Shown here: one piece after another, positions 1 through 19,376 of the stretch
How positions within the stretch are numbered: position 1 is the stretch's first letter
Layout of the letters: every line of letters begins with the position of its first letter
UHGV virus genome: UHGV-1605165
Source of the DNA: a virus
Length of the DNA: 19,376 nt
Reading direction: 5' to 3' (one strand)
Made by a program: the position numbers and the translations under genes
Notes under the pieces: model-generated
What the model was told of the DNA's origin: nothing
Databases searched by the model: none
What the model saw: the letters and a program-made list of their open reading frames with translations, nothing else

Positions 1-395
1 ATCACCTCCTGCTCCGGATCGGCGTCACTGTTTCCGTTGACGAAGTTCACCGCATCCAGAAAACGGGCGTAAACCTTACGCCGGACCACCGTTCCGCCGA
101 CCAGACTCTGCAGATCTTCCGCCATCCCGGTGACCATGCCGTGCAGGTTAGAGACCGTCAGTGTCGGACGGGCAGCACTGCCCTTGCCGTTCATCTCAAA
201 TCCACTCCCCTGAATGGGATAGGCCTGATACTGCCGACTCTGCCAGGTGACAGACTCACCTTTTTCATTCTGCTCATTGCAGAAAAAGTAGCGATCCCCG
301 CCTACCTCGGTCAGGTCGATTTCCCAGAGCACCACGCTGGCCGACTGCTCCGCACGAATGCATTCATTCAGCGTTTCCTGTTGTATGTCCTGCAT
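1..395 (-). CDS. L: minor tail protein L (lambda gpL-like), 5' part only; gene runs off the window edge
   Basis: Minus-strand translation from ATG 395..393 reads [47 protein letters not shown]..., which I recognise as near-identical to the lambda gpL N-terminus. Start overlaps the stop of M (TGATG). Absent from ORF track because no stop lies inside the window. Confidence 0.85.
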   Translation of the reverse strand, partial: MQDIQQETLNECIRAEQSASVVLWEIDLTEVGGDRYFFCNEQNEKGESVTWQSRQYQAYPIQGSGFEMNGKGSAARPTLTVSNLHGMVTGMAEDLQSLVGGTVVRRKVYARFLDAVNFVNGNSDADPEQEV

Positions 396-733
396 CAGAT
401 CACCACTTCGTCAAACTGACACGAAAAATCGGTATAGGTGATATGTTCTGTCGCTGACCACGTTCGACACACCACTCTGATTTTTCTGTTAATACCCGGC
501 GGGCGCCAAAAAAAAGATTTATAGCCTTCATGCCGGGCTAAAAATTTTTCAAATGAATCACGTTCATTCGCCTCAACTTTGAAATCACAGGTGAAAACGC
601 GCAGAGAATGATTAAGTCCATTTGGACTTCGTTGCTCATAACCATCGCCAAATCTTACAGTTTTTATCGATGGTTTATTTTCTGTTTTCATTCCATCCTC
701 TGGTAACCAGTGAAATTCTTCCGTATTAGCCAC
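395..733 (-). CDS. M: minor tail protein M (lambda gpM-like)
   Basis: 112 aa; [16 protein letters not shown]...FDEVVI matches the lambda gpM pattern (VRFGDGYSQRAPAGLN...FEQVVN) as I recall it. GTG start at 733 overlaps the tape-measure stop by 8 nt; canonical position between H and L. Confidence 0.85.
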
Positions 734-3700
734 TTAACATTCCCCCATCACGTCGCATATTTAACAGATTGCCCTGCACCCGCTGATCAACCATCCCCAT
801 AAGTGCTTTTATTGCCTGAGGGCCAATCTCTCCATTCTGGCCGTCATTTTGAATAGTGATTTGGTATACAGGGGCATAGGTAATATCTCCGCCTCCATTA
901 CCACTTTTACTATTAATAGCTCTGACACCAAGAGAACCATCGGAAGTTCGTGTTAATGGCATAATGGCTTCCGGACCAGCCTCACCAAAAACACCAGCCC
1001 CTTTTGCAAAAGCAAAAAATTGCGGGGAATCATAAATACCGTTCGAATACATGTTCAATGACGGAGACTCATAAACACCGCCCTTTGCATTCGGAATAAA
1101 TTTACTAATAGCACTCCCGATAGTTCCTAAAATCCCCCCAGAAGAACTGTTACTAATGCTGTCGAAAATCCCAGTAATTGAAGCCTTTAATGCTATTCGA
1201 CTAAGATCCGAAATCACGGAAGTAGCGAAAGAACGAAAATTTGCCTTGCCTGTCGTGACAAAATCACCCAGCGCATCGGTCATTCCATCAAACATCTGAG
1301 TCGTGGTTGATTTTATCTGCTCACTGATATCCTTAGTGTCATCCAGCCAGTTATTGAATCCCTGGGAGGCACCACTAACCCAGTCTCCTGCCTGAATATC
1401 GAGCTGCTCGTTTTTCTGTCTGACAATGTCTTTTTCTCGTTCCAGAGCATCATTCAGAGCCTGCATTTTCTCCTGAAAAACATGATTTGACATCCCACGG
1501 GATTTATCTGCATAGTCACGTTCAAGTTGCAGACGCTGATTGTTATATTCACGTTCAATCCGCAGTAATTCCTGCTGGCGTTGCTGATTTTTATCGCCAA
1601 CCCCATAACCAGCAATCTGAATATCATACCCCTGTTGACGATTATCAATCGAAGCCTGCAATGAATCACGCCATGCAGCTATTTCGGCGGATTCCTTGAT
1701 TAGCCTGTTATTTTTTTCAATCGCAACATTTTTCTCCATCAACGCGGTTATTTCTTCCCGGTGTAAGAGAAGCGATTTCTGATCCTGGGTTAATTTCGAT
1801 GACGGTCGTGACTCCAGGTTGGCAATCTGCTGACGCCACTTAACCAGTTCCTGTTCAGTGGAACTTAATTTAACGGTTAATTCAGTTTGTGAACTTAGTA
1901 ACGCATTCTGTTGATTCAGATGATCAATCATTCGTTGGGCAGCATCATCCGAATAACCTTTCGCCTTTGGTTGCTTTGGATCTTTATAACGCTCATTTAT
2001 TTGAGCGATAAGATTATTATATTCTTCCTTTGAATACTGACTCTTTAGCTTTTCCAGTTTTGCAAGTTCACTAGCTCTCTGCTGCTCCCGGGTCTGATAT
2101 TGTTTTGAAAAGGCATCTGCTCTCTGTCTGAGTTCAATTCCTTCCTGTTGTCGCTTGTTGTAATCGTTTATTGATGAATTTAGTACGTCCTGAGCAATTT
2201 TTTCTGCTTGAAGTGCGCCCAATTGCTGCTTTAATCGTGCCAGCCTTTTATTTTGAGCTCCGCCATCTCCAATGCCACCTAACCCGAAAACTCCGGGTCG
2301 GGTATTTTTTTCTATTTCATCAATTTGACGGAGAACATCTGAGATTTTTTGATCAAGGGAGGCCTCACGGCCAATATCCAGCATGGAATCCCATGCCCAT
2401 TTTGCGGAGTCTGCGACAGCTTTCCATGCAGTCTCAAGATAACCAAGATTTTCTTTAATCTGGTTGGTGCGCTGGATCATTGAGGATGAGTATGCTTCTG
2501 TCGCAATGCGGGCGGCCTCCTGCTGGTTCCCTTCATCCTGTAGCGCCTTAATCTGGTTATAAGTCGCAATTGTCAGAAAATGGTACTGATCATTAAGTTT
2601 TGATATGGCACTGACAGGATCCTTTGCAATTTCATTGAAGTCATTAACCAGTTGTTCGGTTGATATTCCTGTTACTTCGCTCGTTTTTACTATCGCTGTC
2701 GTCACTTGCTCCAGCGAACTGCTCGCTACCTTTCCCGAACGCACAAGCTGGTTTAATACTGCCGCCGCAGCGCCAGTTGTCGAATCAGCCGCATTCCCGG
2801 CACGTTGAGCTATATCGGCCAATTGCCCGCTGGTTGTCCCCAACTGATTTCCGGTAAGAATAAGAGATTTATTAAATTCGTCCTGCTCCTGAGAGCCTTT
2901 ATAGTAAGCCAGCCCTAAGACGCCAACGGCTGCTGCGGCCAGGGTAAAAGGATTAATTAATCCCAGCACATAAGAACCAACACCTTTGATCGCCGGGCCA
3001 ATCCCACCGAACATATCTTTTAGCTGGCCGCCCTGCTGCATTAACACCATAAAAGGCGACTGACCAGTGGACAACCCAACAACAATATCCGTCATTTGTG
3101 CAGGCAACATGCGCATAGCAAAAGCCGTTTGTTTTGCCGACATTCCGGTTTTGCTTAATTGAGATTGAGTAACCTCAAGCTCACTCCGCATAGCACGAAG
3201 TTTTCCAGAAAGTTCCTCATACATTTCAGGAGAGAGCATCCCCTTAGCTTTTGCTTCATTGAGCTGTTTCTGTTGTTCTACCAGACGATTAAAAGCAGTT
3301 CCGACAGGGTCAAGTTGAGCAATCAGACGTTGCAAAGCAGCAACCTGTTCATCATGCGCTTTTGCTGCTTCTCGCTCTGCCTGAGCCTCTCCGGTAAGCT
3401 CTCGCCGTGTTTCCTGTATTTTTCGGCTATAATTCTCAAACTGAGAACCATTTATTTTCCCGGATGCAAACGCAGCATTAAGTTCATCCTGCTGTTGTTC
3501 AAGATTTCTTAGCGCCGCAGCCAGAGGGTCGATCTTGTCCAGCATTCTTTGAAAGGCCTGAGCCTGCGCTTCCTGCTGGGCGGCAGCAAGTTTTCCGGCC
3601 TTCTCGGCTTCTCTCTGCGCTTGCGCAACCCCGCTCAATTCCTCTGTGGTTTCATTAAGTTTACGGACAAGAAATTCATATTCTTCTTTATCAATAAGCC

Positions 3701-3959
3701 CTTTATCGAAAAATTTCTTTAATTCAGAATAGCGTCGACCGACAGTATCAATTGCGGCACCAACTGGATCAATAGCTGCTTTTAATTTTGCGAGCGCGTT
3801 CTTCTCATCTTCTGTTGCCTTAGTCACTTTCCCTGCGCTATTTGCAGCAGTTTCCCCGGCCTGCGTCATTTTGACTAATGAGGAGGTCAGATTGTCAGCA
3901 TTATTTTTTGCTCCAGTGCTATCAATAATTATTGCGAGACGCGAGGTTTGCTCTGCCAT
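726..3959 (-). CDS. H: tail tape measure protein (lambda gpH-like)
   Basis: 1077 aa, coiled-coil rich. [39 protein letters not shown] and C-terminal [16 protein letters not shown]...[10 protein letters not shown] resemble lambda gpH. ATG 3959 with GGAG 8-9 nt upstream. Sits downstream of G/G-T and upstream of M and L. Confidence 0.9.
3210..3812 (-). repeat. three tandem, diverged ~60-70-codon coiled-coil repeats inside the tape measure gene
   Basis: Protein-level repeats share the pattern (I/L)DP(V/L)xxAxxx(L/V)...G(L/K/M)(I/L)...(Y/F)E...(K/R)(L/I)...EL(S/T/E)(G/V): [20 protein letters not shown]... / [20 protein letters not shown]... / [20 protein letters not shown].... Coordinates approximate, mapped from residues ~50-250. 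Confidence 0.5.
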
Positions 3960-3975
3960 TTATTAAAACTCCAGA

Positions 3976-4000
3976 CAACAAAAAGCCCACCGAAGTGGGT
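3976..4000 (-). terminator. putative weak intrinsic terminator or attenuator just upstream of the tape measure gene
   Basis: Minus-strand RNA: ACCCAC-UUCG-GUGGGC followed by UUUUUGUUG (5-bp GC-rich stem, UUCG tetraloop, U-run). Lies in the 163-bp gap between the G-T stop and the tape measure start. Confidence 0.35.
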
Positions 4001-4122
4001 TTCAGGCGACATAATAGTAGATATAGCGATTACGAGGCCACGCAATGCTTTTCTCCAGGAGCATCATCGATTTAATTAAAGACACCATCACATCTCTGTA
4101 ACAGAGTGTACGTAATTAACAA

Positions 4123-4443
4123 CTACACACACTGATCCTGAAAATACTGGTCATCCAGTGCAAAGATCACTGCTTCAAACTCATCGCGCTCAATCAATAC
4201 CGGATGAGTGGCTAAATATTCATTTATCTCTGTCAGAGATAAAGGCAAAGGCACCCCGGTCATTCCAGCATAACGTCGGGCACGGGATATTACCGAATAG
4301 GCGTACAACAATTCCTTAAGCACCGGGTCTATTTCTGGTTCCGGTATCGGTGGCAACCTGAGTTTTTCTCGCTTCCATCTTGCCTTTTCCCCCCTTTCTC
4401 CCCCGAACTCCGATAACCACCGCTGGGCGGCTATGGCTTTTTT
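4123..4443 (-). CDS. T-like extension of the tail assembly chaperone, expressed only as a G-T fusion by -1 programmed frameshift
   Basis: The -1 frame relative to G is open from 4467 to the TAG at 4125..4123 and overlaps the G 3' end. The ORF-track entry 4123..4356 starts at a TTG with no independent start signal. Canonical position between G and the tape measure. Confidence 0.6.
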   Translation of the reverse strand, partial: KKAIAAQRWLSEFGGERGEKARWKREKLRLPPIPEPEIDPVLKELLYAYSVISRARRYAGMTGVPLPLSLTEINEYLATHPVLIERDEFEAVIFALDDQYFQDQCV

Positions 4444-4892
4444 ATCGTATCCTGCTTCTGCTGCTCTTTACCCTGGGCGATGCTGGCTGCTTCTGCAAGG
4501 ATCTGCCAGTACAACTCTGGATTCTGCTTAAGCAGCGCGATCCCTCGTTCTGGCGTATATTCCAGTGCAACCTCAGCACCATTAACCAGTTCACCAACCC
4601 CTTTCCAGTCTTTCAGCAGATAACGAGCAGCATTATCAATGAGTAAATCATCAACAGAATCTACCTCGGAAACCTTTGAAATATCAAACTCCTTCGTTCC
4701 GACGTGCAAACTGGCATCCATTTTCTCAATGTGACGACGGATTAATGCATTACGGGAGCGATACTGATCGTTATCGCTGCTTGCCACCAACAGTTTTAAC
4801 CCGTCTACAGGTTTTAAGTCCTTCATTGGCGTAAACCAGCGTTCTCCACCGATGATAATTTTCTGATTAAGAATAAACATCCATAACCTCAT
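4431..4892 (-). CDS. tail assembly chaperone (gpG-like)
   Basis: 153-aa ORF between tail tube and tape measure, carrying the frameshift site at its 3' end. Start is ATG 4892 or more likely ATG 4880 (GAGG 6 nt upstream). No similarity to lambda G that I recognise; call is by position and recoding signal. Confidence 0.7.
   Translation of the reverse strand: MRLWMFILNQKIIIGGERWFTPMKDLKPVDGLKLLVASSDNDQYRSRNALIRRHIEKMDASLHVGTKEFDISKVSEVDSVDDLLIDNAARYLLKDWKGVGELVNGAEVALEYTPERGIALLKQNPELYWQILAEAASIAQGKEQQKQDTIKKP
4437..4443 (-). other. -1 programmed ribosomal frameshift slippery heptamer A_AAA_AAG
   Basis: In the G frame the last codons are AUA AAA AAG CCA UAG (..I K K P stop). Heptamer A AAA AAG at 4443..4437 fits X_XXY_YYZ and is a known bacterial/phage slippery site. 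Shifting -1 enters the open T frame. Confidence 0.6.
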
Positions 4893-4901
4893 TCAATGCG
4901 T

Positions 4902-4928
4902 CCCCCTGTAGTGCAGTACCACAGGGGG
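4902..4928 (-). promoter_or_regulatory. intergenic RNA stem-loop between tail tube and chaperone genes
   Basis: Perfect 8-bp inverted repeat CCCCCTGT / ACAGGGGG with an 11-nt loop, located between the tail tube stop (4943..4941) and the G start. No U-tract follows on the mRNA strand, so not a classical terminator. Confidence 0.4.
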
Positions 4929-4940
4929 AATAACGGAAAA

Positions 4941-5903
4941 TCAACTAATCGCATCAGCCCTGGCTTTTGCGATCACGGCAGTCGGGGAGCATTTTTTTCT
5001 GGTTATCGTAGGTGCTTCATCTGCTGCGGTAATGCTCAATTGAACCTGGATAATGTCAGTATTACCCCCATCAGGCCATTCACCTGACACCTGAACCTTC
5101 GGGAAACTGAAAGTGTATGCCCCCTCTCCATTCGAAAGCGTGAAGCTGAACGGAACTGTTTCTCCAGTCAGTGTTTTACTCCAGATTTCCCACGCGGCTT
5201 TAGACCATGAAAGCGTCACCGTACCGGACGGTGTAAAAGTAGTCGGAATATTTGCTCCTGCATAAGGCGAGCCAGTCCCGATACAACGCTGTGTCTGGAG
5301 TTTGTTATCGAACTGAATATCAAAACTGTCGATACAAAAACCGTTACCTCCGGCAACACCATTCAGGCTTACTGCTGAAACCTCCTTAAACGAATAGCGT
5401 AACTTTCCTGCACTATCCACAGGTTTGCCTTTGATAAAATTCGTATCATCGGCCTTTGTTTCCCAGCCCAGCCCGGCAAAGGTTACGGTCGCTGTAATAT
5501 CGCCGTCGTTAGGGATCTGCATTTTCCATGAGCCAACCTGCGCTCCTCTGACGACAGAGGCAATTCCGACATCGGACGCATAGGTCGCCAGAGAAAATGT
5601 TATTCGCTCATTCCCCATTGTCAGAGAATCGCCTGACCATTCCGCGCCGAAACAGGATGCAAGAAAATCATCATGTTGACCCCAGCGAAATTTGGTACCA
5701 ACATCACCGCCGACATCCACAGTGCAAGGCGTCGCCCCCTGAGCCATCCGGGAGCCACCAATCTCATTATTTTCGCCTTTATTCTGGGTGGGTTTTACTC
5801 CCCAGCTTGTGCGTTTTAATAAACTCCAGTCACCACTTGCTGGCGTAGTGCCTGCAACTGTCTCCCGGATAAATGCCGAGATAACCTTTGCACCTGAACT
5901 CAC
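4941..5903 (-). CDS. major tail tube protein
   Basis: 320 aa, Gly/Thr/Ser-rich, immediately upstream of G/G-T/tape measure. GTG start at 5903 preceded by AGGAGG with 5-nt spacing. Not lambda gpV-like by my recollection; call by position and composition. Confidence 0.65.
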   Translation of the reverse strand: MSSGAKVISAFIRETVAGTTPASGDWSLLKRTSWGVKPTQNKGENNEIGGSRMAQGATPCTVDVGGDVGTKFRWGQHDDFLASCFGAEWSGDSLTMGNERITFSLATYASDVGIASVVRGAQVGSWKMQIPNDGDITATVTFAGLGWETKADDTNFIKGKPVDSAGKLRYSFKEVSAVSLNGVAGGNGFCIDSFDIQFDNKLQTQRCIGTGSPYAGANIPTTFTPSGTVTLSWSKAAWEIWSKTLTGETVPFSFTLSNGEGAYTFSFPKVQVSGEWPDGGNTDIIQVQLSITAADEAPTITRKKCSPTAVIAKARADAIS

Positions 5904-5929
5904 AGAAGCCTCCTATGTCATTAATTGCG

Positions 5930-6322
5930 CTAGAGCGCGCGATATGGAATTTGAAGATTAAGCTGGAACCAGCCATTCTTTTCGCCGACGGCTATTGAGG
6001 AAACAGCCTGGTAACTGAGACGATCGTCATCCTGAAACTCAAACAGTTCCCGCAATTTATCGGCTGTCTCAGTAATGAGTTTTGAACCAGAACCTGCGGG
6101 GACAAATAACTGAATAATGATTATCCCCGTGCGATAAACAACCGGCCCCGCGCCAATTTCATTAACCCCAGCCTGCCCGGGAATATTACTTAACCGCGCC
6201 CAGATTAACTTACCGGAAGGATCGAACGTTGGCCCGTTCGGATACAATACGTCTTTTCCATCAATAATCGTCTGTGCCGTCATTCTGGAAATAACCGTAT
6301 TTCTGATTTCAGTAAACTTCAT
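5930..6322 (-). CDS. tail terminator / tail completion protein (putative)
   Basis: 130 aa; ATG 6322 overlaps the upstream stop (ATGA); last of four coupled small genes between coat and tail tube, the usual place of the tail terminator. Confidence 0.5.
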   Translation of the reverse strand: MKFTEIRNTVISRMTAQTIIDGKDVLYPNGPTFDPSGKLIWARLSNIPGQAGVNEIGAGPVVYRTGIIIIQLFVPAGSGSKLITETADKLRELFEFQDDDRLSYQAVSSIAVGEKNGWFQLNLQIPYRAL

Positions 6323-6699
6323 TTGTAAGCCTGTAAAACACCATAAAAAGCGTTGGCATACACGCCAGTTGGCGCTTGTTGTGAATGACCGTTTTCAAGA
6401 GCCTCTGCATAAGGAAGGTTATTCTGGATATAAATAACCCCGTAATTTGCAGCTTTCGAAATAACCCCGATCCCACGCTGAACAGCAATCGTACCGTTCG
6501 GATCCACGTTATCAGATATACCAAAATCGGGATGCTGTAACGACACCAGGTTGTTATTTCTGAAACGTCCGGTATCAACCGGAGCAGCAATATCAATAGC
6601 AGTAAGAATCTGCATAGCGATGTAGCGAATCTTCAGCCCTACATCTTCCTCAATCATCCCGGCAAATATTGACGGTTCTATATCCCATGCCTTTGCCAT
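6319..6699 (-). CDS. head-tail joining (neck) protein, HK97 gp10-like (putative)
   Basis: 126 aa; motifs DTGRFRNN and LPYAEALENGHSQQAP resemble the HK97 gp10 family as I recall it; TAAATG junction with upstream gene. Confidence 0.5.
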   Translation of the reverse strand: MAKAWDIEPSIFAGMIEEDVGLKIRYIAMQILTAIDIAAPVDTGRFRNNNLVSLQHPDFGISDNVDPNGTIAVQRGIGVISKAANYGVIYIQNNLPYAEALENGHSQQAPTGVYANAFYGVLQAYK

Positions 6700-7083
6700 T
6701 TACGCTCTCCTTAACTGGATAGAGTAAACTGATGCGGAAGGATCTAAACTTGCTGTAATTACCTCGTATCGTTGTAACTGCCTTGATACAGGATCATAAA
6801 TCTCAATAATATGGTCGACAGCTGGTTTATCCGTAACCTCGCATACCAGAGCGGTTAATTTAAGGTCACCATGCAAAATATTAATCCCATCAATTCTGCC
6901 CAGCTTATAACGTGTCAACACGCCTCGCCCGGTATAGATTGCGGTGGATTCGCCGCCAGTTTCCGTCACAGGATCCCAGTGCCGGTGCGTAACGTAAGAA
7001 CCAGAAAAATCACTCACGGCGTCCGCTAAATCCTCATCAAAAGCAGCGGCAACCTCTGACTGAATCTCTTCACGAAGCCCCAT
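6700..7083 (-). CDS. head closure / head-tail connector protein (putative)
   Basis: 127 aa; start ATG 7083..7081 overlaps upstream stop (TAATG); position-based call. Confidence 0.45.
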   Translation of the reverse strand: MGLREEIQSEVAAAFDEDLADAVSDFSGSYVTHRHWDPVTETGGESTAIYTGRGVLTRYKLGRIDGINILHGDLKLTALVCEVTDKPAVDHIIEIYDPVSRQLQRYEVITASLDPSASVYSIQLRRA

Positions 7084-7478
7084 TATCCCCCCCTCACAAC
7101 CCTGACTTGTGAGCGACTAAGTCCGTACGGTTTCAGCAGTGCTATCGCAAGCTGTAAATCGGGTTCAAGCAATGCAGTGCTGTTTGCTGGCAACTCAGAA
7201 AATGATTTCGATACACTGACCCCGTCAGCCGACACGGCTTTACTGATAACAACGCCAGAATCATTTTTCTGCTGAAACAACTTACCGAATGAGGCAATTC
7301 TGGCTGCATATGCTCCCGCAAGTTTTACCTCTTCCGGAATACGGGATGGGTTAATTTTCAGGTTGAAGCCATTAAGCCAGGCATTAGCCATTAAAACAGC
7401 TTTATTTTTAGCGTTCTCACTCGTCCAGGCGTTCCCAAACGCATTATCAACGTCATCACAGGTCACGTAAGTGATCAT
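7083..7478 (-). CDS. head-tail adaptor protein (putative)
   Basis: 131 aa; ATG 7478 with AGGAG 7 nt upstream; first gene after the coat-proximal terminator and small ORF; position-based call. Confidence 0.45.
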   Translation of the reverse strand: MITYVTCDDVDNAFGNAWTSENAKNKAVLMANAWLNGFNLKINPSRIPEEVKLAGAYAARIASFGKLFQQKNDSGVVISKAVSADGVSVSKSFSELPANSTALLEPDLQLAIALLKPYGLSRSQVRVVRGG

Positions 7479-7481
7479 GTG

Positions 7482-7658
7482 TTACTCCTGAGTTTTCCAG
7501 CCCATAGCCTTCCAGTTGTCAACTTCATCAGGATGAACATTAGCGATAGTTGGTGCGCCGGGAAACATCTGATAATCGGTCACCATAACCACTAACTCAA
7601 TTTGCGTTTTTTGTGCGGCTTCACGCTGTGCTCTTTGCTCTTTAGTTAATCCGGCCAT
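7482..7658 (-). CDS. small hypothetical protein (58 aa), not in the supplied ORF track
   Basis: Hand translation of minus strand from ATG 7658..7656 to TAA 7484..7482: MAGLTKEQRAQREAAQKTQIELVVMVTDYQMFPGAPTIANVHPDEVDNWKAMGWKTQE. Fills the coat-adaptor gap without overlap and ends 3 nt before the adaptor ATG. Confidence 0.35.
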   Translation of the reverse strand: MAGLTKEQRAQREAAQKTQIELVVMVTDYQMFPGAPTIANVHPDEVDNWKAMGWKTQE

Positions 7659-7669
7659 ATGCCCCCCAT

Positions 7670-7690
7670 TAAAAATGGGGCCGAAGCCCC
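7670..7690 (-). terminator. intrinsic terminator immediately downstream of the coat gene
   Basis: Minus-strand RNA: GGGGC-UUCG-GCCCC followed by AUUUUUAAU, starting ~10 nt after the coat stop (7703..7701). A competing hairpin CCCCAUU-AAA-AAUGGGG overlaps it. Confidence 0.5.
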
Positions 7691-7700
7691 GTTTGAATGT

Positions 7701-8840
7701 TTAACCAAGAATCAGACAACCATGTGCCGGCTTCACTGATGAAACACCCCATGCCAGTCCAACTTCATAGCGCACCTGGCGATACTGACGATACAGTGCA
7801 ATCTGGAACGTAATCCCTGAAATCGGGTCCGTAACATTCATTACATCATCAGCATTATCGCCACCTTCCGGCATTGCCGGAGTACGGGATGCCAGCAGAA
7901 ACGCGTTGCGATCAAACGCCATATTTGCAGTAAAGGCCCCAACAACTGTGATGGCAGTATCATCGGCCAGATCCTGACGCAGTCCGGGCGCTGCAAGAGT
8001 AATCAGATTGCTGGTCGCTGCTGCCACAACATACTGATTCGGATCACCAGCGAACGTAACAATCTGACCTGCAGAAATACTCCCCGAACCAGTATCAATG
8101 GAAATAAGAACATCGCCTTCTTTTTTCTCTCCATTCACGAGATAACCAGTTGCAGCAACCTTTGGCGCTCGTTTCACACCTGCCGAACTGTGAATATTGA
8201 ATCCCTCCAGACGCCCCAACACGCCCTCACGCAGTAGCTGTTCAGTGCCGGATTCATTCACTTTAAACAATACAGACTGTTTTCCGCGCAAATTAGCAAT
8301 GGCAGTGGAGCCAAGCACCATCTGCAGATCGGTTGTCGGTGCGCCGTTATCCTCCAGAACCTGACGAGCCAGAGCAGCATCAGAAAGATCATCTTTAACA
8401 CCAAACGGCGTTGTCCCTGCGGTTCCCACGGCGCGGGAAGCACCGAAATACAACGCACCAAGATCAGCCTCAACCTCGTTTGCAAGGGCGCGAAAAGCCT
8501 GCTTGAACTGATCAGCCAGAATGGTGTTGTAAGTCCCTGAAGGACCAAGAGCCAGTTGTTCTTCACCATTCCATTTAACCGGTGCCATTTTGGATTTAGT
8601 AATTTTTACATCAACAGTGCCAATATTTTGATCACCGGTATTCGGAGCTGACGGCCCCGGTACGATATCTTCGGTTTTCGCCTCAGGCGCAACTGGCGCG
8701 GTTACCGTCTGATCTTTTGCTGCGGCGTCAGCTTTTGCGTTTTTTGCTACCGCAGGGATAAAACCTACCTGCTCACGGGATACAACATCCAGGGCGGTAT
8801 AAATAGTCGGGATCAACCCGGTCAGGGTATTTCCAGCCAT
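7701..8840 (-). CDS. major capsid (coat) protein, P22-coat-like
   Basis: Likely start ATG 8840 (MAGNTLTGLIPTIYTAL..., AAGGA upstream) rather than the track start 8933. ~379 aa; position after scaffold and gene order TerS-TerL-portal-scaffold-coat suggest a P22-type module; followed by a terminator. Confidence 0.75.
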   Translation of the reverse strand: MAGNTLTGLIPTIYTALDVVSREQVGFIPAVAKNAKADAAAKDQTVTAPVAPEAKTEDIVPGPSAPNTGDQNIGTVDVKITKSKMAPVKWNGEEQLALGPSGTYNTILADQFKQAFRALANEVEADLGALYFGASRAVGTAGTTPFGVKDDLSDAALARQVLEDNGAPTTDLQMVLGSTAIANLRGKQSVLFKVNESGTEQLLREGVLGRLEGFNIHSSAGVKRAPKVAATGYLVNGEKKEGDVLISIDTGSGSISAGQIVTFAGDPNQYVVAAATSNLITLAAPGLRQDLADDTAITVVGAFTANMAFDRNAFLLASRTPAMPEGGDNADDVMNVTDPISGITFQIALYRQYRQVRYEVGLAWGVSSVKPAHGCLILG

Positions 8841-8938
8841 AATTAAATATTCCTTAAAAATTTGCGTAATTGTGAATAGATGGAGTAATGAGCTATCCAG
8901 CCCTGACACCAGCTCCCATCCGGAAGCTGACAAATGTG

Positions 8939-9703
8939 TTAATCAACGATTGTGATACCGTCTTTCAATGCGTTTTGCTTACCTGCAACATCCAGTGCAT
9001 CAAAAGCAGAGCGTTTCATCGTTTTCTGACCAATATCATGCTGTGTCGGACGGGAGCCGCCGCCATTGTTGCCACTGGCTTTCAGGATGTAGTCTTTCTG
9101 AGGGTAATTTTCGACAAGGAACTCCAGCGCCTCATCAAACTGCGCCAGTTCGCCAGGCTTCGCGCGGGAATAAATTTTGTTGCCGGAAGCGTCATAAGCA
9201 ACGATCCTCCCTTCTTCCACTTTGAATGCCTGCCCGAAGCGTGATTGTAATAAATCTGCCGGGATCGCAATTTTATCGGCAATATATTTTGAACCCGCAA
9301 AACTACCGCCAATCATAGAATCGTAAAGCTGCTTCTCCAGCATCTGAGAGCGTTGCTTTTCTTCATCTAATTGCTGCTGAAAATTTTTCGTAATTTCTGC
9401 CTTAACCTGGTCAACCTGTCCCGCATCGAGCAGCTTTTTCTGGTCGATTTTTGACAGCATTTCCAGTGCCTCGATCGCCTTCTTCGGGTCTTCGATAGCG
9501 GCAAACTTAGCCAGTTTTTCCTCTGCAGCTTCTTTAGCCAGGCGATGATTTTTTGCCTCGCTATTAAGCTCTGTAATTTTTTTTGTCGCCAGCGGTGCAT
9601 CGAAGCCAATTTCTTTACCATCGTCGTGCACATAAACTGGCAGGCCAGCAGTATCAATTTCTGCGTATTGTTTTCCGTTAATCTCGACCGTTTTCAGTTT
9701 CAT
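8939..9703 (-). CDS. scaffolding protein (putative)
   Basis: Real start most likely ATG 9703 (MKLKTVEINGKQYAEID...), because the track's extended start at 9775 would read through a terminator hairpin. Glu/Lys-rich helical middle region (AKEAAEEKLAKFAAIEDPKKAIEALEMLSKIDQKKLL); position between head morphogenesis and coat. Confidence 0.55.
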   Translation of the reverse strand: MKLKTVEINGKQYAEIDTAGLPVYVHDDGKEIGFDAPLATKKITELNSEAKNHRLAKEAAEEKLAKFAAIEDPKKAIEALEMLSKIDQKKLLDAGQVDQVKAEITKNFQQQLDEEKQRSQMLEKQLYDSMIGGSFAGSKYIADKIAIPADLLQSRFGQAFKVEEGRIVAYDASGNKIYSRAKPGELAQFDEALEFLVENYPQKDYILKASGNNGGGSRPTQHDIGQKTMKRSAFDALDVAGKQNALKDGITIVD

Positions 9704-9760
9704 ATTAGTACCTGGTTTAAGTCTTCCGACAGTTACGCTGCTCACCATCCGGATCGCAGC

Positions 9761-9788
9761 AATAAAAAAGGCCACCCGAAGGTAGCCT
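9761..9788 (-). terminator. intrinsic terminator between head-morphogenesis and scaffold genes
   Basis: Minus-strand RNA: AGGCUACC-UUCG-GGUGGCCU (8-bp stem with one U-G wobble, UUCG loop) followed by UUUUUUAUU. On the plus strand the same stem has a C-A mismatch, so it is oriented with late transcription. Confidence 0.6.
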
Positions 9789-9807
9789 GTTGTAATAAAT
9801 GATTTAT

Positions 9808-10923
9808 TTAAATCCCTGCTTTTCTGAATACCTGTGCATCACGCTCACGGAGCTGCTTCAGCGTCAGCCATTCGCCTTTATCGGTGTAAAATTCATCTGG
9901 CGACATACCACCATCCCGAATCAGCTTTGCTCGGGTTTCCCCCACAATCTGTTTTTGTCTGGTGTAAGGCTGACGCAAAAACCATTCCCTGTAGGTTGTA
10001 TCTCCGGCCACCACGCCATCCATGCTGGCCCGCTCAGCCGGGGAAATATCGCGAACATCAATACCCAGTTCCTTCGCTGATTTCAGAATGAACGTTTCCG
10101 TTGAGCGGCAGCAGAAATGAATTTTTCCCGGCCCCTGCAAATAAGGCACGCTGTGACCTACAGGTTTATTATTCAGCGTATATTTGAGGCGATCCCTGAT
10201 TCGACATTGTGGCGTAGTACGATTATCAAGCGTTGATAACCATTGCTTACCCTTAATCAAATCATTATTCGCGCTGGCAAAACTCTCACGGGCAGTAGCA
10301 GCAAGATGTCCAACCGCTGTTTTTGCAATGCTGGCCGCATTAGCCCGGCTCATCTGCAATGCACCATCCTGAAATCCCTTACTGACATGTCCCCGAATTT
10401 TTCTTGCGATCTGCTCATTGGTATCCCCCAGCAAAAAACCCTGACGCACTGTATTTGTTATGCGTCTGAGCCGATCCGCCTCAAGATCTGAGGCCCACTC
10501 ACTGAGCAGTCGTCCCTGAAATGGTCGCGCCATTGCAGCGGCATAAAGTGCATCAGGAGAGATACCAACCAGAGGGTGAACATCAGCAACAAAATCAGGT
10601 AGCATAGAATCAAACAGACTTAACTGATAACCAGCCTCATAAATTGCCAGCTCGTTCAGCTCTCCGGAGAGACTGGTAAACATGCTGTTAATAGCAGTGC
10701 GGTTAACCTCTCTGACGCTCGCCAGAAGTGACTCCAGGCGCTTAACGGTAAAACTACCTGGATCGAGGCTGTCCAGTGCTATCAGCAGGCGAGCAGTAAG
10801 TTCCGCATCGCTGTCATTCAGTATTTTCACCATTCTGGCAGCCACGCCAGTGCTATAGCGGGATATCCAGACTGCATGAGCAATTGATTCATCACGCAGC
10901 CGTTCATTCACGGTTTGCATCAT
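9808..10923 (-). CDS. head morphogenesis protein (Mu F / SPP1 gp7-like minor head protein)
   Basis: 371 aa directly downstream of the portal with a 20-nt overlap, the conserved position of this family; ATG 10923. Confidence 0.65.
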   Translation of the reverse strand: MMQTVNERLRDESIAHAVWISRYSTGVAARMVKILNDSDAELTARLLIALDSLDPGSFTVKRLESLLASVREVNRTAINSMFTSLSGELNELAIYEAGYQLSLFDSMLPDFVADVHPLVGISPDALYAAAMARPFQGRLLSEWASDLEADRLRRITNTVRQGFLLGDTNEQIARKIRGHVSKGFQDGALQMSRANAASIAKTAVGHLAATARESFASANNDLIKGKQWLSTLDNRTTPQCRIRDRLKYTLNNKPVGHSVPYLQGPGKIHFCCRSTETFILKSAKELGIDVRDISPAERASMDGVVAGDTTYREWFLRQPYTRQKQIVGETRAKLIRDGGMSPDEFYTDKGEWLTLKQLRERDAQVFRKAGI

Positions 10924-12310
10924 TGATTTCCATCAGCATTACACTCTGATTTTTTAATTCATCGATCACTTCCTCTGGACGGGAATCCTGATCGATAAAT
11001 TTCAACGCCTGCAACACCCGAATCGCATCAATCTGACGTATATCACCGCCCTGACGCAATGACTGAACAGCCAGCGCGGAGGATGAGTCAAACACCTGGG
11101 CAGATACATCCAGTTCAGTGCGCACATCCACATTGCCACCGCAACTCTCTCCGATCCATTCCGCCATTATCTGGAGAATATTATCGAGGGCATCTTCGAG
11201 GGAGTTCGCCATTGTATAAAGCGGCGAGTTTTCCTGCATTCGCTCTTCATTAGTCTGATCAACAGATTTGGTGGATGTATTTTCAGCACGCAGAAGTTTA
11301 GCGCCGGCATGACGCATCTGATTTTCCAGCTTCTCAAGTGATGTTTCGCCAGATTCTATCGCTGCGCCACTATGTTCAACATATTCGAGGCCATTTTTTG
11401 TTCTGTCCTCAAAAATCGTAGCGGTGGATGCACCAACCGTCAGTTCTTCATTCCTGTCCAGCCCGTAGGCCACCAGCAATGGAACGCGGGCAACATGAAG
11501 AATATTGTCCTGCTCGCTCTGGCTTTGCCAGTGCTTGATATTCAGCAAGCCAAGATTAAGCAATGGCGGTGTACCACGCATAAATCCTGTTTTCTTCGTG
11601 TACAGTGTTACCAGAGGAATATCATCACGGCTGGTATTCCATGACTCATGAAGCGTCCAGACAGATTCGCCATTAGTGCCTTCGCTACGTCGATAAATTT
11701 CAACTCGACGGGGCATAATATGGCGGATCTGCTCCACCTTCTTCTGCCCGAAATCATCACCATCAATAATGATGACCTCTTTTATACGCAAATCAGTGAG
11801 AACAACTTTCCCTTTTTCAACTTTCGATTTCCATCCAATAACCTGGCGTGGATTCAGCATCGTAACGTACGGACGACTACCGGCCGCGTTTTCATCGGCT
11901 TTTGTCCGAATCTCTTTCATATCCGTTCGTGGATAGTCCACCAGCGCATGTGCCACACCATACTGAAATGCGAGGCTGAAAAATTGCTGCGCCCACACAT
12001 CCAGTCGGCTCCCCTCCATGTCGATATTTTCTGCATATTCCCTGATTTTTGCCGGCGTTTCCTCACTCAATACTGTCGGCTCTGCAAATATGCGCCCAAT
12101 ATTTTGCTTGATGCTTTCTTCATACACAGGAAGTAGCGTAGCCACAGACAGGCGTTTTTTATAAGCGTCTTCATCTTCGTTAGGCCATTTTGGGAGATAA
12201 TTTTCCCCCTGCCTGCGCATTTCAAGCGTACCGCCCATCAGTGCGTCGTTAATATCCCACGCCTCCAGCATATCGTTATAGTCGAGGTTGGGTGTTGATA
12301 TATCAGCCAT
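10904..12310 (-). CDS. portal protein
   Basis: 468 aa immediately downstream of TerL (stop TAA 12315..12313, ATG 12310); size and position typical of a portal. Confidence 0.75.
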   Translation of the reverse strand: MADISTPNLDYNDMLEAWDINDALMGGTLEMRRQGENYLPKWPNEDEDAYKKRLSVATLLPVYEESIKQNIGRIFAEPTVLSEETPAKIREYAENIDMEGSRLDVWAQQFFSLAFQYGVAHALVDYPRTDMKEIRTKADENAAGSRPYVTMLNPRQVIGWKSKVEKGKVVLTDLRIKEVIIIDGDDFGQKKVEQIRHIMPRRVEIYRRSEGTNGESVWTLHESWNTSRDDIPLVTLYTKKTGFMRGTPPLLNLGLLNIKHWQSQSEQDNILHVARVPLLVAYGLDRNEELTVGASTATIFEDRTKNGLEYVEHSGAAIESGETSLEKLENQMRHAGAKLLRAENTSTKSVDQTNEERMQENSPLYTMANSLEDALDNILQIMAEWIGESCGGNVDVRTELDVSAQVFDSSSALAVQSLRQGGDIRQIDAIRVLQALKFIDQDSRPEEVIDELKNQSVMLMEINDANRE

Positions 12311-12312
12311 AA

Positions 12313-13620
12313 TTAAATCCGAAGTGATGTGACTCTTCCGGTCGGTTTGACAATAGGGAATTGCTTAACGATGAAATAACCTCCGGCATCATTCGGGTGA
12401 TCATTGCCAGATTTTTTATCAGGCTCCCCCTTCTCATCCCAGACCTGTTGCTCCAGAGATTCGGCATATAACGGGCAACGCTTCACATTAACTTTATAGC
12501 GACGCTCACCATTGGCATTGCAGAACATTGCATTCATTGAGTTAACGCGATCTTTTACTGGCGGGTTCGAGCTGTTCACCACAACGTTAAAACCAGCCTG
12601 CTTAAGCTGGGCTATATCCGTCGTACTTGCGTTACTTGATTTTCTGGAATCCCCGGAAGCATCTGGATAAATATAAATTTCCCTCACTTTCCGGTAATCA
12701 TTCCCATCATACAGCCAGAAGCGTTCTTTAATGATGCGGATCATATCCGGCGTATCGTAGGCATTGATGATTTCAGTTACCGCACATGGAAGCCCCAAAC
12801 GCAGCACATGGACGATTCCCGCCATCTTTCCAACGTTAAAATCCATCCCAATATAAATCGGCTCCCCTGGCTGCTCCACTTCTTCGCAATTATTCAGTTT
12901 CCGGTCAAACTGATGGTAAACAGTACCACTTGTCAGGTTAGTAAACTGTCCTCGCAGATAGGCTTTAATCAGCTCTGGAGGGTATGATTCAAGAAGCGAA
13001 GGAATGTAATCTGCTGGCAGGTTCTTTTCATTATCGAAAGTAGATGCCTGCACCAGACCATACAGTGAGGCCAGCTCTGTTTTTTCACGCACGGCTTTAA
13101 CAAACTGCTCGTAGACAAATTTGAATCCTTCCGGCGTGGTTGTAACGTCAATACCGTTGCGAAGTCCATCAATCTTATAACGCATACGCGCAATTATCTT
13201 GCGCCACGCCGTTCTGGCTTTTTCCTTCGGCAAAATGTCCAGTTCATCCACCAACGCATTACCAATTTTGAAACCGACGATCGTTTGTGGCTTCTCCATC
13301 GATCTGCAGATAGTGGTTCCCCGATACTGGCGTCCGTAATAAAAGTGAACCTCTTTATTTCCCTCATTAATTTTTACGTTCAATCCCCAGTCAGCAGCAA
13401 CTTCTTCCACTGTAGGGTAAAAAATATCGCGAATTTGGGGATACGTTGGCGCAAAATATCCCTGATTTATACCTGGATGCTCCCAAATCCCCTTGCATAT
13501 GCCGCCACACCCAACCCATGTTTTGCCCGAGCCAAAACCAGCAATATAGGCTTTAAATTTATGGGGCATTGAAAGAAATCGCGCCTGAGGCACATTAAGC
13601 GTCGGAGAGATCATCTTCAT
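12313..13620 (-). CDS. terminase large subunit
   Basis: Walker A ATPase motif GFGSGKT near the N-terminus; ~435 aa; start probably ATG 13620 or 13614 (AAGGAG upstream), overlapping the TerS 3' end. Confidence 0.85.
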   Translation of the reverse strand: MKMISPTLNVPQARFLSMPHKFKAYIAGFGSGKTWVGCGGICKGIWEHPGINQGYFAPTYPQIRDIFYPTVEEVAADWGLNVKINEGNKEVHFYYGRQYRGTTICRSMEKPQTIVGFKIGNALVDELDILPKEKARTAWRKIIARMRYKIDGLRNGIDVTTTPEGFKFVYEQFVKAVREKTELASLYGLVQASTFDNEKNLPADYIPSLLESYPPELIKAYLRGQFTNLTSGTVYHQFDRKLNNCEEVEQPGEPIYIGMDFNVGKMAGIVHVLRLGLPCAVTEIINAYDTPDMIRIIKERFWLYDGNDYRKVREIYIYPDASGDSRKSSNASTTDIAQLKQAGFNVVVNSSNPPVKDRVNSMNAMFCNANGERRYKVNVKRCPLYAESLEQQVWDEKGEPDKKSGNDHPNDAGGYFIVKQFPIVKPTGRVTSLRI

Positions 13621-14689
13621 CACTCCTTACTCTGGCATCAACCACATTAATATTGATCGCCACAGGCTGGGGATGTTCATTATCTTCCACCGTTTCGATC
13701 TCTTTGCGCAGCTTCTGGTTTTCCATTCTGCGCCGTTCAATTTCCAGTTCCTGTAGCCGCTTATCTGCACATAAAGCCCCGCCAGCAGAAAGCAAACGCA
13801 ACAATTCACGCCGGGCGGCAGCCTTATCCTCCAGCAGGATCTCAACGCCGAATTTTCCGAATTTTGCCCCTGCATATAATTGCCGCGCATCCCCATCAAG
13901 CAGAGTGGTATCAGCCATATAAAGCTGTCCCGTTCCCTCACCGCAGCACTTCGGGCAGTCCGGATTGGGTATGGCGTTATCAACAAAGCCGAGGCCTCCA
14001 TATTCCGGTTCGGGTTTGCCATCTCTGGAAGCCTGCGCCGCTGCCTTGTCGAATTCTGCTATATCGCGCCACTGGTAGAGATGATTCTCGCCCCAGCAAT
14101 AACGGCAGTTAACACGGCGAAATTGTGCAAGCTGATTGGGGTCGGCCAGGACAATGGCCATCAACTGACTCACTAGTAAATCCAGGTCTGCGGTATAGCG
14201 TTTCTGGTACTGATTGCGGAAGTAGCTGATAGCGCGAAAAACCCTGGCATTTCTAAGCATACGACTGGCGTTGCTGTTAGCTGTCGCACCTTGCCCCTCA
14301 TAACCGGCTAGTCGGTACGCCTCTGTCGGCTTTTTACCCTGAGCAACAAGCATCGCAAACTTAGCCTGCTGGTCAGAAATGCCGAATTCATCGGGACAGA
14401 ACGAAAATTCCTCCGCGTCGCCCTCATTCAGGCCCGCATCGAATACTGGCTTTTTTTCCTGAGATTTTTCGTTCCGCTTTTGTGCAGTCTGCGCAGATTT
14501 TTTCTGCGCACTTTTTTGCGCAGTTTTGCGCATTTCTGTCTGCGCATTTTTCGGAGTTTTTTTGATGTAACGACGGGCTGTTGCGTAATTCAGTCCCCTT
14601 GCTTCACACCATGCCACCGGAGATATACCGGAGCGGGTGTATTCAGCAATATACTCCTGCTGCAACGCCCCCCAGTCCGGTCTGCTCAT
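13595..14689 (-). CDS. terminase small subunit (atypically long, 364 aa)
   Basis: Central segment MLVAQGKKPTEAYRLAGYEGQGATANSNASRMLRNARVFRAISYF resembles the TerS HTH (Terminase_2-like). Also has an N-terminal HTH-like segment, a Lys/Gln-rich low-complexity linker and a Cys cluster (CRYC...CPKCC). Directly upstream of TerL. Confidence 0.6.
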   Translation of the reverse strand: MSRPDWGALQQEYIAEYTRSGISPVAWCEARGLNYATARRYIKKTPKNAQTEMRKTAQKSAQKKSAQTAQKRNEKSQEKKPVFDAGLNEGDAEEFSFCPDEFGISDQQAKFAMLVAQGKKPTEAYRLAGYEGQGATANSNASRMLRNARVFRAISYFRNQYQKRYTADLDLLVSQLMAIVLADPNQLAQFRRVNCRYCWGENHLYQWRDIAEFDKAAAQASRDGKPEPEYGGLGFVDNAIPNPDCPKCCGEGTGQLYMADTTLLDGDARQLYAGAKFGKFGVEILLEDKAAARRELLRLLSAGGALCADKRLQELEIERRRMENQKLRKEIETVEDNEHPQPVAININVVDARVRSDEDDLSDA

Positions 14690-14692
14690 CAG

Positions 14693-14944
14693 TTAGTCCT
14701 GATTTTTATCCACCCTGAGTAGTTCGCGCAGAGCAAAGGCATCCCCTTTTCTGGCAAGCTTAAACAATGCCGCTCGTAACTCGGCTTCACCTTTCGCTCT
14801 GCCCTTACGGATGGCCGCATAAAAATCTGTCATTGCTTCCCGATTTTCTTTCAGTCGGTTCAGATCAACATCCAGAACGTCAGCGATTTGTTGTGCAGTC
14901 ATCCGGCACGCTGCCAGAGACTCGACTTTCGAATACGGAATCAT
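14693..14944 (-). CDS. small HTH-like DNA-binding protein (83 aa), translationally coupled to TerS
   Basis: Stop TAA 14695..14693 lies 3 nt before the TerS ATG. QQIADVLDVDLNRL resembles winged-HTH openings such as lambda Nu1 KQLADIFGASIRTI. ATG 14944 has a GGGGG stretch upstream, but the gene overlaps the preceding gene by 65 nt, so the start is uncertain. Confidence 0.4.
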   Translation of the reverse strand: MIPYSKVESLAACRMTAQQIADVLDVDLNRLKENREAMTDFYAAIRKGRAKGEAELRAALFKLARKGDAFALRELLRVDKNQD

Positions 14945-15812
14945 TTGTCACCCCCATTGATATGCAGGGTGTCTTCTTCCTGTATTTTTCGTGAAGGATT
15001 TTTACTGCAGCGTTGTTCCAGGTGACCTGATGGTGAATGCGTTTATGGCTGGCACCCATCAGTGAAATTTTTACGCACGACGGCGCATACATGACGGAGT
15101 AAAAACTTTTAACGTAGGTTCCGGAATCCAGATACAGCTCGGTCATTCCGCCGCTGTTTTTCTGCGTCTGTTTCTGCCCTAACTGGACAGCACCGATCGT
15201 CATAAACAATTCACCACAGCGACCGAGATTCGTGTACGTATTCACATCCTCGTTAATGCGCCCCATGAATGAGAACGGTCGATCAACCGAACAGATAAAG
15301 CTGTTCATTGCCTTGCGTTTCACCCACGAAGCATGGCCGCCATTGTCACCAAGAAAATCCCCGCCCTGCGACATAGCGATGGAAAGAGCAGGTATTGATT
15401 CGTAGTACGCCAGCATTTCAGAAAGGATCGCATCCAGTTTCCTTATCGGAAAATAGGCCTGGTCATAGTTGCGATCCACCCGAAACTGGAACTCGTGATA
15501 ATCATCATCGAGCTGAATGAAGTATTTACACCCGACCAGTTTTGCCAGGTCGAAACAGGCATTACGGGCGTAAAAAATTGAGCGGCGGTCACAGAAATTA
15601 TCGGCTTCGTCAAAACGACTGGCGATATCGGCTTTGGAAAACACCAGCACCTGTTCACCAAATTCAGCCATGTACTGATGCCGTGTCTTATCTTCATCAT
15701 CAACAACGATAAAAATTTTCCCGGTATAGCCAGCACGACGCAACGTCCGGTAAGTCAGAACTTTGTCCGGTCGCCCGTGAGTCAGAATAAAGGCGCAAAA
15801 ATCATCACGCAT
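14880..15812 (-). CDS. GT-A-fold glycosyltransferase-like protein (nucleotide-sugar transferase-like), function unknown
   Basis: Likely start ATG 15812 (MRDDFCAFILTHGRPDK...) preceded by GAGGAGGAGGAA. Motif series CAFILTHGRPD, KIFIVVDDEDKT and YFIQLDDDYHEF follows the GT2/GT-A pattern (beta1, IVVDDxS/T box, DxD). No transmembrane segment evident. Confidence 0.5.
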   Translation of the reverse strand: MRDDFCAFILTHGRPDKVLTYRTLRRAGYTGKIFIVVDDEDKTRHQYMAEFGEQVLVFSKADIASRFDEADNFCDRRSIFYARNACFDLAKLVGCKYFIQLDDDYHEFQFRVDRNYDQAYFPIRKLDAILSEMLAYYESIPALSIAMSQGGDFLGDNGGHASWVKRKAMNSFICSVDRPFSFMGRINEDVNTYTNLGRCGELFMTIGAVQLGQKQTQKNSGGMTELYLDSGTYVKSFYSVMYAPSCVKISLMGASHKRIHHQVTWNNAAVKILHEKYRKKTPCISMGVTNDSVFESRVSGSVPDDCTTNR

Positions 15813-16596
15813 ATTCCTCCTCCTCACCACCATGCATGATCTCCACCATGCGCTGCGTCATCCGGACAAATCCATTTTCAATAGCCTGCTGATAATCAAT
15901 GATCACCAGCGCCGACTCCTCGAAAAAACACTGAATTTCAGAGGGGGCGTGAGCGTAATAGTCCGCAATTCTGCTGAAATTAAACACCGTGTGACGTTCT
16001 GCCGCACACAGGAGGAATTTCTCAATATCAGGCTCAAGGGACGCCGAACGTATCCGGCTGATCAGCTCCTGAGTTTTCGTATCGTCGTACAGTTCACTGA
16101 TATCCGGTTTACCGCCCGACGGCTCATAAACAGGCGTATCAATTTTCGTCGTATACGGCTCCTCCTCATTTCCTGTACCGGGCAAAACATCCGTCAACAG
16201 TTCATCAATTTCTGTCGGGATGAAGCCTGTCAGGGAGACATCAAAATCAGCATTGATTAGGTCCGACAGCTCCATCCGCAACAGATCTTCATCCCAGCCA
16301 GCATTCATCGGCAGGCGATTATCTGCCAGGCGGTACGCCTTTTTCTGCTCATCCGTCAGGCCAGACAGAACAATGACCGGAACAGAATCCATTTTGAGCA
16401 TTTCAGCCGCCATAACACGACCGTGACCCGCAATAATTTCGCCCTTTTCGTCAATCAGCACCGGATTAGTCCAGCCGAATTGCTTAATACTTTCTACCAG
16501 TTGTGCCACCTGCTCAGTACTGTGCGTCCTGGCGTTGTGCGCATACGGTGACAATTCTTGTAATGGGCGATAGACTATCTTTAATTTCTCGCTCAT
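15805..16596 (-). CDS. ParB/Srx-like nuclease-domain protein
   Basis: N-terminal SPYAHNARTHSTEQVAQLVESIKQFGWTNPVLIDEKGEIIAGHGRVMAAEMLKMDSVPVIV matches the ParB N-terminal domain signature (GxxR box). ~160-aa acidic C-terminal region with no motif I recognise. ATG 16596. Confidence 0.7.
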   Translation of the reverse strand: MSEKLKIVYRPLQELSPYAHNARTHSTEQVAQLVESIKQFGWTNPVLIDEKGEIIAGHGRVMAAEMLKMDSVPVIVLSGLTDEQKKAYRLADNRLPMNAGWDEDLLRMELSDLINADFDVSLTGFIPTEIDELLTDVLPGTGNEEEPYTTKIDTPVYEPSGGKPDISELYDDTKTQELISRIRSASLEPDIEKFLLCAAERHTVFNFSRIADYYAHAPSEIQCFFEESALVIIDYQQAIENGFVRMTQRMVEIMHGGEEEEYA

Positions 16597-16610
16597 ACAG
16601 CCTTGCTTTA

Positions 16611-16647
16611 TGAATAAAACGCACCCCAGCAGCCAGTGCTACTGGGG
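16611..16647 (-). terminator. putative intrinsic terminator downstream of trkG
   Basis: Minus-strand RNA: CCCCAGUAG-CACUGG-CUGCUGGGG (9-bp stem with one U-G wobble) followed by UGCGUUUUAUU; in the 137-bp gap between the trkG stop and the ParB-like start. Confidence 0.45.
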
Positions 16648-16733
16648 ACGGAGGTGTTGCTGGTAAAGTTAGGTATTGGATCAATGAGTGAGTCAACATA
16701 ATATTAAACTCACAATTATAAATCAGCCATATA

Positions 16734-18191
16734 TTAGGAGCGCCAAAAAAAACCTGAAAACAATATAATAACAGGATAAATTTCAAGGCGACCAAGAATC
16801 ATAGCTATGCACATTAAACATTTTGCAATGTCATTAAGCACTCCGAATGACGATGCAGTAGCCCCAAAACCTAATCCCATATTATTAATACATGCAGCCA
16901 CTGTTGCAAATGATGTAAGAAAATCATATCCCATACCATTTAACACCAGTATAAAAAACACCGTGAAGAGAGTATAAAGAAAAAAGAAACTCCATACAGA
17001 CCTCATTACACGATCTGTAACTATCTTCCCTCCTACATTTACACTCAACAACGCTCTGGGATGAGAAAGCTGATTTATCTCGTGTTTGCTTTGTTTGAAA
17101 AGTATAAGAAATCGAAGTGACTTAATTCCACCACAAGTTGAACCTATACATCCCCCAAAGAAACTTGACAACAGCAAAAACACTATCGTGTGCGTGGGCC
17201 AACTTGCATAATCCTGCGTAGCTAAACCATTATCAGTGAGCATGGAGCTGGCAAGAAAAAACGAATGAATAAAACTTCCATGCAAGTCATACATACCTAT
17301 ATGCCAGACCTGGAAAGAGGTAACAATGATCACACCTAAGGCTATTAACAGAAAGAAACGAAGTTCAATATCTCTGATTAAAGGTTTTATCGTTTTCCTG
17401 CTAATAACAATATACCAAAGAGTGAAGTTGAAAGCCGATAGCAGGGAAAAAGAACCAGCCACCAGCTCAACCAAATAGTTATTAAAATATCCGATACTCT
17501 CGCTATGAGTTGAGAAACCACCAAGCGAAACTGTGGAAATCCCGTGACAAATAGCATCAAACAAAGGCATTCCTGCAAGTCTATAACAGACAATACAAGC
17601 AATACCTAATAAAGAATAAGTTATCCACAGTGTCCGTGACGTATCGGCCAGGCGGGGAGTGAGTTTGTCATCCTTAAATGGCCCCGGCATTTCTGACTGA
17701 TAAAGCTTTGCACCACCAATACCCAATAATGGCAATACAGCAACCGCCAGAACAATAACTCCTAAACCACCTATAAAATTTAACTGTGACCGATAGTACA
17801 AATATGCCCGAGGTAATGAACTAACATCATCAATTACAGTTGCTCCTGTTGTTGTTATTCCAGAAACCCCTTCAAACAGAGCATCAATGAACGTTAAATT
17901 AAGTTCTGAGTCAATCCATAAAGGGAATGCACTAATAACAGAAAACAAAATCCAAAACATTACAATTATAATAAACCCATCACGGGTACGTAATTGAATG
18001 CCAGATTTCTTAGTTGTATACCACGCTCCGCCACCAATGCAAAAAAATATAACGAAAGTTATAAAGAAAACAAACAGGCTTTTTTCTTTATAAAACAATG
18101 CTACAACCATTGGTGGCAACATTGAAAGACTATAGAGCCAAACCAGGAACCCACACATATGAGTAACAACTCTTACATGAGATGTATTCAT
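16734..18191 (-). CDS. trkG: Trk-system K+ uptake protein TrkG (TrkH family), prophage moron
   Basis: Polytopic membrane protein with TrkH-family segments FEGVSGITTTGATV, GGLGVIVLAVAVLPLLGIGGAKLYQSEMPGPFKDDKLTPRLADT and C-terminal GRLEIYPVIILFSGFFWRS. Likely start ATG 18191 (MNTSHVRVV..., 485 aa) rather than the TTG at 18209. Markedly AT-rich compared with flanks. E. coli K-12 trkG lies in the Rac prophage next to Rz-like genes. Confidence 0.9.
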   Translation of the reverse strand: MNTSHVRVVTHMCGFLVWLYSLSMLPPMVVALFYKEKSLFVFFITFVIFFCIGGGAWYTTKKSGIQLRTRDGFIIIVMFWILFSVISAFPLWIDSELNLTFIDALFEGVSGITTTGATVIDDVSSLPRAYLYYRSQLNFIGGLGVIVLAVAVLPLLGIGGAKLYQSEMPGPFKDDKLTPRLADTSRTLWITYSLLGIACIVCYRLAGMPLFDAICHGISTVSLGGFSTHSESIGYFNNYLVELVAGSFSLLSAFNFTLWYIVISRKTIKPLIRDIELRFFLLIALGVIIVTSFQVWHIGMYDLHGSFIHSFFLASSMLTDNGLATQDYASWPTHTIVFLLLSSFFGGCIGSTCGGIKSLRFLILFKQSKHEINQLSHPRALLSVNVGGKIVTDRVMRSVWSFFFLYTLFTVFFILVLNGMGYDFLTSFATVAACINNMGLGFGATASSFGVLNDIAKCLMCIAMILGRLEIYPVIILFSGFFWRS

Positions 18192-18328
18192 ATCTAAATA
18201 TTCTTTCAATTATAACCACCTTGCTGCAATATTATGATTATACTGTATAAAATTTAACTCCTCTTAGATCTTACTTCACTGTTCCTTATGAAACAATCAT
18301 CAAAATGAATCATATTGTAGTTAAGATT

Positions 18329-18793
18329 TTACTTTAAACACTGCTCGGTTATGTATTGCTGAGCACCTTCAAGTTGGGCCTGCATCATTACCAGTCGTTC
18401 CCGGAGGGTGAAATAATCCCGTTCAGCGGTGTCTGCCAGTCGGGGGGAGGCTGCATTATCCACGCCGGAGGCGGTGGTGGCTTCACGCACTGACTGACAG
18501 ACTGCTTTGATGTGCAACCGACGACGACCAGCGGCAACATCATCACGCAGAGCATCATTTTCAGCTTTCGCATCAGCTAACTCCTTCGTGTATTTTGCAT
18601 CGAGCGCAGCAACATCACGCTGACGCATCTGCATCTCAGTAATTGCCGCGTTCGCCAGCTTCAGTTCTCTGGCATTTTTGTCGCGCTGGGCTTTGTAGGT
18701 AATGGCGTTATCGCGGTAATGATTAACAGCCCATGACAGGCAGACGATGATGCAGATAACCAGAGCGGAGATAATCGCGGTTACTCTGCTCAT
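18329..18793 (-). CDS. Rz: i-spanin Rz
   Basis: [51 protein letters not shown]... is near-identical to lambda Rz as I recall it; start overlaps the R stop (ATGA). Confidence 0.9.
18388..18573 (-). CDS. Rz1: o-spanin Rz1 (lipoprotein), embedded in the +1 frame of Rz
   Basis: [56 protein letters not shown]...: lipobox LVVVGC and proline-rich core, matching lambda Rz1; wholly inside Rz. Confidence 0.85.
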
Positions 18794-19266
18794 ACCTCAA
18801 TCTCTCTGACCGTTCCGCCTGCTTCTTTGAATTTTGCAATCAGGCTGTCAGCCTTATGCTCGAACTGACCATAACCAGCACCCGGCAGTGAAGCCCAGAT
18901 ATTGCTGCAACGGTCAATTGCCTGACGAATATCACCGCGATCAATCATCGGTAAAGCGCCACGCTCTTTAATCTGCTGCAATGCCACAGCGTCCTGGCTT
19001 TTGGGGGAGAAGTCTTTCAAACCAAGCTGTTTACGGTAAGCATCCCACCAACGGGAAAGAAGCTGATAACGTCCGGCAGCTGTTGATTTAAGTTTCGGGT
19101 TTAGCGTGACAAGTTTGCGAGGATGATCGGAGTAATCAGTAAACAGTTCACCACCAACAATAACATCATAACCGTGGTTACGTGTCGGTTGTCGCCCGTT
19201 ATCCGTTCCCTCTGACCACGCCAACATATCGAGGAAAGCTTTACGCTGAGGATTAAGATTTTGCAT
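18790..19266 (-). CDS. R: endolysin, lambda R-type lytic transglycosylase
   Basis: 158 aa; [66 protein letters not shown]... is near-identical to lambda R as I recall it. Confidence 0.93.
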
Positions 19267-19376
19267 TTTTCACCCCTGTCAGTCGTTCCCAGAAGTACGT
19301 CAGTGCAACCGAACCCATCGCACCACTAATCCCCGCTGTCGCGAGAATCATGTAAATACTGAATCCACTTTCGATA
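19253..19376 (-). CDS. putative holin, 3' part only (5' end beyond window)
   Basis: Open frame entering from the window edge and ending TAA 19255..19253, overlapping the R start by 14 nt: ...[40 protein letters not shown], a hydrophobic TM segment then a short charged tail. Position directly upstream of the endolysin. Does not match the lambda S C-terminus I recall. Confidence 0.45.
   Translation of the reverse strand, partial: IESGFSIYMILATAGISGAMGSVALTYFWERLTGVKNAKS

Follow-up and report, generated by a model that had tools for sequence, protein, structure and literature searches.

The tail tape measure gene in the window, a 19,376-nucleotide stretch of UHGV virus genome UHGV-1605165, encodes a protein substantially longer than its counterpart in phage lambda. 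The original prediction attributed the excess to three tandem repeats in the N-terminal third of the protein, which raises the questions of whether these repeats are genuine, how they vary among relatives and what they might do to the tail. The textbook protein ruler is the tape measure, which sets the length of the tail by its own length, and internal repeats are a known route by which such proteins become longer or shorter.

Assignment of the 1077-residue open reading frame to the lambda family of tape measure proteins is supported by profile cut-offs and by alignment with lambda H, as had been proposed. It scores above the Pfam gathering scores for TMP_2 (274 bits, cut-off 30.2; E = 1e-81), TMP_4 (81.2 bits, cut-off 27) and Tape_meas_lam_C (91.4 bits, cut-off 23), and reaches 217 bits against a cut-off of 104.75 for the NCBIfam model TIGR01541. 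The gene has ~99.6% identity to E. coli prophage genes that bear a tape measure annotation, and the element that carries it is a Rac-like E. coli prophage. Gene position also fits the lambda family (Table 1): a -1 frameshift chaperone pair precedes the tape measure gene, and gpM and gpL homologues follow it. The chaperone pair contains a slippery heptamer, A AAA AAG, at 4437-4443, and the -1 frame is open until a stop at 4123. Orthologues of the gpM-like protein are annotated "tail tip assembly protein M" and carry the Pfam domain Phage_min_tail. Rfam, promoter and terminator scans of the region returned nothing above chance.

Table 1. Features of the tape measure gene and its neighborhood, in window coordinates
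Feature	Position	Strand	Basis and remarks
gpM-like minor tail protein gene, directly downstream of the tape measure gene	395..733	minus	ORF and orthologues
Tail tape measure protein gene, lambda H family, 1077 aa	726..3959	minus	Pfam, TIGR01541, lambda H colinearity
Tape_meas_lam_C domain, aa 858-932	1164..1388	minus	Pfam, TIGR01541 search
TMP_4 domain, aa 671-748	1716..1949	minus	Pfam
Possible degenerate half-unit, SHOCT-like core, aa 627-657, central region	1989..2081	minus	Weak unit-HMM match
TMP_2 domain, aa 267-471, first region common to lambda H	2547..3161	minus	Pfam and lambda H alignment
Repeat unit 3, aa 205-273	3141..3347	minus	Smith-Waterman, unit HMM; last residues overlap start of TMP_2 match
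Exchangeable block, 640 nt, three units	3162..3801	minus	blastn against Citrobacter prophage L004; protein alignment
Repeat unit 2, aa 132-200	3360..3566	minus	Smith-Waterman, unit HMM
Linker after unit 1, aa 121-131	3567-3599	minus	Unit boundaries
Repeat unit 1, aa 52-120	3600..3806	minus	Smith-Waterman, unit HMM; sub-threshold SHOCT-like core at aa 79-101
N-terminal cap, aa 1-51, precedes the repeat array	3807..3959	minus	78% identical to Citrobacter one-unit relative
Tail assembly chaperone pair, G/GT type	4123..4892	minus	ORFs and slippery site; supports tape measure assignment
G-like ORF, YdaY family	4431-4892	minus	Pfam Phage_YdaY on orthologue

The tape measure gene lies on the minus strand, and the range in which the repeats were predicted, 3210-3812, therefore corresponds to residues 50-250. 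The array is found there, and we confirmed that it consists of three tandem internal duplicates. The in-register units are anchored at [IL]DP motifs at residues 63, 143 and 216, giving periods of 80 and 73 residues rather than the ~60-70 first proposed, and unit 3 continues 69 nt below the predicted lower boundary, to 3141. The proposed consensus holds, in the form (I/L)DP(V/L)...G.(I/L)...(Y/F)...K(L/I)...EL(S/T)G, except that unit 3 ends in ELE instead of EL(S/T)G. Self-BLASTP of the 1077-residue protein produced no off-diagonal alignments, and we used Smith-Waterman alignment with residue shuffles in its place for comparing units. Unit pairs score 85-121, versus ~26 ± 5 in shuffles (z = 12-18), and none of 2000 shuffles reached the observed score. 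In alignment, the units share 31-36% protein identity with no gap or with just one gap of a single residue, and the Asp-Pro, Gly and aromatic landmarks keep a fixed spacing.

Similarity of this kind could in principle be compositional, reflecting an Ala/Gln/Glu/Lys-rich heptad coiled coil and not common descent; the region is indeed helical with a heptad pattern, and SMC and other coiled-coil families match it weakly. However, against a stricter null in which coiled-coil character is retained, unit pairs score 85-118, whereas the other helical 69-residue windows of the same protein reach 47 at best. The Asp-Pro, Gly and aromatic landmarks are not heptad features, yet their spacing is fixed and the alignments are near-gapless. 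Moreover, a unit profile is specific in retrieving tape measure proteins, among them those of T1 and HK639. A compositional origin is effectively refuted, and we assign it a negligible probability. As the units are only 31-36% identical to each other and are orthologous by position across genera, they are old, diverged duplications in this lineage.

The alignment with lambda H was the comparison on which the claim that internal duplication lengthened the protein had been staked, and it places the extra length at the units. Residues 270-1077 align with lambda residues 57-850 (BLASTP E = 4e-79, 28% identity; phmmer against PDB chain 8iyk_H, E = 1.7e-70). Residue 270 thus corresponds to lambda residue 57, and colinearity extends from there to both C termini, so that 213 of the 224 residues by which lambda gpH is shorter fall N-terminal of TMP_2, where the units sit. 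Lambda gpH (PDB 8iyk and 8k35 chains) carries TMP_2, TMP_4 and Tape_meas_lam_C in the same order, with a G/GT chaperone upstream and M and L downstream, but between TMP_2 and the ~53 residues at its N terminus it lacks any unit. By this alignment, the three units account for nearly all of the extra length.

At the DNA level, the repeat has almost vanished. The earlier remark that the repetition can be seen in the DNA as well is true only weakly: in-register nucleotide identity between units is 42-52%, third codon positions are 29-40% identical, near the 28% in-frame background, and no exact in-register run exceeds 5-6 nt. Tandem Repeats Finder detected no repeat in the DNA at a score of at least 30, and no short-period array, and a seed-based search found no in-register family. 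Because so little DNA repeat is left, the units are not a present-day recombination substrate, contrary to what was originally suggested. A live role in unequal homologous recombination, making tail-length variants within populations, would fit the observation that relatives vary in unit number and that in-frame deletion variants occur, if rarely, in E. coli. However, exact runs of 6 nt or less offer little to recombine, and both repeat finders missed the array. Of the 1071 complete E. coli genomes carrying the region, 1063 match it over at least 80% of its length. The two in-frame E. coli deletions seen (25 and 37 residues) are out of unit register and flanked by TGCTATGCG and GCAAAAGC, microhomologies of 8-9 nt unrelated to that register. 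A one-unit Citrobacter relative likewise carries a separate, diverged unit and not a hybrid of units 1 and 3, with no blastn similarity in the array and conserved flanks. For the present sequence this proposal is already contradicted, and we consider it very improbable.

Length variation among relatives arises instead by whole-block exchange together with rare microhomology deletions. In a Citrobacter prophage (L004) with the same gene order and otherwise ~86% identical, the 640-nt block of three units is replaced by 181 nt encoding one diverged unit. With blastn, this prophage matches window positions 3-3161 at 85.7% and positions 3802-3988 at 78.2%; the stretch between them is unmatched, and the boundaries of the exchange are clean and fall at the array edges. 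In a tree of units, grouping follows position and not protein. We propose that copy number changes among relatives by block swaps through recombination in conserved flanks, and not by crossing-over between units. Among relatives, the unit region is more conserved than the C-terminal half of the protein, a difference that is unreadable as selection because these tape measure proteins are mosaics.

A profile of the unit revealed a natural series of copy numbers. Lambda has no units, T1 gp38 (957 residues) has one (residues 61-140, E = 3.8e-8), as do Citrobacter prophage tape measures of 924-967 residues, and HK639 gp15 (1024 residues) has two (E = 4e-18 and 1.5e-17, with a model built without HK639). 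Three units occur in the 1077-residue protein and in relatives of 1069-1166 residues, four in relatives of 1192-1240 residues, and five in P0126. The T1 and HK639 proteins are lambda-family members that, like the one described here, carry the unit N-terminal of TMP_2. The start of TMP_2 moves with unit number, with medians of 25, 127, 242, 267, 340 and 379 for zero to five units (r = 0.80; 54 in lambda H itself), and median full length climbs from 832 to 1279 residues. Only the medians and the TMP_2 start track unit number; total length shows no correlation with it across all 171 full-length relatives (r = 0.06), since some proteins of 1700-2000 residues have a single unit. The Rac prophage of E. 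coli K-12 is 99.1% identical in DNA over the repeat region, and a 751-nt query spanning all three units matches it in full. K-12 Rac, in contrast to the window with its intact gene and complete structural module, is a defective remnant that has neither the rest of the protein nor the head genes; its ynaA is a truncated tape measure pseudogene, annotated as an N-terminal fragment missing the C terminus, with the chaperone gene ydaY next to it.

The module occurs widely among tape measure proteins, with a variable copy number. Searching 1.84 billion representative proteins with the unit profile yielded 611 protein clusters at E ≤ 1e-3, and among the best 149 of these 611 matches the number of copies ranges from 1 to 10. 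Comparison of seven matches with Pfam identified two TMP_2-family and three PhageMin_Tail-family tape measures, and in the latter family the units lie mid-protein or C-terminally in up to 10 copies. In the limited literature covered, where absence is not proof, we found no description of a ~75-residue tape measure unit. A different type of array is described in a report on tape measure proteins in which a variable number of 11-residue tandem repeats changes protein length and tail length (Belcaid, Bergeron and Poisson 2011, PMC3271669). The repeats described there are numerous and still similar in DNA, whereas here three copies with a period of 73-80 residues, well outside the 11-residue class, retain no usable DNA identity.

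To place the unit structurally, we modeled it with AlphaFold2. Residues 130-211 (unit 2), with an alignment of 72 sequences, gave a helix-loop-helix (pLDDT 89, pTM 0.63) with helices at 16-36 and 42-81 and a loop at 37-41, predicted to form an antiparallel hairpin as a monomer. The model for residues 1-300, from 11 close homologues, is all-helical, with confidence dipping at Asp-Pro and breaking at the Gly loop; at pLDDT 60 and pTM 0.27 it is too uncertain for tertiary structure and was used for helix boundaries only. Across 72 distant units, Pro is present in 100%, Asp and Gly each in 96% and Leu in 94%, and 93-96% have a hydrophobic residue at the aromatic positions. A 3-4-3-4 spacing of hydrophobic residues extends across the whole unit, interrupted only at the Gly loop. 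The unit may thus be described in four parts: a short helix ending at the invariant Asp-Pro; a 21-residue helix; a loop of five residues at the invariant Gly, after which come a hydrophobic residue and an aromatic (the SHOCT-like core); and a ~40-residue helix that would continue into the next unit.

No Pfam family covers the ~75-residue unit. Its central L..L...G.I...(Y/F)...K..L resembles the SHOCT domain (PF09851; unit 1, E = 2e-4), but the best single unit reaches 21.4 bits against a gathering score of 27, and any match at E ≤ 1 is confined to 3 of 13 units. Two tape measures, with five and three clear units, pass the whole-protein score only by summing sub-threshold stretches. SHOCT is also a short C-terminal domain, whereas the motifs here are internal and repeated (residues 79-101 and the equivalents in units 2 and 3) within a unit ~3 times longer. 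A link between SHOCT and tape measures was not found beyond one incidental mention in the limited literature covered. Searching the PDB with the unit model in Foldseek turned up nothing significant (best E = 0.5), and the matches of low rmsd were generic helical hairpins. The long helix of influenza HA2 recurred among sub-threshold PDB sequence-profile matches (E = 0.02-0.08), which we treated as coiled-coil noise. Outside the array, residues 627-657 form a possible degenerate half-unit with independent E values of 0.02-0.19 in the unit HMM. For units 1 and 3, this half-unit outscores every other window outside the array, and it aligns with lambda H residues 401-445, which contain lambda's sole match, a partial SHOCT-like core at residues 412-440.

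What might such units do to the tail? The ruler principle is said to originate with Katsura and Hendrix in 1984 and Katsura in 1987, and Pedersen et al. reportedly engineered duplications and deletions in the TP901-1 tape measure in 2000. Lambda, with a tape measure of 853 residues, builds 32 rings. For T1, with 957 residues, the count is approximately 34 rings of 42 Å, and the N-terminal part of the tape measure is not visible in the density (T1 cryo-EM paper). The two phages together give a calibration of 27-28 residues per ring. A trimeric tape measure would fill the tail tube's lumen and stop tube growth at its N-terminal end, and the 213-224 extra residues should therefore add rings; the predicted tube would have ~38-40 rings (~160-170 nm), compared with 32 in lambda. 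Given the established ruler role, we infer that a tail longer than lambda's is plausible. Electron microscopy of Rac-type particles was not found in the limited literature covered.

How much length the units add turns on whether they lie inside the tube as extended helices or as folded hairpins. If the hairpin persists there, each unit would contribute only ~30 residues' worth of length (~5 nm) and not the ~11 nm of full extension. T1 has 104 more residues than lambda and only ~2 more rings, where a fully extended helix expects 3.7, although the rings are counted only approximately and there are other differences between the two proteins. We speculate, as a long shot, that the unit is a metastable fold-back, a hairpin when free or chaperone-bound and an extended trimeric coiled coil in the tube, or the reverse; arrays would then step ruler length and might store energy for ejection. 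The hairpin model, the near-unbroken heptads through the loop and T1's few extra rings are compatible with this idea and are not proof of it.

Strong conservation of the Asp-Pro, Gly and aromatic positions across very distant tape measures suggests that the unit may be more than a passive spacer. The units could be mainly interaction modules, docking a G/GT (YdaY-type) chaperone, the terminator or tube, or a host or periplasmic factor after ejection, with added length as a by-product. Near-invariant residues over 72 distant units, the confident and defined helix-loop-helix model, position-specific unit identities kept across genera, and a core resembling SHOCT, thought to be an oligomerization motif, all speak for such a role. 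However, lambda H, which likewise works alongside a G/GT chaperone, lacks the unit, and the Citrobacter relative combines the same chaperone gene (~86% DNA identity) with one unit rather than three. The mid-protein or C-terminal placement and the 10-copy arrays of the PhageMin_Tail family indicate that the units are not restricted to a single end or partner. We regard a primarily interactive role as unlikely. The account that we favor, and hold to be probable, is that three ancient ~75-residue helical duplicates between the cap and TMP_2, exchanged as a block, most likely serve as length-adding segments of the ruler.

The unit array is an ordinary, previously unnamed example of phage ruler-length variation. 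Finding three units leaves the understanding of tail length control unchanged, and its significance is modest. The module is now defined by its length of ~75 residues, by its SHOCT-like core and by landmarks at Asp-Pro, Gly and the aromatic, and it includes the units of T1, HK639 and the K-12 Rac remnant. It comes with a natural series of zero to five copies at one fixed position of lambda-family proteins, and with one prophage pair, ~86% identical in DNA, that differs by a clean block of three units versus one. This series is suited to asking what length of tail, in ångströms, a folded-looking module provides per residue, and how strictly tail length follows sequence length.

The tape measure protein of the window carries three tandem, diverged units, as the original prediction held, and the motif proposed for them was correct. 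Pairwise local alignments between units run in register, with a single one-residue gap (unit 1 versus unit 3), and score 85–121 versus ~26 ± 5 for shuffled sequences (z = 12–18). Under a stricter null that retains the helical, Gln/Glu/Lys-rich character of the protein, the best other 69-aa window scores at most 47 against any unit. Inter-unit protein identity is 31–36%. The [IL]DP anchor motifs at aa 63, 143, and 216 give periods of 80 and 73 aa, longer than the 60–70 residues first proposed, and unit 3 continues 69 nt past the lower end of the range originally assigned (3210–3812, aa 50–250). Visibility of the repeat in the DNA, also claimed at first, is weak: in-register DNA identity is 42–52%, third codon positions are near background, exact in-register runs reach at most 6 nt, and neither repeat finder reported an array at the DNA level.

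Features of the tape measure gene and its upstream neighbors (residues refer to the 1,077-aa protein)
Feature	Residues	Position	Strand	Remark
Tape measure ORF	1–1077	726..3959	minus	1,077 aa, long
Unit 1 conserved core	52–120	3600–3806	minus	
Unit 2 conserved core	132–200	3360–3566	minus	
Unit 3 conserved core	205–273	3141–3347	minus	
Deletion variant site	253–286	3120–3200	minus	
Deletion variant site	195–241	3255–3375	minus	
TMP_2	267–471			Pfam match far above cut-off
TMP_4	671–748			Pfam match far above cut-off
Tape_meas_lam_C	858–932			Pfam match far above cut-off
G/GT-type chaperone region, whole		4123–4892	minus	
G-like ORF (YdaY family) of G/GT-type tail assembly chaperone pair		4431–4892	minus	upstream of tape measure
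Slippery heptamer A AAA AAG		4437–4443	minus	just ahead of G stop

The 1,077-aa protein also matches NCBIfam TIGR01541 far above cut-off. The -1 frame past the slippery site of the chaperone pair is open to 4123 (~105 further codons), and homologs of gpM and gpL lie downstream of the tape measure gene. The DNA shares ~99.6% identity with E. coli prophage records, and over the repeat region its identity to K-12 Rac prophage ynaA (neighbors ydaY, trkG, and stfR) is 99.1%; the window is therefore an intact head and tail structural module of a Rac-like prophage. A 751-nt query covering the three units aligns to K-12 over its full length; ynaA is annotated there as an N-terminal fragment with its C terminus missing. 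The repeat region occurs in 1,071 of 5,426 complete E. coli genomes (~20%), and the gene itself is common and has been annotated before.

Several features of this neighborhood were noted in passing. Public prophage records annotate the G and GT parts as separate genes. K-12 Rac (NZ_CP064678.1 1415820–1426570) keeps only ydaY and, of this tape measure, the N-terminal fragment ynaA, adjoining trkG, an IS5-disrupted lom, and stfR. The 163-nt spacer between chaperone and tape measure (3960–4122) has a terminator-like hairpin (3986–3999, minus strand), such sites being present regionally at chance number; it looks like a moron insertion site because an inserted Ail/Lom outer-membrane protein gene sits there in a Citrobacter relative (L004 7365–7931). 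A 117-codon, TTG-start ORF on the plus strand (3159–3512), antisense inside units 2 and 3, is without support and most likely spurious.

The extra length relative to the tape measure protein of phage lambda, H (853 aa), coincides with the array. By BLASTP, aa 270 of the window protein aligns with aa 57 of lambda H and the two are colinear onward to both ends, which places 213 of the 224 extra residues after an ~50-residue N-terminal cap and before TMP_2, where the units sit. This is the placement originally proposed, and an origin of the units by internal duplication is likewise supported. Unlike the window protein, lambda H has no unit N-terminal of TMP_2; it matches the central motif only partially, at aa 412–440. 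A weak partial motif (L..L...G.I...Y) at aa 627–657 of the window protein (1989–2081, minus strand) aligns with that match, and the two may be a degenerate relic unit.

Among full-length proteins within the 120 best homologs, one unit accompanies lengths of 924–967 aa (Citrobacter), three units 1,069–1,166 aa, and four units 1,192–1,240 aa. HK639 (1,024 aa) has two units (E 4e-18 and 1.5e-17 with a model built without HK639), T1 gp38 (957 aa, PDB 9l9p_B) has one (E 3.8e-8), and one representative protein has five. The TMP_2 start tracks unit number (r = 0.80), with medians of 25, 127, 242, 267, 340, and 379 for 0–5 units (54 in lambda H itself), and the median full length increases from 832 aa (0 units) to 1,279 aa (5 units); across the whole, very diverse set of relatives, total length and unit number show no correlation.

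In a neighbor-joining tree, the units cluster by position and not by protein; the duplications are therefore old, preceding the split between the versions found in Escherichia, Citrobacter, and Salmonella. The extra unit of four-unit proteins is the sister of unit 2, and single units form a separate group of their own.

How length variants arise is illustrated by a 924-aa Citrobacter braakii prophage protein, whose identity to the window protein is 78% over aa 1–51 and 85%–94% from TMP_2 onward. A single unit replaces the three and has ~34% of residues in common with the aligned unit 2 segment. At the DNA level, 3–3161 (85.7%) and 3802–3988 (78.2%) align, while the intervening 640 nt correspond to 181 nt in Citrobacter with undetectable similarity. 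The two versions differ in length by exactly 153 codons, with one breakpoint at the first residue of unit 1 and the other where TMP_2 starts, and the remaining structural module is equivalent gene for gene. The whole block has been swapped between conserved flanks rather than altered by unit-unit crossing-over. Of the 1,071 E. coli genomes carrying the repeat region, 1,063 match over at least 80% of it. Two rare in-frame deletions in E. coli, of 25 aa (P0002 and P0040) and 37 aa (P0066 and P0067), are flanked by direct-repeat microhomologies (TGCTATGCG and GCAAAAGC), the pattern that slippage would be expected to leave, and lie out of unit register. Given the block exchange, this coverage, and the out-of-register deletions, the suggestion that the repeats serve as a recombination substrate is therefore unsupported for the present sequence.

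The window protein is also mosaic in aa 472–1077 (726–2543, minus strand). Relatives 71%–86% identical through the units and TMP_2 fall to 17%–40% in the C-terminal ~220 residues, and an E. albertii homolog at least 91% identical elsewhere drops to 41% at aa 472–670. One E. coli homolog (P0034, 1,152 aa) has three units, TMP_2, and TMP_4, then a phage tail collar domain (PF07484) replacing the usual C terminus; it could be a tape measure/fiber gene deletion fusion or an assembly artifact.

An AlphaFold2 model of the unit, built from an alignment of 72 diverse units (pLDDT 89, pTM 0.63), forms an antiparallel hairpin: a short helix to Asp-Pro, a helix (16–36), a loop (37–41) at the invariant Gly, and a final helix (42–81). 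Against the PDB it gave no significant match, the low-rmsd ones being generic hairpins only. A model of aa 1–300, of low overall confidence, is all-helical with the same breaks. Conserved hydrophobics keep a 3-4-3-4 spacing along the whole unit, through Asp-Pro, with a break only at the Gly loop. Two states therefore fit the sequence: a folded hairpin and, inside the tube lumen, a trimeric coiled coil that is nearly continuous. Separately, the unit profile gave dozens of sub-threshold PDB matches (E 0.02–0.08) to influenza hemagglutinin HA2 residues 56–109, where a similar L..L...DDGF(I/L)D..TY motif lies inside a long trimeric coiled-coil helix. The likeness is probably coiled-coil chance, and HA2 illustrates that a Gly-containing motif of this type can be helical within a trimer.

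The tape measure occupies the tube lumen and its length sets that of the tail, a relation that Katsura and Hendrix in 1984 and Katsura in 1987 reportedly established. The lambda tail has 32 rings for 853 aa, and T1 has ~34 rings of 42 Å for 957 aa, the N-terminal part of its tape measure lacking resolved density in the map. Because these calibrations give 27–28 residues per ring, the 1,077-aa protein is predicted to specify 38–40 rings, about 160–170 nm. An extended array would account for ~34 nm, one with persisting hairpins for ~14 nm. Added units would likely affect the tail, and we consider it probable that they extend the ruler. That they are primarily interaction modules seems unlikely: their landmarks are invariant, as such a role would have it, but lambda lacks units, the Citrobacter phage has the same chaperone yet one unit, and unit position varies in other tape measure families.

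A profile built from 13 units matched 611 of 1.84 billion representative proteins at E ≤ 1e-3, of which 110 reached E ≤ 1e-10. The best 149 of the 611 carry one (76), two (37), three (22), four (10), five (3), or ten (1) copies. Pfam checks of seven proteins placed two in the TMP_2 family, with N-terminal units, and three among PhageMin_Tail-family tape measures, with units in the middle or at the C terminus. The unit is not covered by any Pfam or NCBIfam model, SHOCT coming nearest but staying sub-threshold (21.4 bits versus 27), and no description of it was found in the searchable literature. Tape measure repeats described before are 11-aa units (PMC3271669). The unit is a new, unnamed case of a known class, repeat modules in tape measure proteins, and its chief value lies in offering a defined module with a natural copy-number series fit for direct test.

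Follow-up and report, generated by a model that had tools for sequence, protein, structure and literature searches.

A predicted -1 ribosomal frameshift at A_AAA_AAG in the tail assembly chaperone locus of a Rac-type Escherichia coli prophage

The stretch of DNA that was analyzed (the window) comprises 19,376 nucleotides of a virus genome and carries the tail genes of a prophage on its minus strand. Prophages almost identical to this region occur in 1073 of 5426 complete E. coli genomes, and the window is 91.9% identical to the contig behind one of the loci compared below (L077). The ORF at the chaperone position is the RefSeq gene ydaY, known from the Rac prophage of strain K-12. Together with the near-identity to E. 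coli prophages, this indicates, on sequence grounds, that the window represents the intact form of a Rac-type structural module of which only a remnant is left in K-12, where Rac is a decayed prophage and its ydaY is truncated. Elsewhere, the window carries an intact structural module whose genes are open, and farther upstream lie genes for a P22-type coat protein, a Mu-F-like protein, a probable portal protein (DUF4055), the large and small terminase subunits and a TrkH-family transporter. The features of the chaperone locus and its surroundings are as follows.

6322..5930, minus strand: tail terminator gene
4941..5903, minus strand: major tail tube protein gene, directly upstream of the chaperone gene (Pfam Phage_tube_2, E 2.6e-30; RefSeq 'phage tail tube protein')
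4431..4880, minus strand: G, a predicted tail assembly chaperone of the ydaY family, 149 aa, from ATG 4880, conserved across genera, to the stop codon TAG 4433..4431
4450..4453, minus strand: AGGA, a Shine-Dalgarno-like tetramer 6 nt upstream of the heptamer, read from the sequence
4437..4443, minus strand: candidate slippery heptamer A_AAA_AAG in X_XXY_YYZ phase, followed by CC and then by the G stop codon TAG
4413..4434, minus strand: local hairpin AUAGCCGCC-CAGC-GGUGGUUAU, beginning 2 nt after the heptamer, MFE -14.2 kcal/mol
4123..4437, minus strand: putative T segment in the -1 frame, 104 codons from GCC 4437..4435 through GTG 4128..4126, with the stop codon TAG 4125..4123
3960..4122, minus strand: 163-nt spacer from the T stop to the tape measure start, containing a terminator-like hairpin
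726..3959, minus strand: tail tape measure gene, 1077 aa (Pfam TMP_2, 1.1e-81; TMP_4; Tape_meas_lam_C, 3.9e-26), the presumed partner of G and G-T
733..395, minus strand: lambda-like M gene
After M, minus strand: start of a lambda-like L gene, which runs off the window edge

Along the minus strand, the order is therefore tail tube, chaperone G, a -1-frame ORF, the spacer and the tape measure gene, and two overlapping ORFs lie between the tube (5903..4941) and tape measure (3959..726) genes, as in a G/G-T pair. An earlier note on this DNA had described the neighbouring L, M and H genes as lambda-like, and this was borne out for all three, H being the tape measure gene. The T stop and the tape measure gene are not adjacent; the 163-nt spacer lies between them.

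The start of G that is conserved across genera is the ATG at 4880 (MFILNQK.. / MLII..), with GAGG 6 nt upstream; the ATG at 4892, previously given as the start, is an in-frame alternative four codons upstream. From ATG 4880 the protein has 149 residues (153 from ATG 4892) and a mass of 16.9 kDa. Its family and its predicted fold identify G as a tail assembly chaperone: it matches PHROG 313 'tail assembly chaperone' (E 1e-46, 161 bits), and its AlphaFold model (pLDDT 80.5, from 59 sequences) matches the HK97 chaperone 2OB9 and numerous viral proteins that bear the name of a tail assembly chaperone or a tape measure chaperone. A local Pfam-A search returned no match for G, an NCBIfam search no family for G or T, and profile searches of both against PDB sequences no matches; nor was any similarity of G and T to lambda gpG/gpT detectable (best blastp E 28). 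Chaperones of this kind are highly diverged, and the dissimilarity to the lambda proteins is therefore not informative on the mechanism.

The 3' end of the G ORF reads ...GAT ACG ATA AAA AAG CCA TAG. The first A of the heptamer AAAAAAG (4443..4437) is the third base of the ATA codon, which sets the heptamer in X_XXY_YYZ phase, and one sense codon (CCA) lies between the heptamer and the G stop. In the -1 frame, a TAA at 4470..4468 is followed by 114 open codons, from 4467 to the TAG at 4125..4123. The earlier note had read the chaperone ORF as ending in AUA AAA AAG CCA UAG and the -1 frame as open from 4467 for about 114 codons, and inspection of the sequence and translation confirmed both readings. 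Joining of the two frames at the heptamer, join(4880..4437, 4437..4123), yields a conceptual G-T fusion of 252 aa and 28.75 kDa, in agreement with the fusion of about 28 kDa that had been proposed. The predicted peptide after the slip is ...DTIKK-AIAAQRW..., with a K-K-A junction spanned by ...QQKQDTIKKAIAAQRWLSE, and the 104 residues appended by the slip are AIAAQRWLSEFGG...QDQCV.

The length of the -1 ORF was compared with that of other open stretches in the window. None of 2930 -1-frame positions in 12 neighbouring genes had at least 104 open codons (maximum 73, median 7). A scan of the minus-strand ORFs of the window for in-phase X_XXY_YYZ heptamers with Y = A or T gave 25 sites, among which only that at 4443..4437 precedes a long -1 ORF, with 104 open codons versus 33 for the next best. 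Taken together, the two scans indicate that the long -1 ORF behind the heptamer is not due to chance. At the remaining in-phase heptamers of the window the -1 frame soon closes, and these sites were set aside as incidental.

The conservation of the site was analyzed in 95 loci, consisting of 14 loci from bacterial contigs (one genome per species), 80 viral contigs and one phage record; 52 of the 95 are distinct in G plus T. An in-phase slippery heptamer, either AAAAAAG or GGGAAAG, lies at the same aligned codon in all of them (95/95). AAAAAAG is found in the Escherichia, Shigella, Salmonella-like, Citrobacter, Siccibacter, Dryocola and Scandinavium loci, and GGGAAAG, the lambda heptamer, in Raoultella and two Pantoea loci (L010, L012 and L015). 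Where GGGAAAG is used, the codons specify GK instead of KK but slipperiness is retained, and the amino acid at the slip codon thus appears to be free to change as long as slipperiness is maintained. The 0-frame tail after the heptamer is 1, 7, 25 or 35 codons long depending on the lineage. The -1 peptide, A[IL].AQ.W[LI].EFGGE.GEKA.W.REKL, is conserved from codon 1 (it reads AIAAQRWLSEFGGERGEKARWKREKL in the window and ALEAQKWLNLNSGEKGEKNRWKRERL in Pantoea), and this conservation from the first residue extends to Citrobacter, Raoultella, Siccibacter, Scandinavium and Pantoea as well as to Erwinia and Pseudomonas phages. Column variability by codon phase, calculated over 15 diverse loci, was 0.375/0.122/0.077 in the 120 nt before the heptamer, which is the wobble pattern of frame 0, and 0.154/0.118/0.37 in the 115 nt after it, which is that of frame -1. 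The selected coding frame switches from 0 to -1 at the heptamer.

More distant homologs were found by tblastn with the conceptual fusion, which gave two-frame matches in Klebsiella phages, Erwinia phage Gungnir39 and Pseudomonas syringae phages, the last at approximately 32% identity. At the homologous site, the Pseudomonas phages have CTG GAA AAG, that is G_GAA_AAG, and Gungnir39 has GTC GCA AAG TAA, in which a stop codon comes immediately after the tetramer A_AAG; the -1 peptide begins at this site with KAIARFQW... in the former and KVIEAQEWLNEFGG... in the latter. The P-site half of the slip site therefore varies, from A_AA (Escherichia and Citrobacter) through G_GG (Raoultella and Pantoea) and G_GA (Pseudomonas phages, in which the re-pairing would be near-cognate) to C_GC (Gungnir39). 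The A-site tetramer A_AAG is kept even in the Pseudomonas phage and Gungnir39 variants, which suggests that it is the invariant core of the slip site across the chaperone family. In E. coli, A_AAG is the tetramer most prone to shifting (PMC4066793). It is unusual for one homologous codon to show so many variants of the slip site.

The -1 segment was also characterized as a protein. T alone matches PHROG 1189, a family with no assigned function (E 5.6e-36), and scores 20.3 bits (E 6e-4) against Pfam PF23812 Phage_TAC_18, below the gathering cut-off of 27 bits; Phage_TAC_18 matches at E <=0.1 were obtained for 14 of 17 relatives, the best at 2.9e-4. The T model (pLDDT 79.3) gave weak Foldseek matches (E 0.0065-0.08), which include fused chaperones also matched by G, namely CcrColossus K4K660 and Acinetobacter phage Loki A0A0P1KKK4. 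The conceptual G-T protein gives a single continuous match to PHROG 313, over positions 20-245 of 258, with 176 bits versus 161 bits for G alone, and its match to PHROG 8233 improves from E 0.009 (G alone) to 1e-7. The single stretch and the higher score against PHROG 313 indicate that the slip junction is colinear with families in which some chaperone entries are fused.

On the basis of the sequence, we consider it highly probable (about 0.9) that the prophage makes its tail chaperone in two forms, G and G-T, by a -1 ribosomal slip at A_AAA_AAG. A programmed -1 frameshift of the G/G-T type was the central proposal of the earlier note, and it is supported by the heptamer at the same codon of every locus compared, the frame switch, the conserved -1 peptide and the chaperone family of the product. 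In this mechanism, most ribosomes would translate the 149 aa of G and terminate at TAG 4433..4431, and a minority, with two lysine tRNAs on AAA AAG, would slip back one base and re-pair to AAA AAA. The slipped ribosomes would then read GCC AUA GCC... in the -1 frame as far as TAG 4125..4123 and produce the 252-aa G-T. In the lambda paradigm, G and T bind the tape measure protein and the major tail protein, respectively, and both are absent from virions. If the prophage proteins act as lambda gpG and gpGT do, the G portion common to both forms would coat the tape measure protein, the less abundant T extension would recruit the tube protein and the slip rate would set a fixed G:G-T ratio; the binding roles of G and T are presumed from this analogy.

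The same fusion might be produced at another stage of expression. If RNA polymerase added one A in the A6 run (ATAAAAAAG), standard translation would yield the same G-T, and poly-A runs have been discussed as sources of transcriptional slippage (PMC4066793). One inserted A would give an identical KK-AIAAQ junction, and the protein sequence would therefore not separate the two mechanisms. However, the A run is only six long in the window, and only three to four identical bases are present in GGGAAAG, in the GGAAAAG of the Pseudomonas phages and in the GCAAAG-TAA of Gungnir39. The conserved trait is the in-phase potential for tRNA-Lys re-pairing, that is the A_AAG core, and not homopolymer length. 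We regard transcriptional slippage as very unlikely, and the slippage is presumed to be ribosomal.

Alternatively, T may be a separate gene, expressed without any fusion, either from a start of its own, be it TTG 4356 or a codon farther inside, or by ribosomes that reinitiate once they have terminated at the G stop. The database annotation is of this form, since GenBank and RefSeq give a separate 'hypothetical protein' of 61-66 aa and gene callers output standalone T proteins; however, these proteins have arbitrary lengths (60-138 aa), are never named and start at inconsistent positions. In the window, the ORF list contains a 77-aa ORF in the -1 frame that begins with a TTG (4356..4123). This TTG was said in the earlier note to have no independent start signal, which proved correct: no Shine-Dalgarno motif was found 4-16 nt upstream, and the TTG itself is absent beyond the close Escherichia/Salmonella group. 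The 27 codons from the heptamer to the TTG are nevertheless conserved as protein across genera, and the -1 wobble periodicity starts at the heptamer. The only start-type codon of the -1 segment that the relatives share is codon 58, which encodes a conserved Met inside the protein, and in three lineages no ATG, GTG or TTG occurs before it. Reinitiation at the G stop is further opposed by the conservation of the -1 peptide from the heptamer even where the stop lies 7-35 codons downstream. The conserved N-terminal peptide of the -1 frame, the frame switch and the lack of a shared early start together exclude independent initiation and reinitiation as the origin of the conserved N-terminal part of T, and we consider a separate T gene to be extremely improbable.

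It is just as improbable that the two frames arose by mutation or sequencing error from an ancestral single ORF in a decaying prophage, with the heptamer incidental, for although A runs are indel-prone, the K-12 Rac prophage is decayed with a truncated ydaY and a database protein of 240 aa (P0001) has G and T in one frame, the two-frame architecture is present in 1061 E. coli genomes (at least 80% coverage) and in independent genera down to approximately 32% protein identity, the structural genes in the rest of the window are open, and P0001 joins G and T by an internal deletion, apparently of approximately 35 nt between GCAGAAGCAG repeats as judged from the protein, with the A run unchanged.

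Returning to ribosomal slippage at A_AAA_AAG, RNA elements that may stimulate it were sought on both sides of the heptamer. The earlier note had suggested folding the downstream RNA in search of a stimulatory structure. The hairpin at 4434..4413 is present in the window, but it is neither significant (z -1.05; 24 of 200 shuffles fold as well) nor conserved: the 97-nt region at the heptamer has a folding z of -0.69, individual folds range in z from -1.05 to +0.53, and an alignment fold of 12 relatives gave a consensus of -2.6 kcal/mol with no supported helix. The hairpin is specific to this lineage, being absent from relatives, and is probably not a selected stimulator. No conserved stem-loop or pseudoknot of the dnaX/IS type was found 5-9 nt from the heptamer, and an Rfam scan of 3800..5000 at E up to 1 returned only a chance 15-bit snoRNA fragment. 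Upstream, the AGGA at 4453..4450 is a possible weak stimulator of the slip, at the near end of the 6-17 nt range for a dnaX/IS-type Shine-Dalgarno-like element; 12 of 15 diverse relatives have AGGA at this distance of 6 nt, where it overlaps conserved Gln-Glu/Asp codons, so that selection on RNA and on protein are inseparable. The two bases following the heptamer (4443..4437) are CC, the most shift-prone 3' dinucleotide reported (PMC5009743).

The slip efficiency is probably low, from <1% to a few percent, as expected from the lack of a conserved stimulator. In an E. coli reporter, AAAAAAG gave 0.29, 4.3 and 39% with no, IS911 and IS3 stimulators, respectively, and GGGAAAG gave 0.28, 3.8 and 43% (PMC4066793 Table S3). 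These near-equal values fit the free interchange of the two heptamers in the ydaY family, and the efficiency in the prophage could be as low as 0.3%, the value measured for the bare heptamer. The expected range is the regime of lambda, in which the gpG:gpGT ratio is approximately 30:1 (PMC5009743).

The spacer between T and the tape measure gene has features of its own. A terminator scan found a terminator-like hairpin at 3999..3986 with a T-run, just before the ribosome-binding site of the tape measure gene. The arrangement of hairpin, T-run, GGAG and ATG is kept in 12 of 12 relatives with differing stem sequences, and the length of the spacer among relatives ranges from 29 to 2119 nt. It is unusual for a terminator-like hairpin to be structurally conserved at the end of a length-variable spacer, directly before a tape measure gene. 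As a tentative suggestion, which we think is less likely to be right than wrong, the slip-site variants may form an evolutionary series from tandem-tRNA heptamers to a single-tRNA tetramer-plus-stop, with the hairpin providing a second, transcriptional layer of stoichiometry control and marking a slot for cargo insertion.

The ydaY-family chaperone is present in approximately one fifth of complete E. coli genomes (1073/5426). Its annotation is uniformly 'protein YdaY' together with a 'hypothetical protein', and in none of them is it described as a frameshifted tail assembly chaperone. RefSeq shortens ydaY in intact prophages to 119 aa, the length annotated for ydaY of K-12. No joined CDS was annotated in the records of the relatives that were checked, and a search of the literature on ydaY or Rac together with frameshifting found no paper or record describing this frameshift, although Gurvich et al. 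(2003), on A_AAA_AAG in E. coli K-12 genes, or Xu et al. (2004) could already list ydaY/Rac. The main value of the result lies in annotation, and the understanding of frameshifting or tail assembly is unchanged. The G/G-T pair assigns a function to ydaY, a K-12 gene that has long been without a known one. In addition, the family is a clean, well-sampled addition to the training and test sets of frameshift predictors, and it provides naturally occurring exchanges of the heptamer at a single homologous position (A_AAA_AAG, G_GGA_AAG and non-canonical variants).

Several known systems can be compared with this locus. The heptamer A_AAA_AAG is also that of IS elements. In E. coli dnaX (tau/gamma), a single tRNA-Lys re-pairs from AAG to AAA on A_AAA_AAG (PMC5009743), and the heptamer and the tRNA are the same as in the window. 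In contrast, dnaX has a strong upstream Shine-Dalgarno-like element and a downstream stem-loop, neither of which shows evidence of selection in the family of the window, and the shift truncates the dnaX product, whereas here it would extend G. A closer precedent is ECs1801 of the Sakai prophage Sp9, which is listed in cluster A_AAA_AAG_25 as 'tail assembly chaperone; [true]' (Sharma et al., 2014; PMC4066793 Table S4). The sequence of ECs1801/ECs1802 was checked and ends in ...AAA AAG TAG with a 102-codon -1 ORF. Like the window, Sp9 belongs to E. coli, carries the same A_AAA_AAG in the last codons of its chaperone ORF, has a -1 ORF of about 100 codons (102 versus 104) and places both between the major tail and tape measure genes. 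The proteins, however, are unrelated to G-T of the window (best blastp E 0.74), TAG follows the heptamer directly where CCA intervenes in the window, and G has 124 aa versus 149 aa. The likeness to the HK97 tail assembly chaperone (PDB 2OB9) is one of fold, as predicted by the G model.

According to the passages of PMC5009743 and PMC10885494 that cite Levin (1993) and Xu (2004), the G/G-T -1 frameshift is conserved in long-tailed phages, and lambda gpG/gpGT is described in PMC5009743 as a -1 frameshift at G_GGA_AAG (Levin et al., 1993; Xu, Hendrix & Duda, 2004, 2013, 2014). The window differs from lambda in that the G and T sequences have no detectable similarity, T has 104 aa versus 144 aa, the tube protein belongs to another family (Phage_tube_2), and the T stop is followed by the 163-nt spacer with its terminator-like hairpin, whereas T of lambda overlaps H. 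The heptamer also differs, and the earlier note had regarded A_AAA_AAG in place of G_GGA_AAG as noteworthy. This is not the case, because A_AAA_AAG is a classic E. coli slip site with a precedent in ECs1801, and some ydaY-family relatives carry the exact heptamer of lambda. Both loci lie between the major tail and tape measure genes, both have an in-phase heptamer ending in A_AAG near the G stop (five codons away in lambda and one in the window) and a -1 ORF without a start of its own, and in neither is a conserved downstream structure required. The predicted ydaY-family frameshift is thus an ordinary, previously unannotated case of the known G/G-T mechanism.

The distance from the stop codon of T, the segment in the -1 frame, to the start of the tape measure gene ranges from 29 to 2119 nt across the relatives, and extra ORFs lie inside the longer gaps; the related loci cited for this gap are L004, L011, L013, L015, L024, L070, L083 and L089, together with the window, in which the gap is the spacer 3960..4122. 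As judged from these sequences, the gap looks like an insertion slot for cargo (moron) genes within the tail operon. Two features were located inside the spacer of the window.

3976..3999, minus strand: terminator-like hairpin, CCCAC-TTCG-GTGGG plus CTTTTTGTTG
4002..4088, minus strand: 28-codon ORF with an ATG start, MVSLIKSMMLLEKSIAWPRNRYIYYYVA, which occupies most of the spacer and stops just short of the hairpin

In the window, the ATG of the tape measure gene and its GGAG are found approximately 25 nt downstream of the hairpin. The order of a GC hairpin, a run of five to seven T, G(C/T)CCGGAG and ATG was kept in all 12 of the relatives compared, which were those with a locatable tape measure start. 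The stem sequences of the hairpin vary between lineages. The arrangement before the tape measure gene is present even where the gap after T is just 29-39 nt. The hairpin may terminate cargo transcripts in the lysogen, or it may attenuate expression of the tape measure gene. The 28-codon ORF is probably not a conserved gene, because its ATG is replaced by ATA in one related locus (L075).

One record, E. coli 266917_2 (L101), is 99.9% identical to the window across 3.9 kb. In the intact prophages L101 and L001, the RefSeq ydaY is only 119 aa in length compared with 149 aa for the conserved ORF; 119 aa is also the annotated length of ydaY in K-12. In the same two records the tape measure gene is marked as a pseudogene ('internal stop'), although the corresponding ORF of the window (3959..726) is open over 1077 codons.

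Elsewhere in the window, two further in-phase slippery heptamers, both probably incidental, and a transporter gene were recorded.

4992..4998, minus strand: A_AAA_AAA in the tail tube gene, 20 codons before its stop end, where the -1 tail has 12 codons
14450..14456, minus strand: A_AAA_AAG in the small terminase gene, with a -1 tail of eight codons
16734..18209, minus strand: gene for a potassium transporter of the TrkH family (Pfam E 5e-145), adjoining the terminase genes

The transporter gene is the counterpart of trkG of Rac and constitutes a host-type cargo gene within the prophage.

A rare natural variant, the E. coli protein P0001 (240 aa), carries G and T in a single frame. To judge from its amino acids, some 35 nt have been deleted between two GCAGAAGCAG repeats that lie shortly before the heptamer, and a gene of this type would yield the fusion alone, without free G.

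Among the distant relatives, at the homologous codon, the Pseudomonas phages Aurca01 and phiPSA1 (L096 and L098) have G_GAA_AAG, and Erwinia phage Gungnir39 (L097) has GCA_AAG followed directly by TAA. Both sites are non-canonical, the A_AAG tetramer is the only part of the slip site kept in the three phages, and their records contain no frameshift annotation. In the K-12-type Rac remnant (L008, L009 and L100), ydaY lacks its N-terminal third and abuts ynaK. The heptamer and T frame were checked in L008 and L009, with L100 consulted for annotation only; in both, an intact A_AAA_AAG and the full 104-codon T frame persist.

Follow-up and report, generated by a model that had tools for sequence, protein, structure and literature searches.

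A conserved small gene behind the coat gene of a prophage head operon and a possible gpFI-like role for its product

The window analysed here, a stretch of 19,376 nucleotides from the virus genome UHGV-1605165, carries on its minus strand a prophage late operon. The order of its genes begins with endolysin, Rz spanin, three accessory genes, the small (13595-14689) and large (12313-13623) terminase, a DUF4055 portal and a Mu-F-like head morphogenesis protein, and continues with a DUF6651 scaffold, a P22-coat-like major capsid protein (MCP), a small ORF, the Ad1 adaptor, Hc1, Neck1, tail terminator, tail tube, chaperone and tape measure. The scaffolding-type protein gene (8939-9703, minus strand; DUF6651, phrog_784/phrog_206) and the gene for the 379-aa coat protein (7701-8840, minus strand; PF11651, phrog_283) belong to the same co-inherited head module. 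The gene for the head-tail adaptor Ad1 (7083-7478, minus strand; phrog_493) is the downstream neighbour of the small ORF here, but it is not kept as a neighbour in other phages. With the last base of the coat stop codon at 7701 and the first base of the adaptor ATG at 7478, a gap of 222 bp (7479-7700) separates the two genes, and it is filled by the small ORF. This ORF spans 7482-7658 on the minus strand, with 58 codons and a TAA (ATG at 7658-7656, TAA at 7484-7482), and is translated as MAGLTKEQRAQREAAQKTQIELVVMVTDYQMFPGAPTIANVHPDEVDNWKAMGWKTQE. It is the longest ORF of the gap, where every other ORF has 38 aa at most, and only 3 nt (CAC) lie between its stop codon and the adaptor ATG. The initial annotation had described a 58-codon ATG-to-TAA ORF on the late strand that fills the gap, starts just past a terminator hairpin behind the coat gene and stops 3 nt before the adaptor start; coordinates, sequence and placement were all confirmed. 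It had also described the ORF as missed by the ORF track, which is correct insofar as the ORF is absent there, but the cause is a length cut-off and the gene is annotated in other records.

Indeed, the gene is already catalogued, and the gene call itself is ordinary and not the discovery of a new gene. The protein is a member of phrog_1514 and the equivalent of HK639 gp07: it matches PHROG 1514, a group of unknown function, end to end (E = 3.5e-43, residues 1-58 against positions 1-58 of the 58-position profile). A large protein collection contained 416 homologues of the small protein, and an exhaustive profile search with its core domain (see below) returned 472 clusters at 50% identity. The gene is labelled "hypothetical protein" in 10 near-identical phage records, and the same label is found for HK639 gp07 (62% identity) and for its counterparts in Klebsiella phage ST405-OXA48phi1.3 and Flyfo siphovirus Tbat2_3; in those phage records it has the major head protein gene on one side and the next neck gene on the other. 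Of 5426 complete E. coli genomes, 761 (~14%) carry the locus, and PGAP calls the ORF there. Searches of Pfam (E ≤ 0.1), NCBIfam and PDB sequences with the small protein gave no match.

When seven loci were compared codon by codon, synonymous sites were saturated and the protein was conserved, omega (NG86) being 0.03-0.07 over codons 1-14 and mostly 0.1-0.5 over the final 38. Position and reading frame are retained in related phages, where loss of the frame would have spoken against a gene, and the dN/dS comparison across homologues, with omega well below 1 at saturated dS, reveals purifying selection. Conservation (phrog_1514, 416 homologues) and dN/dS thus rule out a chance ORF. Altogether, these results show that the small ORF is a genuine, conserved gene of the prophage late (head) operon under purifying selection. 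We also considered that the protein could be made as a fusion by readthrough of the coat stop codon, since here the ORF ATG continues the frame of the coat TAA after 14 sense codons. This idea was dropped as a conserved feature, the in-frame relation being found in only 5 of the 11 loci compared.

The signals around the gene set it apart from the coat gene. RNA folding places a terminator-type hairpin with an A+U5 tail (GGGGC-UUCG-GCCCC; 7671-7690, minus strand) between the coat stop codon and the small ORF, the hairpin itself at 7690-7677 and the A+UUUUU tract at 7676-7671. Its stem is invariant in seven diverged loci, and the hairpin together with its T-run is found in 120 of 122 distinct loci of this class. 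The small ORF is preceded by a Shine-Dalgarno-like G-run (GGGGGG; 7662-7667, minus strand), 3 nt upstream of its ATG, which is a one-base variant of the GGAGG(G) of relatives. Canonical AGGA/GGAGG Shine-Dalgarno sequences are carried by 113 of 122 distinct relatives and GGGGGG by 5 of the 122; the GGGGGG allele is thus a minority among distinct sequences, yet the common one in E. coli. The initial annotation had pointed to a Shine-Dalgarno consisting only of a G-run and to possibly weak translation: the G-run is present, but this is a property of the allele, relatives having GGAGG in the same place. In the predicted minimum-energy fold the G-run of the window pairs with the 3' arm of the hairpin, which is not the case for a GGAGGG relative; the z-scores of the predicted hairpin/G-run folds are unremarkable. 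Rfam had no match in the window.

At the other end of the ORF, the final two codons of the small ORF include a putative Shine-Dalgarno sequence of the adaptor gene (AGGAG; 7485-7489, minus strand), whose ATG comes 6 nt later. The distance from the small-gene stop to the next ATG is 2-3 nt in 120 of 121 loci. This spacing and the internal AGGAG are the classic arrangement of tight translational coupling, here predicted with the adaptor gene. With a hairpin behind the coat gene, a Shine-Dalgarno of its own and tight coupling to the adaptor, the gene would be grouped with the lower-expression neck block rather than with the coat. Antitermination, in phages that use it, may keep the hairpin from lowering expression, which makes any argument on stoichiometry a soft one.

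We then divided the protein into three parts. The N-terminal peptide MAGLTKEQRAQREA (codons 1-14; 7617-7658, minus strand) is presumably a partner-binding module. In alignments its 12-14 residues, MAGLTKEQRAxR, are near-invariant across the enterobacterial class, and the DNA alignment shows that the wobble positions of its codons vary freely, so that the constraint acts on the peptide and not on the RNA. An RNA element was therefore ruled out as the cause of N-terminal conservation, also because Rfam found no match. AlphaFold2 (AF2) models residues 6-14 as a helix, at low pLDDT, in keeping with the charged, helical N-terminus of the initial annotation; the segment is nevertheless not just a charged helix but a near-invariant peptide of 12-14 residues that is more constrained than the folded domain. 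It is followed by AQKTQ (codons 15-19; 7602-7616, minus strand), which alignments with relatives identify as the remnant of a linker. In relatives this linker is hypervariable and Q/E-rich, from 0 to more than 60 residues with most at 20-30, as against ~5 in the window; long linkers are (EQQ)n, (EQ)n, (Q)n or (DQQ)n tracts that reach more than 60 residues. The allele of the window has the shortest linker, giving a protein of 58 aa compared with 61-133 aa in relatives.

The remainder of the protein is the core domain (codons 20-58; 7485-7601, minus strand), delimited by AF2, invariant residues and profile search and presumed to be a coat- or prohead-binding module. Its ~38 residues follow the consensus (I/L)xLVxMVxDxxxFPGxPxxAxVHPDEVxNWxAxGW, and M25, P36, A39, V41 and H42 are invariant among 37 very distant members. 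AF2 models the core as a compact, small beta-beta-alpha-beta unit (pLDDT 91-95). A fold search with the core gave no significant structural match in the PDB, and matches in BFVD were only to family members and uncharacterised proteins.

Across the family this core is found in several arrangements: alone, in proteins of 45-56 aa, with the MAGLTK peptide, or with tails that are N- or C-terminal. In some members a helix-loop-helix segment (LxxxELKAxAxELGIxF....AxxLIxxI), together with a linker, precedes or follows the core, and in others the core is followed by basic tails that include KPKGRPKK and PRRGRPPKG. SAP, HeH, LEM and Rho_N are helix-extended-loop-helix motifs of a single clan whose members usually contact nucleic acid, and basic tails centred on GRP are similar to AT-hooks. 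The helix-loop-helix tails gave recurrent, sub-threshold matches to the Rho_N/HeH models of Pfam, and it is on these that the HeH assignment in true members rests; ORF60 of Pasteurella phage Pm86, which occupies the same slot, has an above-threshold HeH domain (E = 2e-8). The window protein itself matched none of the HeH, LEM, SAP and Rho_N clan models, and the enterobacterial class to which it belongs is acidic and has no DNA-binding module. We asked if the MAGLTK peptide is what remains of HeH helix 1, and rejected this, the comparison with the HeH-tail profile giving P = 0.18; no significant similarity of the peptide to lambda gpFI was found either. One family member gave a weak match to DUF4177 (E = 0.008).

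The core is specific to one family of P22-like coat proteins, to which it is strictly linked. A homologous MCP gene lies directly upstream of the core gene in 209 of 212 assessable IMG/VR loci (a sample with 104 distinct core sequences in 22 clusters at 70% identity), and in the other 3 an MCP is also upstream, with partial alignment. Likewise, the core gene comes right after an MCP homologue in HK639-type phages and in cyanophages Me-ZS1 and Ssp-JY42, as it does in three metagenomic representatives picked for their distance; the MCPs of the latter and of the cyanophages are 35-56% identical. The gene downstream of the core varies between loci and in some is not an adaptor at all. Comparing the window with HK639, identity is 65% for the scaffold, 75% for the MCP and 62% for the small protein, whereas the adaptors have no significant similarity; in Me-ZS1 and L010, as in HK639, the adaptor has been swapped for an unrelated one and the small protein kept. 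Conservation of scaffold, coat and small protein but not of the adaptor places a mosaic joint directly after the small gene, which thus belongs to the scaffold-coat module.

In some phages with a related coat (31-53% identity over most of the length), the slot has other contents. Pasteurella phage Pm86 has a HeH-domain protein and Acinetobacter phage qsb1 a "LEM-like domain protein", Vibrio phage SSP002 and Rhizobium phage P106B have other small proteins, and in Paraglaciecola phage JLT2 the slot is empty. A slot that is variable or empty in phages with a related coat is what one expects of an accessory factor and not of a central structural component. The proteins of Pm86 (ORF60) and qsb1 share the slot with the window protein and follow a homologous MCP that is 43-53% identical, and the N-terminal segment of ORF60 has, by eye, the VH...GW spacing of the core. 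Unlike the window protein, which lacks a HeH domain, these slot proteins carry HeH- or LEM-type domains, and their N-terminal segments were not detected by the core HMM.

The closest known parallel to this arrangement is gpFI of lambda, whose gene is flanked by E, for the MCP, and FII, for head-tail joining. When packaging is initiated, gpFI acts as a bridge from the capsid to the terminase-DNA complex; it raises in-vitro packaging ~200-fold and can be bypassed by terminase or capsid mutations (PMC13595911). A contact of gpFI with the major head protein has been proposed (Popovic et al. 2012, as cited in PMC4493119). A comparable small protein, MCP3 of phage TP901-1 (ORF37, 65 aa), is non-essential, improves plating efficiency and has been proposed to be gpFI-like (PMC4493119). 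In our searches the N-terminal 43 residues of gpFI score 24.5 bits (E = 2e-5) with the SAP model of Pfam, whose cut-off is 23.9, and this SAP-like segment is followed by an acidic linker and a C-terminal domain (structure 2LSM). In a single planned comparison, the HeH-like tails of the family aligned in register to gpFI residues 1-40 (hhalign, P = 0.007).

The likeness to gpFI is one of position and, less clearly, of architecture. Both genes occupy the same slot, directly after the MCP gene and before the head-tail joining genes. gpFI is small and acidic, with two modules on a flexible acidic linker; the window protein is small and acidic too, and its family is modular, with a linker of free length. 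The SAP/HeH-type module of gpFI has its parallel in the HeH-like modules (sub-threshold) of relatives of the window protein, and the module that differs between the two families is the MCP-family-specific one. Homology is another matter. We had noted by eye a pattern shared by both proteins, "RDEP...P..A..V...G[LW]", but hhalign, Pfam and fold searches gave it no support, and true homology to gpFI was rejected. The Pfam model Packaging_FI (PF14000) was matched neither by the window protein (E ≤ 0.1) nor by any of 37 family members (E ≤ 10). When the core profile, or a core alignment of 225 sequences, was set against gpFI with hhalign, the probability was below 1%, the gpFI profile being shallow and of low diversity (the homologues listed and used are closely similar, mostly with at least 86% identity), and 2LSM and 2OUT were absent among the fold matches of the core. 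Unlike the C-terminal domain of gpFI, which has ~60 residues, the core has ~38 and no detectable sequence, profile or fold relation to it; the window protein has a 14-residue peptide in place of a HeH/SAP domain and almost no linker; and the coat partner is P22-like here, compared with lambda-E-like for gpFI. As judged by sequence, the small protein is not a member of the gpFI family, and we keep the likeness as an analogy. TP901-1 MCP3 offers a similar parallel: its small ORF likewise stands after the major head protein gene and before the first head-tail connector gene, but its sequence was unrelated in all searches and its capsid protein is of the SPP1/HK97 type.

On this analogy, we tentatively propose that the small protein acts as a gpFI-like bridging chaperone of packaging or assembly with a different head-binding domain, a reading that we favour while giving it somewhat less than an even chance. 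What suggests a gpFI-like action is the shared position and a seemingly shared build, in which a small domain linked to the MCP is joined by a free linker to a recruiting module. The protein would be non-structural or only transiently bound, as gpFI is. Its core would dock on the coat lattice of the prohead (it is gene linkage that points to coat binding), and the other module would recruit the DNA-packaging machinery to the prohead. In this phage the MAGLTKEQRAxR peptide would presumably contact a protein partner, for example the terminase; in relatives, a HeH/SAP-like motif or a basic AT-hook-like tail might contact DNA instead. The outcome would be a more efficient initiation of packaging. 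The conserved hairpin and U-run after the coat gene, and the slot that is variable or empty elsewhere, disfavour a stoichiometric structural role. In the literature on HK639, Me-ZS1 and HeH/LEM proteins beside capsid genes, we found no functional, proteomic or cryo-EM data on the family.

A broader and more doubtful version of this proposal is that the core (VHPDEV...GW) is a previously unrecognised, coat-family-specific capsid-binding module that would define a second widespread class of FI-type packaging chaperones, with the anchor freely combined with interchangeable recruiting modules (peptide, HeH/SAP or AT-hook-like tail). If such a class exists, FI-like bridging would be a general and modular element of DNA packaging in tailed phages and not a peculiarity of lambda. 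The gene is common, with hundreds of clusters from enterobacterial prophages to cyanophages, and has no name, Pfam family or proposed function; a gpFI-like role would provide an annotation rule for the recurrent "small ORF after the capsid gene", read as a coat-specific anchor plus a recruiting module with FI-like function. HK639 and inducible E. coli prophages provide a tractable system for the coupling of prohead and terminase by packaging chaperones. The interest of the locus is modest, and it lies in the functional hypothesis and in the breadth of the family.

Other readings place the function in the RNA, at the neck or inside the head. The ORF could be a leader that re-initiates ribosomes after the hairpin and sets neck-gene expression, its peptide being unimportant, or it could encode a regulator of late genes. 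This would fit the very tight coupling to the next gene, the conserved arrangement of hairpin and Shine-Dalgarno, and the predicted pairing of the G-run of this allele with the 3' arm of the hairpin. However, amino acids are conserved despite saturated synonymous sites, the core is predicted by AF2 to fold with high confidence and has been conserved between enterobacterial phages and cyanophages in spite of their different nucleotide contexts, and the window has no Rfam match; we regard such a role as very improbable. A regulator, which the initial annotation had listed among its options, is also unlikely given the invariant head-module context. The tight coupling could also be read as a sign that the protein is a factor of the neck or portal vertex, either assisting the head-tail adaptor or completing the head, with its synthesis coupled to that of the adaptor: only 2-3 nt separate its stop codon from the adaptor ATG, the adaptor Shine-Dalgarno is inside the ORF, and the gene stands past the terminator hairpin with the low-copy neck genes. 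However, HK639, Me-ZS1 and L010 have retained the small protein next to an unrelated adaptor, the downstream gene in some other loci is not an adaptor, and the coat gene is the only invariant neighbour, all of which makes this reading improbable. We give a similarly low chance to an internal head protein that would be incorporated with the scaffold and, on the inner face of the coat, would arrange the packaged DNA or hold it in place through HeH or basic tails. The enterobacterial class, this window included, is acidic and lacks the DNA-binding-type appendages that many other members carry and that speak for this reading, as does the linkage to coat and scaffold genes; (EQQ)n tracts, which can exceed 60 residues, would fit poorly into a DNA-filled head on grounds of both charge and space, and incorporation is without support.

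A strict tie to the coat gene and shared inheritance with the head module would also be expected of a virion component, be it a minor head protein or a decoration or cement protein of minimal size, with the core on the outer capsid and the linker and N-terminal peptide projecting outward. The hypervariable repeat linker resembles a surface-exposed, slippage-prone tract, and the slot protein of qsb1 is labelled "structural protein", by annotation only. This possibility had been raised by the initial annotation, which suggested a small head accessory or decoration-type protein: a head-accessory role fits the strict coat-gene linkage, but nothing positive came to light for the decoration form. 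By sequence (Pfam, NCBIfam, PDB) and by fold (PDB, BFVD), no similarity was found to known decoration proteins (lambda gpD, T4 Soc, phage L Dec etc.), and a core of 38 residues would make an uncommonly small clamp. Between the gene and the highly expressed coat gene stands a conserved hairpin of the terminator type, the HeH-like and AT-hook-like tails of relatives, being of a DNA-binding type, make little sense outside a sealed capsid, and the slot is empty or otherwise filled in phages with a related coat. We thus consider a virion component rather unlikely. If the protein were on the virion instead, it would be among the smallest capsid-binding modules known, with a length-variable display linker and a possible use in phage display.

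In the window allele, the Shine-Dalgarno sequence before the small ORF (7482-7658, minus strand) is GGGGGG in place of GGAGGG. In the predicted minimum-energy fold of this region (window 7650-7695, minus strand; -16.5 kcal/mol), the G-run Shine-Dalgarno pairs with the 3' arm (GCCCC) of the terminator hairpin that follows the coat gene; in that of a relative carrying GGAGGG, the Shine-Dalgarno is left free and the terminator hairpin is formed. Folding z-scores for this Shine-Dalgarno/hairpin arrangement were without significance. On the folding model, pairing of the G-run with the hairpin could reduce translation of the small ORF on readthrough transcripts. A second terminator-type hairpin, AGGCTACC-TTCG-GGTGGCCT followed by a T-run (window 9769-9788, minus strand), separates the scaffold gene from the Mu-F-like head morphogenesis gene, and a terminator is annotated at the equivalent position in HK639. 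Hairpins with UUCG loops seem to punctuate the late operon.

The small-ORF ATG also shares its frame with the coat stop codon TAA, with 14 sense codons in between (window 7656-7703, minus strand), and readthrough of the stop would therefore yield a fusion of the coat and small proteins. Because this relation is kept in only 5 of the 11 related loci, it is probably incidental.

Within the small-protein family, the linker between the N-terminal peptide and the core is encoded by hypervariable tri- or hexanucleotide repeats, giving (EQQ)n, (EQ)n, (Q)n or (DQQ)n, and its length varies among prophages that are similar in other respects, with extremes of 0 and more than 60 residues. The repeat tract is found in locus L006 (3776-4114) and, from about position 3001, in four IMG/VR loci (L138, L142, L135 and L219); its counterpart in the window (7602-7616) is the shortest form. 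The tract behaves like a slippage-prone microsatellite within a coding gene. As for the core, one member of the family alignment matches DUF4177 weakly (E 0.008). Members of DUF4177, a family of small domains, likewise terminate in a helix-strand motif containing GW, and a remote relationship between DUF4177 and the core is possible.

In the loci of some distant members of the family (L007, 1404-1763; L008, 1984-2424), genes that come after the head module encode proteins homologous to gp77 (fiber-tail adaptor, PF23148) and gp80 (fiber I, PF23140) of the Ralstonia podophage GP4; the coat and small-protein module is therefore common to siphophage-type and podophage-type genomes. In four RefSeq E. 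coli genomes (H42, H44, H55 and H60), the Ad1 adaptor gene that lies 3' of the small ORF (equivalent to window 7083-7478) is named "protein singed", a label apparently transferred in error.

In a 223-aa protein from one E. coli assembly, P0121, residues 1-165 of the ParB-like protein of this prophage are joined to the small-ORF protein. When compared with the ParB-like gene (window 15805-16596) and the small ORF, the joint falls exactly at Met1 of the latter. Such a fusion implies that a deletion of about 8 kb took out the terminase-to-coat genes and left a decayed prophage in this assembly. The lysis and terminase genes are separated by three accessory genes (window 14880-18209, minus strand), which may have a role in DNA modification or anti-defence. 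Their products are a 491-aa protein that matches phrog_1916 over its full length, a ParB-like protein of the nuclease or partition type (phrog_620) and a glucosyltransferase-like protein (phrog_842).

Follow-up and report, generated by a model that had tools for sequence, protein, structure and literature searches.

Why should a terminator-like hairpin stand in the middle of a phage head gene block, directly upstream of the genes for the scaffold and the major coat protein? The question is raised by a stem-loop, here called T1, in a stretch of 19,376 nucleotides from the virus genome UHGV-1605165, the whole of which was analysed and is referred to below as the window. The long open reading frames of the window lie without exception on the minus strand and together make up a phage late module (Table 1). 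Ten GenBank phage records, nine of induced E. coli prophages and one of a Salmonella phage, match the region at 99.8-100% identity, and the T1-bearing part of the region is present in 763 of 5426 complete E. coli genomes (14%), at a median of one place per genome. The longest near-identical record keeps a single orientation throughout and carries Rac-type labels; it runs from a cI, cII, O and DnaC-like module to a Q antiterminator gene, tRNAs, S-R-Rz and the TrkG-labelled gene, and onward through the terminase to the head-tail module. From this gene order, the structural genes belong to a lambdoid late operon under Q. The window is the late operon of a Rac-like lambdoid prophage and depends on Q. 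In the record ON470595, which is 100% identical across an 801-bp query spanning T1, the Q, lysis and structural genes all lie on one strand, and T1, downstream of the Q gene and the late promoter, shares the orientation of the lysis and structural genes.

Table 1. Features of the late operon around T1, in the order of transcription, and the form of T1 in four more distant hosts. Ranges refer to the window.
Feature	Position	Strand	Sequence or remark
Endolysin and spanin genes	19266-18329	minus	
491-aa gene	16734-18209	minus	named TrkG in the near-identical GenBank record ON470595
Fourth terminator-like hairpin	16614..16647 (hairpin 16647-16624)	minus	10-bp stem, then UGCGUUUUAU; after the TrkG-labelled 491-aa gene
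ParB-like gene, small terminase, large terminase		minus	late module of the window
Portal gene	12310-10904	minus	
MuF / SPP1 gp7-type head morphogenesis gene	9808..10923	minus	Pfam PF04233, phrog_241
T1 stem-loop	9769..9788	minus	AGGCUACC-UUCG-GGUGGCCU; 8 bp including one U·G, UUCG tetraloop
T1 U-tract	9761..9768	minus	UUUUUAUU; reads UUUUUUAUU when the paired U at 9769 is counted
SL2, scaffold leader	9737..9760	minus	GCUGC-gau-CC-GGAU-GG-uga-GCAGC; starts directly after the T1 U-run
SL3, scaffold leader	9721..9730	minus	GUC-GGAA-GAC
Scaffold gene Shine-Dalgarno (SD)	9713-9710	minus	AGGU
Scaffold gene, DUF6651	8939..9703	minus	254 aa, ATG 9703; PF20356, phrog_784, phrog_206
Coat-leader hairpin 1	8929-8910 (pair 8890..8929)	minus	CAGCUUCC-GGAU-GGGAGCUG
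Coat-leader hairpin 2	8903-8890	minus	GGGCU-GGAU-AGCUC
Major coat gene, P22-type	7701..8840	minus	ATG 8840; PF11651, phrog_283
T2	7668..7690 (hairpin 7690-7677)	minus	GGGGC-UUCG-GCCCC, then AUUUUUAAU; 10 nt past the coat stop codon
Connector and tail genes		minus	beyond the coat gene
T3	3976..3999 (hairpin 3999-3986)	minus	CCCAC-UUCG-GUGGG, then CUUUUUGUUG; 26 nt before the tape-measure ATG (3959)
Tape-measure gene	3959-726	minus	ATG 3959
T1 in Photorhabdus			AACCUGC-UUCG-GCAGGUU
T1 in Yersinia			AACCCCGC-CACCGA-GCGGGGUU
T1 in Pseudomonas			AGCCCUGGC-AUAC-GCCGGGGCU
T1 in Acinetobacter			AGCACC-UUCG-GGUGCU

On the minus strand, positions 9788-9761 read AGGCUACC-UUCG-GGUGGCCU-UUUUUAUU, which confirms the UUCG loop and the U-rich tail UUUUUUAUU described in a first-pass annotation of this DNA. 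The eight pairs are, in order, A-U, G-C, G-C, C-G, U·G, A-U, C-G and C-G, with five G-C pairs among them, and seven U fall within the nine nucleotides after the stem. The same annotation had held that the stem is fully paired only in minus-strand RNA, and it was right: the U·G pair becomes a C-A mismatch in the plus-strand copy, whose folding energy is -11.3 kcal/mol and which is not followed by a U-run. The minus-strand RNA folds at -13.8 kcal/mol (z = -3.3), a value equalled by none of 200 shuffles. A hairpin of the strength of T1, defined as a stem of at least 7 bp with at least five G-C pairs, a tetraloop and at least six U in eight positions, is expected 0.02 times per dinucleotide shuffle of the minus strand. 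Terminator-like hairpins with a UNCG loop number three on the minus strand of the window, against 0.003 expected, and zero on the plus strand.

T1 begins 19 nt past the MuF stop codon (9808), between the head morphogenesis and scaffold genes, as had been stated. It combines a GC-rich stem within the usual range of about 5-14 bp and a short loop with a U-rich tract adjoining the stem on its 3' side in the transcribed strand, an intergenic position past a stop codon in sense orientation, and a structure kept by selection, as judged from the compensatory changes and positional conservation described below. By its anatomy, T1 is a genuine Rho-independent terminator on the strand of the late mRNA, and transcription is predicted to terminate there. 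What follows it differs from the first description, which placed the scaffold start signals right behind the hairpin: 57 nt separate the U-run from the scaffold ATG, and two further conserved hairpins occupy this interval. A sigma-70 scan of the minus strand from 9830 to 9700 found no promoter between T1 and the scaffold gene, and there is no room for one because the U-run abuts a covarying RNA hairpin. A promoter at this place was rejected on the grounds that the scan gave no match and that the U-run passes straight into that hairpin. The 19 nt separating MuF and T1 in the window hold no open reading frame, and T1 was likewise rejected as the terminator of an inserted gene (moron), no accessory reading frame preceding it in the window.

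If T1 matters to the phage, it should have been kept in related loci. Among 80 viral contigs found by the scaffold protein, close relatives are identical at T1, and relatives at 77-79% protein identity carry AGGCUGCC-UCCG-GGCGGCCU. Comparison of 17 distinct close and medium relatives showed that the A-U pair has changed to G-C on both sides in eight, that none of the 17 has lost the U·G pair, and that the loop stays UNCG in most of them (UUCG, UCCG or UACG, with UCCA in one group). Between the stop codon and T1 the spacer diverges freely; from T1 to the ATG the sequence is conserved. We also assembled a wide set of 80 species-level loci from Gamma-, Beta- and Alphaproteobacteria, fetched through an alignment of diverse scaffold proteins. 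Sense-strand terminator-like hairpins in these loci form two clusters, with 67 at -200 to 0 relative to the scaffold gene and about 35 at +1900 to +2100, after the coat gene; the other 100-nt bins hold zero to three, with minor rises of seven, and the antisense mean is about two per bin. A relaxed finder detected T1 in at least 64 of the 80 loci, with 36 different 5' arms. Conservation in related prophages, on which the first-pass annotation had made its reading depend, is therefore found, compensatory changes included.

The way in which T1 varies indicates what has been kept. Extraction anchored on the U-run yielded 68 distinct sequences, most of them with a GC hairpin ahead of the U-run, several of which the finder had missed. 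The U-run follows the hairpin in nearly all of these sequences and is the best-conserved part of T1. UNCG loops are frequent in front of the scaffold gene (UUCG 16, UCCG 12) and elsewhere in the loci (UUCG 32, mostly after the coat gene). Interior wobble pairs, which are mismatches on the opposite strand, occur in 19 of 35 distinct T1 stems and indicate that selection acts on the sense RNA. Taken together, the comparisons show that selection maintains T1 as a folded RNA of the sense strand with a U-tract behind it, as is characteristic of intrinsic terminators. A terminator within this head block had been called unexpected, but it is the rule for this head module; a homologue is annotated in phage HK639, and terminators within late operons are known (PMC8022706).

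The interval between MuF and T1 is a hotspot for accessory-gene insertion in relatives, in which T1 stays fused to the scaffold leader. The inserts include an 80-codon reading frame with its own terminator in three relatives, a 38-codon hydrophobic reading frame in HK639, and two genes in Pseudomonas PS-1. Such inserts at the MuF-scaffold junction would agree with T1 as the leftover of a lost insert, but the inserted genes bring their own terminator besides T1, and the relatives with the 80-codon frame carry both. ON470595 annotates a 278-aa scaffold coding sequence from GTG 9775, inside T1, as if the hairpin were part of the gene. The RefSeq starts, however, are those used here (scaffold ATG 9703 with 254 aa, coat 8840), and homologues across phyla also start at the ATG; the 278-aa GTG version found in some public records has the wrong start codon. 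A dispersed repeat of the REP (repetitive extragenic palindrome) type is present in many copies per genome, whereas the T1 sequence occurs once, at a median of one place in the 763 genomes. A chance palindrome is contradicted by the expectation of 0.02 per strand and by the deep structural conservation and covariation. We rejected the coding-sequence, leftover and REP-like accounts as contradicted by the comparisons, and we consider it highly improbable that T1 is explained by any of these three or by chance.

T1 has counterparts elsewhere in the operon. The same design had been noticed at about 7677 and 3985, and both hairpins, T2 (7690-7677) and T3 (3999-3986), exist and recur in relatives. 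T2 is kept in all relatives though its flanks diverge, and it corresponds to the second positional cluster in the 80 loci. T2, not T1, is found immediately 3' of the major capsid gene, which is the place of the post-capsid stem-loop of other phages. Close relatives retain T3, often in a version with an extended stem, and relatives at 79-81% identity have other terminator-like hairpins in its place. The hairpin after the TrkG-labelled gene (-22.5 kcal/mol, z = -4.8) is a further putative barrier within the late operon, and in total the window has four sense-strand terminator-like hairpins in intergenic gaps. New here is a pre-scaffold terminator position shown to be conserved across phyla and, together with T2, to bracket the scaffold-coat pair.

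The two hairpins between T1 and the scaffold ATG, SL2 and SL3, display a GGAW tetraloop, and so does a pair of hairpins in the coat leader. In SL2, a UA pair has changed to CG in eight sequences and a CG pair to UA in two, and the helix homologous to SL3 is 100% paired across 33 diverse leaders, with three covarying pairs. When the 33 leaders were aligned with MAFFT, the three GGAW hairpins were 96.4% paired and 11 of 13 pairs had changed on both sides; none of 500 shuffles reached the observed values, and slid controls paired at 28-46%. Across the 80 loci, 165 sense-strand GGAW-loop hairpins fall in the 100 nt before the scaffold gene and 74 in the scaffold-coat gap, with about 1-10 in most other bins and slightly raised counts of about 20 just past the start of the scaffold gene. 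The leader loops are GGAU (89) or GGAA (37), closed by a C-G pair in 111 of the 126 hairpins. At seven of 61 loci, the last GGAW loop is located 8-12 nt before the AUG with no other SD, and there the loop itself is probably the ribosome-binding site. A covariance model (R1) made from the diverse leaders matches the window twice, at 9775-9701 (E = 4.8e-8) and 8949-8838 (E = 3.9e-8), and its next-best match has E = 0.1.

Counted over the whole window, GGAW-loop hairpins are not enriched (8 versus 8.6 expected), and neither is the hexamer CGGATG; the signal is carried only by hairpin position and covariation. It is close to certain that the leader motif is real. The whole window has no match to an Rfam 15 family at the gathering threshold, and at E up to 10 only chance-level matches of at most 21 bits were obtained over 8780-9830 and the L099 leader. 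Our literature search for a GGAUG hairpin or a CsrA link described for phage capsid genes returned nothing usable. The two to three covarying C-GGAW-G tetraloop hairpins of the scaffold and coat leaders, without an Rfam match, are more novel than T1 itself.

Presentation of GGA in the loops of short hairpins is a feature of CsrA/RsmA leaders and sponge RNAs, and the GGAW leaders further resemble the former in having two to four copies within about 70 nt, the last of which adjoins the SD or acts as one. They differ in the loop, which is a strict tetranucleotide closed by C-G rather than an ANGGAN hexaloop. A CsrA leader would have at least two loop GGA within about 10-63 nt, one of them at the SD; here the loop GGA and the spacing are present and the SD is separate in most loci. 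Phages of Pseudomonas, Salicola, Rhizobium, Caulobacter and Synechococcus carry the motif too, some of them without T1, and, counting prophages as well as phages, its host range covers Alphaproteobacteria, Betaproteobacteria and Synechococcus. A chromosomal csrA has been reported to be absent from S. meliloti and Burkholderia cepacia (PMC7366521). By such species-level reports, the motif appears not to be confined to hosts that encode CsrA. CsrA as the universal partner of GGAW is weakened by this host range, which includes hosts reported or expected to be without chromosomal csrA. Alternative partners may be a phage-encoded RNA-binding factor, in autogenous control by the scaffold protein that would echo P22 gp8, or the 30S subunit, for which the loops could be SD-like landing sites.

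Given that T1 is always fused to the scaffold leader, its U-run leading into SL2 even where genes have been inserted upstream, its main role could be on the RNA and not on polymerase. T1 might then be an integral part of the leader, either as a folding insulator for the GGAW hairpins or as a binding platform of hairpin plus U-run (for example of the Hfq/ProQ type) for a factor acting on the leader. The linkage is invariant even when genes with their own terminators lie upstream, and the conserved stretch up to the ATG, set against the divergent spacer on the other side, fits as well. The GGAW leader, however, also occurs without T1. The coat leader has none, and Erwinia Gungnir39, Salicola CGphi29, Rhizobium P106B and most alphaproteobacterial loci keep the GGAW hairpins and have no T1, which leaves this account improbable. 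Considering lifestyle, and in a few phages only, T1 is absent from Gungnir39 (no integrase or Q annotated), CGphi29 and P106B, and present in HK639 (which has Q), PS-1 and DMCA.

How, then, may T1 work? The first-pass annotation had suggested an insulator, and we find this the most plausible reading, given the Q antiterminator gene upstream of the module in a near-identical phage. Q proteins are described as rendering polymerase termination-resistant by means of a nozzle on the RNA exit channel (10.1101/651190; 10.1101/2022.03.25.485794). By analogy with the mechanism as these two reports present it, polymerase modified by Q would read through T1. We propose, at about even chances, that T1 is an intrinsic terminator that stops Q-less polymerase and is read through by Q-modified polymerase, that it would in this way insulate the scaffold-coat cassette, and that it would afterwards serve as a stable RNA boundary. 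In this scheme, the operon is driven by processive antitermination of the Q type, with T1 as the upstream and T2 as the downstream boundary of a scaffold-coat expression cassette. During lytic growth, polymerase carrying Q would pass T1, while polymerase without Q would halt there, whether it arose by spurious initiation, by transcription of accessory genes inserted upstream or by leaky expression in a lysogen. As a conditional barrier, T1 would prevent the two head genes with the strongest translation from being expressed except during the late programme; we assume that leaky expression of scaffold and coat protein is harmful to lysogens. After read-through, the very stable UNCG hairpin would persist in the mRNA, where it would form a structural boundary adjoining the structured scaffold leader. 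Because the U-tract is the best-conserved part of T1, action on polymerase, and not RNA stability alone, appears to be under selection, and a barrier would be useful at this very place because the MuF-to-T1 interval is an insertion hotspot. The dependence on Q cannot be generalised to other phages with T1, such as Pseudomonas PS-1 and Caulobacter DMCA.

For terminators within late operons, Casjens and colleagues considered partial termination or the halting of transcription begun without antitermination, and wrote of such internal terminators that "their roles are not known" (PMC8022706). Partial termination would make T1 an attenuator that sets the ratio of upstream to downstream transcript in lytic growth. 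This is the classical proposal for intra-operon terminators (PMC8022706), and it suits T2 and T3, downstream of which lie genes whose products are required at lower levels. T1 has the wrong polarity for this role: it would reduce scaffold and coat transcripts in relation to those of terminase, portal and MuF, proteins of which far fewer copies are needed. In addition, Q as portrayed in the reports on its mechanism is expected to bypass intrinsic terminators (10.1101/651190; 10.1101/2022.03.25.485794). We accordingly see little chance that T1 acts in this manner.

The boundary could also be made after transcription. In E. coli, 5' stem-loops and obstacles to RNase E scanning stabilise mRNAs. 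T1 might be mainly a boundary of RNA processing and stability, where RNase E would cut in the AU-rich U-run, T1 would cap the 3' end of the terminase-portal-MuF RNA, and a scaffold-coat mRNA of 2 kb from SL2 to T2 would be stabilised separately and accumulate above its neighbours. T1 and T2 bracket exactly the two proteins of highest copy number, and the bracket is conserved across phyla; a conserved hairpin abuts the U-run with zero spacer; the loop preference is for UNCG, which gives maximal stability; and a terminator that cuts transcription into the most-needed genes is otherwise counter-intuitive. On the other hand, a stability hairpin needs no U-tract, yet the U-tract is what is best conserved, and protection from RNase E is provided only by a hairpin very near the 5' end, so that the effect depends on the cut position. 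As the main role of T1 this is possible but unlikely; it could operate alongside the conditional barrier, with which it is compatible.

The elements can be drawn together in a broader and more tentative picture, one that we think somewhat unlikely in its entirety. T1, the C-GGAW-G hairpins, the scaffold gene, the second hairpin array, the coat gene and T2 would constitute one self-contained, ancient expression cassette, in which GGAW would be an undescribed translational operator, bound by a phage protein or used as SD-like 30S landing pads, and T1 would be the obligatory upstream insulator. The most attractive candidate for the binder of such an operator would be free scaffold protein. Autoregulation by gp8 of P22 has long been known, and its molecular basis is unexplained.

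Internal terminators are often seen in late operons, and T1 is not peculiar to one lineage. T1 and T2 bracket the same two genes in Escherichia, Pseudomonas, Acinetobacter and some Beta- and Alphaproteobacteria with unrelated stem sequences, and T1 is a well-defined and widespread test case for insulation versus control of transcript ratios versus mRNA stabilisation. The leader motif, with its strong covariation, precedes the genes of the two most abundant head proteins and may offer a new handle on how phages set the levels of scaffold and coat.

Several known systems share parts of this arrangement. The post-capsid stem-loop of P22, HK97 and lambda and the terminator in the procapsid module of phage L resemble T1 in their GC stem, UNCG loop and U-rich tail and in belonging to a Q-dependent late operon. 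The stem-loop after gene 5 of P22 (GGGGC-UGCG-GCCCC UUUCUUU) is almost identical to T2. The P22/HK97/lambda element sits after the coat gene and is the counterpart of T2, not of T1; its role is acknowledged to be unknown (PMC8022706). P22 was rejected as a model for the pre-scaffold site, as it has 13 nt between portal and scaffold (genes 1-8), its genes 8 and 5 abut, and it has neither T1 nor a GGAW leader.

Phage Mu has a boundary of late transcription units at the same junction, between F/G and I, where the gene of a MuF-type protein is followed by the scaffold/protease and major head genes. In Mu, the C-dependent promoter PI restarts transcription at the boundary. The T1 site differs in having no promoter-like site between T1 and the scaffold gene and a leader that is RNA-constrained from its first base. 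The regulatory logic proposed for T1 has a parallel in Tn916 and conjugative elements, in which, according to the accounts cited, a terminator blocks premature expression and antitermination encoded by the element overrides it (PMC11658703, PMC8191782). For Tn916, the use of a terminator as an insulator with antitermination has been demonstrated by experiment (PMC11658703). These elements, as described there, reside in Gram-positive hosts and use RNA-based or bipartite antitermination, and their terminator role is experimental where that of T1 is inferred.

The closest parallel in position is phage HK639 (GenBank HM208537), which has a "terminator" annotated at 4901-4922, homologous to the T1 site. 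As in the window, it is located between a MuF-type gene and a DUF6651 scaffold gene (protein 65% identical) and consists of GGUCGC-UUCG-GCGGCC and U6, followed by a leader with GGAW hairpins. It differs in its stem sequence and in the 38-codon hydrophobic reading frame between MuF and the terminator and, as far as we found, is known as an annotation only. HK639 encodes Q and has several further annotated sense-strand terminators among its late structural genes and four more just after the Q gene. Canonical Rho-independent UUCG terminators of E. coli resemble T1 in stem length, loop, U-tract and placement after a stop codon. UUCG loops are said to have been found over-represented among E. coli terminators by d'Aubenton Carafa et al. 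in 1990. Unlike the canonical examples, T1 lies inside an operon, ahead of the most-needed genes, and not at the operon end. Such terminators are already known in phage late operons, and beside them T1 is ordinary in kind and unusually well conserved.

The short gap between the stop codon of the MuF (SPP1 gp7-type) head morphogenesis gene and T1, the UUCG-loop terminator-type hairpin preceding the scaffold gene, is a hotspot at which small accessory genes have been inserted. Inserts were found at this position in Klebsiella phage 5 LV-2017 (L082), Flyfo Tbat2_3 (L083), HK639 (L249), PS-1 (L250), and L067. Some consist of a single ORF of about 80 codons that brings its own terminator. HK639 has a hydrophobic ORF of 38 codons, and PS-1 a pair of genes, one of them annotated as a "transcriptional regulator". 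In every relative carrying inserted genes, T1 adjoins the scaffold leader.

The scaffold leader and the coat leader each contain an array of two to three short hairpins capped by C-GGAU-G or C-GGAA-G tetraloops. These hairpins show strong covariation, and their conservation extends from prophages of E. coli as far as phages infecting Rhizobium, Caulobacter, and Synechococcus. No family in Rfam matches them. In certain lineages, the final GGAU/GGAA loop itself appears to be the ribosome-binding site.

The GenBank records of near-identical phages (e.g. ON470595) name the scaffold gene "coat protein". These records place the start at GTG 9775, within the T1 stem, yielding a protein of 278 aa. RefSeq and homologues across phyla use ATG 9703 (254 aa). 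The extension (9775-9704, minus strand) spans both the terminator and the structured leader, and the longer ORF is almost certainly wrong. For the MuF-type protein, several GenBank records give the name "NAD+--asparagine ADP-ribosyltransferase", and Pfam and NCBIfam detected only the MuF/SPP1 gp7 domain. Its match to the 679-position phrog_241 profile is confined to the first half, indicating that the C-terminal extension found in other members of the family is missing here.

Coordinates of the features (window positions unless a phage is named)
Feature	Position	Strand	Remarks
MuF-type gene	9808-10923	minus	
GGAU/GGAA hairpin arrays	9760-9721 and 8929-8890	minus	also in L086-L165 (80 species-level Proteobacteria loci) and L249-L254
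Hairpin, 10 bp, U-rich tail	16647-16614	minus (sense)	-22.5 kcal/mol, very stable
TGCGCA(R)A repeat, five copies	14546-14484	minus	spacing 11-14 nt; within small-terminase ORF
Insert, HK639 (L249)	1282-1396		MuF-T1 gap
Insert, PS-1 (L250)	373-1379		MuF-T1 gap
Corresponding region, Gungnir39 (L085/L248)	21760-21866		weak AU-rich hairpin with U-rich tail

Elsewhere in the window, the 10-bp hairpin lies 3' of a 491-aa gene labelled TrkG; it is a further predicted terminator in the path of late transcription, probably belonging to this accessory gene. The TGCGCA(R)A repeats encode a repetitive KxAQ-type stretch and could represent a small-terminase binding array, similar to a pac site, or else no more than a low-complexity linker.

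Among the 80 proteobacterial loci, 16 of the 35 distinct T1 stems, from many genera, retain an interior 5'U·3'G wobble, the weaker pair, rather than replacing it with C-G. In Erwinia phage Gungnir39, a strong T1 is absent and only a weak hairpin is found, while the leader still has its GGAU hairpins and the hairpin 3' of the capsid gene is retained as well. Neither an integrase gene nor a gene for the late antiterminator Q is annotated in this phage, a single hint that the presence of T1 may be tied to temperate, antitermination-based regulation.

Follow-up and report, generated by a model that had tools for sequence, protein, structure and literature searches.

The terminase region of a Rac-like prophage

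The window, by which we mean the whole stretch of 19,376 bp that was analysed, is an IMG/VR contig that carries the late part of an intact lambdoid, Rac-like E. coli prophage; a near-identical annotated prophage carries int, ralR, recT, recE, kil and sieB, the usual Rac genes, followed by the same late block. The genes at and around the small terminase are the following:

16734-18209, minus strand: trkG
15805-16596, minus strand: ParB_N protein
14880-15833, minus strand: TAGT-like glycosyltransferase
14693-14944, minus strand: 83-aa ORF, HTH-like
13595-14689, minus strand: TerS, the small terminase, 364 aa
12313-13623, minus strand: TerL, the large terminase, with Terminase_6N and Terminase_6C, overlapping the end of TerS
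10904-12310, minus strand: DUF4055 portal

TerS and TerL lie on the same strand and overlap, TerS being directly upstream of TerL. The 5' segment of the TerS gene, including the repeat array that is the subject of this analysis, is carried by 912 of 5,426 complete E. coli genomes, and the GenBank 'phages' that have this TerS are in-silico prophage calls from a prophage-prediction study.

Over its full length TerS matches phrog_51 (E=2.9e-76), and its residues 122-321 match Pfam Terminase_2 (PF03592) with 35.9 bits against a cut-off of 26.1, this domain bearing an invariant Cys4 insertion. The TerS core is common to phage F116, known as a generalized transducer, and this, with the Terminase_6N and Terminase_6C domains of TerL, is indirect evidence for headful packaging. 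A PDB sequence search returned one weak TerS match, over residues 108-179, to the Pam5 small terminase 21di (E=0.0013), the entry of this distant small terminase containing nine chains. Upstream of the Terminase_2 domain, two further segments of the protein are relevant here:

14558..14689, minus strand: N-terminal helix-turn-helix (HTH) module, residues 1-44, ending ..GLNYATARRYIKK, the proposed reader of the hexamers
14408..14557, minus strand: low-complexity basic linker, residues 45-94, within which the array falls

The AlphaFold2 model was built on a shallow alignment of 11 sequences with a mean pLDDT of 49, so that it is usable for residues 1-44 and 99-160 only. The first of these stretches is modelled as three helices (pLDDT 70-78) and the second as another small helical domain (pLDDT 75-89), the core being modelled poorly. 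Residues 45-94 have a pLDDT below 50 and, on this model, probably form a disordered, flexible linker, whose translation on the coding strand, ..KNAQTEMRKTAQKSAQKKSAQTAQKR.., is as the earlier note had given it. The array lies wholly in linker-coding DNA. With so low a pLDDT and all three coding-strand frames open there, the segment can tolerate a constraint imposed at the level of the DNA. In Pfam there is no family for the class-A N-terminal domain, and the other HTH classes discussed below give only weak generic HTH matches.

A hexamer cluster in linker-coding DNA

The earlier note had placed five TGCGCA hexamers at 14490, 14505, 14517, 14527 and 14541, and every one of these positions was confirmed exactly. 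With a degenerate sixth copy and the array as a whole, the features and their reading in the gene are:

14541..14546: hexamer 1, TGCGCA, gene nt 144-149, in AAT-GCG-CAG (N-A-Q)
14527..14532: hexamer 2, TGCGCA, in the other reading frame, ATG-CGC-AAA (M-R-K)
14517..14522: hexamer 3, TGCGCA, in ACT-GCG-CAA (T-A-Q)
14505..14510: hexamer 4, TGCGCA, in AGT-GCG-CAG (S-A-Q)
14490..14495: hexamer 5, TGCGCA, in TCT-GCG-CAG (S-A-Q)
14481..14486: degenerate sixth hexamer, TGTGCA on the plus strand and TGCACA on the coding strand
14481..14546: the whole array, a putative TerS recognition (pac) site, gene nt 144-209, 66 bp
14451-57, 14465-69, 14498-503, 14512-16, 14524-26, 14547-51 and 14557-63, plus strand: T-runs, which are A-runs on the coding strand

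The start-to-start spacings are 14, 10, 12, 15 and 9 bp. Each hexamer had been said to be followed by T4-T7; the T-runs are real, but their lengths are T3-T6 and 0-2 bases stand between (GA and then T6 after 14490; C and then T6 after 14505; G and then T4 after 14517; T3 only after 14527; T5 after 14541). The further T-tracts described in the same place do exist, at 14451-14457 (T7), 14465-14469 (T5) and 14557-14563 (T7), and on the coding strand the corresponding A-runs both flank and intersperse the array. These runs are mostly Lys codons and, given that the six observed runs of A4 or longer are within the range obtained by synonymous recoding, they are largely explained by the lysines.

The hexamer cluster is not what the protein sequence demands, nor is it chance. 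An unbiased scan of all hexamers returned five TGCGCA in 60 bp as the top cluster of the window, and 0 of 100 first-order Markov random sequences reached five copies; outside the array the 19,376-bp window holds six further TGCGCA, the nearest at 13705, some 780 bp off, and in a near-identical 38.7-kb prophage the TerS cluster is the sole TGCGCA cluster. Synonymous recoding of residues 45-76, for which the window's own codon usage was employed, yielded a mean of 0.69 TGCGCA and at least five copies in 13 of 200,000 trials (P about 6.5e-5), the observed number being about seven times that demanded by the encoded residues.

These figures bear upon the simplest account of the locus, namely that an Ala-Gln-Lys low-complexity linker grew by replication slippage and that its DNA has no function beyond coding. 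The basic, low-complexity character of the linker and the low model confidence favour such an account, as does the variation of copy number among relatives by whole repeat units. It is opposed by the synonymous positions, which are fixed, and by the occurrence of the same hexamer in three codon phases, where it specifies different peptides: in the window itself four hexamers are read xxT-GCG-CAx (Ala-Gln), and the copy at 14527 is read A-TGC-GCA-AA (Met-Arg-Lys), a change of frame that makes duplication of a peptide repeat hard to invoke.

Co-variation of the N-terminal HTH and the repeated motif

Related loci were drawn from a genome-contig scan, which supplied four, and from IMG/VR scans, which supplied the diversity. 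The TerS of Serratia fonticola, 53% identical to that of the window, has the same ..NYATARRYIKK helix and five TGCGCA, two of them in an alternative frame in which they encode EMRN and ELRT. Among 100 distinct arrays located after HTHs of the ..TARRYIKK type there are 4-10 TGCGCA over a median span of 66 bp, starting at a median of 17 nt past the HTH signature and distributed over the three codon phases as 436/102/32, the peptides encoded in the several phases differing accordingly (AQ, [MLV]R[KTN] and CA). Class-A homologues that were found by protein similarity alone all carry at least four TGCGCA. It counts against the pac reading that individual hexamers are dispensable, natural variants carrying 4-6 copies; hexamer 2 (14527..14532) is absent from the Met-Cys-Lys variant that is common among relatives, and at the sixth position (gene nt 204) many relatives have an exact TGCGCA.

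The association of the ARRY HTH with TGCGCA arrays extends over at least three unrelated TerS scaffolds, and tblastn locates the N-terminal module by itself on small terminases that are otherwise unrelated. Both the Stx-type phage GER2 (ARRYIK; five TGCGCA in three frames) and the Aeromonas phage phiARM81mr (ARRYLK; seven TGCGCA) have a TerS that belongs to phrog_370 and not to phrog_51. The converse search, in which IMG/VR was interrogated for the DNA motif, leads back to the same proteins: three closely spaced TGCGCA occurred in 72 distinct contexts, 45 of which lie just past an ARRY HTH in TerS-like ORFs and about six more after ARRH or truncated HTHs. The corresponding figures are 5 of 119 distinct contexts past a matching HTH for TGCGAA, all of them AKR[YH], and 32 of 111 after an AIRKRAK HTH for GTACGC, the remainder of these searches consisting of tandem coding repeats and of GC-rich or giant-virus sequence. 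The combination of GTACGC and the AIRKRAK HTH also occurs on another TerS, about 210 residues long.

When the HTH changes, so does the motif. Pasteurella Pmp11 (AKRYIKK) has nine TGCGAA, and Klebsiella RothC (AKRYIK) has six copies of TGCGAA/TTCGCA. With all loci pooled, 102 of 104 ARR[YH] contexts have at least three TGCGCA and 0 of 104 have at least three TGCGAA, a pattern that is reversed in all five AKR[YH] contexts. The HTH of RothC shares 87% identity with an R-type HTH but only 82% with the nearest K-type. K-type HTHs are polyphyletic, and a switch of one residue in the protein together with one base in every hexamer has therefore occurred more than once.

The AKRY lineages also supply a comparison for RNA structure, for pairs of palindromic hexamers might fold into hairpins that function in the mRNA or, with the T-runs of the plus strand, as antisense-strand terminators. 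Folding of the RNA of 14470-14570 gives -31.7 kcal/mol (z=-5.1), the plus strand has four terminator-like sites of a hairpin and a T-run where 1.2 are expected, and arrays with inverted copies fold well too (z of -4). The direct TGCGAA arrays of the closest relatives, however, are devoid of excess structure (z=+0.75 and 0.01), so that foldability stems from the palindromic or inverted nature of the motif and is not conserved across the HTH-array combination. On these grounds a hairpin or an antisense terminator was rejected as the conserved role, and we consider a function of this kind highly improbable.

Beyond the R and K types, further HTH classes occur in the same TerS family with an array at the same place:

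HTH ..ITIKALRYMAGKKGW: GGGGCA x3-4, then TGCCCC x2-3
HTH ..AIRKRAKKHGW: GGTACGCA; the motif of this AIRKRAK class is GTACGC
HTH ..AIRKKAKAEDW: GTTCGC/GCGAAC
HTH ..TLIDLARKRGW: CCGACC, then GGTCGG
HTH of locus L141: TGGAAAC/GTTTCCA

Here, too, the arrays cross reading frames, and forward copies are often followed by inverted ones. Since the peptides encoded by inverted copies are unrelated, it must be the DNA that is under selection; slippage, moreover, cannot generate inverted copies. Along with the concerted conversion of all copies to TGCGAA in the AKRY lineages and the use of several frames, the inverted copies contradict a purely coding repeat, and an origin of the array in linker coding without a DNA-level function is therefore extremely improbable in our estimation.

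Similar recognition helices are accompanied by similar motifs (GTACGC versus GTTCGC, CCGACC versus CCGTCC), and mosaic proteins indicate which part of TerS the motif follows. In its Terminase_2 HTH and core, L141 shares 98% and 96% identity with the window type, yet only 14% in the N-terminal HTH, and its motif differs; conversely, L125 and L129 combine a class-A N-terminal HTH and TGCGCA with a Terminase_2 HTH showing 75% identity to the one in a GTACGC phage. The motif therefore tracks the N-terminal module and not the canonical Terminase_2 DNA-binding domain. Because the HTH adjoins the array, some of this co-variation reflects simple linkage, which accounts for their being inherited together; it does not account for the existence of the arrays or for the uniformity of their copies. 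Across the sequences compared, domain and motif co-vary in a clean and general way, and this reaches beyond the one element.

The same comparison weighs on the proposal that the hexamers are the target of some other factor or of a DNA modification, be it GCGC methylation or restriction or the binding of a ParB-like, glycosyltransferase-like or small HTH protein. TGCGCA has GCGC at its centre and is also recognised by a type II restriction enzyme, and the ParB_N and TAGT-like genes and the 83-aa HTH-like ORF lie just upstream of TerS. The TGCGAA of close relatives, on the other hand, lacks GCGC, the motifs of other classes are unrelated, and the motif tracks the N-terminal HTH of TerS even where the neighbouring genes are different, all of which renders this proposal very unlikely. 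Control by GCGC methylation, in the manner of Dam in P1, was rejected in view of the TGCGAA relatives and because the seven window ORFs that were scanned yielded no methyltransferase.

Known packaging systems and the candidate pac site

The closest comparison is with phage P1, whose PacA belongs to phrog_1711 (E=4e-202) and resembles phrog_370 in its N-terminus (1.9e-4), which reads ..NLNPNTARRYLRAF, the HTH reading ..NTARRYL... Residues 6-79 of the window TerS match the same PacA family, phrog_1711, with E=3.8e-5, and pairwise BLASTP of PacA against the window TerS gives E=0.005 with ..TARRY.. in common; as judged from sequence comparison, the homology of the N-terminal module to PacA is of profile level only (E about 1e-4 to 1e-5). 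In P1 pacA, TGATCA/G hexamers are found downstream of the HTH at gene nt 194-233 and 324-380, in two reading frames, in groups that flank an annotated IHF site and the cleavage sites (276-285). The seven P1 hexamers are established pac elements, and their synonymous mutation lowers packaging about nine-fold (PMC10028697; PMC11260489).

The window array resembles this arrangement in having palindromic hexamers of the TGNNCA type, in more than one reading frame, in the 5' part of a small-terminase gene after an HTH that ends ..TARRY[IL].., and by analogy it corresponds to P1 pac in position and architecture. It departs from P1 in several respects. The P1 hexamers are TGATCA/G, in which Dam methylation of GATC gates cleavage, whereas no window hexamer contains GATC, so that Dam control is not to be expected; the P1 hexamers are split 4 + 3 between two groups separated by about 90 bp, whereas the window has a single 66-bp cluster; the IHF consensus WATCAANNNNTTR has no match in 14250-14720; and the rest of PacA (phrog_1711) is unrelated to the Terminase_2 body of the window protein (phrog_51). 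Since PacA has a TARRY helix and yet is paired with TGATCA, the R/K position alone does not set specificity.

Other systems share some of these features. The TerS body is in the same Pfam family (PF03592) as G1P of SPP1/SF6, where pac is situated in the region of the TerS gene, the DNA is bent and TerS contacts it at multiple points, and where specific binding of SPP1 G1P in vitro has been hard to show (PMC9611059). SPP1 G1P, however, is devoid of the extra N-terminal HTH and linker, and the pacL and pacR boxes of SPP1, unlike the window array, are different sequences that flank the cleavage region. At lambda cosB, several copies of the R site are read by the N-terminal HTH of oligomeric gpNu1, and the large subunit cuts nearby. 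Copies of a short site and an N-terminal HTH (a winged HTH in gpNu1) of the small terminase are thus common to cosB and the window, but lambda has a cos system with exact ends, its R sites are 16-bp sequences outside the coding region, and the system needs IHF. The iterons of the lambda origin lie in the DNA of gene O that encodes a flexible interdomain linker and are bound by the N-terminal domain of the same protein, a parallel to the window in that the sites are situated in the linker-coding DNA of their own protein with an A/T-rich stretch adjoining; the differences are that this is a replication origin and that the protein families are unrelated. Phage P22, which packages by the headful mechanism, likewise has its recognition site inside the small-terminase gene, but P22 pac is a single asymmetric 22-bp site without repeats and is served by a different TerS family; the candidate site of the window is a repeated palindromic hexamer.

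Considering the evidence together, the array at 14481-14546 quite probably represents the TerS recognition part of pac in this Rac-like prophage. That the HTH and the repeat motif are swapped together among relatives makes the array very probably the docking site of the HTH, and the presence of a PacA-related domain with a proven P1 array at the same position lends support to a role in packaging. The earlier note had left it undecided whether the repeats just code for a flexible linker or double as a pac site. Conservation of the motif across frames, co-variation with the HTH and the relation to PacA speak for the pac site; flexible-linker coding is also true, as a secondary property, given a pLDDT below 50 and three open frames.

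What binding of the HTH might do besides packaging is the substance of the remaining alternative, in which the TerS HTH binds the hexamers to regulate the terminase or late operon, by autoregulation or as a roadblock. Autoregulation is typical of HTH proteins that bind repeated sites within or close to the gene encoding them, and the co-variation shows only that HTH and array are partners, not which function the binding serves. Still, the protein is a small terminase adjoining TerL, the homologous P1 module is a proven pac site, and the arrays occupy coding sequence instead of a promoter, a search of 14200-15000 for sigma-70-like sites having found none; furthermore, in every family examined the HTH-array combination occurs on TerS-type proteins only. 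Regulation instead of packaging is hence unlikely, and the two roles of the array are mutually compatible.

If the array is the recognition part of pac, the mechanism may be pictured as follows. Several HTH domains of one TerS oligomer would each bind one hexamer, the flexible linkers accommodating the irregular spacing of 9-15 bp. As a single TGCGCA is common in any genome, specificity would derive from multi-copy binding, that is, from the avidity of five or six copies bound at once within about 65 bp. The bound TerS would then recruit TerL via its C-terminal tail, TerL would cut nearby, and headful packaging would start there and be expected to proceed, by analogy with P22, SPP1 and P1, in the direction of terL and the head genes, which is that of decreasing window coordinates.

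A broader proposition, which we regard as slightly better than an even call, is that the HTH and the linker-embedded array form a self-contained and exchangeable cassette for packaging specificity, with a specificity that can be read from sequence. On the same narrow balance, the cassette would have moved among unrelated scaffolds (phrog_51, phrog_370, the PacA family and the TerS of about 210 residues), and its code, put forward with a like measure of reserve, would pair ARRY with TGCGCA, AKRY with TGCGAA and AIRKRAK with GTACGC. Were this so, pac sites could be predicted from the sequence of thousands of prophages, and swapping one residue together with one base could reprogram packaging specificity.

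To our knowledge every pac phage has a pac site, and hence an element of this kind was to be expected here. Our literature search returned no paper that ties TGCGCA arrays to a phage terminase, no pac site described for Rac-like phages or prophages, and no pairing of PacA-like HTH modules with linker-embedded arrays across TerS families; a recent nanopore study of capsid DNA does not mention Rac. The recognition of pac by small terminases is still described as unclear, specific binding having been hard to demonstrate for P22, Sf6, SPP1 and SF6 (PMC9611059). The present family, with a domain-motif pairing that is readable from sequence and natural switches of specificity, makes the question directly testable. 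If it is pac, the array marks the point from which in-situ packaging and lateral transduction of the flanking chromosome would start in the strains of the 912 E. coli genomes, and it would offer a compact element with which the transduction of plasmids could be enabled or blocked.

Layout, folding and reading frames of the array

In the linker-coding DNA of the TerS (small terminase) homologues L094, L106, L142, L109 and L141, whose N-terminal HTH classes pair with non-palindromic array motifs, the forward copies of an array are usually grouped together and the inverted copies come after them as a second group, e.g. GGGGCA three times and then TGCCCC three times. This arrangement is convergent across HTH classes, and it recalls the two hexamer groups of the P1 pac site.

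The TGCGCA array in the window's own TerS linker folds appreciably on the mRNA strand (z=-5.1), and the opposite strand, antisense to TerS, carries four intrinsic-terminator-like sites (14479-14546, plus strand; 1.2 expected) built of palindromic hexamer pairs followed by T-runs. A conserved hairpin or terminator role for the array is nonetheless rejected, since the TGCGAA arrays of relatives do not fold, and both features are accordingly judged to arise incidentally from the palindromic motif.

Over the array (14440-14575, minus strand) the coding strand is free of stop codons in all three frames, and many database copies of the window-type TerS carry compensated frameshifts inside the A-runs (e.g. 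..LRKMRRQKCAKLRKKCAEK..). Because most of these copies are singletons from read-assembly sources, the frameshifts are probably homopolymer errors; the segment would, however, tolerate real slippage.

Body and C-terminus of TerS

13943-14107, minus strand: four-cysteine motif CRYCWGENH ... CPKCCGEG, TerS residues 195-249
13595-13790, minus strand: variable C-terminal tail of TerS, from comparison of close relatives

The four-cysteine motif, an invariant insertion within the Terminase_2 body, looks like a zinc ribbon, and the core region in which it lies can also be aligned with TerS proteins of Pseudomonas phage F116-like phages; in these, unlike in the window protein, the N-terminal HTH and linker are missing. 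Among close relatives (>85% identical elsewhere) the C-terminal tail is of one of two unrelated types, which suggests that the end presumed to dock with TerL, the large terminase, is exchanged as a module.

Neighbouring genes

14693-14944, minus strand: 83-aa ORF immediately upstream of TerS
14880-16596, minus strand: TET-associated-glycosyltransferase-like gene and ParB_N-domain gene, between trkG and the terminase genes
16734-18209, minus strand: full-length trkG inside the prophage (TrkH family, E=5e-145)

An HTH-like segment, MTAQQIADVLDVDLNRL, is present in the 83-aa ORF, which aligns to the central part (residues 145-218 of 319) of phrog_309, another small-terminase family, at E=8e-23; its product could be a second DNA-binding protein involved in packaging, or what is left of such a protein.

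The glycosyltransferase-like gene (PF20691, E=3.8e-35; phrog_842) and the ParB_N gene (PF02195; phrog_620) may work as a pair in DNA modification or anti-defence; the seven window ORFs scanned gave no hit to a TET or methyltransferase domain. The ParB_N gene is perhaps the counterpart of ynaK, which is truncated in K-12 Rac. The trkG gene has lysis genes on one side and packaging genes on the other, a position it likewise occupies in K-12 Rac.

Follow-up and report, generated by a model that had tools for sequence, protein, structure and literature searches.

What does a tailed phage do with a ParB-like protein and a glycosyltransferase that are encoded as one overlapping unit just ahead of its DNA-packaging genes? 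This question is raised by a stretch of viral DNA of 19,376 nucleotides (UHGV-1605165; hereafter the window), whose carrier is a Rac-like E. coli prophage. An earlier note, made from its letters alone, had described the two genes as a two-protein unit and had offered three roles without ranking them: sugar modification of phage DNA, glycosylation of virion proteins, or a packaging-associated nuclease with a modifying partner. It had also said that it did not know the pairing as a characterised system. This agrees with our full-text literature search, which returned no paper on a ParB and TAGT pair; the likeliest prior computational mention, Iyer et al. 2013 (NAR 41:7635), lay outside the reach of that search. 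The ynaK-TAGT pair is widely conserved and experimentally uncharacterised.

Results

Locus and gene coupling

The ORF and translation read-out placed the ynaK-family gene and the TAGT-family gene on the minus strand, at the coordinates given in the earlier note. The motifs, the DxD, the gene overlap and the Shine-Dalgarno sequence that it had described were all present in the sequence (Table 1). The stop of ynaK and the start of the TAGT gene overlap by 8 nt, and the Shine-Dalgarno-like element is built from the last Glu codons of ynaK. The longest TAGT frame begins at 15833, yet the start given in the table is favoured by homologue alignments and by RefSeq.

The TAGT gene, the 69-aa ORF and the small and large terminase genes form one tightly packed operon. 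Terminase_2 and Terminase_6N/6C domains were identified by Pfam in the terminase genes, and phrog_309 (small-terminase fragment) was matched at E 8e-23 in the context of the 69-aa ORF and terminase. No promoter-like site was found between the terminator-like hairpin and ynaK. The hairpin, this finding and the packing with the terminase genes would count for late expression, and we infer that the pair is transcribed solely by an antiterminated late transcript.

Table 1. Features of the ynaK-TAGT locus, in positions of the window
Feature	Position	Strand	Remarks
Terminator-like hairpin	16624..16647	-	between trkG stop and ynaK start; 10-bp stem, 7 G-C pairs, then T run
ynaK-family gene	15805..16596	-	263 aa, intact; ParB/Srx nucleotide-binding domain, acidic linker, conserved C-terminal domain
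YnaK residues 1-136	16189..16596	-	ParB-type NTP-binding domain and two short helices
YnaK linker motif, Y148-T-T-K-I-D-T-P155-V-Y157-E-P159	16120..16155	-	conserved; in disordered acidic linker (residues 137-160)
YnaK C-terminal domain (residues ~161-255)	15832..16116	-	helical, acidic, strongly conserved, ~100 aa
Coupling junction	15805..15825	-	Shine-Dalgarno-like GAGGAGGAGGAA (15825..15814), then overlap ATGCGTGA (15812..15805); read directly from the sequence
ynaK stop codon TGA	15807..15805	-	
TAGT-family (GREB1-related) GT-A glycosyltransferase gene	14880..15812	-	310 aa; ATG 15812, stop 14880
69-aa ORF	14693..14902	-	overlaps TAGT 3' end by 23 nt; RefSeq annotates the 70-codon ORF
Small terminase gene	13595..14689	-	starts 3 nt past the 69-aa ORF
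Large terminase gene	12313..13623	-	overlapped by the small terminase gene

The TAGT glycosyltransferase

The TAGT protein contains CAFILTHGRPD, KIFIVVDDEDKT and YFIQLDDDYHEF, and its DxD is D102-D103-D104 (15501..15509). Its match to Pfam PF20691 spans positions 4-205 of the 205-position profile and scores 122 bits where the curated threshold is 27.5 (E 3.4e-35), and phrog_842 was matched at E 6e-104. Its best structural matches in BFVD are TAGT proteins, and RefSeq names the product 'GREB1-related protein'. A search by sequence found no solved structure for it. The fold is that of a GT-A nucleotide-sugar transferase with a DxD metal site. Of the earlier GT-A/GT2 label, therefore, the fold and the DxD hold, whereas GT2 has to be replaced: the transferase belongs to the TAGT/GREB1-related family. 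The DDD, NEDV and HH signature is invariant and is shared by the homologue of T4-like phage 65. The other invariant residues are R14, D68, R83, K167, D189 (of the NEDV motif), G222, T224, K235 and H260-H261, and the C-terminal ~25 residues are not conserved. The invariance of the catalytic signature across phyla indicates selection for sugar transfer. Several Lactobacillus delbrueckii phages carry a split or decayed copy, so under some conditions at least the gene can be dispensed with. A role in serotype conversion or envelope glycosylation was rejected on two grounds: the transferase matched no family of membrane or envelope-glycosylation proteins, and the hosts of the carriers include Gram-negative and Gram-positive bacteria as well as archaea.

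The ParB-type domain of YnaK

YnaK contains the ParB signature VLIDEKGEIIAGHGRVMAAEMLKMDSVPVIV. The ParB N-terminal domain that the earlier note had recognised from it was confirmed by Pfam ParB_N (E 9e-07, over the gathering score) and phrog_620 (E 1e-90), and RefSeq names the gene 'ParB/Srx family N-terminal domain-containing protein (ynaK)'. Homologues with 54-85% identity span the full length of the protein. The ParB motifs appear as N21-A-R23 (QPR in ParB), S36...G41, G57-H-G-R60 (GERR) and D92-N93 (EN), which include the GxxR and (E/D)N motifs of the ParB/Srx NTP-binding domain. The phosphate- and cytosine-binding positions of M. xanthus ParB were listed by O'Toole et al. (PMC13229309), and their counterparts in YnaK are the arginines of NxR and GHGR together with N93, S36 and G41. 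The last three never vary in the family; the arginines are constant in close homologues and substituted in the most divergent members. Both hydrolysis residues of ParB are substituted in YnaK (Q to N and E to H).

Among 424 phage records, the closest relatives of this domain outside YnaK lie within DNA methyltransferase genes, and at least one such ParB-methyltransferase fusion gene sits just upstream of terminase. Residues 10-144 matched the N-terminus of a Type II DNA methyltransferase model (PADLOC MTase_II PDLC03229, E 1.5e-38), the N-terminal domain matched phrog_498 (ParB-domain DNA methyltransferases, E 8.8e-51), and the identity to the N-termini of annotated phage methyltransferases is 45-56%. 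The phrog_498 and PDLC03229 matches end at about residue 144; the rest is the linker and C-domain specific to YnaK, with no fused SAM-dependent methyltransferase domain. Judged by these similarities, the ParB domain of YnaK is of the DNA-modification type.

Neither an HTH nor a ParB C-terminal family was found in YnaK with Pfam and NCBIfam, and TIGR00180 scored 38 bits against a cut-off of 58. The protein is strongly acidic (pI 4.5 as a whole, 4.1-4.8 for both domains). No ParA-like gene occurs in the window or in a whole related Rac-like prophage. A partition function was rejected on the lack of ParA and of an HTH, and on the location of the gene in an integrated prophage and also in phage c5, which has no annotated lysogeny genes. 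Pfam detected no HNH or other nuclease family in YnaK, and the term nuclease used in the earlier note finds no support. In the phrase 'ParB-like nuclease', the word is the database name of the domain. Membership in a defence system was also rejected, since the only PADLOC match was to the ParB part of the methyltransferase model and the glycosyltransferase had no match at all.

The linker and C-terminal domain of YnaK

The region behind the ParB domain had been described as acidic and without a recognisable motif. It is indeed acidic, but it carries both a conserved linear motif and a conserved helical domain. Residues 137-160 form a short disordered acidic linker, with a pLDDT below 50 for residues 137-158 of the predicted structure. 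Its consensus is [YF]-[TS]-x-K-I-x-x-P-x-Y-E-P. Among the homologues from bacterial and archaeal viruses P155 is invariant, Y148, Y157 and P159 are nearly so, and position 149 is always Ser or Thr. The motif is kept in stand-alone C-domain proteins without ParB, and may serve as a docking peptide or as a glycosylation site.

In the C-domain A199, R201, A211, Y214, E226, V231 and D234 are invariant, and H202 and G242 nearly so. It matched no family in Pfam or NCBIfam, and no structural match was found. Among 1.84 billion cluster representatives it has 1180 relatives. In Vibrio phage pv27 the C-domain alone (E 8e-43), without ParB-N, stands upstream of TAGT. As far as gene neighbourhoods tell, the C-domain is the obligate partner of its TAGT subfamily.

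Conservation and distribution of the pair

The census covered 92 fetched loci, which form 27 TAGT clusters at 90% identity. An ORF with the YnaK C-domain lies directly upstream of every TAGT gene and on the same strand (92 loci, 27/27 clusters). The two genes overlap by 4-17 nt in 26 of the 27 clusters, and in most loci a Shine-Dalgarno-like purine run lies within the 3' end of the upstream gene. Both proposals made from the single locus, translational coupling and a two-protein unit, are supported. The pair is a conserved two-gene module, more than would be expected by chance.

The pair occurs in tailed phages of four bacterial phyla (the hosts are Proteobacteria, Lactobacillus, Nocardia and Porphyromonas) and in the haloarchaeal virus HHTV-2; several carriers are prophages or temperate. 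Phage c5 (complete, 31.8 kb) has the pair and no annotated integrase or CI-type repressor. Most often the pair stands just ahead of the gene for the small or the large terminase. ParB-like genes lacking an attached enzyme can likewise precede terminases; Yersinia phage vB_YpM_41 has one. The earlier note had proposed a neighbourhood census, and in it the pair travels independently of the head module: Terminase_6N/DUF4055 heads accompany it here, TerL_ATPase/HK97-type heads elsewhere. The pair is not adjacent to terminase in pv27 and HHTV-2. In pv27, a 191-kb phage, the C-domain protein and TAGT stand amid topoisomerase, clamp, SSB, primase and helicase genes, not structural genes.

A search for natural YnaK-TAGT fusions gave no convincing case; a metagenomic chimera of 161 aa resembles a frame artefact arising from the overlap. 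The N-terminal extension of ~108 aa in the TAGT of T4-like phage 65 was considered as a YnaK C-domain and proved unrelated.

Search for a hydroxymethyl-pyrimidine source

The earlier note had seen no TET-like or hydroxymethylase partner, and the wider search gave the same result. No TET/5mYOX or hydroxymethylase gene was found in the window (ORF list, Pfam and PHROG), and no TET_JBP or ThyA-like protein is annotated over ~42 kb of the Rac-like prophage. The complete phage c5 has none by annotation and none by Pfam among the ten unannotated ORFs scanned. None was present in the Pfam-annotated flanks of three metagenomic phages, nor among the 25 Pfam families listed (of 62) for 67 upstream ORFs of 13 loci. 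In most loci flanks of up to 10 kb were inspected. Phage pv27 encodes a thymidylate-synthase homologue, which adjoins DHFR; true thymidylate synthases likewise sit beside DHFR. We know of no DNA glycosyltransferase acting on a canonical base, and to our knowledge sugar-modified phage DNA has so far been linked with lytic phages in which hydroxymethyl- or hydroxy-pyrimidines are made first. The present module is unlike these, as no precursor pathway was found and several of its carriers are prophages or temperate.

Discussion

Whatever the pair modifies must be common to all of its carriers. Their heads, terminases, envelopes and lifestyles differ, and DNA is what they share. We therefore rank the roles left unranked before. 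DNA is favoured over virion proteins as the target, because head modules and hosts are too varied for a shared virion protein, because ParB domains of this type occur fused to phage DNA methyltransferases, and because the pv27 pair lies among replication genes. Our best explanation, held with slightly less than even confidence, is that the pair is a ParB-assisted, late-expressed, post-replicative two-subunit DNA glycosyltransferase of tailed viruses. The TAGT protein would be the catalyst, a metal-dependent GT-A transferase that uses its DxD and a nucleotide-sugar donor. YnaK would be its obligate partner; the C-domain and the preceding linear motif would bind or activate the transferase in a complex, and the ParB-type domain may add an NTP-gated (probably CTP) dimerisation or clamp function. 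The clamp would let the complex act on dsDNA, much as ParB176 is needed by 5mYOX176. Translation of both genes from the antiterminated late transcript would keep the two proteins in a fixed ratio. The place of the pair directly ahead of terminase suggests that newly replicated concatemeric DNA would be glycosylated just before or during packaging. Once injected into the next host, the genome may be shielded by the sugar from restriction or other defences that target nucleic acids. As no hydroxymethyl-pyrimidine source lies beside the pair, the acceptor would most likely be a canonical DNA moiety. The full form of this idea, in which the sugar is attached directly to a canonical DNA constituent (base, backbone or ends) with no hydroxymethyl precursor and with a ParB-fold protein as NTP-gated cofactor, is doubtful enough that we advance it with reserve.

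There are precedents for the parts of this explanation. The T2/T6 member of the TAGT family glucosylates DNA (PMC13216743, PMC13390438). Burke 2021 credits Iyer et al. 2013 with the idea that phage ParB proteins escort DNA-modifying enzymes during packaging (PMC8256090), and experiments published in 2026 demonstrated a phage thymine dioxygenase that depends on ParB (PMC13229309). The general idea of ParB assisting DNA-modifying enzymes is thus not new. Several observations speak against the explanation. No acceptor is evident, since neither TET/5mYOX nor dNMP hydroxymethylase genes turned up in the genomes and flanks inspected. The acidic YnaK lacks a DNA-binding domain and so cannot alone tether the enzyme to DNA. 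The Vibrio phages do without the ParB domain, which is therefore not essential to the core chemistry. The published work on the ParB-5mYOX system saw only minor effects of mutations in the NTP-binding residues and trapped no stable complex (PMC13229309), so even this closest precedent leaves the clamp mechanism unproven.

The serious rival is that TAGT O-glycosylates a protein, not DNA. GREB1, whose glycosyltransferase domain is related to phage and kinetoplastid DNA-base transferases including TAGT, O-GlcNAcylates a protein (PMC7968844), and the problem of the missing acceptor disappears. The most economical candidate acceptor would be YnaK itself at the linker motif, which is highly conserved and disordered, lies beside the partner domain of the enzyme, contains two Tyr besides the invariant Ser/Thr of position 149, and is retained in ParB-less versions; in that case the ParB NTP-binding domain would serve as a regulated switch that carries a sugar. 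Another candidate is a packaging protein present in every carrier, for example the small terminase or the portal. A conserved linear motif suits a docking peptide equally well, however, and virion proteins are too different between carriers for a shared target. The ParB-linked enzymes found here (N6/N4 and C5 methyltransferases) and 5mYOX (PMC13229309) all act on DNA, and the pv27 pair stands amid replication genes. On balance we regard protein as an unlikely target that still deserves attention. Conventional TAGT chemistry on 5-hydroxymethyl-pyrimidines, or on a sugar they bear, would depend on a precursor provided in trans. The dioxygenase or hydroxymethylase making it could be encoded at another place in the phage, by the host or by a superinfecting phage; the last case would make the pair a prophage defence or interference system. 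All biochemically known phage DNA glycosyltransferases use hydroxylated or hydroxymethylated pyrimidines or their sugars (PMC13216743, PMC13390438, bioRxiv 10.1101/2023.12.21.572611), Pyle et al. note ParB genes close to glycosyltransferase pathways with 5mYOX or ThyS, and the inspected flanks were mostly limited to 10 kb. The searches of the prophage, of phage c5, of the three metagenomic flanks and of the 13 loci speak against such a source, and the thymidylate-synthase homologue of pv27, which might be taken for one, has the DHFR neighbour of the true enzymes. Lysogen defence is ill-suited to a pair that lies behind a terminator in a late operon and occurs in a phage without annotated lysogeny genes, and PADLOC has no match for the transferase. 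Supply in trans is accordingly quite improbable.

The conserved place immediately upstream of terminase in most carriers, in one packed operon, and the enzyme-free ParB-like genes before terminases such as that of vB_YpM_41 would suit a packaging accessory without base modification. The ParB-like protein would act with terminase at cos or pac (recognition, end protection or nicking), and the transferase-like protein may be a structural or regulatory partner, or may modify DNA ends only. Yet the catalytic signature does not vary between phyla, the pair accompanies unrelated terminase families in cos and headful phages alike, it is away from terminase in pv27 and HHTV-2, no nuclease motif was detected, and the gene is decayed in some viable phages. 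We give this role very little credence. A nucleotide, a signalling molecule or RNA could also be the acceptor, for instance in neutralising a host immune signal, with the ParB fold binding the nucleotide substrate. Small-molecule kinases and various NTP binders are among the proteins with a ParB/Srx fold (SerK and SbnI in the structure search; PMC12704722), and the acidity of YnaK and its lack of a DNA-binding domain are in keeping with this. But the set of HGRP, DDD, NEDV and HH is that of TAGT glycosyltransferases, not nucleotidyltransferases, the related literature offered no precedent, and the ParB-less Vibrio version retains the C-domain, not the nucleotide-binding domain. Such an acceptor is a long shot.

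The relation of the preferred DNA glycosyltransferase to known systems is as follows. Like TAGT here, the T2/T6 beta-glucosyl-HMC-alpha-glucosyltransferase belongs to the PF20691 and PHROG 842 family and has the GT-A fold and the DxD / NED / HH signature, whereas the phage 65 homologue is only ~22-24% identical. The T-even enzyme adds a second glucose onto glucosyl-hmC from a dCMP hydroxymethylase pathway and has no YnaK partner; in TAGT here no hydroxymethyl-pyrimidine pathway was found and the ParB/C-domain partner is obligatory. The family name comes from association with a TET/JBP dioxygenase or hydroxymethyl-pyrimidine pathway, which was not found here. According to Iyer 2013 as cited in PMC7968844, the glycosyltransferase domains of JGT and GREB1 are related to phage TAGT. 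The kinetoplastid base-J glucosyltransferase (JGT) acts on 5hmU made by JBP, and GREB1 is a 1949-aa cytoplasmic protein that O-GlcNAcylates ER-alpha (PMC7968844); neither has a ParB partner.

The closest counterpart of YnaK is ParB176, a ParB homologue needed for the neighbouring post-replicative enzyme 5mYOX176 on dsDNA (O'Toole et al., PNAS 2026, PMC13229309). Compared by published description, both have an NBD, short helices, a linker, a C-terminal domain and no DNA-binding domain, both genes lie beside that of the enzyme, and the NTP-binding residues are conserved in YnaK and in ParB of 5mYOX systems. The partner of ParB176 is a 2OG/Fe dioxygenase for 5-methylpyrimidine, that of YnaK a GT-A glycosyltransferase; ParB dependence was shown for 5mYOX176, whereas for TAGT gene coupling points to it. 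The ParB-DNA methyltransferase fusions (phrog_498; PDLC03229; Kaljevic et al. 2025, PMC12704722) have the same ParB subtype as the N-terminal 140 aa of YnaK. There the enzyme is fused and transfers methyl; here it is a separate, translationally coupled protein with predicted sugar transfer, and the C-domain of YnaK would be a dedicated adaptor in place of the fusion. The CTPase clamps of partition ParB, Noc and KorB share the N-terminal fold and the phosphate- and base-binding motifs with YnaK, which in contrast has no HTH, no detectable C-terminal dimerisation domain, no ParA, altered hydrolysis residues and a strongly acidic character.

If the target is a protein, the pair would be a rare conserved cytoplasmic protein-glycosylation switch in phages. 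If it modifies DNA, the virions released by many common prophages would carry chemically marked genomes, which bears on restriction, on Type IV and CRISPR escape, on transduction and sequencing artefacts, and on the search for new DNA chemistries and biotechnology enzymes. The principle of ParB as activator of a DNA-modifying enzyme would extend from dioxygenases to glycosyltransferases, and E. coli ynaK and a conserved domain matching no family would obtain a function. Should the acceptor be canonical DNA, this would be a new class of DNA glycosylation in many bacterial and archaeal tailed-virus lineages, with roughly every sixth complete E. coli genome among its carriers; 867 of 5426 such genomes have 80% or more of the 2.2-kb stretch that includes the pair.

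Results

The peptide strings that the earlier note had quoted for ynaK (gene 1) and for the gene of a TET-Associated Glycosyltransferase (TAGT) family member (gene 2) were found exactly in the 263-aa and 310-aa translations. As it had described, the start of gene 2 overlaps the stop of gene 1. The overlap is 8 nt long with the junction GAGGAGGAGGAA-T-ATGCGTGA, and a purine-rich, Shine-Dalgarno-like run built from the last Glu codons of gene 1 lies ahead of it. The start of gene 2 was set at 15833 in a mechanical ORF list, whereas the alignment of 33 homologues and the RefSeq annotation place it at 15812. All genes of the window are on the minus strand, in the order endolysin, Rz, trkG, ynaK, glycosyltransferase, 69-aa ORF, small terminase, large terminase, portal, and head and tail genes. 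The location claimed for the pair, between lysis genes with cargo and terminase, was also recovered, with Rz and trkG upstream and the 69-aa ORF and the terminase genes downstream. The trkG gene is cargo and looks like an insulated moron within the late operon, because it is followed by its own strong terminator-like hairpin. No promoter-like site was found between this hairpin and ynaK, and from ynaK through the terminase genes every gene overlaps or almost abuts its neighbour. Therefore, the antiterminated late transcript is probably the sole source of the pair, which would be made in fixed proportion and along with the packaging enzymes. The 69-aa ORF matches only an internal piece of the small-terminase PHROG phrog_309. 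The function of the small terminase may be split or extended in the window.

Features of the gene pair and its surroundings
Feature	Position	Strand	Size	Description
ynaK (gene 1)	15805..16596	minus	263 aa	
TAGT-family transferase (gene 2)	14880..15812	minus	310 aa	
Terminator-like hairpin	16624..16647	minus		10-bp stem, then T run; between trkG and ynaK
trkG	16734..18209	minus		Complete Trk-family potassium transporter gene; Pfam TrkH, E 5e-145; between Rz and ynaK
69-aa ORF	14693..14902	minus	69 aa	23-nt overlap with TAGT 3' end; phrog_309 match, E 8e-23
Small terminase	13595..14689	minus	364 aa	Unusually long; Terminase_2 domain at residues 122-321

The transferase matched Pfam PF20691 (TAGT, E 3.4e-35) and PHROG 842 (E 6e-104), and its RefSeq name is 'GREB1-related protein'. 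The homologue alignment showed that D102-D103-D104 is invariant, as are R14, D68, R83, K167, D189 (NEDV motif), G222, T224, K235, and H260-H261. This invariance spans homologues of 28-48% identity from Lactobacillus, Nocardia, Porphyromonas, and Vibrio phages and a haloarchaeal virus. A T4-like phage homologue carries the same signature, with DDN as its DxD. The final ~25 residues of the E. coli transferase are not conserved; this stretch exists because the gene continues for 23 nt inside the following ORF. Profile match, fold, and active-site signature all place the transferase in the TAGT family.

To judge by its name, the TAGT family should come with a TET/JBP dioxygenase or some other supplier of hydroxymethyl-pyrimidine. 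The earlier note had seen no hydroxymethylase or TET-like partner in the window, and none was found. No TET/JBP dioxygenase or other source was present in ~42 kb of Rac-like prophage or, by Pfam annotation, in the flanking sequence of three metagenomic phages. The complete 31.8-kb Lactobacillus delbrueckii phage c5 had none by annotation and Pfam scan (ten unannotated ORFs), and 67 upstream ORFs from 13 diverse loci gave none among 25 of 62 Pfam families. The evidence for this absence is strong, although not exhaustive because the upstream-ORF scan took in 25 of 62 families and only some genomes were covered in full. The transferase of the window is thus without the genomic association that gave its family its name. 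The hosts of the carriers differ too much for a hydroxylated DNA base to be common to them.

In the alignment of YnaK with ParB, N21-x-R23 corresponds to Q-P-R, S36...G41 to S...G, G57-H-G-R60 to G-E-R-R, and D92-N93 to E-N. The aligned positions in M. xanthus ParB are listed as phosphate-binding, cytosine-binding, or catalytic (O'Toole et al., PMC13229309). The binding residues of that list are kept in YnaK. N93, S36, and G41 are invariant, and two binding arginines are invariant in close homologues and replaced in the most divergent members. Both hydrolysis residues of the list are altered. Judged from its sequence, the YnaK N-domain would bind an NTP, possibly CTP, with altered turnover. 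Residues 10-144 matched a Type II DNA methyltransferase model at its N-terminus (E 1.5e-38), as well as a PHROG of phage methyltransferases (E 9e-51). In evolution this domain is closest to ParB domains fused to DNA methyltransferases. Relatives occurred in 424 phage records, and the nearest of those outside YnaK (45-56% identity) form part of annotated DNA methyltransferase genes. The one such example inspected is two genes upstream of terminase.

Two short helices are followed by an acidic linker, predicted to be disordered (pLDDT <50), with the conserved motif [YF]-[TS]-x-K-I-x-x-P-x-Y-E-P, and then by a helical C-terminal domain of ~100 residues. In this C-domain A199, R201, A211, Y214, E226, V231, and D234 are invariant and H202 and G242 nearly so. 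It had no match in Pfam, NCBIfam, or by structure. Its relatives numbered 1180 among 1.84 billion cluster representatives, and it stands behind a ParB N-domain in 125 of the best 150 of them. In all lineages the two halves of YnaK are both strongly acidic (pI 4.1-4.8), and YnaK has no DNA-binding domain. A partition ParB was rejected, given the lack of an HTH, a ParB C-terminal domain, and a ParA partner. A metagenomic relative of 433 aa (P0267) apparently has two tandem ParB-type N-domains before the C-domain. Yersinia phage vB_YpM_41 (L094 415..1005) encodes a ParB-domain protein of 196 aa that shares 61% identity with the N-domain of YnaK, without C-domain or TAGT; its gene is the first of the genome, immediately before a large unannotated gene. 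Therefore, the YnaK-type ParB subtype occurs also without an attached or adjacent enzyme.

Many E. coli strains carry the 2.2 kb around the pair in their chromosomes with 100% identity. This region found a match in 1619 of 5426 complete E. coli genomes, and at least 80% of it was present in 867 of the 5426. It is also ~99.7-99.9% identical to ten phage records in the databases, of which nine come from E. coli and one is assigned to Salmonella. In a related genome, one flank carries racR, ydaS/T/U/V, kilR, sieB, racC, and recET, and the other lambda-like tail genes. These matches and neighbours identify the element carrying the pair as an intact Rac-like lambdoid prophage. Truncated ynaK genes occur in many E. 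coli genomes (clusters P0194, P0206, P0227, and P0235), with the first ~165 codons joined to lom, terminase, or other Rac genes. They are deletion scars in decaying Rac prophages from which the transferase and head genes are gone.

TAGT loci were sampled from metagenomes, IMG/VR, and GenBank phages, giving 92 loci in 27 clusters at 90% identity. A YnaK C-domain ORF lies directly upstream of TAGT on the same strand in every one (92/92 loci, 27/27 clusters). The genes overlap by 4, 8, 11, or 17 nt in 26 of the 27 clusters, and in most loci a Shine-Dalgarno-like run falls within the last part of the upstream gene. Among the carriers are Lactobacillus gasseri phage phi jlb1, phage c5, Nocardia phage NTR1, Porphyromonas phages (with TAGT at only 27% identity), and haloarchaeal virus HHTV-2. 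Phage c5 is a cos phage in which the pair forms the first two genes after cos; it has no annotated integrase or CI-type repressor. Most often the pair directly precedes the gene for the small or the large terminase. The earlier note had proposed a two-protein unit, for which a neighbourhood census was to show whether it travels apart from the head module. It does so, because the terminase, portal, and capsid families differ among carriers.

The 191-kb Vibrio phages have an upstream gene with only the linker motif and C-domain (E 8e-43), without the ParB domain. Such stand-alone proteins of ~140 aa with YTxKIxxPxYEP lie directly upstream of TAGT in Vibrio phage pv27 (L090 5459..5878) and at L083 9577..10005. 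Therefore, the C-domain and the transferase form the invariant core, to which a ParB domain is commonly, but not necessarily, added. The neighbours of the Vibrio pair are topoisomerase, sliding-clamp, SSB, primase, and helicase genes. Phage pv27 also has a separate 'partition protein' ~10 kb away from the pair and a thymidylate synthase adjoining DHFR. T4-like phage TAGTs have no YnaK-type partner. In L. delbrueckii phages phiLdb, Ld17, LL-Ku, and Ld25A, the TAGT gene is broken into two, has lost its N-terminal part (LL-Ku), or survives as a remnant of 45 aa, while the ParB-like gene is retained. Thus, some dairy phages can do without the transferase. The TAGT match is uninterrupted in c5 and PMBT4, which are related phages.

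Discussion

Tentatively, we propose as the most likely mechanism that the two proteins form a post-replicative DNA glycosyltransferase assisted by its ParB-type partner. In function, the nearest precedent is 5mYOX176, a phage thymine dioxygenase that needs a neighbouring ParB for activity on dsDNA; this ParB consists of NBD, linker, and CTD without a DNA-binding domain (PMC13229309). The proposal also draws on the methyltransferase-fused relatives of the ParB domain and on DNA being the sole substrate common to all carriers. In addition, Iyer et al. 2013 is quoted for the proposal that ParB proteins of phages guide enzymes of DNA modification at the packaging stage (PMC8256090). In this model, the C-domain and linker motif would keep the transferase in place or activate it. 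NTP-dependent dimerisation would come from the ParB domain, and the enzyme would make up for the absent DNA-binding domain. Once packaged, the genome would be shielded by the sugar in the next host. As no precursor pathway was found, the acceptor would be a canonical DNA moiety. This specific reading is less likely than not, and the chemistry would be new.

The biochemically characterised phage member of the TAGT family, the T2/T6 enzyme, adds a second glucose onto glucosyl-hydroxymethylcytosine (PMC13216743, PMC13390438). On the other hand, GREB1, whose GT domain is related to TAGT, O-GlcNAcylates a protein (PMC7968844). This precedent and the missing DNA acceptor favour glycosylation of protein, for which the conserved Ser/Thr/Tyr motif of YnaK is an obvious candidate acceptor. 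We consider this unlikely, as the YnaK ParB subtype keeps company with DNA enzymes and the pv27 pair lies among replication genes. Conventional chemistry on hydroxymethyl bases supplied in trans is improbable. A small molecule or RNA as the acceptor is equally improbable. Least probable by a little is a packaging accessory without a modifying role, since the catalytic signature is invariant and some carriers have the pair away from terminase.

On the preferred DNA-glycosyltransferase reading, the pair would work like the ParB-dependent 5mYOX systems and the ParB-methyltransferase fusions without being a member of either. The pairing had been unfamiliar to the earlier note as a characterised system; indeed, no paper describing or testing it was found, although the neighbourhood may already appear in Iyer et al. 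2013. In Pyle et al., ParB genes close to phage GTs receive a passing mention, limited to 5mYOX or ThyS pathways, and the survey of ParB-fold fusions by Kaljevic et al. (PMC12704722) does not mention glycosyltransferases. The pair is widespread, uncharacterised, and cheaply testable. Its TAGT membership and its likeness to the 5mYOX-ParB and ParB-methyltransferase systems relate it to systems already known.

In the Rac-like prophage of another E. coli strain (L001 29057..31950), genes for an ATP-dependent nuclease and a DNA cytosine methyltransferase are inserted in the early region on the opposite strand. This accessory pair might interact with any phage-made DNA modification.

Follow-up and report, generated by a model that had tools for sequence, protein, structure and literature searches.

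Morons of lambdoid phages, for example bor and lom of lambda, are extra genes that lie between modules, deviate in base composition, carry a promoter and terminator of their own, are expressed from the repressed prophage, and benefit the host. The concept reportedly goes back to Juhala and Hendrix in 2000, and lambda carries bor in the slot just downstream of Rz. In E. coli, trkG has been known as a low-GC foreign gene inside the Rac prophage since 1991 (Schlosser et al. 1991/1995, as cited in PMC9898762). The K-12 TrkG protein performs a Na+-dependent uptake of K+ and works together with the host protein TrkA (PMC9898762), and its repression by H-NS and its distinct transport properties have been described by Tanudjaja et al. 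2022 (PMC9898762). Moreover, a survey of 154 genomes placed trkG among the best-conserved Rac genes (PMC5700373).

The block at 16597..18328 of the window (the whole 19,376-nt stretch of virus genome UHGV-1605165 that was analyzed) is very probably a moron of this kind: foreign and AT-rich, equipped with its own promoter region and terminator, and situated at the lysis/packaging junction of a Rac-type lambdoid prophage. All long ORFs of the window lie on the minus strand. In the direction of transcription, they begin with the holin gene, which is cut off by the window end so that only its end lies inside, followed by the endolysin gene R (18790..19266) and by Rz (18329..18793), which encodes the i-spanin (Pfam Phage_lysis, E = 3.5e-53, full length) and is the last gene of the lysis cassette. 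The o-spanin gene Rz1 (18388..18573, from the ORF list) is embedded in Rz and corresponds to rzoR of K-12. The S-R-Rz region of lambda aligns with the window at ~91.5% nucleotide identity, and this homology ends near 18339, at the end of Rz. Beyond trkG, the first packaging-side gene encodes a 263-aa protein with a ParB_N domain (15805..16596; Pfam ParB_N, phrog_620, E = 1e-90), followed by a gene for a glycosyltransferase-like protein (14880..15833; TAGT/phrog_842, by profile search), a small ORF, terS, terL, and the genes for the portal (DUF4055) and a Mu-F-like head protein. The scaffold (DUF6651), P22-type coat protein, head–tail connectors, tail terminator, and tail tube come next, and the chaperone-slot ORFs, the tape measure protein (1077 aa), and a minor tail protein close the series. 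The position that the sequence-only reading had given to trkG, between the lysis cassette and the packaging-side genes, is therefore right, with an intact S'-R-Rz/Rz1 cassette on one side and the ParB-like, glycosyltransferase-like, terS, and terL genes on the other. As a separate observation, the ParB-like and glycosyltransferase-like genes are a conserved pair with which the packaging module begins.

The trkG gene itself (16734..18191, minus strand) starts with ATG and encodes 485 aa according to the ORF list and the profile searches, and the mechanically called ORF reaches to a TTG at 18209, which would give 491 aa. Its product matches Pfam TrkH (PF02386) with E = 5e-145 and 484 bits (cut-off 27) over positions 3-500 of 502, scores 415 bits against TIGR00933, above the curated family threshold of 331, and aligns through residues 7-485 with residues 4-485 of the solved TrkH of V. 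parahaemolyticus (4J9U/3PJZ; E = 1.2e-120). These three lines of evidence agree with the earlier assignment to a full-length K+ transporter of the TrkH family, and the search for Trk-family homology, on which that assignment depended, returned strong matches. The product scores only 449.7 bits against the TrkH equivalog NF008020, whose cut-off is 866; it is the paralogue TrkG and not TrkH. Moreover, positions 16450..18494 differ from the Rac prophage of E. coli K-12 MG1655 at 2 nucleotides over 2045 aligned bases. Both differences fall in third-codon positions of trkG and are synonymous (2 in 1458 nt), so that the amino-acid sequence of TrkG is the same as that of the K-12 protein, and the gaps upstream and downstream of the gene are identical to those of K-12, including the hairpin and both TATAAT hexamers discussed below. 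Judged by this near-identity, the gene is trkG of Rac prophages, and its product would be a subunit for Na+-dependent K+ uptake that uses the TrkA of the host.

The comparison with K-12, which had been recommended together with the claim that the element is an undecayed Rac-like phage, extends well beyond trkG, and besides the 2 nucleotides just mentioned it brought to light a deletion of 11.56 kb in K-12. The K-12 sequence aligns to window positions 18773..16343 at 99.6% and to 4782..3025 at 98.6%, and, since the homology jumps from 16343 to 4782, K-12 Rac lacks window positions 4783..16342 (11.56 kb). In addition, the K-12-type Rac alignment begins only at 18773, thus K-12 has lost the beginning of Rz together with all that precedes it as far as ydaW, a loss that covers R, S, Q, and the nin region. 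The K-12 gene ynaK corresponds to the 5' end of the ParB-like gene (~85 of 263 codons), with the deletion joint at window position 16343, and ydaY corresponds to the 3' part of a 153-aa ORF (4431..4892) in the tail-chaperone slot; as 11.56 kb are lost between them, both K-12 genes are deletion stumps. K-12 Rac is the same element, shortened by two deletions that left trkG in place. The window, which holds the 11.56 kb missing from K-12, has an undecayed late region, and the collinear, near-identical DNA on either side of the K-12 deletions identifies it, by alignment, as an undeleted Rac-type late region whose late operon is intact inside the window. The window ends inside the holin gene, and the early region is therefore out of view; the remaining marks of a Rac-type element, namely the early genes (intR, xisR, ralR, recET, kilR, sieB, racR, and ydaS-W) and integration at ttcA, belong to sequence outside the window. 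The nearest genome, NZ_CP053787.1, shows 1 mismatch, and its RefSeq annotation includes trkG and its neighbors. In that genome, an IS1 copy lies ~290 bp past the window end, just upstream of the holin gene, a stop codon interrupts the tail-tip gene J, and the element is found next to Mu-like tail genes at icd/e14 rather than at ttcA. The claim of an undecayed phage thus stands for the late region, where the 11.56 kb are present, and is limited to it.

The base composition of the block sets it apart from the rest of the window. Its GC content is 37.2%, compared with 47.3 ± 1.7% in windows of the same size elsewhere (z = -6), and the lowest-GC window of that size in the whole sequence falls on the trkG block. 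By part, the GC content amounts to 37.9% in the coding sequence, 25.5% in the upstream gap, and 40.9% in the downstream gap, while the GC3 of trkG is 0.32 versus 0.39-0.55 in nine other genes, and its synonymous codon usage is shifted to ATA, TTA, AGA, and GGA. The sliding-window GC (z = -6) and GC3 analyses called for by the sequence-only reading thus bear out its view that the gene is visibly poorer in GC than both flanks. Its description of AT-rich gaps on both sides is accurate for the upstream gap and overstated for the downstream one, which is only moderately AT-rich because of the G+C-rich hairpin inside it. The low GC could also be a by-product of encoding a hydrophobic membrane protein, with trkG an old resident of the phage lineage rather than cargo; TrkG does contain much Phe, Leu, and Ile, amino acids with T-rich codons, and no trkG-free relative of the Rz/ParB-like junction was found in the genome searches described below. 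However, GC3 is independent of amino-acid content, so that its deviation, together with the synonymous shift to ATA, TTA, and AGA, separates the GC contrast from the amino-acid content of a membrane protein. Moreover, the native E. coli paralogue trkH, which encodes a similar membrane protein, has a GC content of 53% (PMC9898762), so that coding for a membrane protein does not account for the low GC of trkG. The non-coding upstream gap is even lower in GC, TrkG-type genes elsewhere lie outside prophages, and trkG is missing from a phage with a related packaging module. The by-product explanation, together with long residence in the phage lineage, is largely refuted by GC3 and extremely improbable, and the trkG block is supported as compositionally foreign.

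The upstream gap (18192..18328, minus strand; 137 nt by sequence and K-12 alignment) contains two perfect TATAAT hexamers (18242..18237 and 18214..18209), both lacking a good -35 element, which is what the sequence-only reading had described. The sole match of a promoter scanner in the upstream region was TTTAAA-18-TATGAT (18338..18309), and promoter-like matches around trkG were no more frequent than in shuffled controls. A Shine–Dalgarno-like AAGGTGG lies at 18222..18216, and the start of trkG may be the alternative TTG at 18209, six codons 5' of the annotated ATG at 18191.

Published experiments on the K-12 gene speak for expression from a promoter close to trkG. Genomic SELEX with the RpoD holoenzyme located a constitutive promoter at trkG, among the few strong prophage peaks (PMC5811629), and a lux reporter was driven by a fragment extending from 510 bp upstream of trkG to the base before its ATG (PMC9898762), the primers for which map to K-12 and to window positions 18698..18192. 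In K-12, trkG and trkH are transcribed to similar levels, and the trkG transcript increases in hns and hns stpA mutants, in line with a partial repression by H-NS and StpA (PMC9898762). The upstream gap is thus the likely site of a sigma-70 promoter for trkG and of H-NS binding. The alternative that trkG, lacking its own promoter, is transcribed solely within the late transcript of the phage, as a late-phase gene rather than a lysogen-expressed moron, would agree with the lack of a good -35 element, with the failure of the scanner to find a strong sigma-70 site in the upstream gap, and with the arrangement of trkG, which reads in the direction of the late operon and, in full-length relatives, follows Q/pR'. 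Nevertheless, it is highly improbable, since K-12 Rac, which according to the comparison above has no Q or pR' upstream of trkG and also lacks S and R, still transcribes the gene at about the level of trkH and the upstream fragment drives a reporter (PMC9898762), since an RpoD holoenzyme site was found at trkG (PMC5811629), and since rzoR and trkG are not joined in an RNA-seq compendium (P = 0.43; PMC10392735). Dependence on late read-through, suggested earlier, is for the same reasons unsupported as the main route of expression. By its identity to the K-12 gene, trkG would instead be expressed from the quiescent prophage and partly silenced by H-NS/StpA.

The downstream gap (16597..16733, minus strand; 137 nt) contains a small hairpin right after the stop codon and then a structure resembling an intrinsic terminator (16613..16650, minus strand). 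Its stem spans 16650..16620 on the mRNA strand, with 13 pairs, one bulge, and an ACUG loop, around a core stem of 10 bp (16647..16624), and is followed by UUUUAUU (16619..16613). The predicted free energy is -22.5 kcal/mol (z = -5.35), equalled by 0 of 200 shuffles. As a prediction, the structure of a terminator belonging to trkG is convincing, and the claims of the sequence-only reading agree with it, except that a stem of 9 bp was a slight undercount. The hairpin could also be a stem-loop that stabilizes the 3' end of the mRNA, or a weak pause site, and not an effective terminator, so that trkG and the ParB-like gene would form one operon. An RNA-seq compendium does call trkG-ynaK-ydaY one unit (P = 0.52; PMC10392735), the U-tract is short and interrupted, and trkG goes unmentioned in a Term-seq supplement; neither this supplement nor a ROSE supplement lists mapped transcript ends for trkG. 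On the other hand, the stem is strong and far from the shuffles, with the U-run directly after it, the P value is borderline, and the trkG-ynaK pair is not listed as an operon in RegulonDB, which makes this explanation unlikely. The predicted terminator is possibly leaky, as the weak joining of trkG-ynaK-ydaY at P = 0.52 hints. A search against Rfam gave zero matches anywhere in the window, and no credible hidden gene was found among the small ORFs of the two trkG gaps.

Deviant base composition and a predicted downstream terminator, both of them properties of morons, are thus present at trkG. A further property, the direct adjacency of the flanking genes in relatives without trkG, was not found in 5426 E. 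coli genomes or in a GTDB scan. A chimeric empty site of 600 nt, made from the 3' end of Rz and the 5' end of the ParB-like gene, was covered in both halves in 0 of the 5426 genomes. The GTDB scan, performed with the ParB-like protein on one genome per species, found close relatives only in Escherichia/Shigella (E. ruysiae, Shigella flexneri, and E. coli), all of them with trkG, and when phage records were searched at the nucleotide level with the ParB/glycosyltransferase flank, only ten records matched, which carry trkG as well. Direct or inverted repeats flanking the block amount to short AT-rich chance matches. As no empty-site relative was found, the insertion event and its exact edges cannot be reconstructed. 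Thus, of the earlier statement that trkG was inserted here, the position is confirmed, and we infer the insertion itself from the base composition, the signals belonging to the block, and the homologues outside prophages, since no relative with Rz next to the ParB-like gene was found. Acquisition through specialized transduction by aberrant excision was considered and rejected, because trkG is located centrally on the prophage map and not next to an attachment site.

Indirect support for a cargo slot at this junction comes from three comparisons: the end of the lambda homology at Rz, the ParB-like and glycosyltransferase-like pair that also opens the packaging module in Lactobacillus phages (40% identity), and Klebsiella phage 5 LV-2017, which shares the terS-to-head module at 73% nucleotide identity and has unrelated small ORFs of lowered GC in the interval from lysis genes to terS. 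TrkG-type proteins with 60-79% identity occur in E. fergusonii, Citrobacter, Pectobacterium, Pantoea, Enterobacter, Serratia, and Xenorhabdus. None of the three loci inspected (in E. fergusonii, Pectobacterium, and Serratia; 66-79% identity) is a lambdoid prophage, their contexts being a chromosomal island beside porin genes, a site adjoining ychF, and a P4-like island. Outside E. coli, the best homologue is the chromosomal gene of E. fergusonii (79% protein and 72% DNA identity), and no donor of trkG was found among these homologues. Nucleotide homology with the E. fergusonii locus is limited to window positions 18214..16730, that is, to the gene without the gaps, so that the promoter gap and the terminator would be specific to the Rac copy. 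The TrkG-type gene of Pectobacterium is AT-poorer than its flanks, that of Serratia only in comparison with the left flank, and that of E. fergusonii is not distinct from its own low-GC surroundings.

The trkG block, counted where at least 80% of 16400..18600 was present, occurs in 1521 of 5426 complete E. coli genomes, and the whole 19.4-kb window (at least 80% in one place) occurs in 694 of them. Among the ten phage-collection records that carry the block, ON470614 joins the late region to a Rac early region with int, xis, ralR, recT, recE, racC, kil, sieB, a repressor, replication genes, and Q. Nine of these records bear names of the form vB_EcoS-###R#, and these names, together with extents from integrase to tail, resemble predicted prophage regions, therefore the records were not taken as evidence of phage viability. 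In K-12, trkG survives deletions on both sides (4783..16342 and all sequence upstream of 18773), and strain WCHEC050613 keeps nothing but holin'-R-Rz-trkG-ynaK' between two IS1 copies. Both patterns fit a selection at the level of the host for keeping trkG.

A mechanism can be proposed for the two states of the phage. In the lysogen, a sigma-70 promoter in the AT-rich upstream gap would drive trkG modestly and be damped by H-NS/StpA, the gap carrying both the promoter and an H-NS nucleation site, and most transcripts would end at the hairpin and U-tract (16650..16613), so that the virion genes would stay silent. The TrkG produced would then form a Na+-dependent K+ uptake system with the TrkA of the host. 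During lytic growth, RNA polymerase modified by Q would, by analogy with lambda, read from pR' through trkG and its terminator into the packaging and structural genes. Since trkG is co-oriented with the late operon and placed between pR' and the structural genes, it must then be highly transcribed late in infection. It is conceivable, though improbable, that trkG serves the phage itself, as an auxiliary gene with a dual mode rather than as a moron for lysogenic conversion alone. If this were true, late TrkG could restore the K+/Na+ balance or the membrane potential and so sustain particle production, and it could adjust when lysis occurs or act against superinfecting phages.

The finding of trkG as a moron is correct but already known, as its essentials have been published or annotated, and the undeleted late region is common, being present with annotation in hundreds of E. 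coli genomes of RefSeq. As a reference, the window is useful for what K-12 Rac has lost, for the possible TTG start, and for the retention of trkG as nearby phage genes decay.

Compared with described systems, the closest is trkG of K-12 Rac (b1363), which is the same gene with the same neighbors, Rz/Rz1 upstream and the ParB-like gene downstream; unlike in K-12, Rz and R are intact here, the ParB-like gene is complete, and the packaging, head, and tail genes of the 11.56-kb segment are present. The TrkH proteins of E. coli and V. parahaemolyticus (PDB 3PJZ, 4J9U) share family and length with TrkG and align with it from end to end; however, trkH of E. coli has a GC content of 53%, in contrast to 38% for trkG here, and the product of trkG remains under the TrkH equivalog cut-off. 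As with the lambdoid morons bor and lom, trkG lies between conserved modules, deviates in base composition, and has a predicted terminator, and it would share with them the expression from the repressed prophage and a benefit to the host. It differs from them in its unusually large size (1.46 kb), in its co-orientation with the late operon, in the absence of a trkG-free sibling phage from the 5426 E. coli genomes, and in that it encodes an ion transporter of housekeeping type that needs host partners such as TrkA.

Base-level mapping of the internal deletion of the Rac prophage in E. coli K-12 (NC_000913.3, about 1425630) showed that window positions 4783..16342, or 11.56 kb, are missing, and that window 16343 and window 4782 are fused, overlapping by 2 nt. 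Thus, ynaK and ydaY, located 3' of trkG in K-12, are the two stumps left by this joint, with lengths of 87 and 119 aa, respectively. In a compendium of 3376 RNA-seq data sets, trkG-ynaK-ydaY was called as one transcription unit (P = 0.52), and rzoR, the K-12 counterpart of Rz1, was not joined to trkG (P = 0.43; PMC10392735). Since trkG, ynaK, and ydaY are called as a single unit, the strong-looking, terminator-like hairpin in the gap 3' of trkG (16597..16733) may be leaky in K-12.

The ydaY stump corresponds to the 3' part of a 153-aa ORF (4431..4892), which, together with another minus-strand ORF (4123..4356), occupies the tail-chaperone slot, with the tail tube on one side and the tape measure on the other. 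Of the ORFs at 4123..4356 and 4431..4892, the second matches Phage_TAC_18 weakly, with a score under the Pfam threshold. The location of the two ORFs suggests a chaperone pair of the lambda G/GT type, in which a programmed frameshift could possibly occur.

The 485-aa TrkG form encoded from the annotated ATG matches positions 7-491 of the 491-position PHROG 1916 profile, and many trkG homologues are 491 aa long and start at the codon equivalent to TTG 18209. This TTG, on the minus strand six codons 5' of the annotated ATG, is a candidate start, with an SD-like AAGGTGG 6 nt upstream (18209..18222, minus strand), and the annotated ATG lacks a good SD in the window sequence. Moreover, the trkG homologue of E. 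fergusonii keeps GGAGG-TATAA-TTG at the equivalent place, and an SD is absent 5' of its annotated ATG (L005 5950..6030). Judging from these sequence features, translation of trkG may start at TTG 18209 instead of the annotated ATG.

The E. coli genome nearest to the window, NZ_CP053787.1 (1815000-1864900), differs from it by 1 mismatch. Its Rac-type late region lies at the icd/e14 locus, not at ttcA, and adjoins Mu-like tail genes, with an IS1 just 5' of the holin gene and a J gene containing an internal stop. In NZ_CP019213.3, also at icd/e14, the remnant consists only of holin'-R-Rz-trkG-ynaK', with an IS1 copy on each side.

Directly ahead of terS, on the minus strand of 14880..16596, a gene for a full-length ParB_N-domain protein (263 aa) overlaps one for a TAGT/phrog_842 glycosyltransferase-like protein (317 aa). 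RefSeq PGAP annotation carries the intact ParB-like gene of NZ_CP053787 as a truncated 'ynaK' pseudogene, presumably because only the stump is present in K-12. In Lactobacillus phages phiLdb, c5, and jlb1, the genome begins with the same order, ParB-like, glycosyltransferase, and terminase, and their ParB-like proteins show 40% identity to that of the window across the whole protein. The pair may constitute a putative DNA-modification or packaging-linked module. Klebsiella phage 5 LV-2017 has the terS-to-head module in common with the window (73% nt), and an unannotated interval of ~1.7 kb extends from its lysis genes to terS (L033 10777..12512), with a GC content of 0.42-0.48 versus 0.55-0.59 and several small ORFs on both strands. 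This junction, where trkG lies in the window, apparently serves as a slot for cargo in general.
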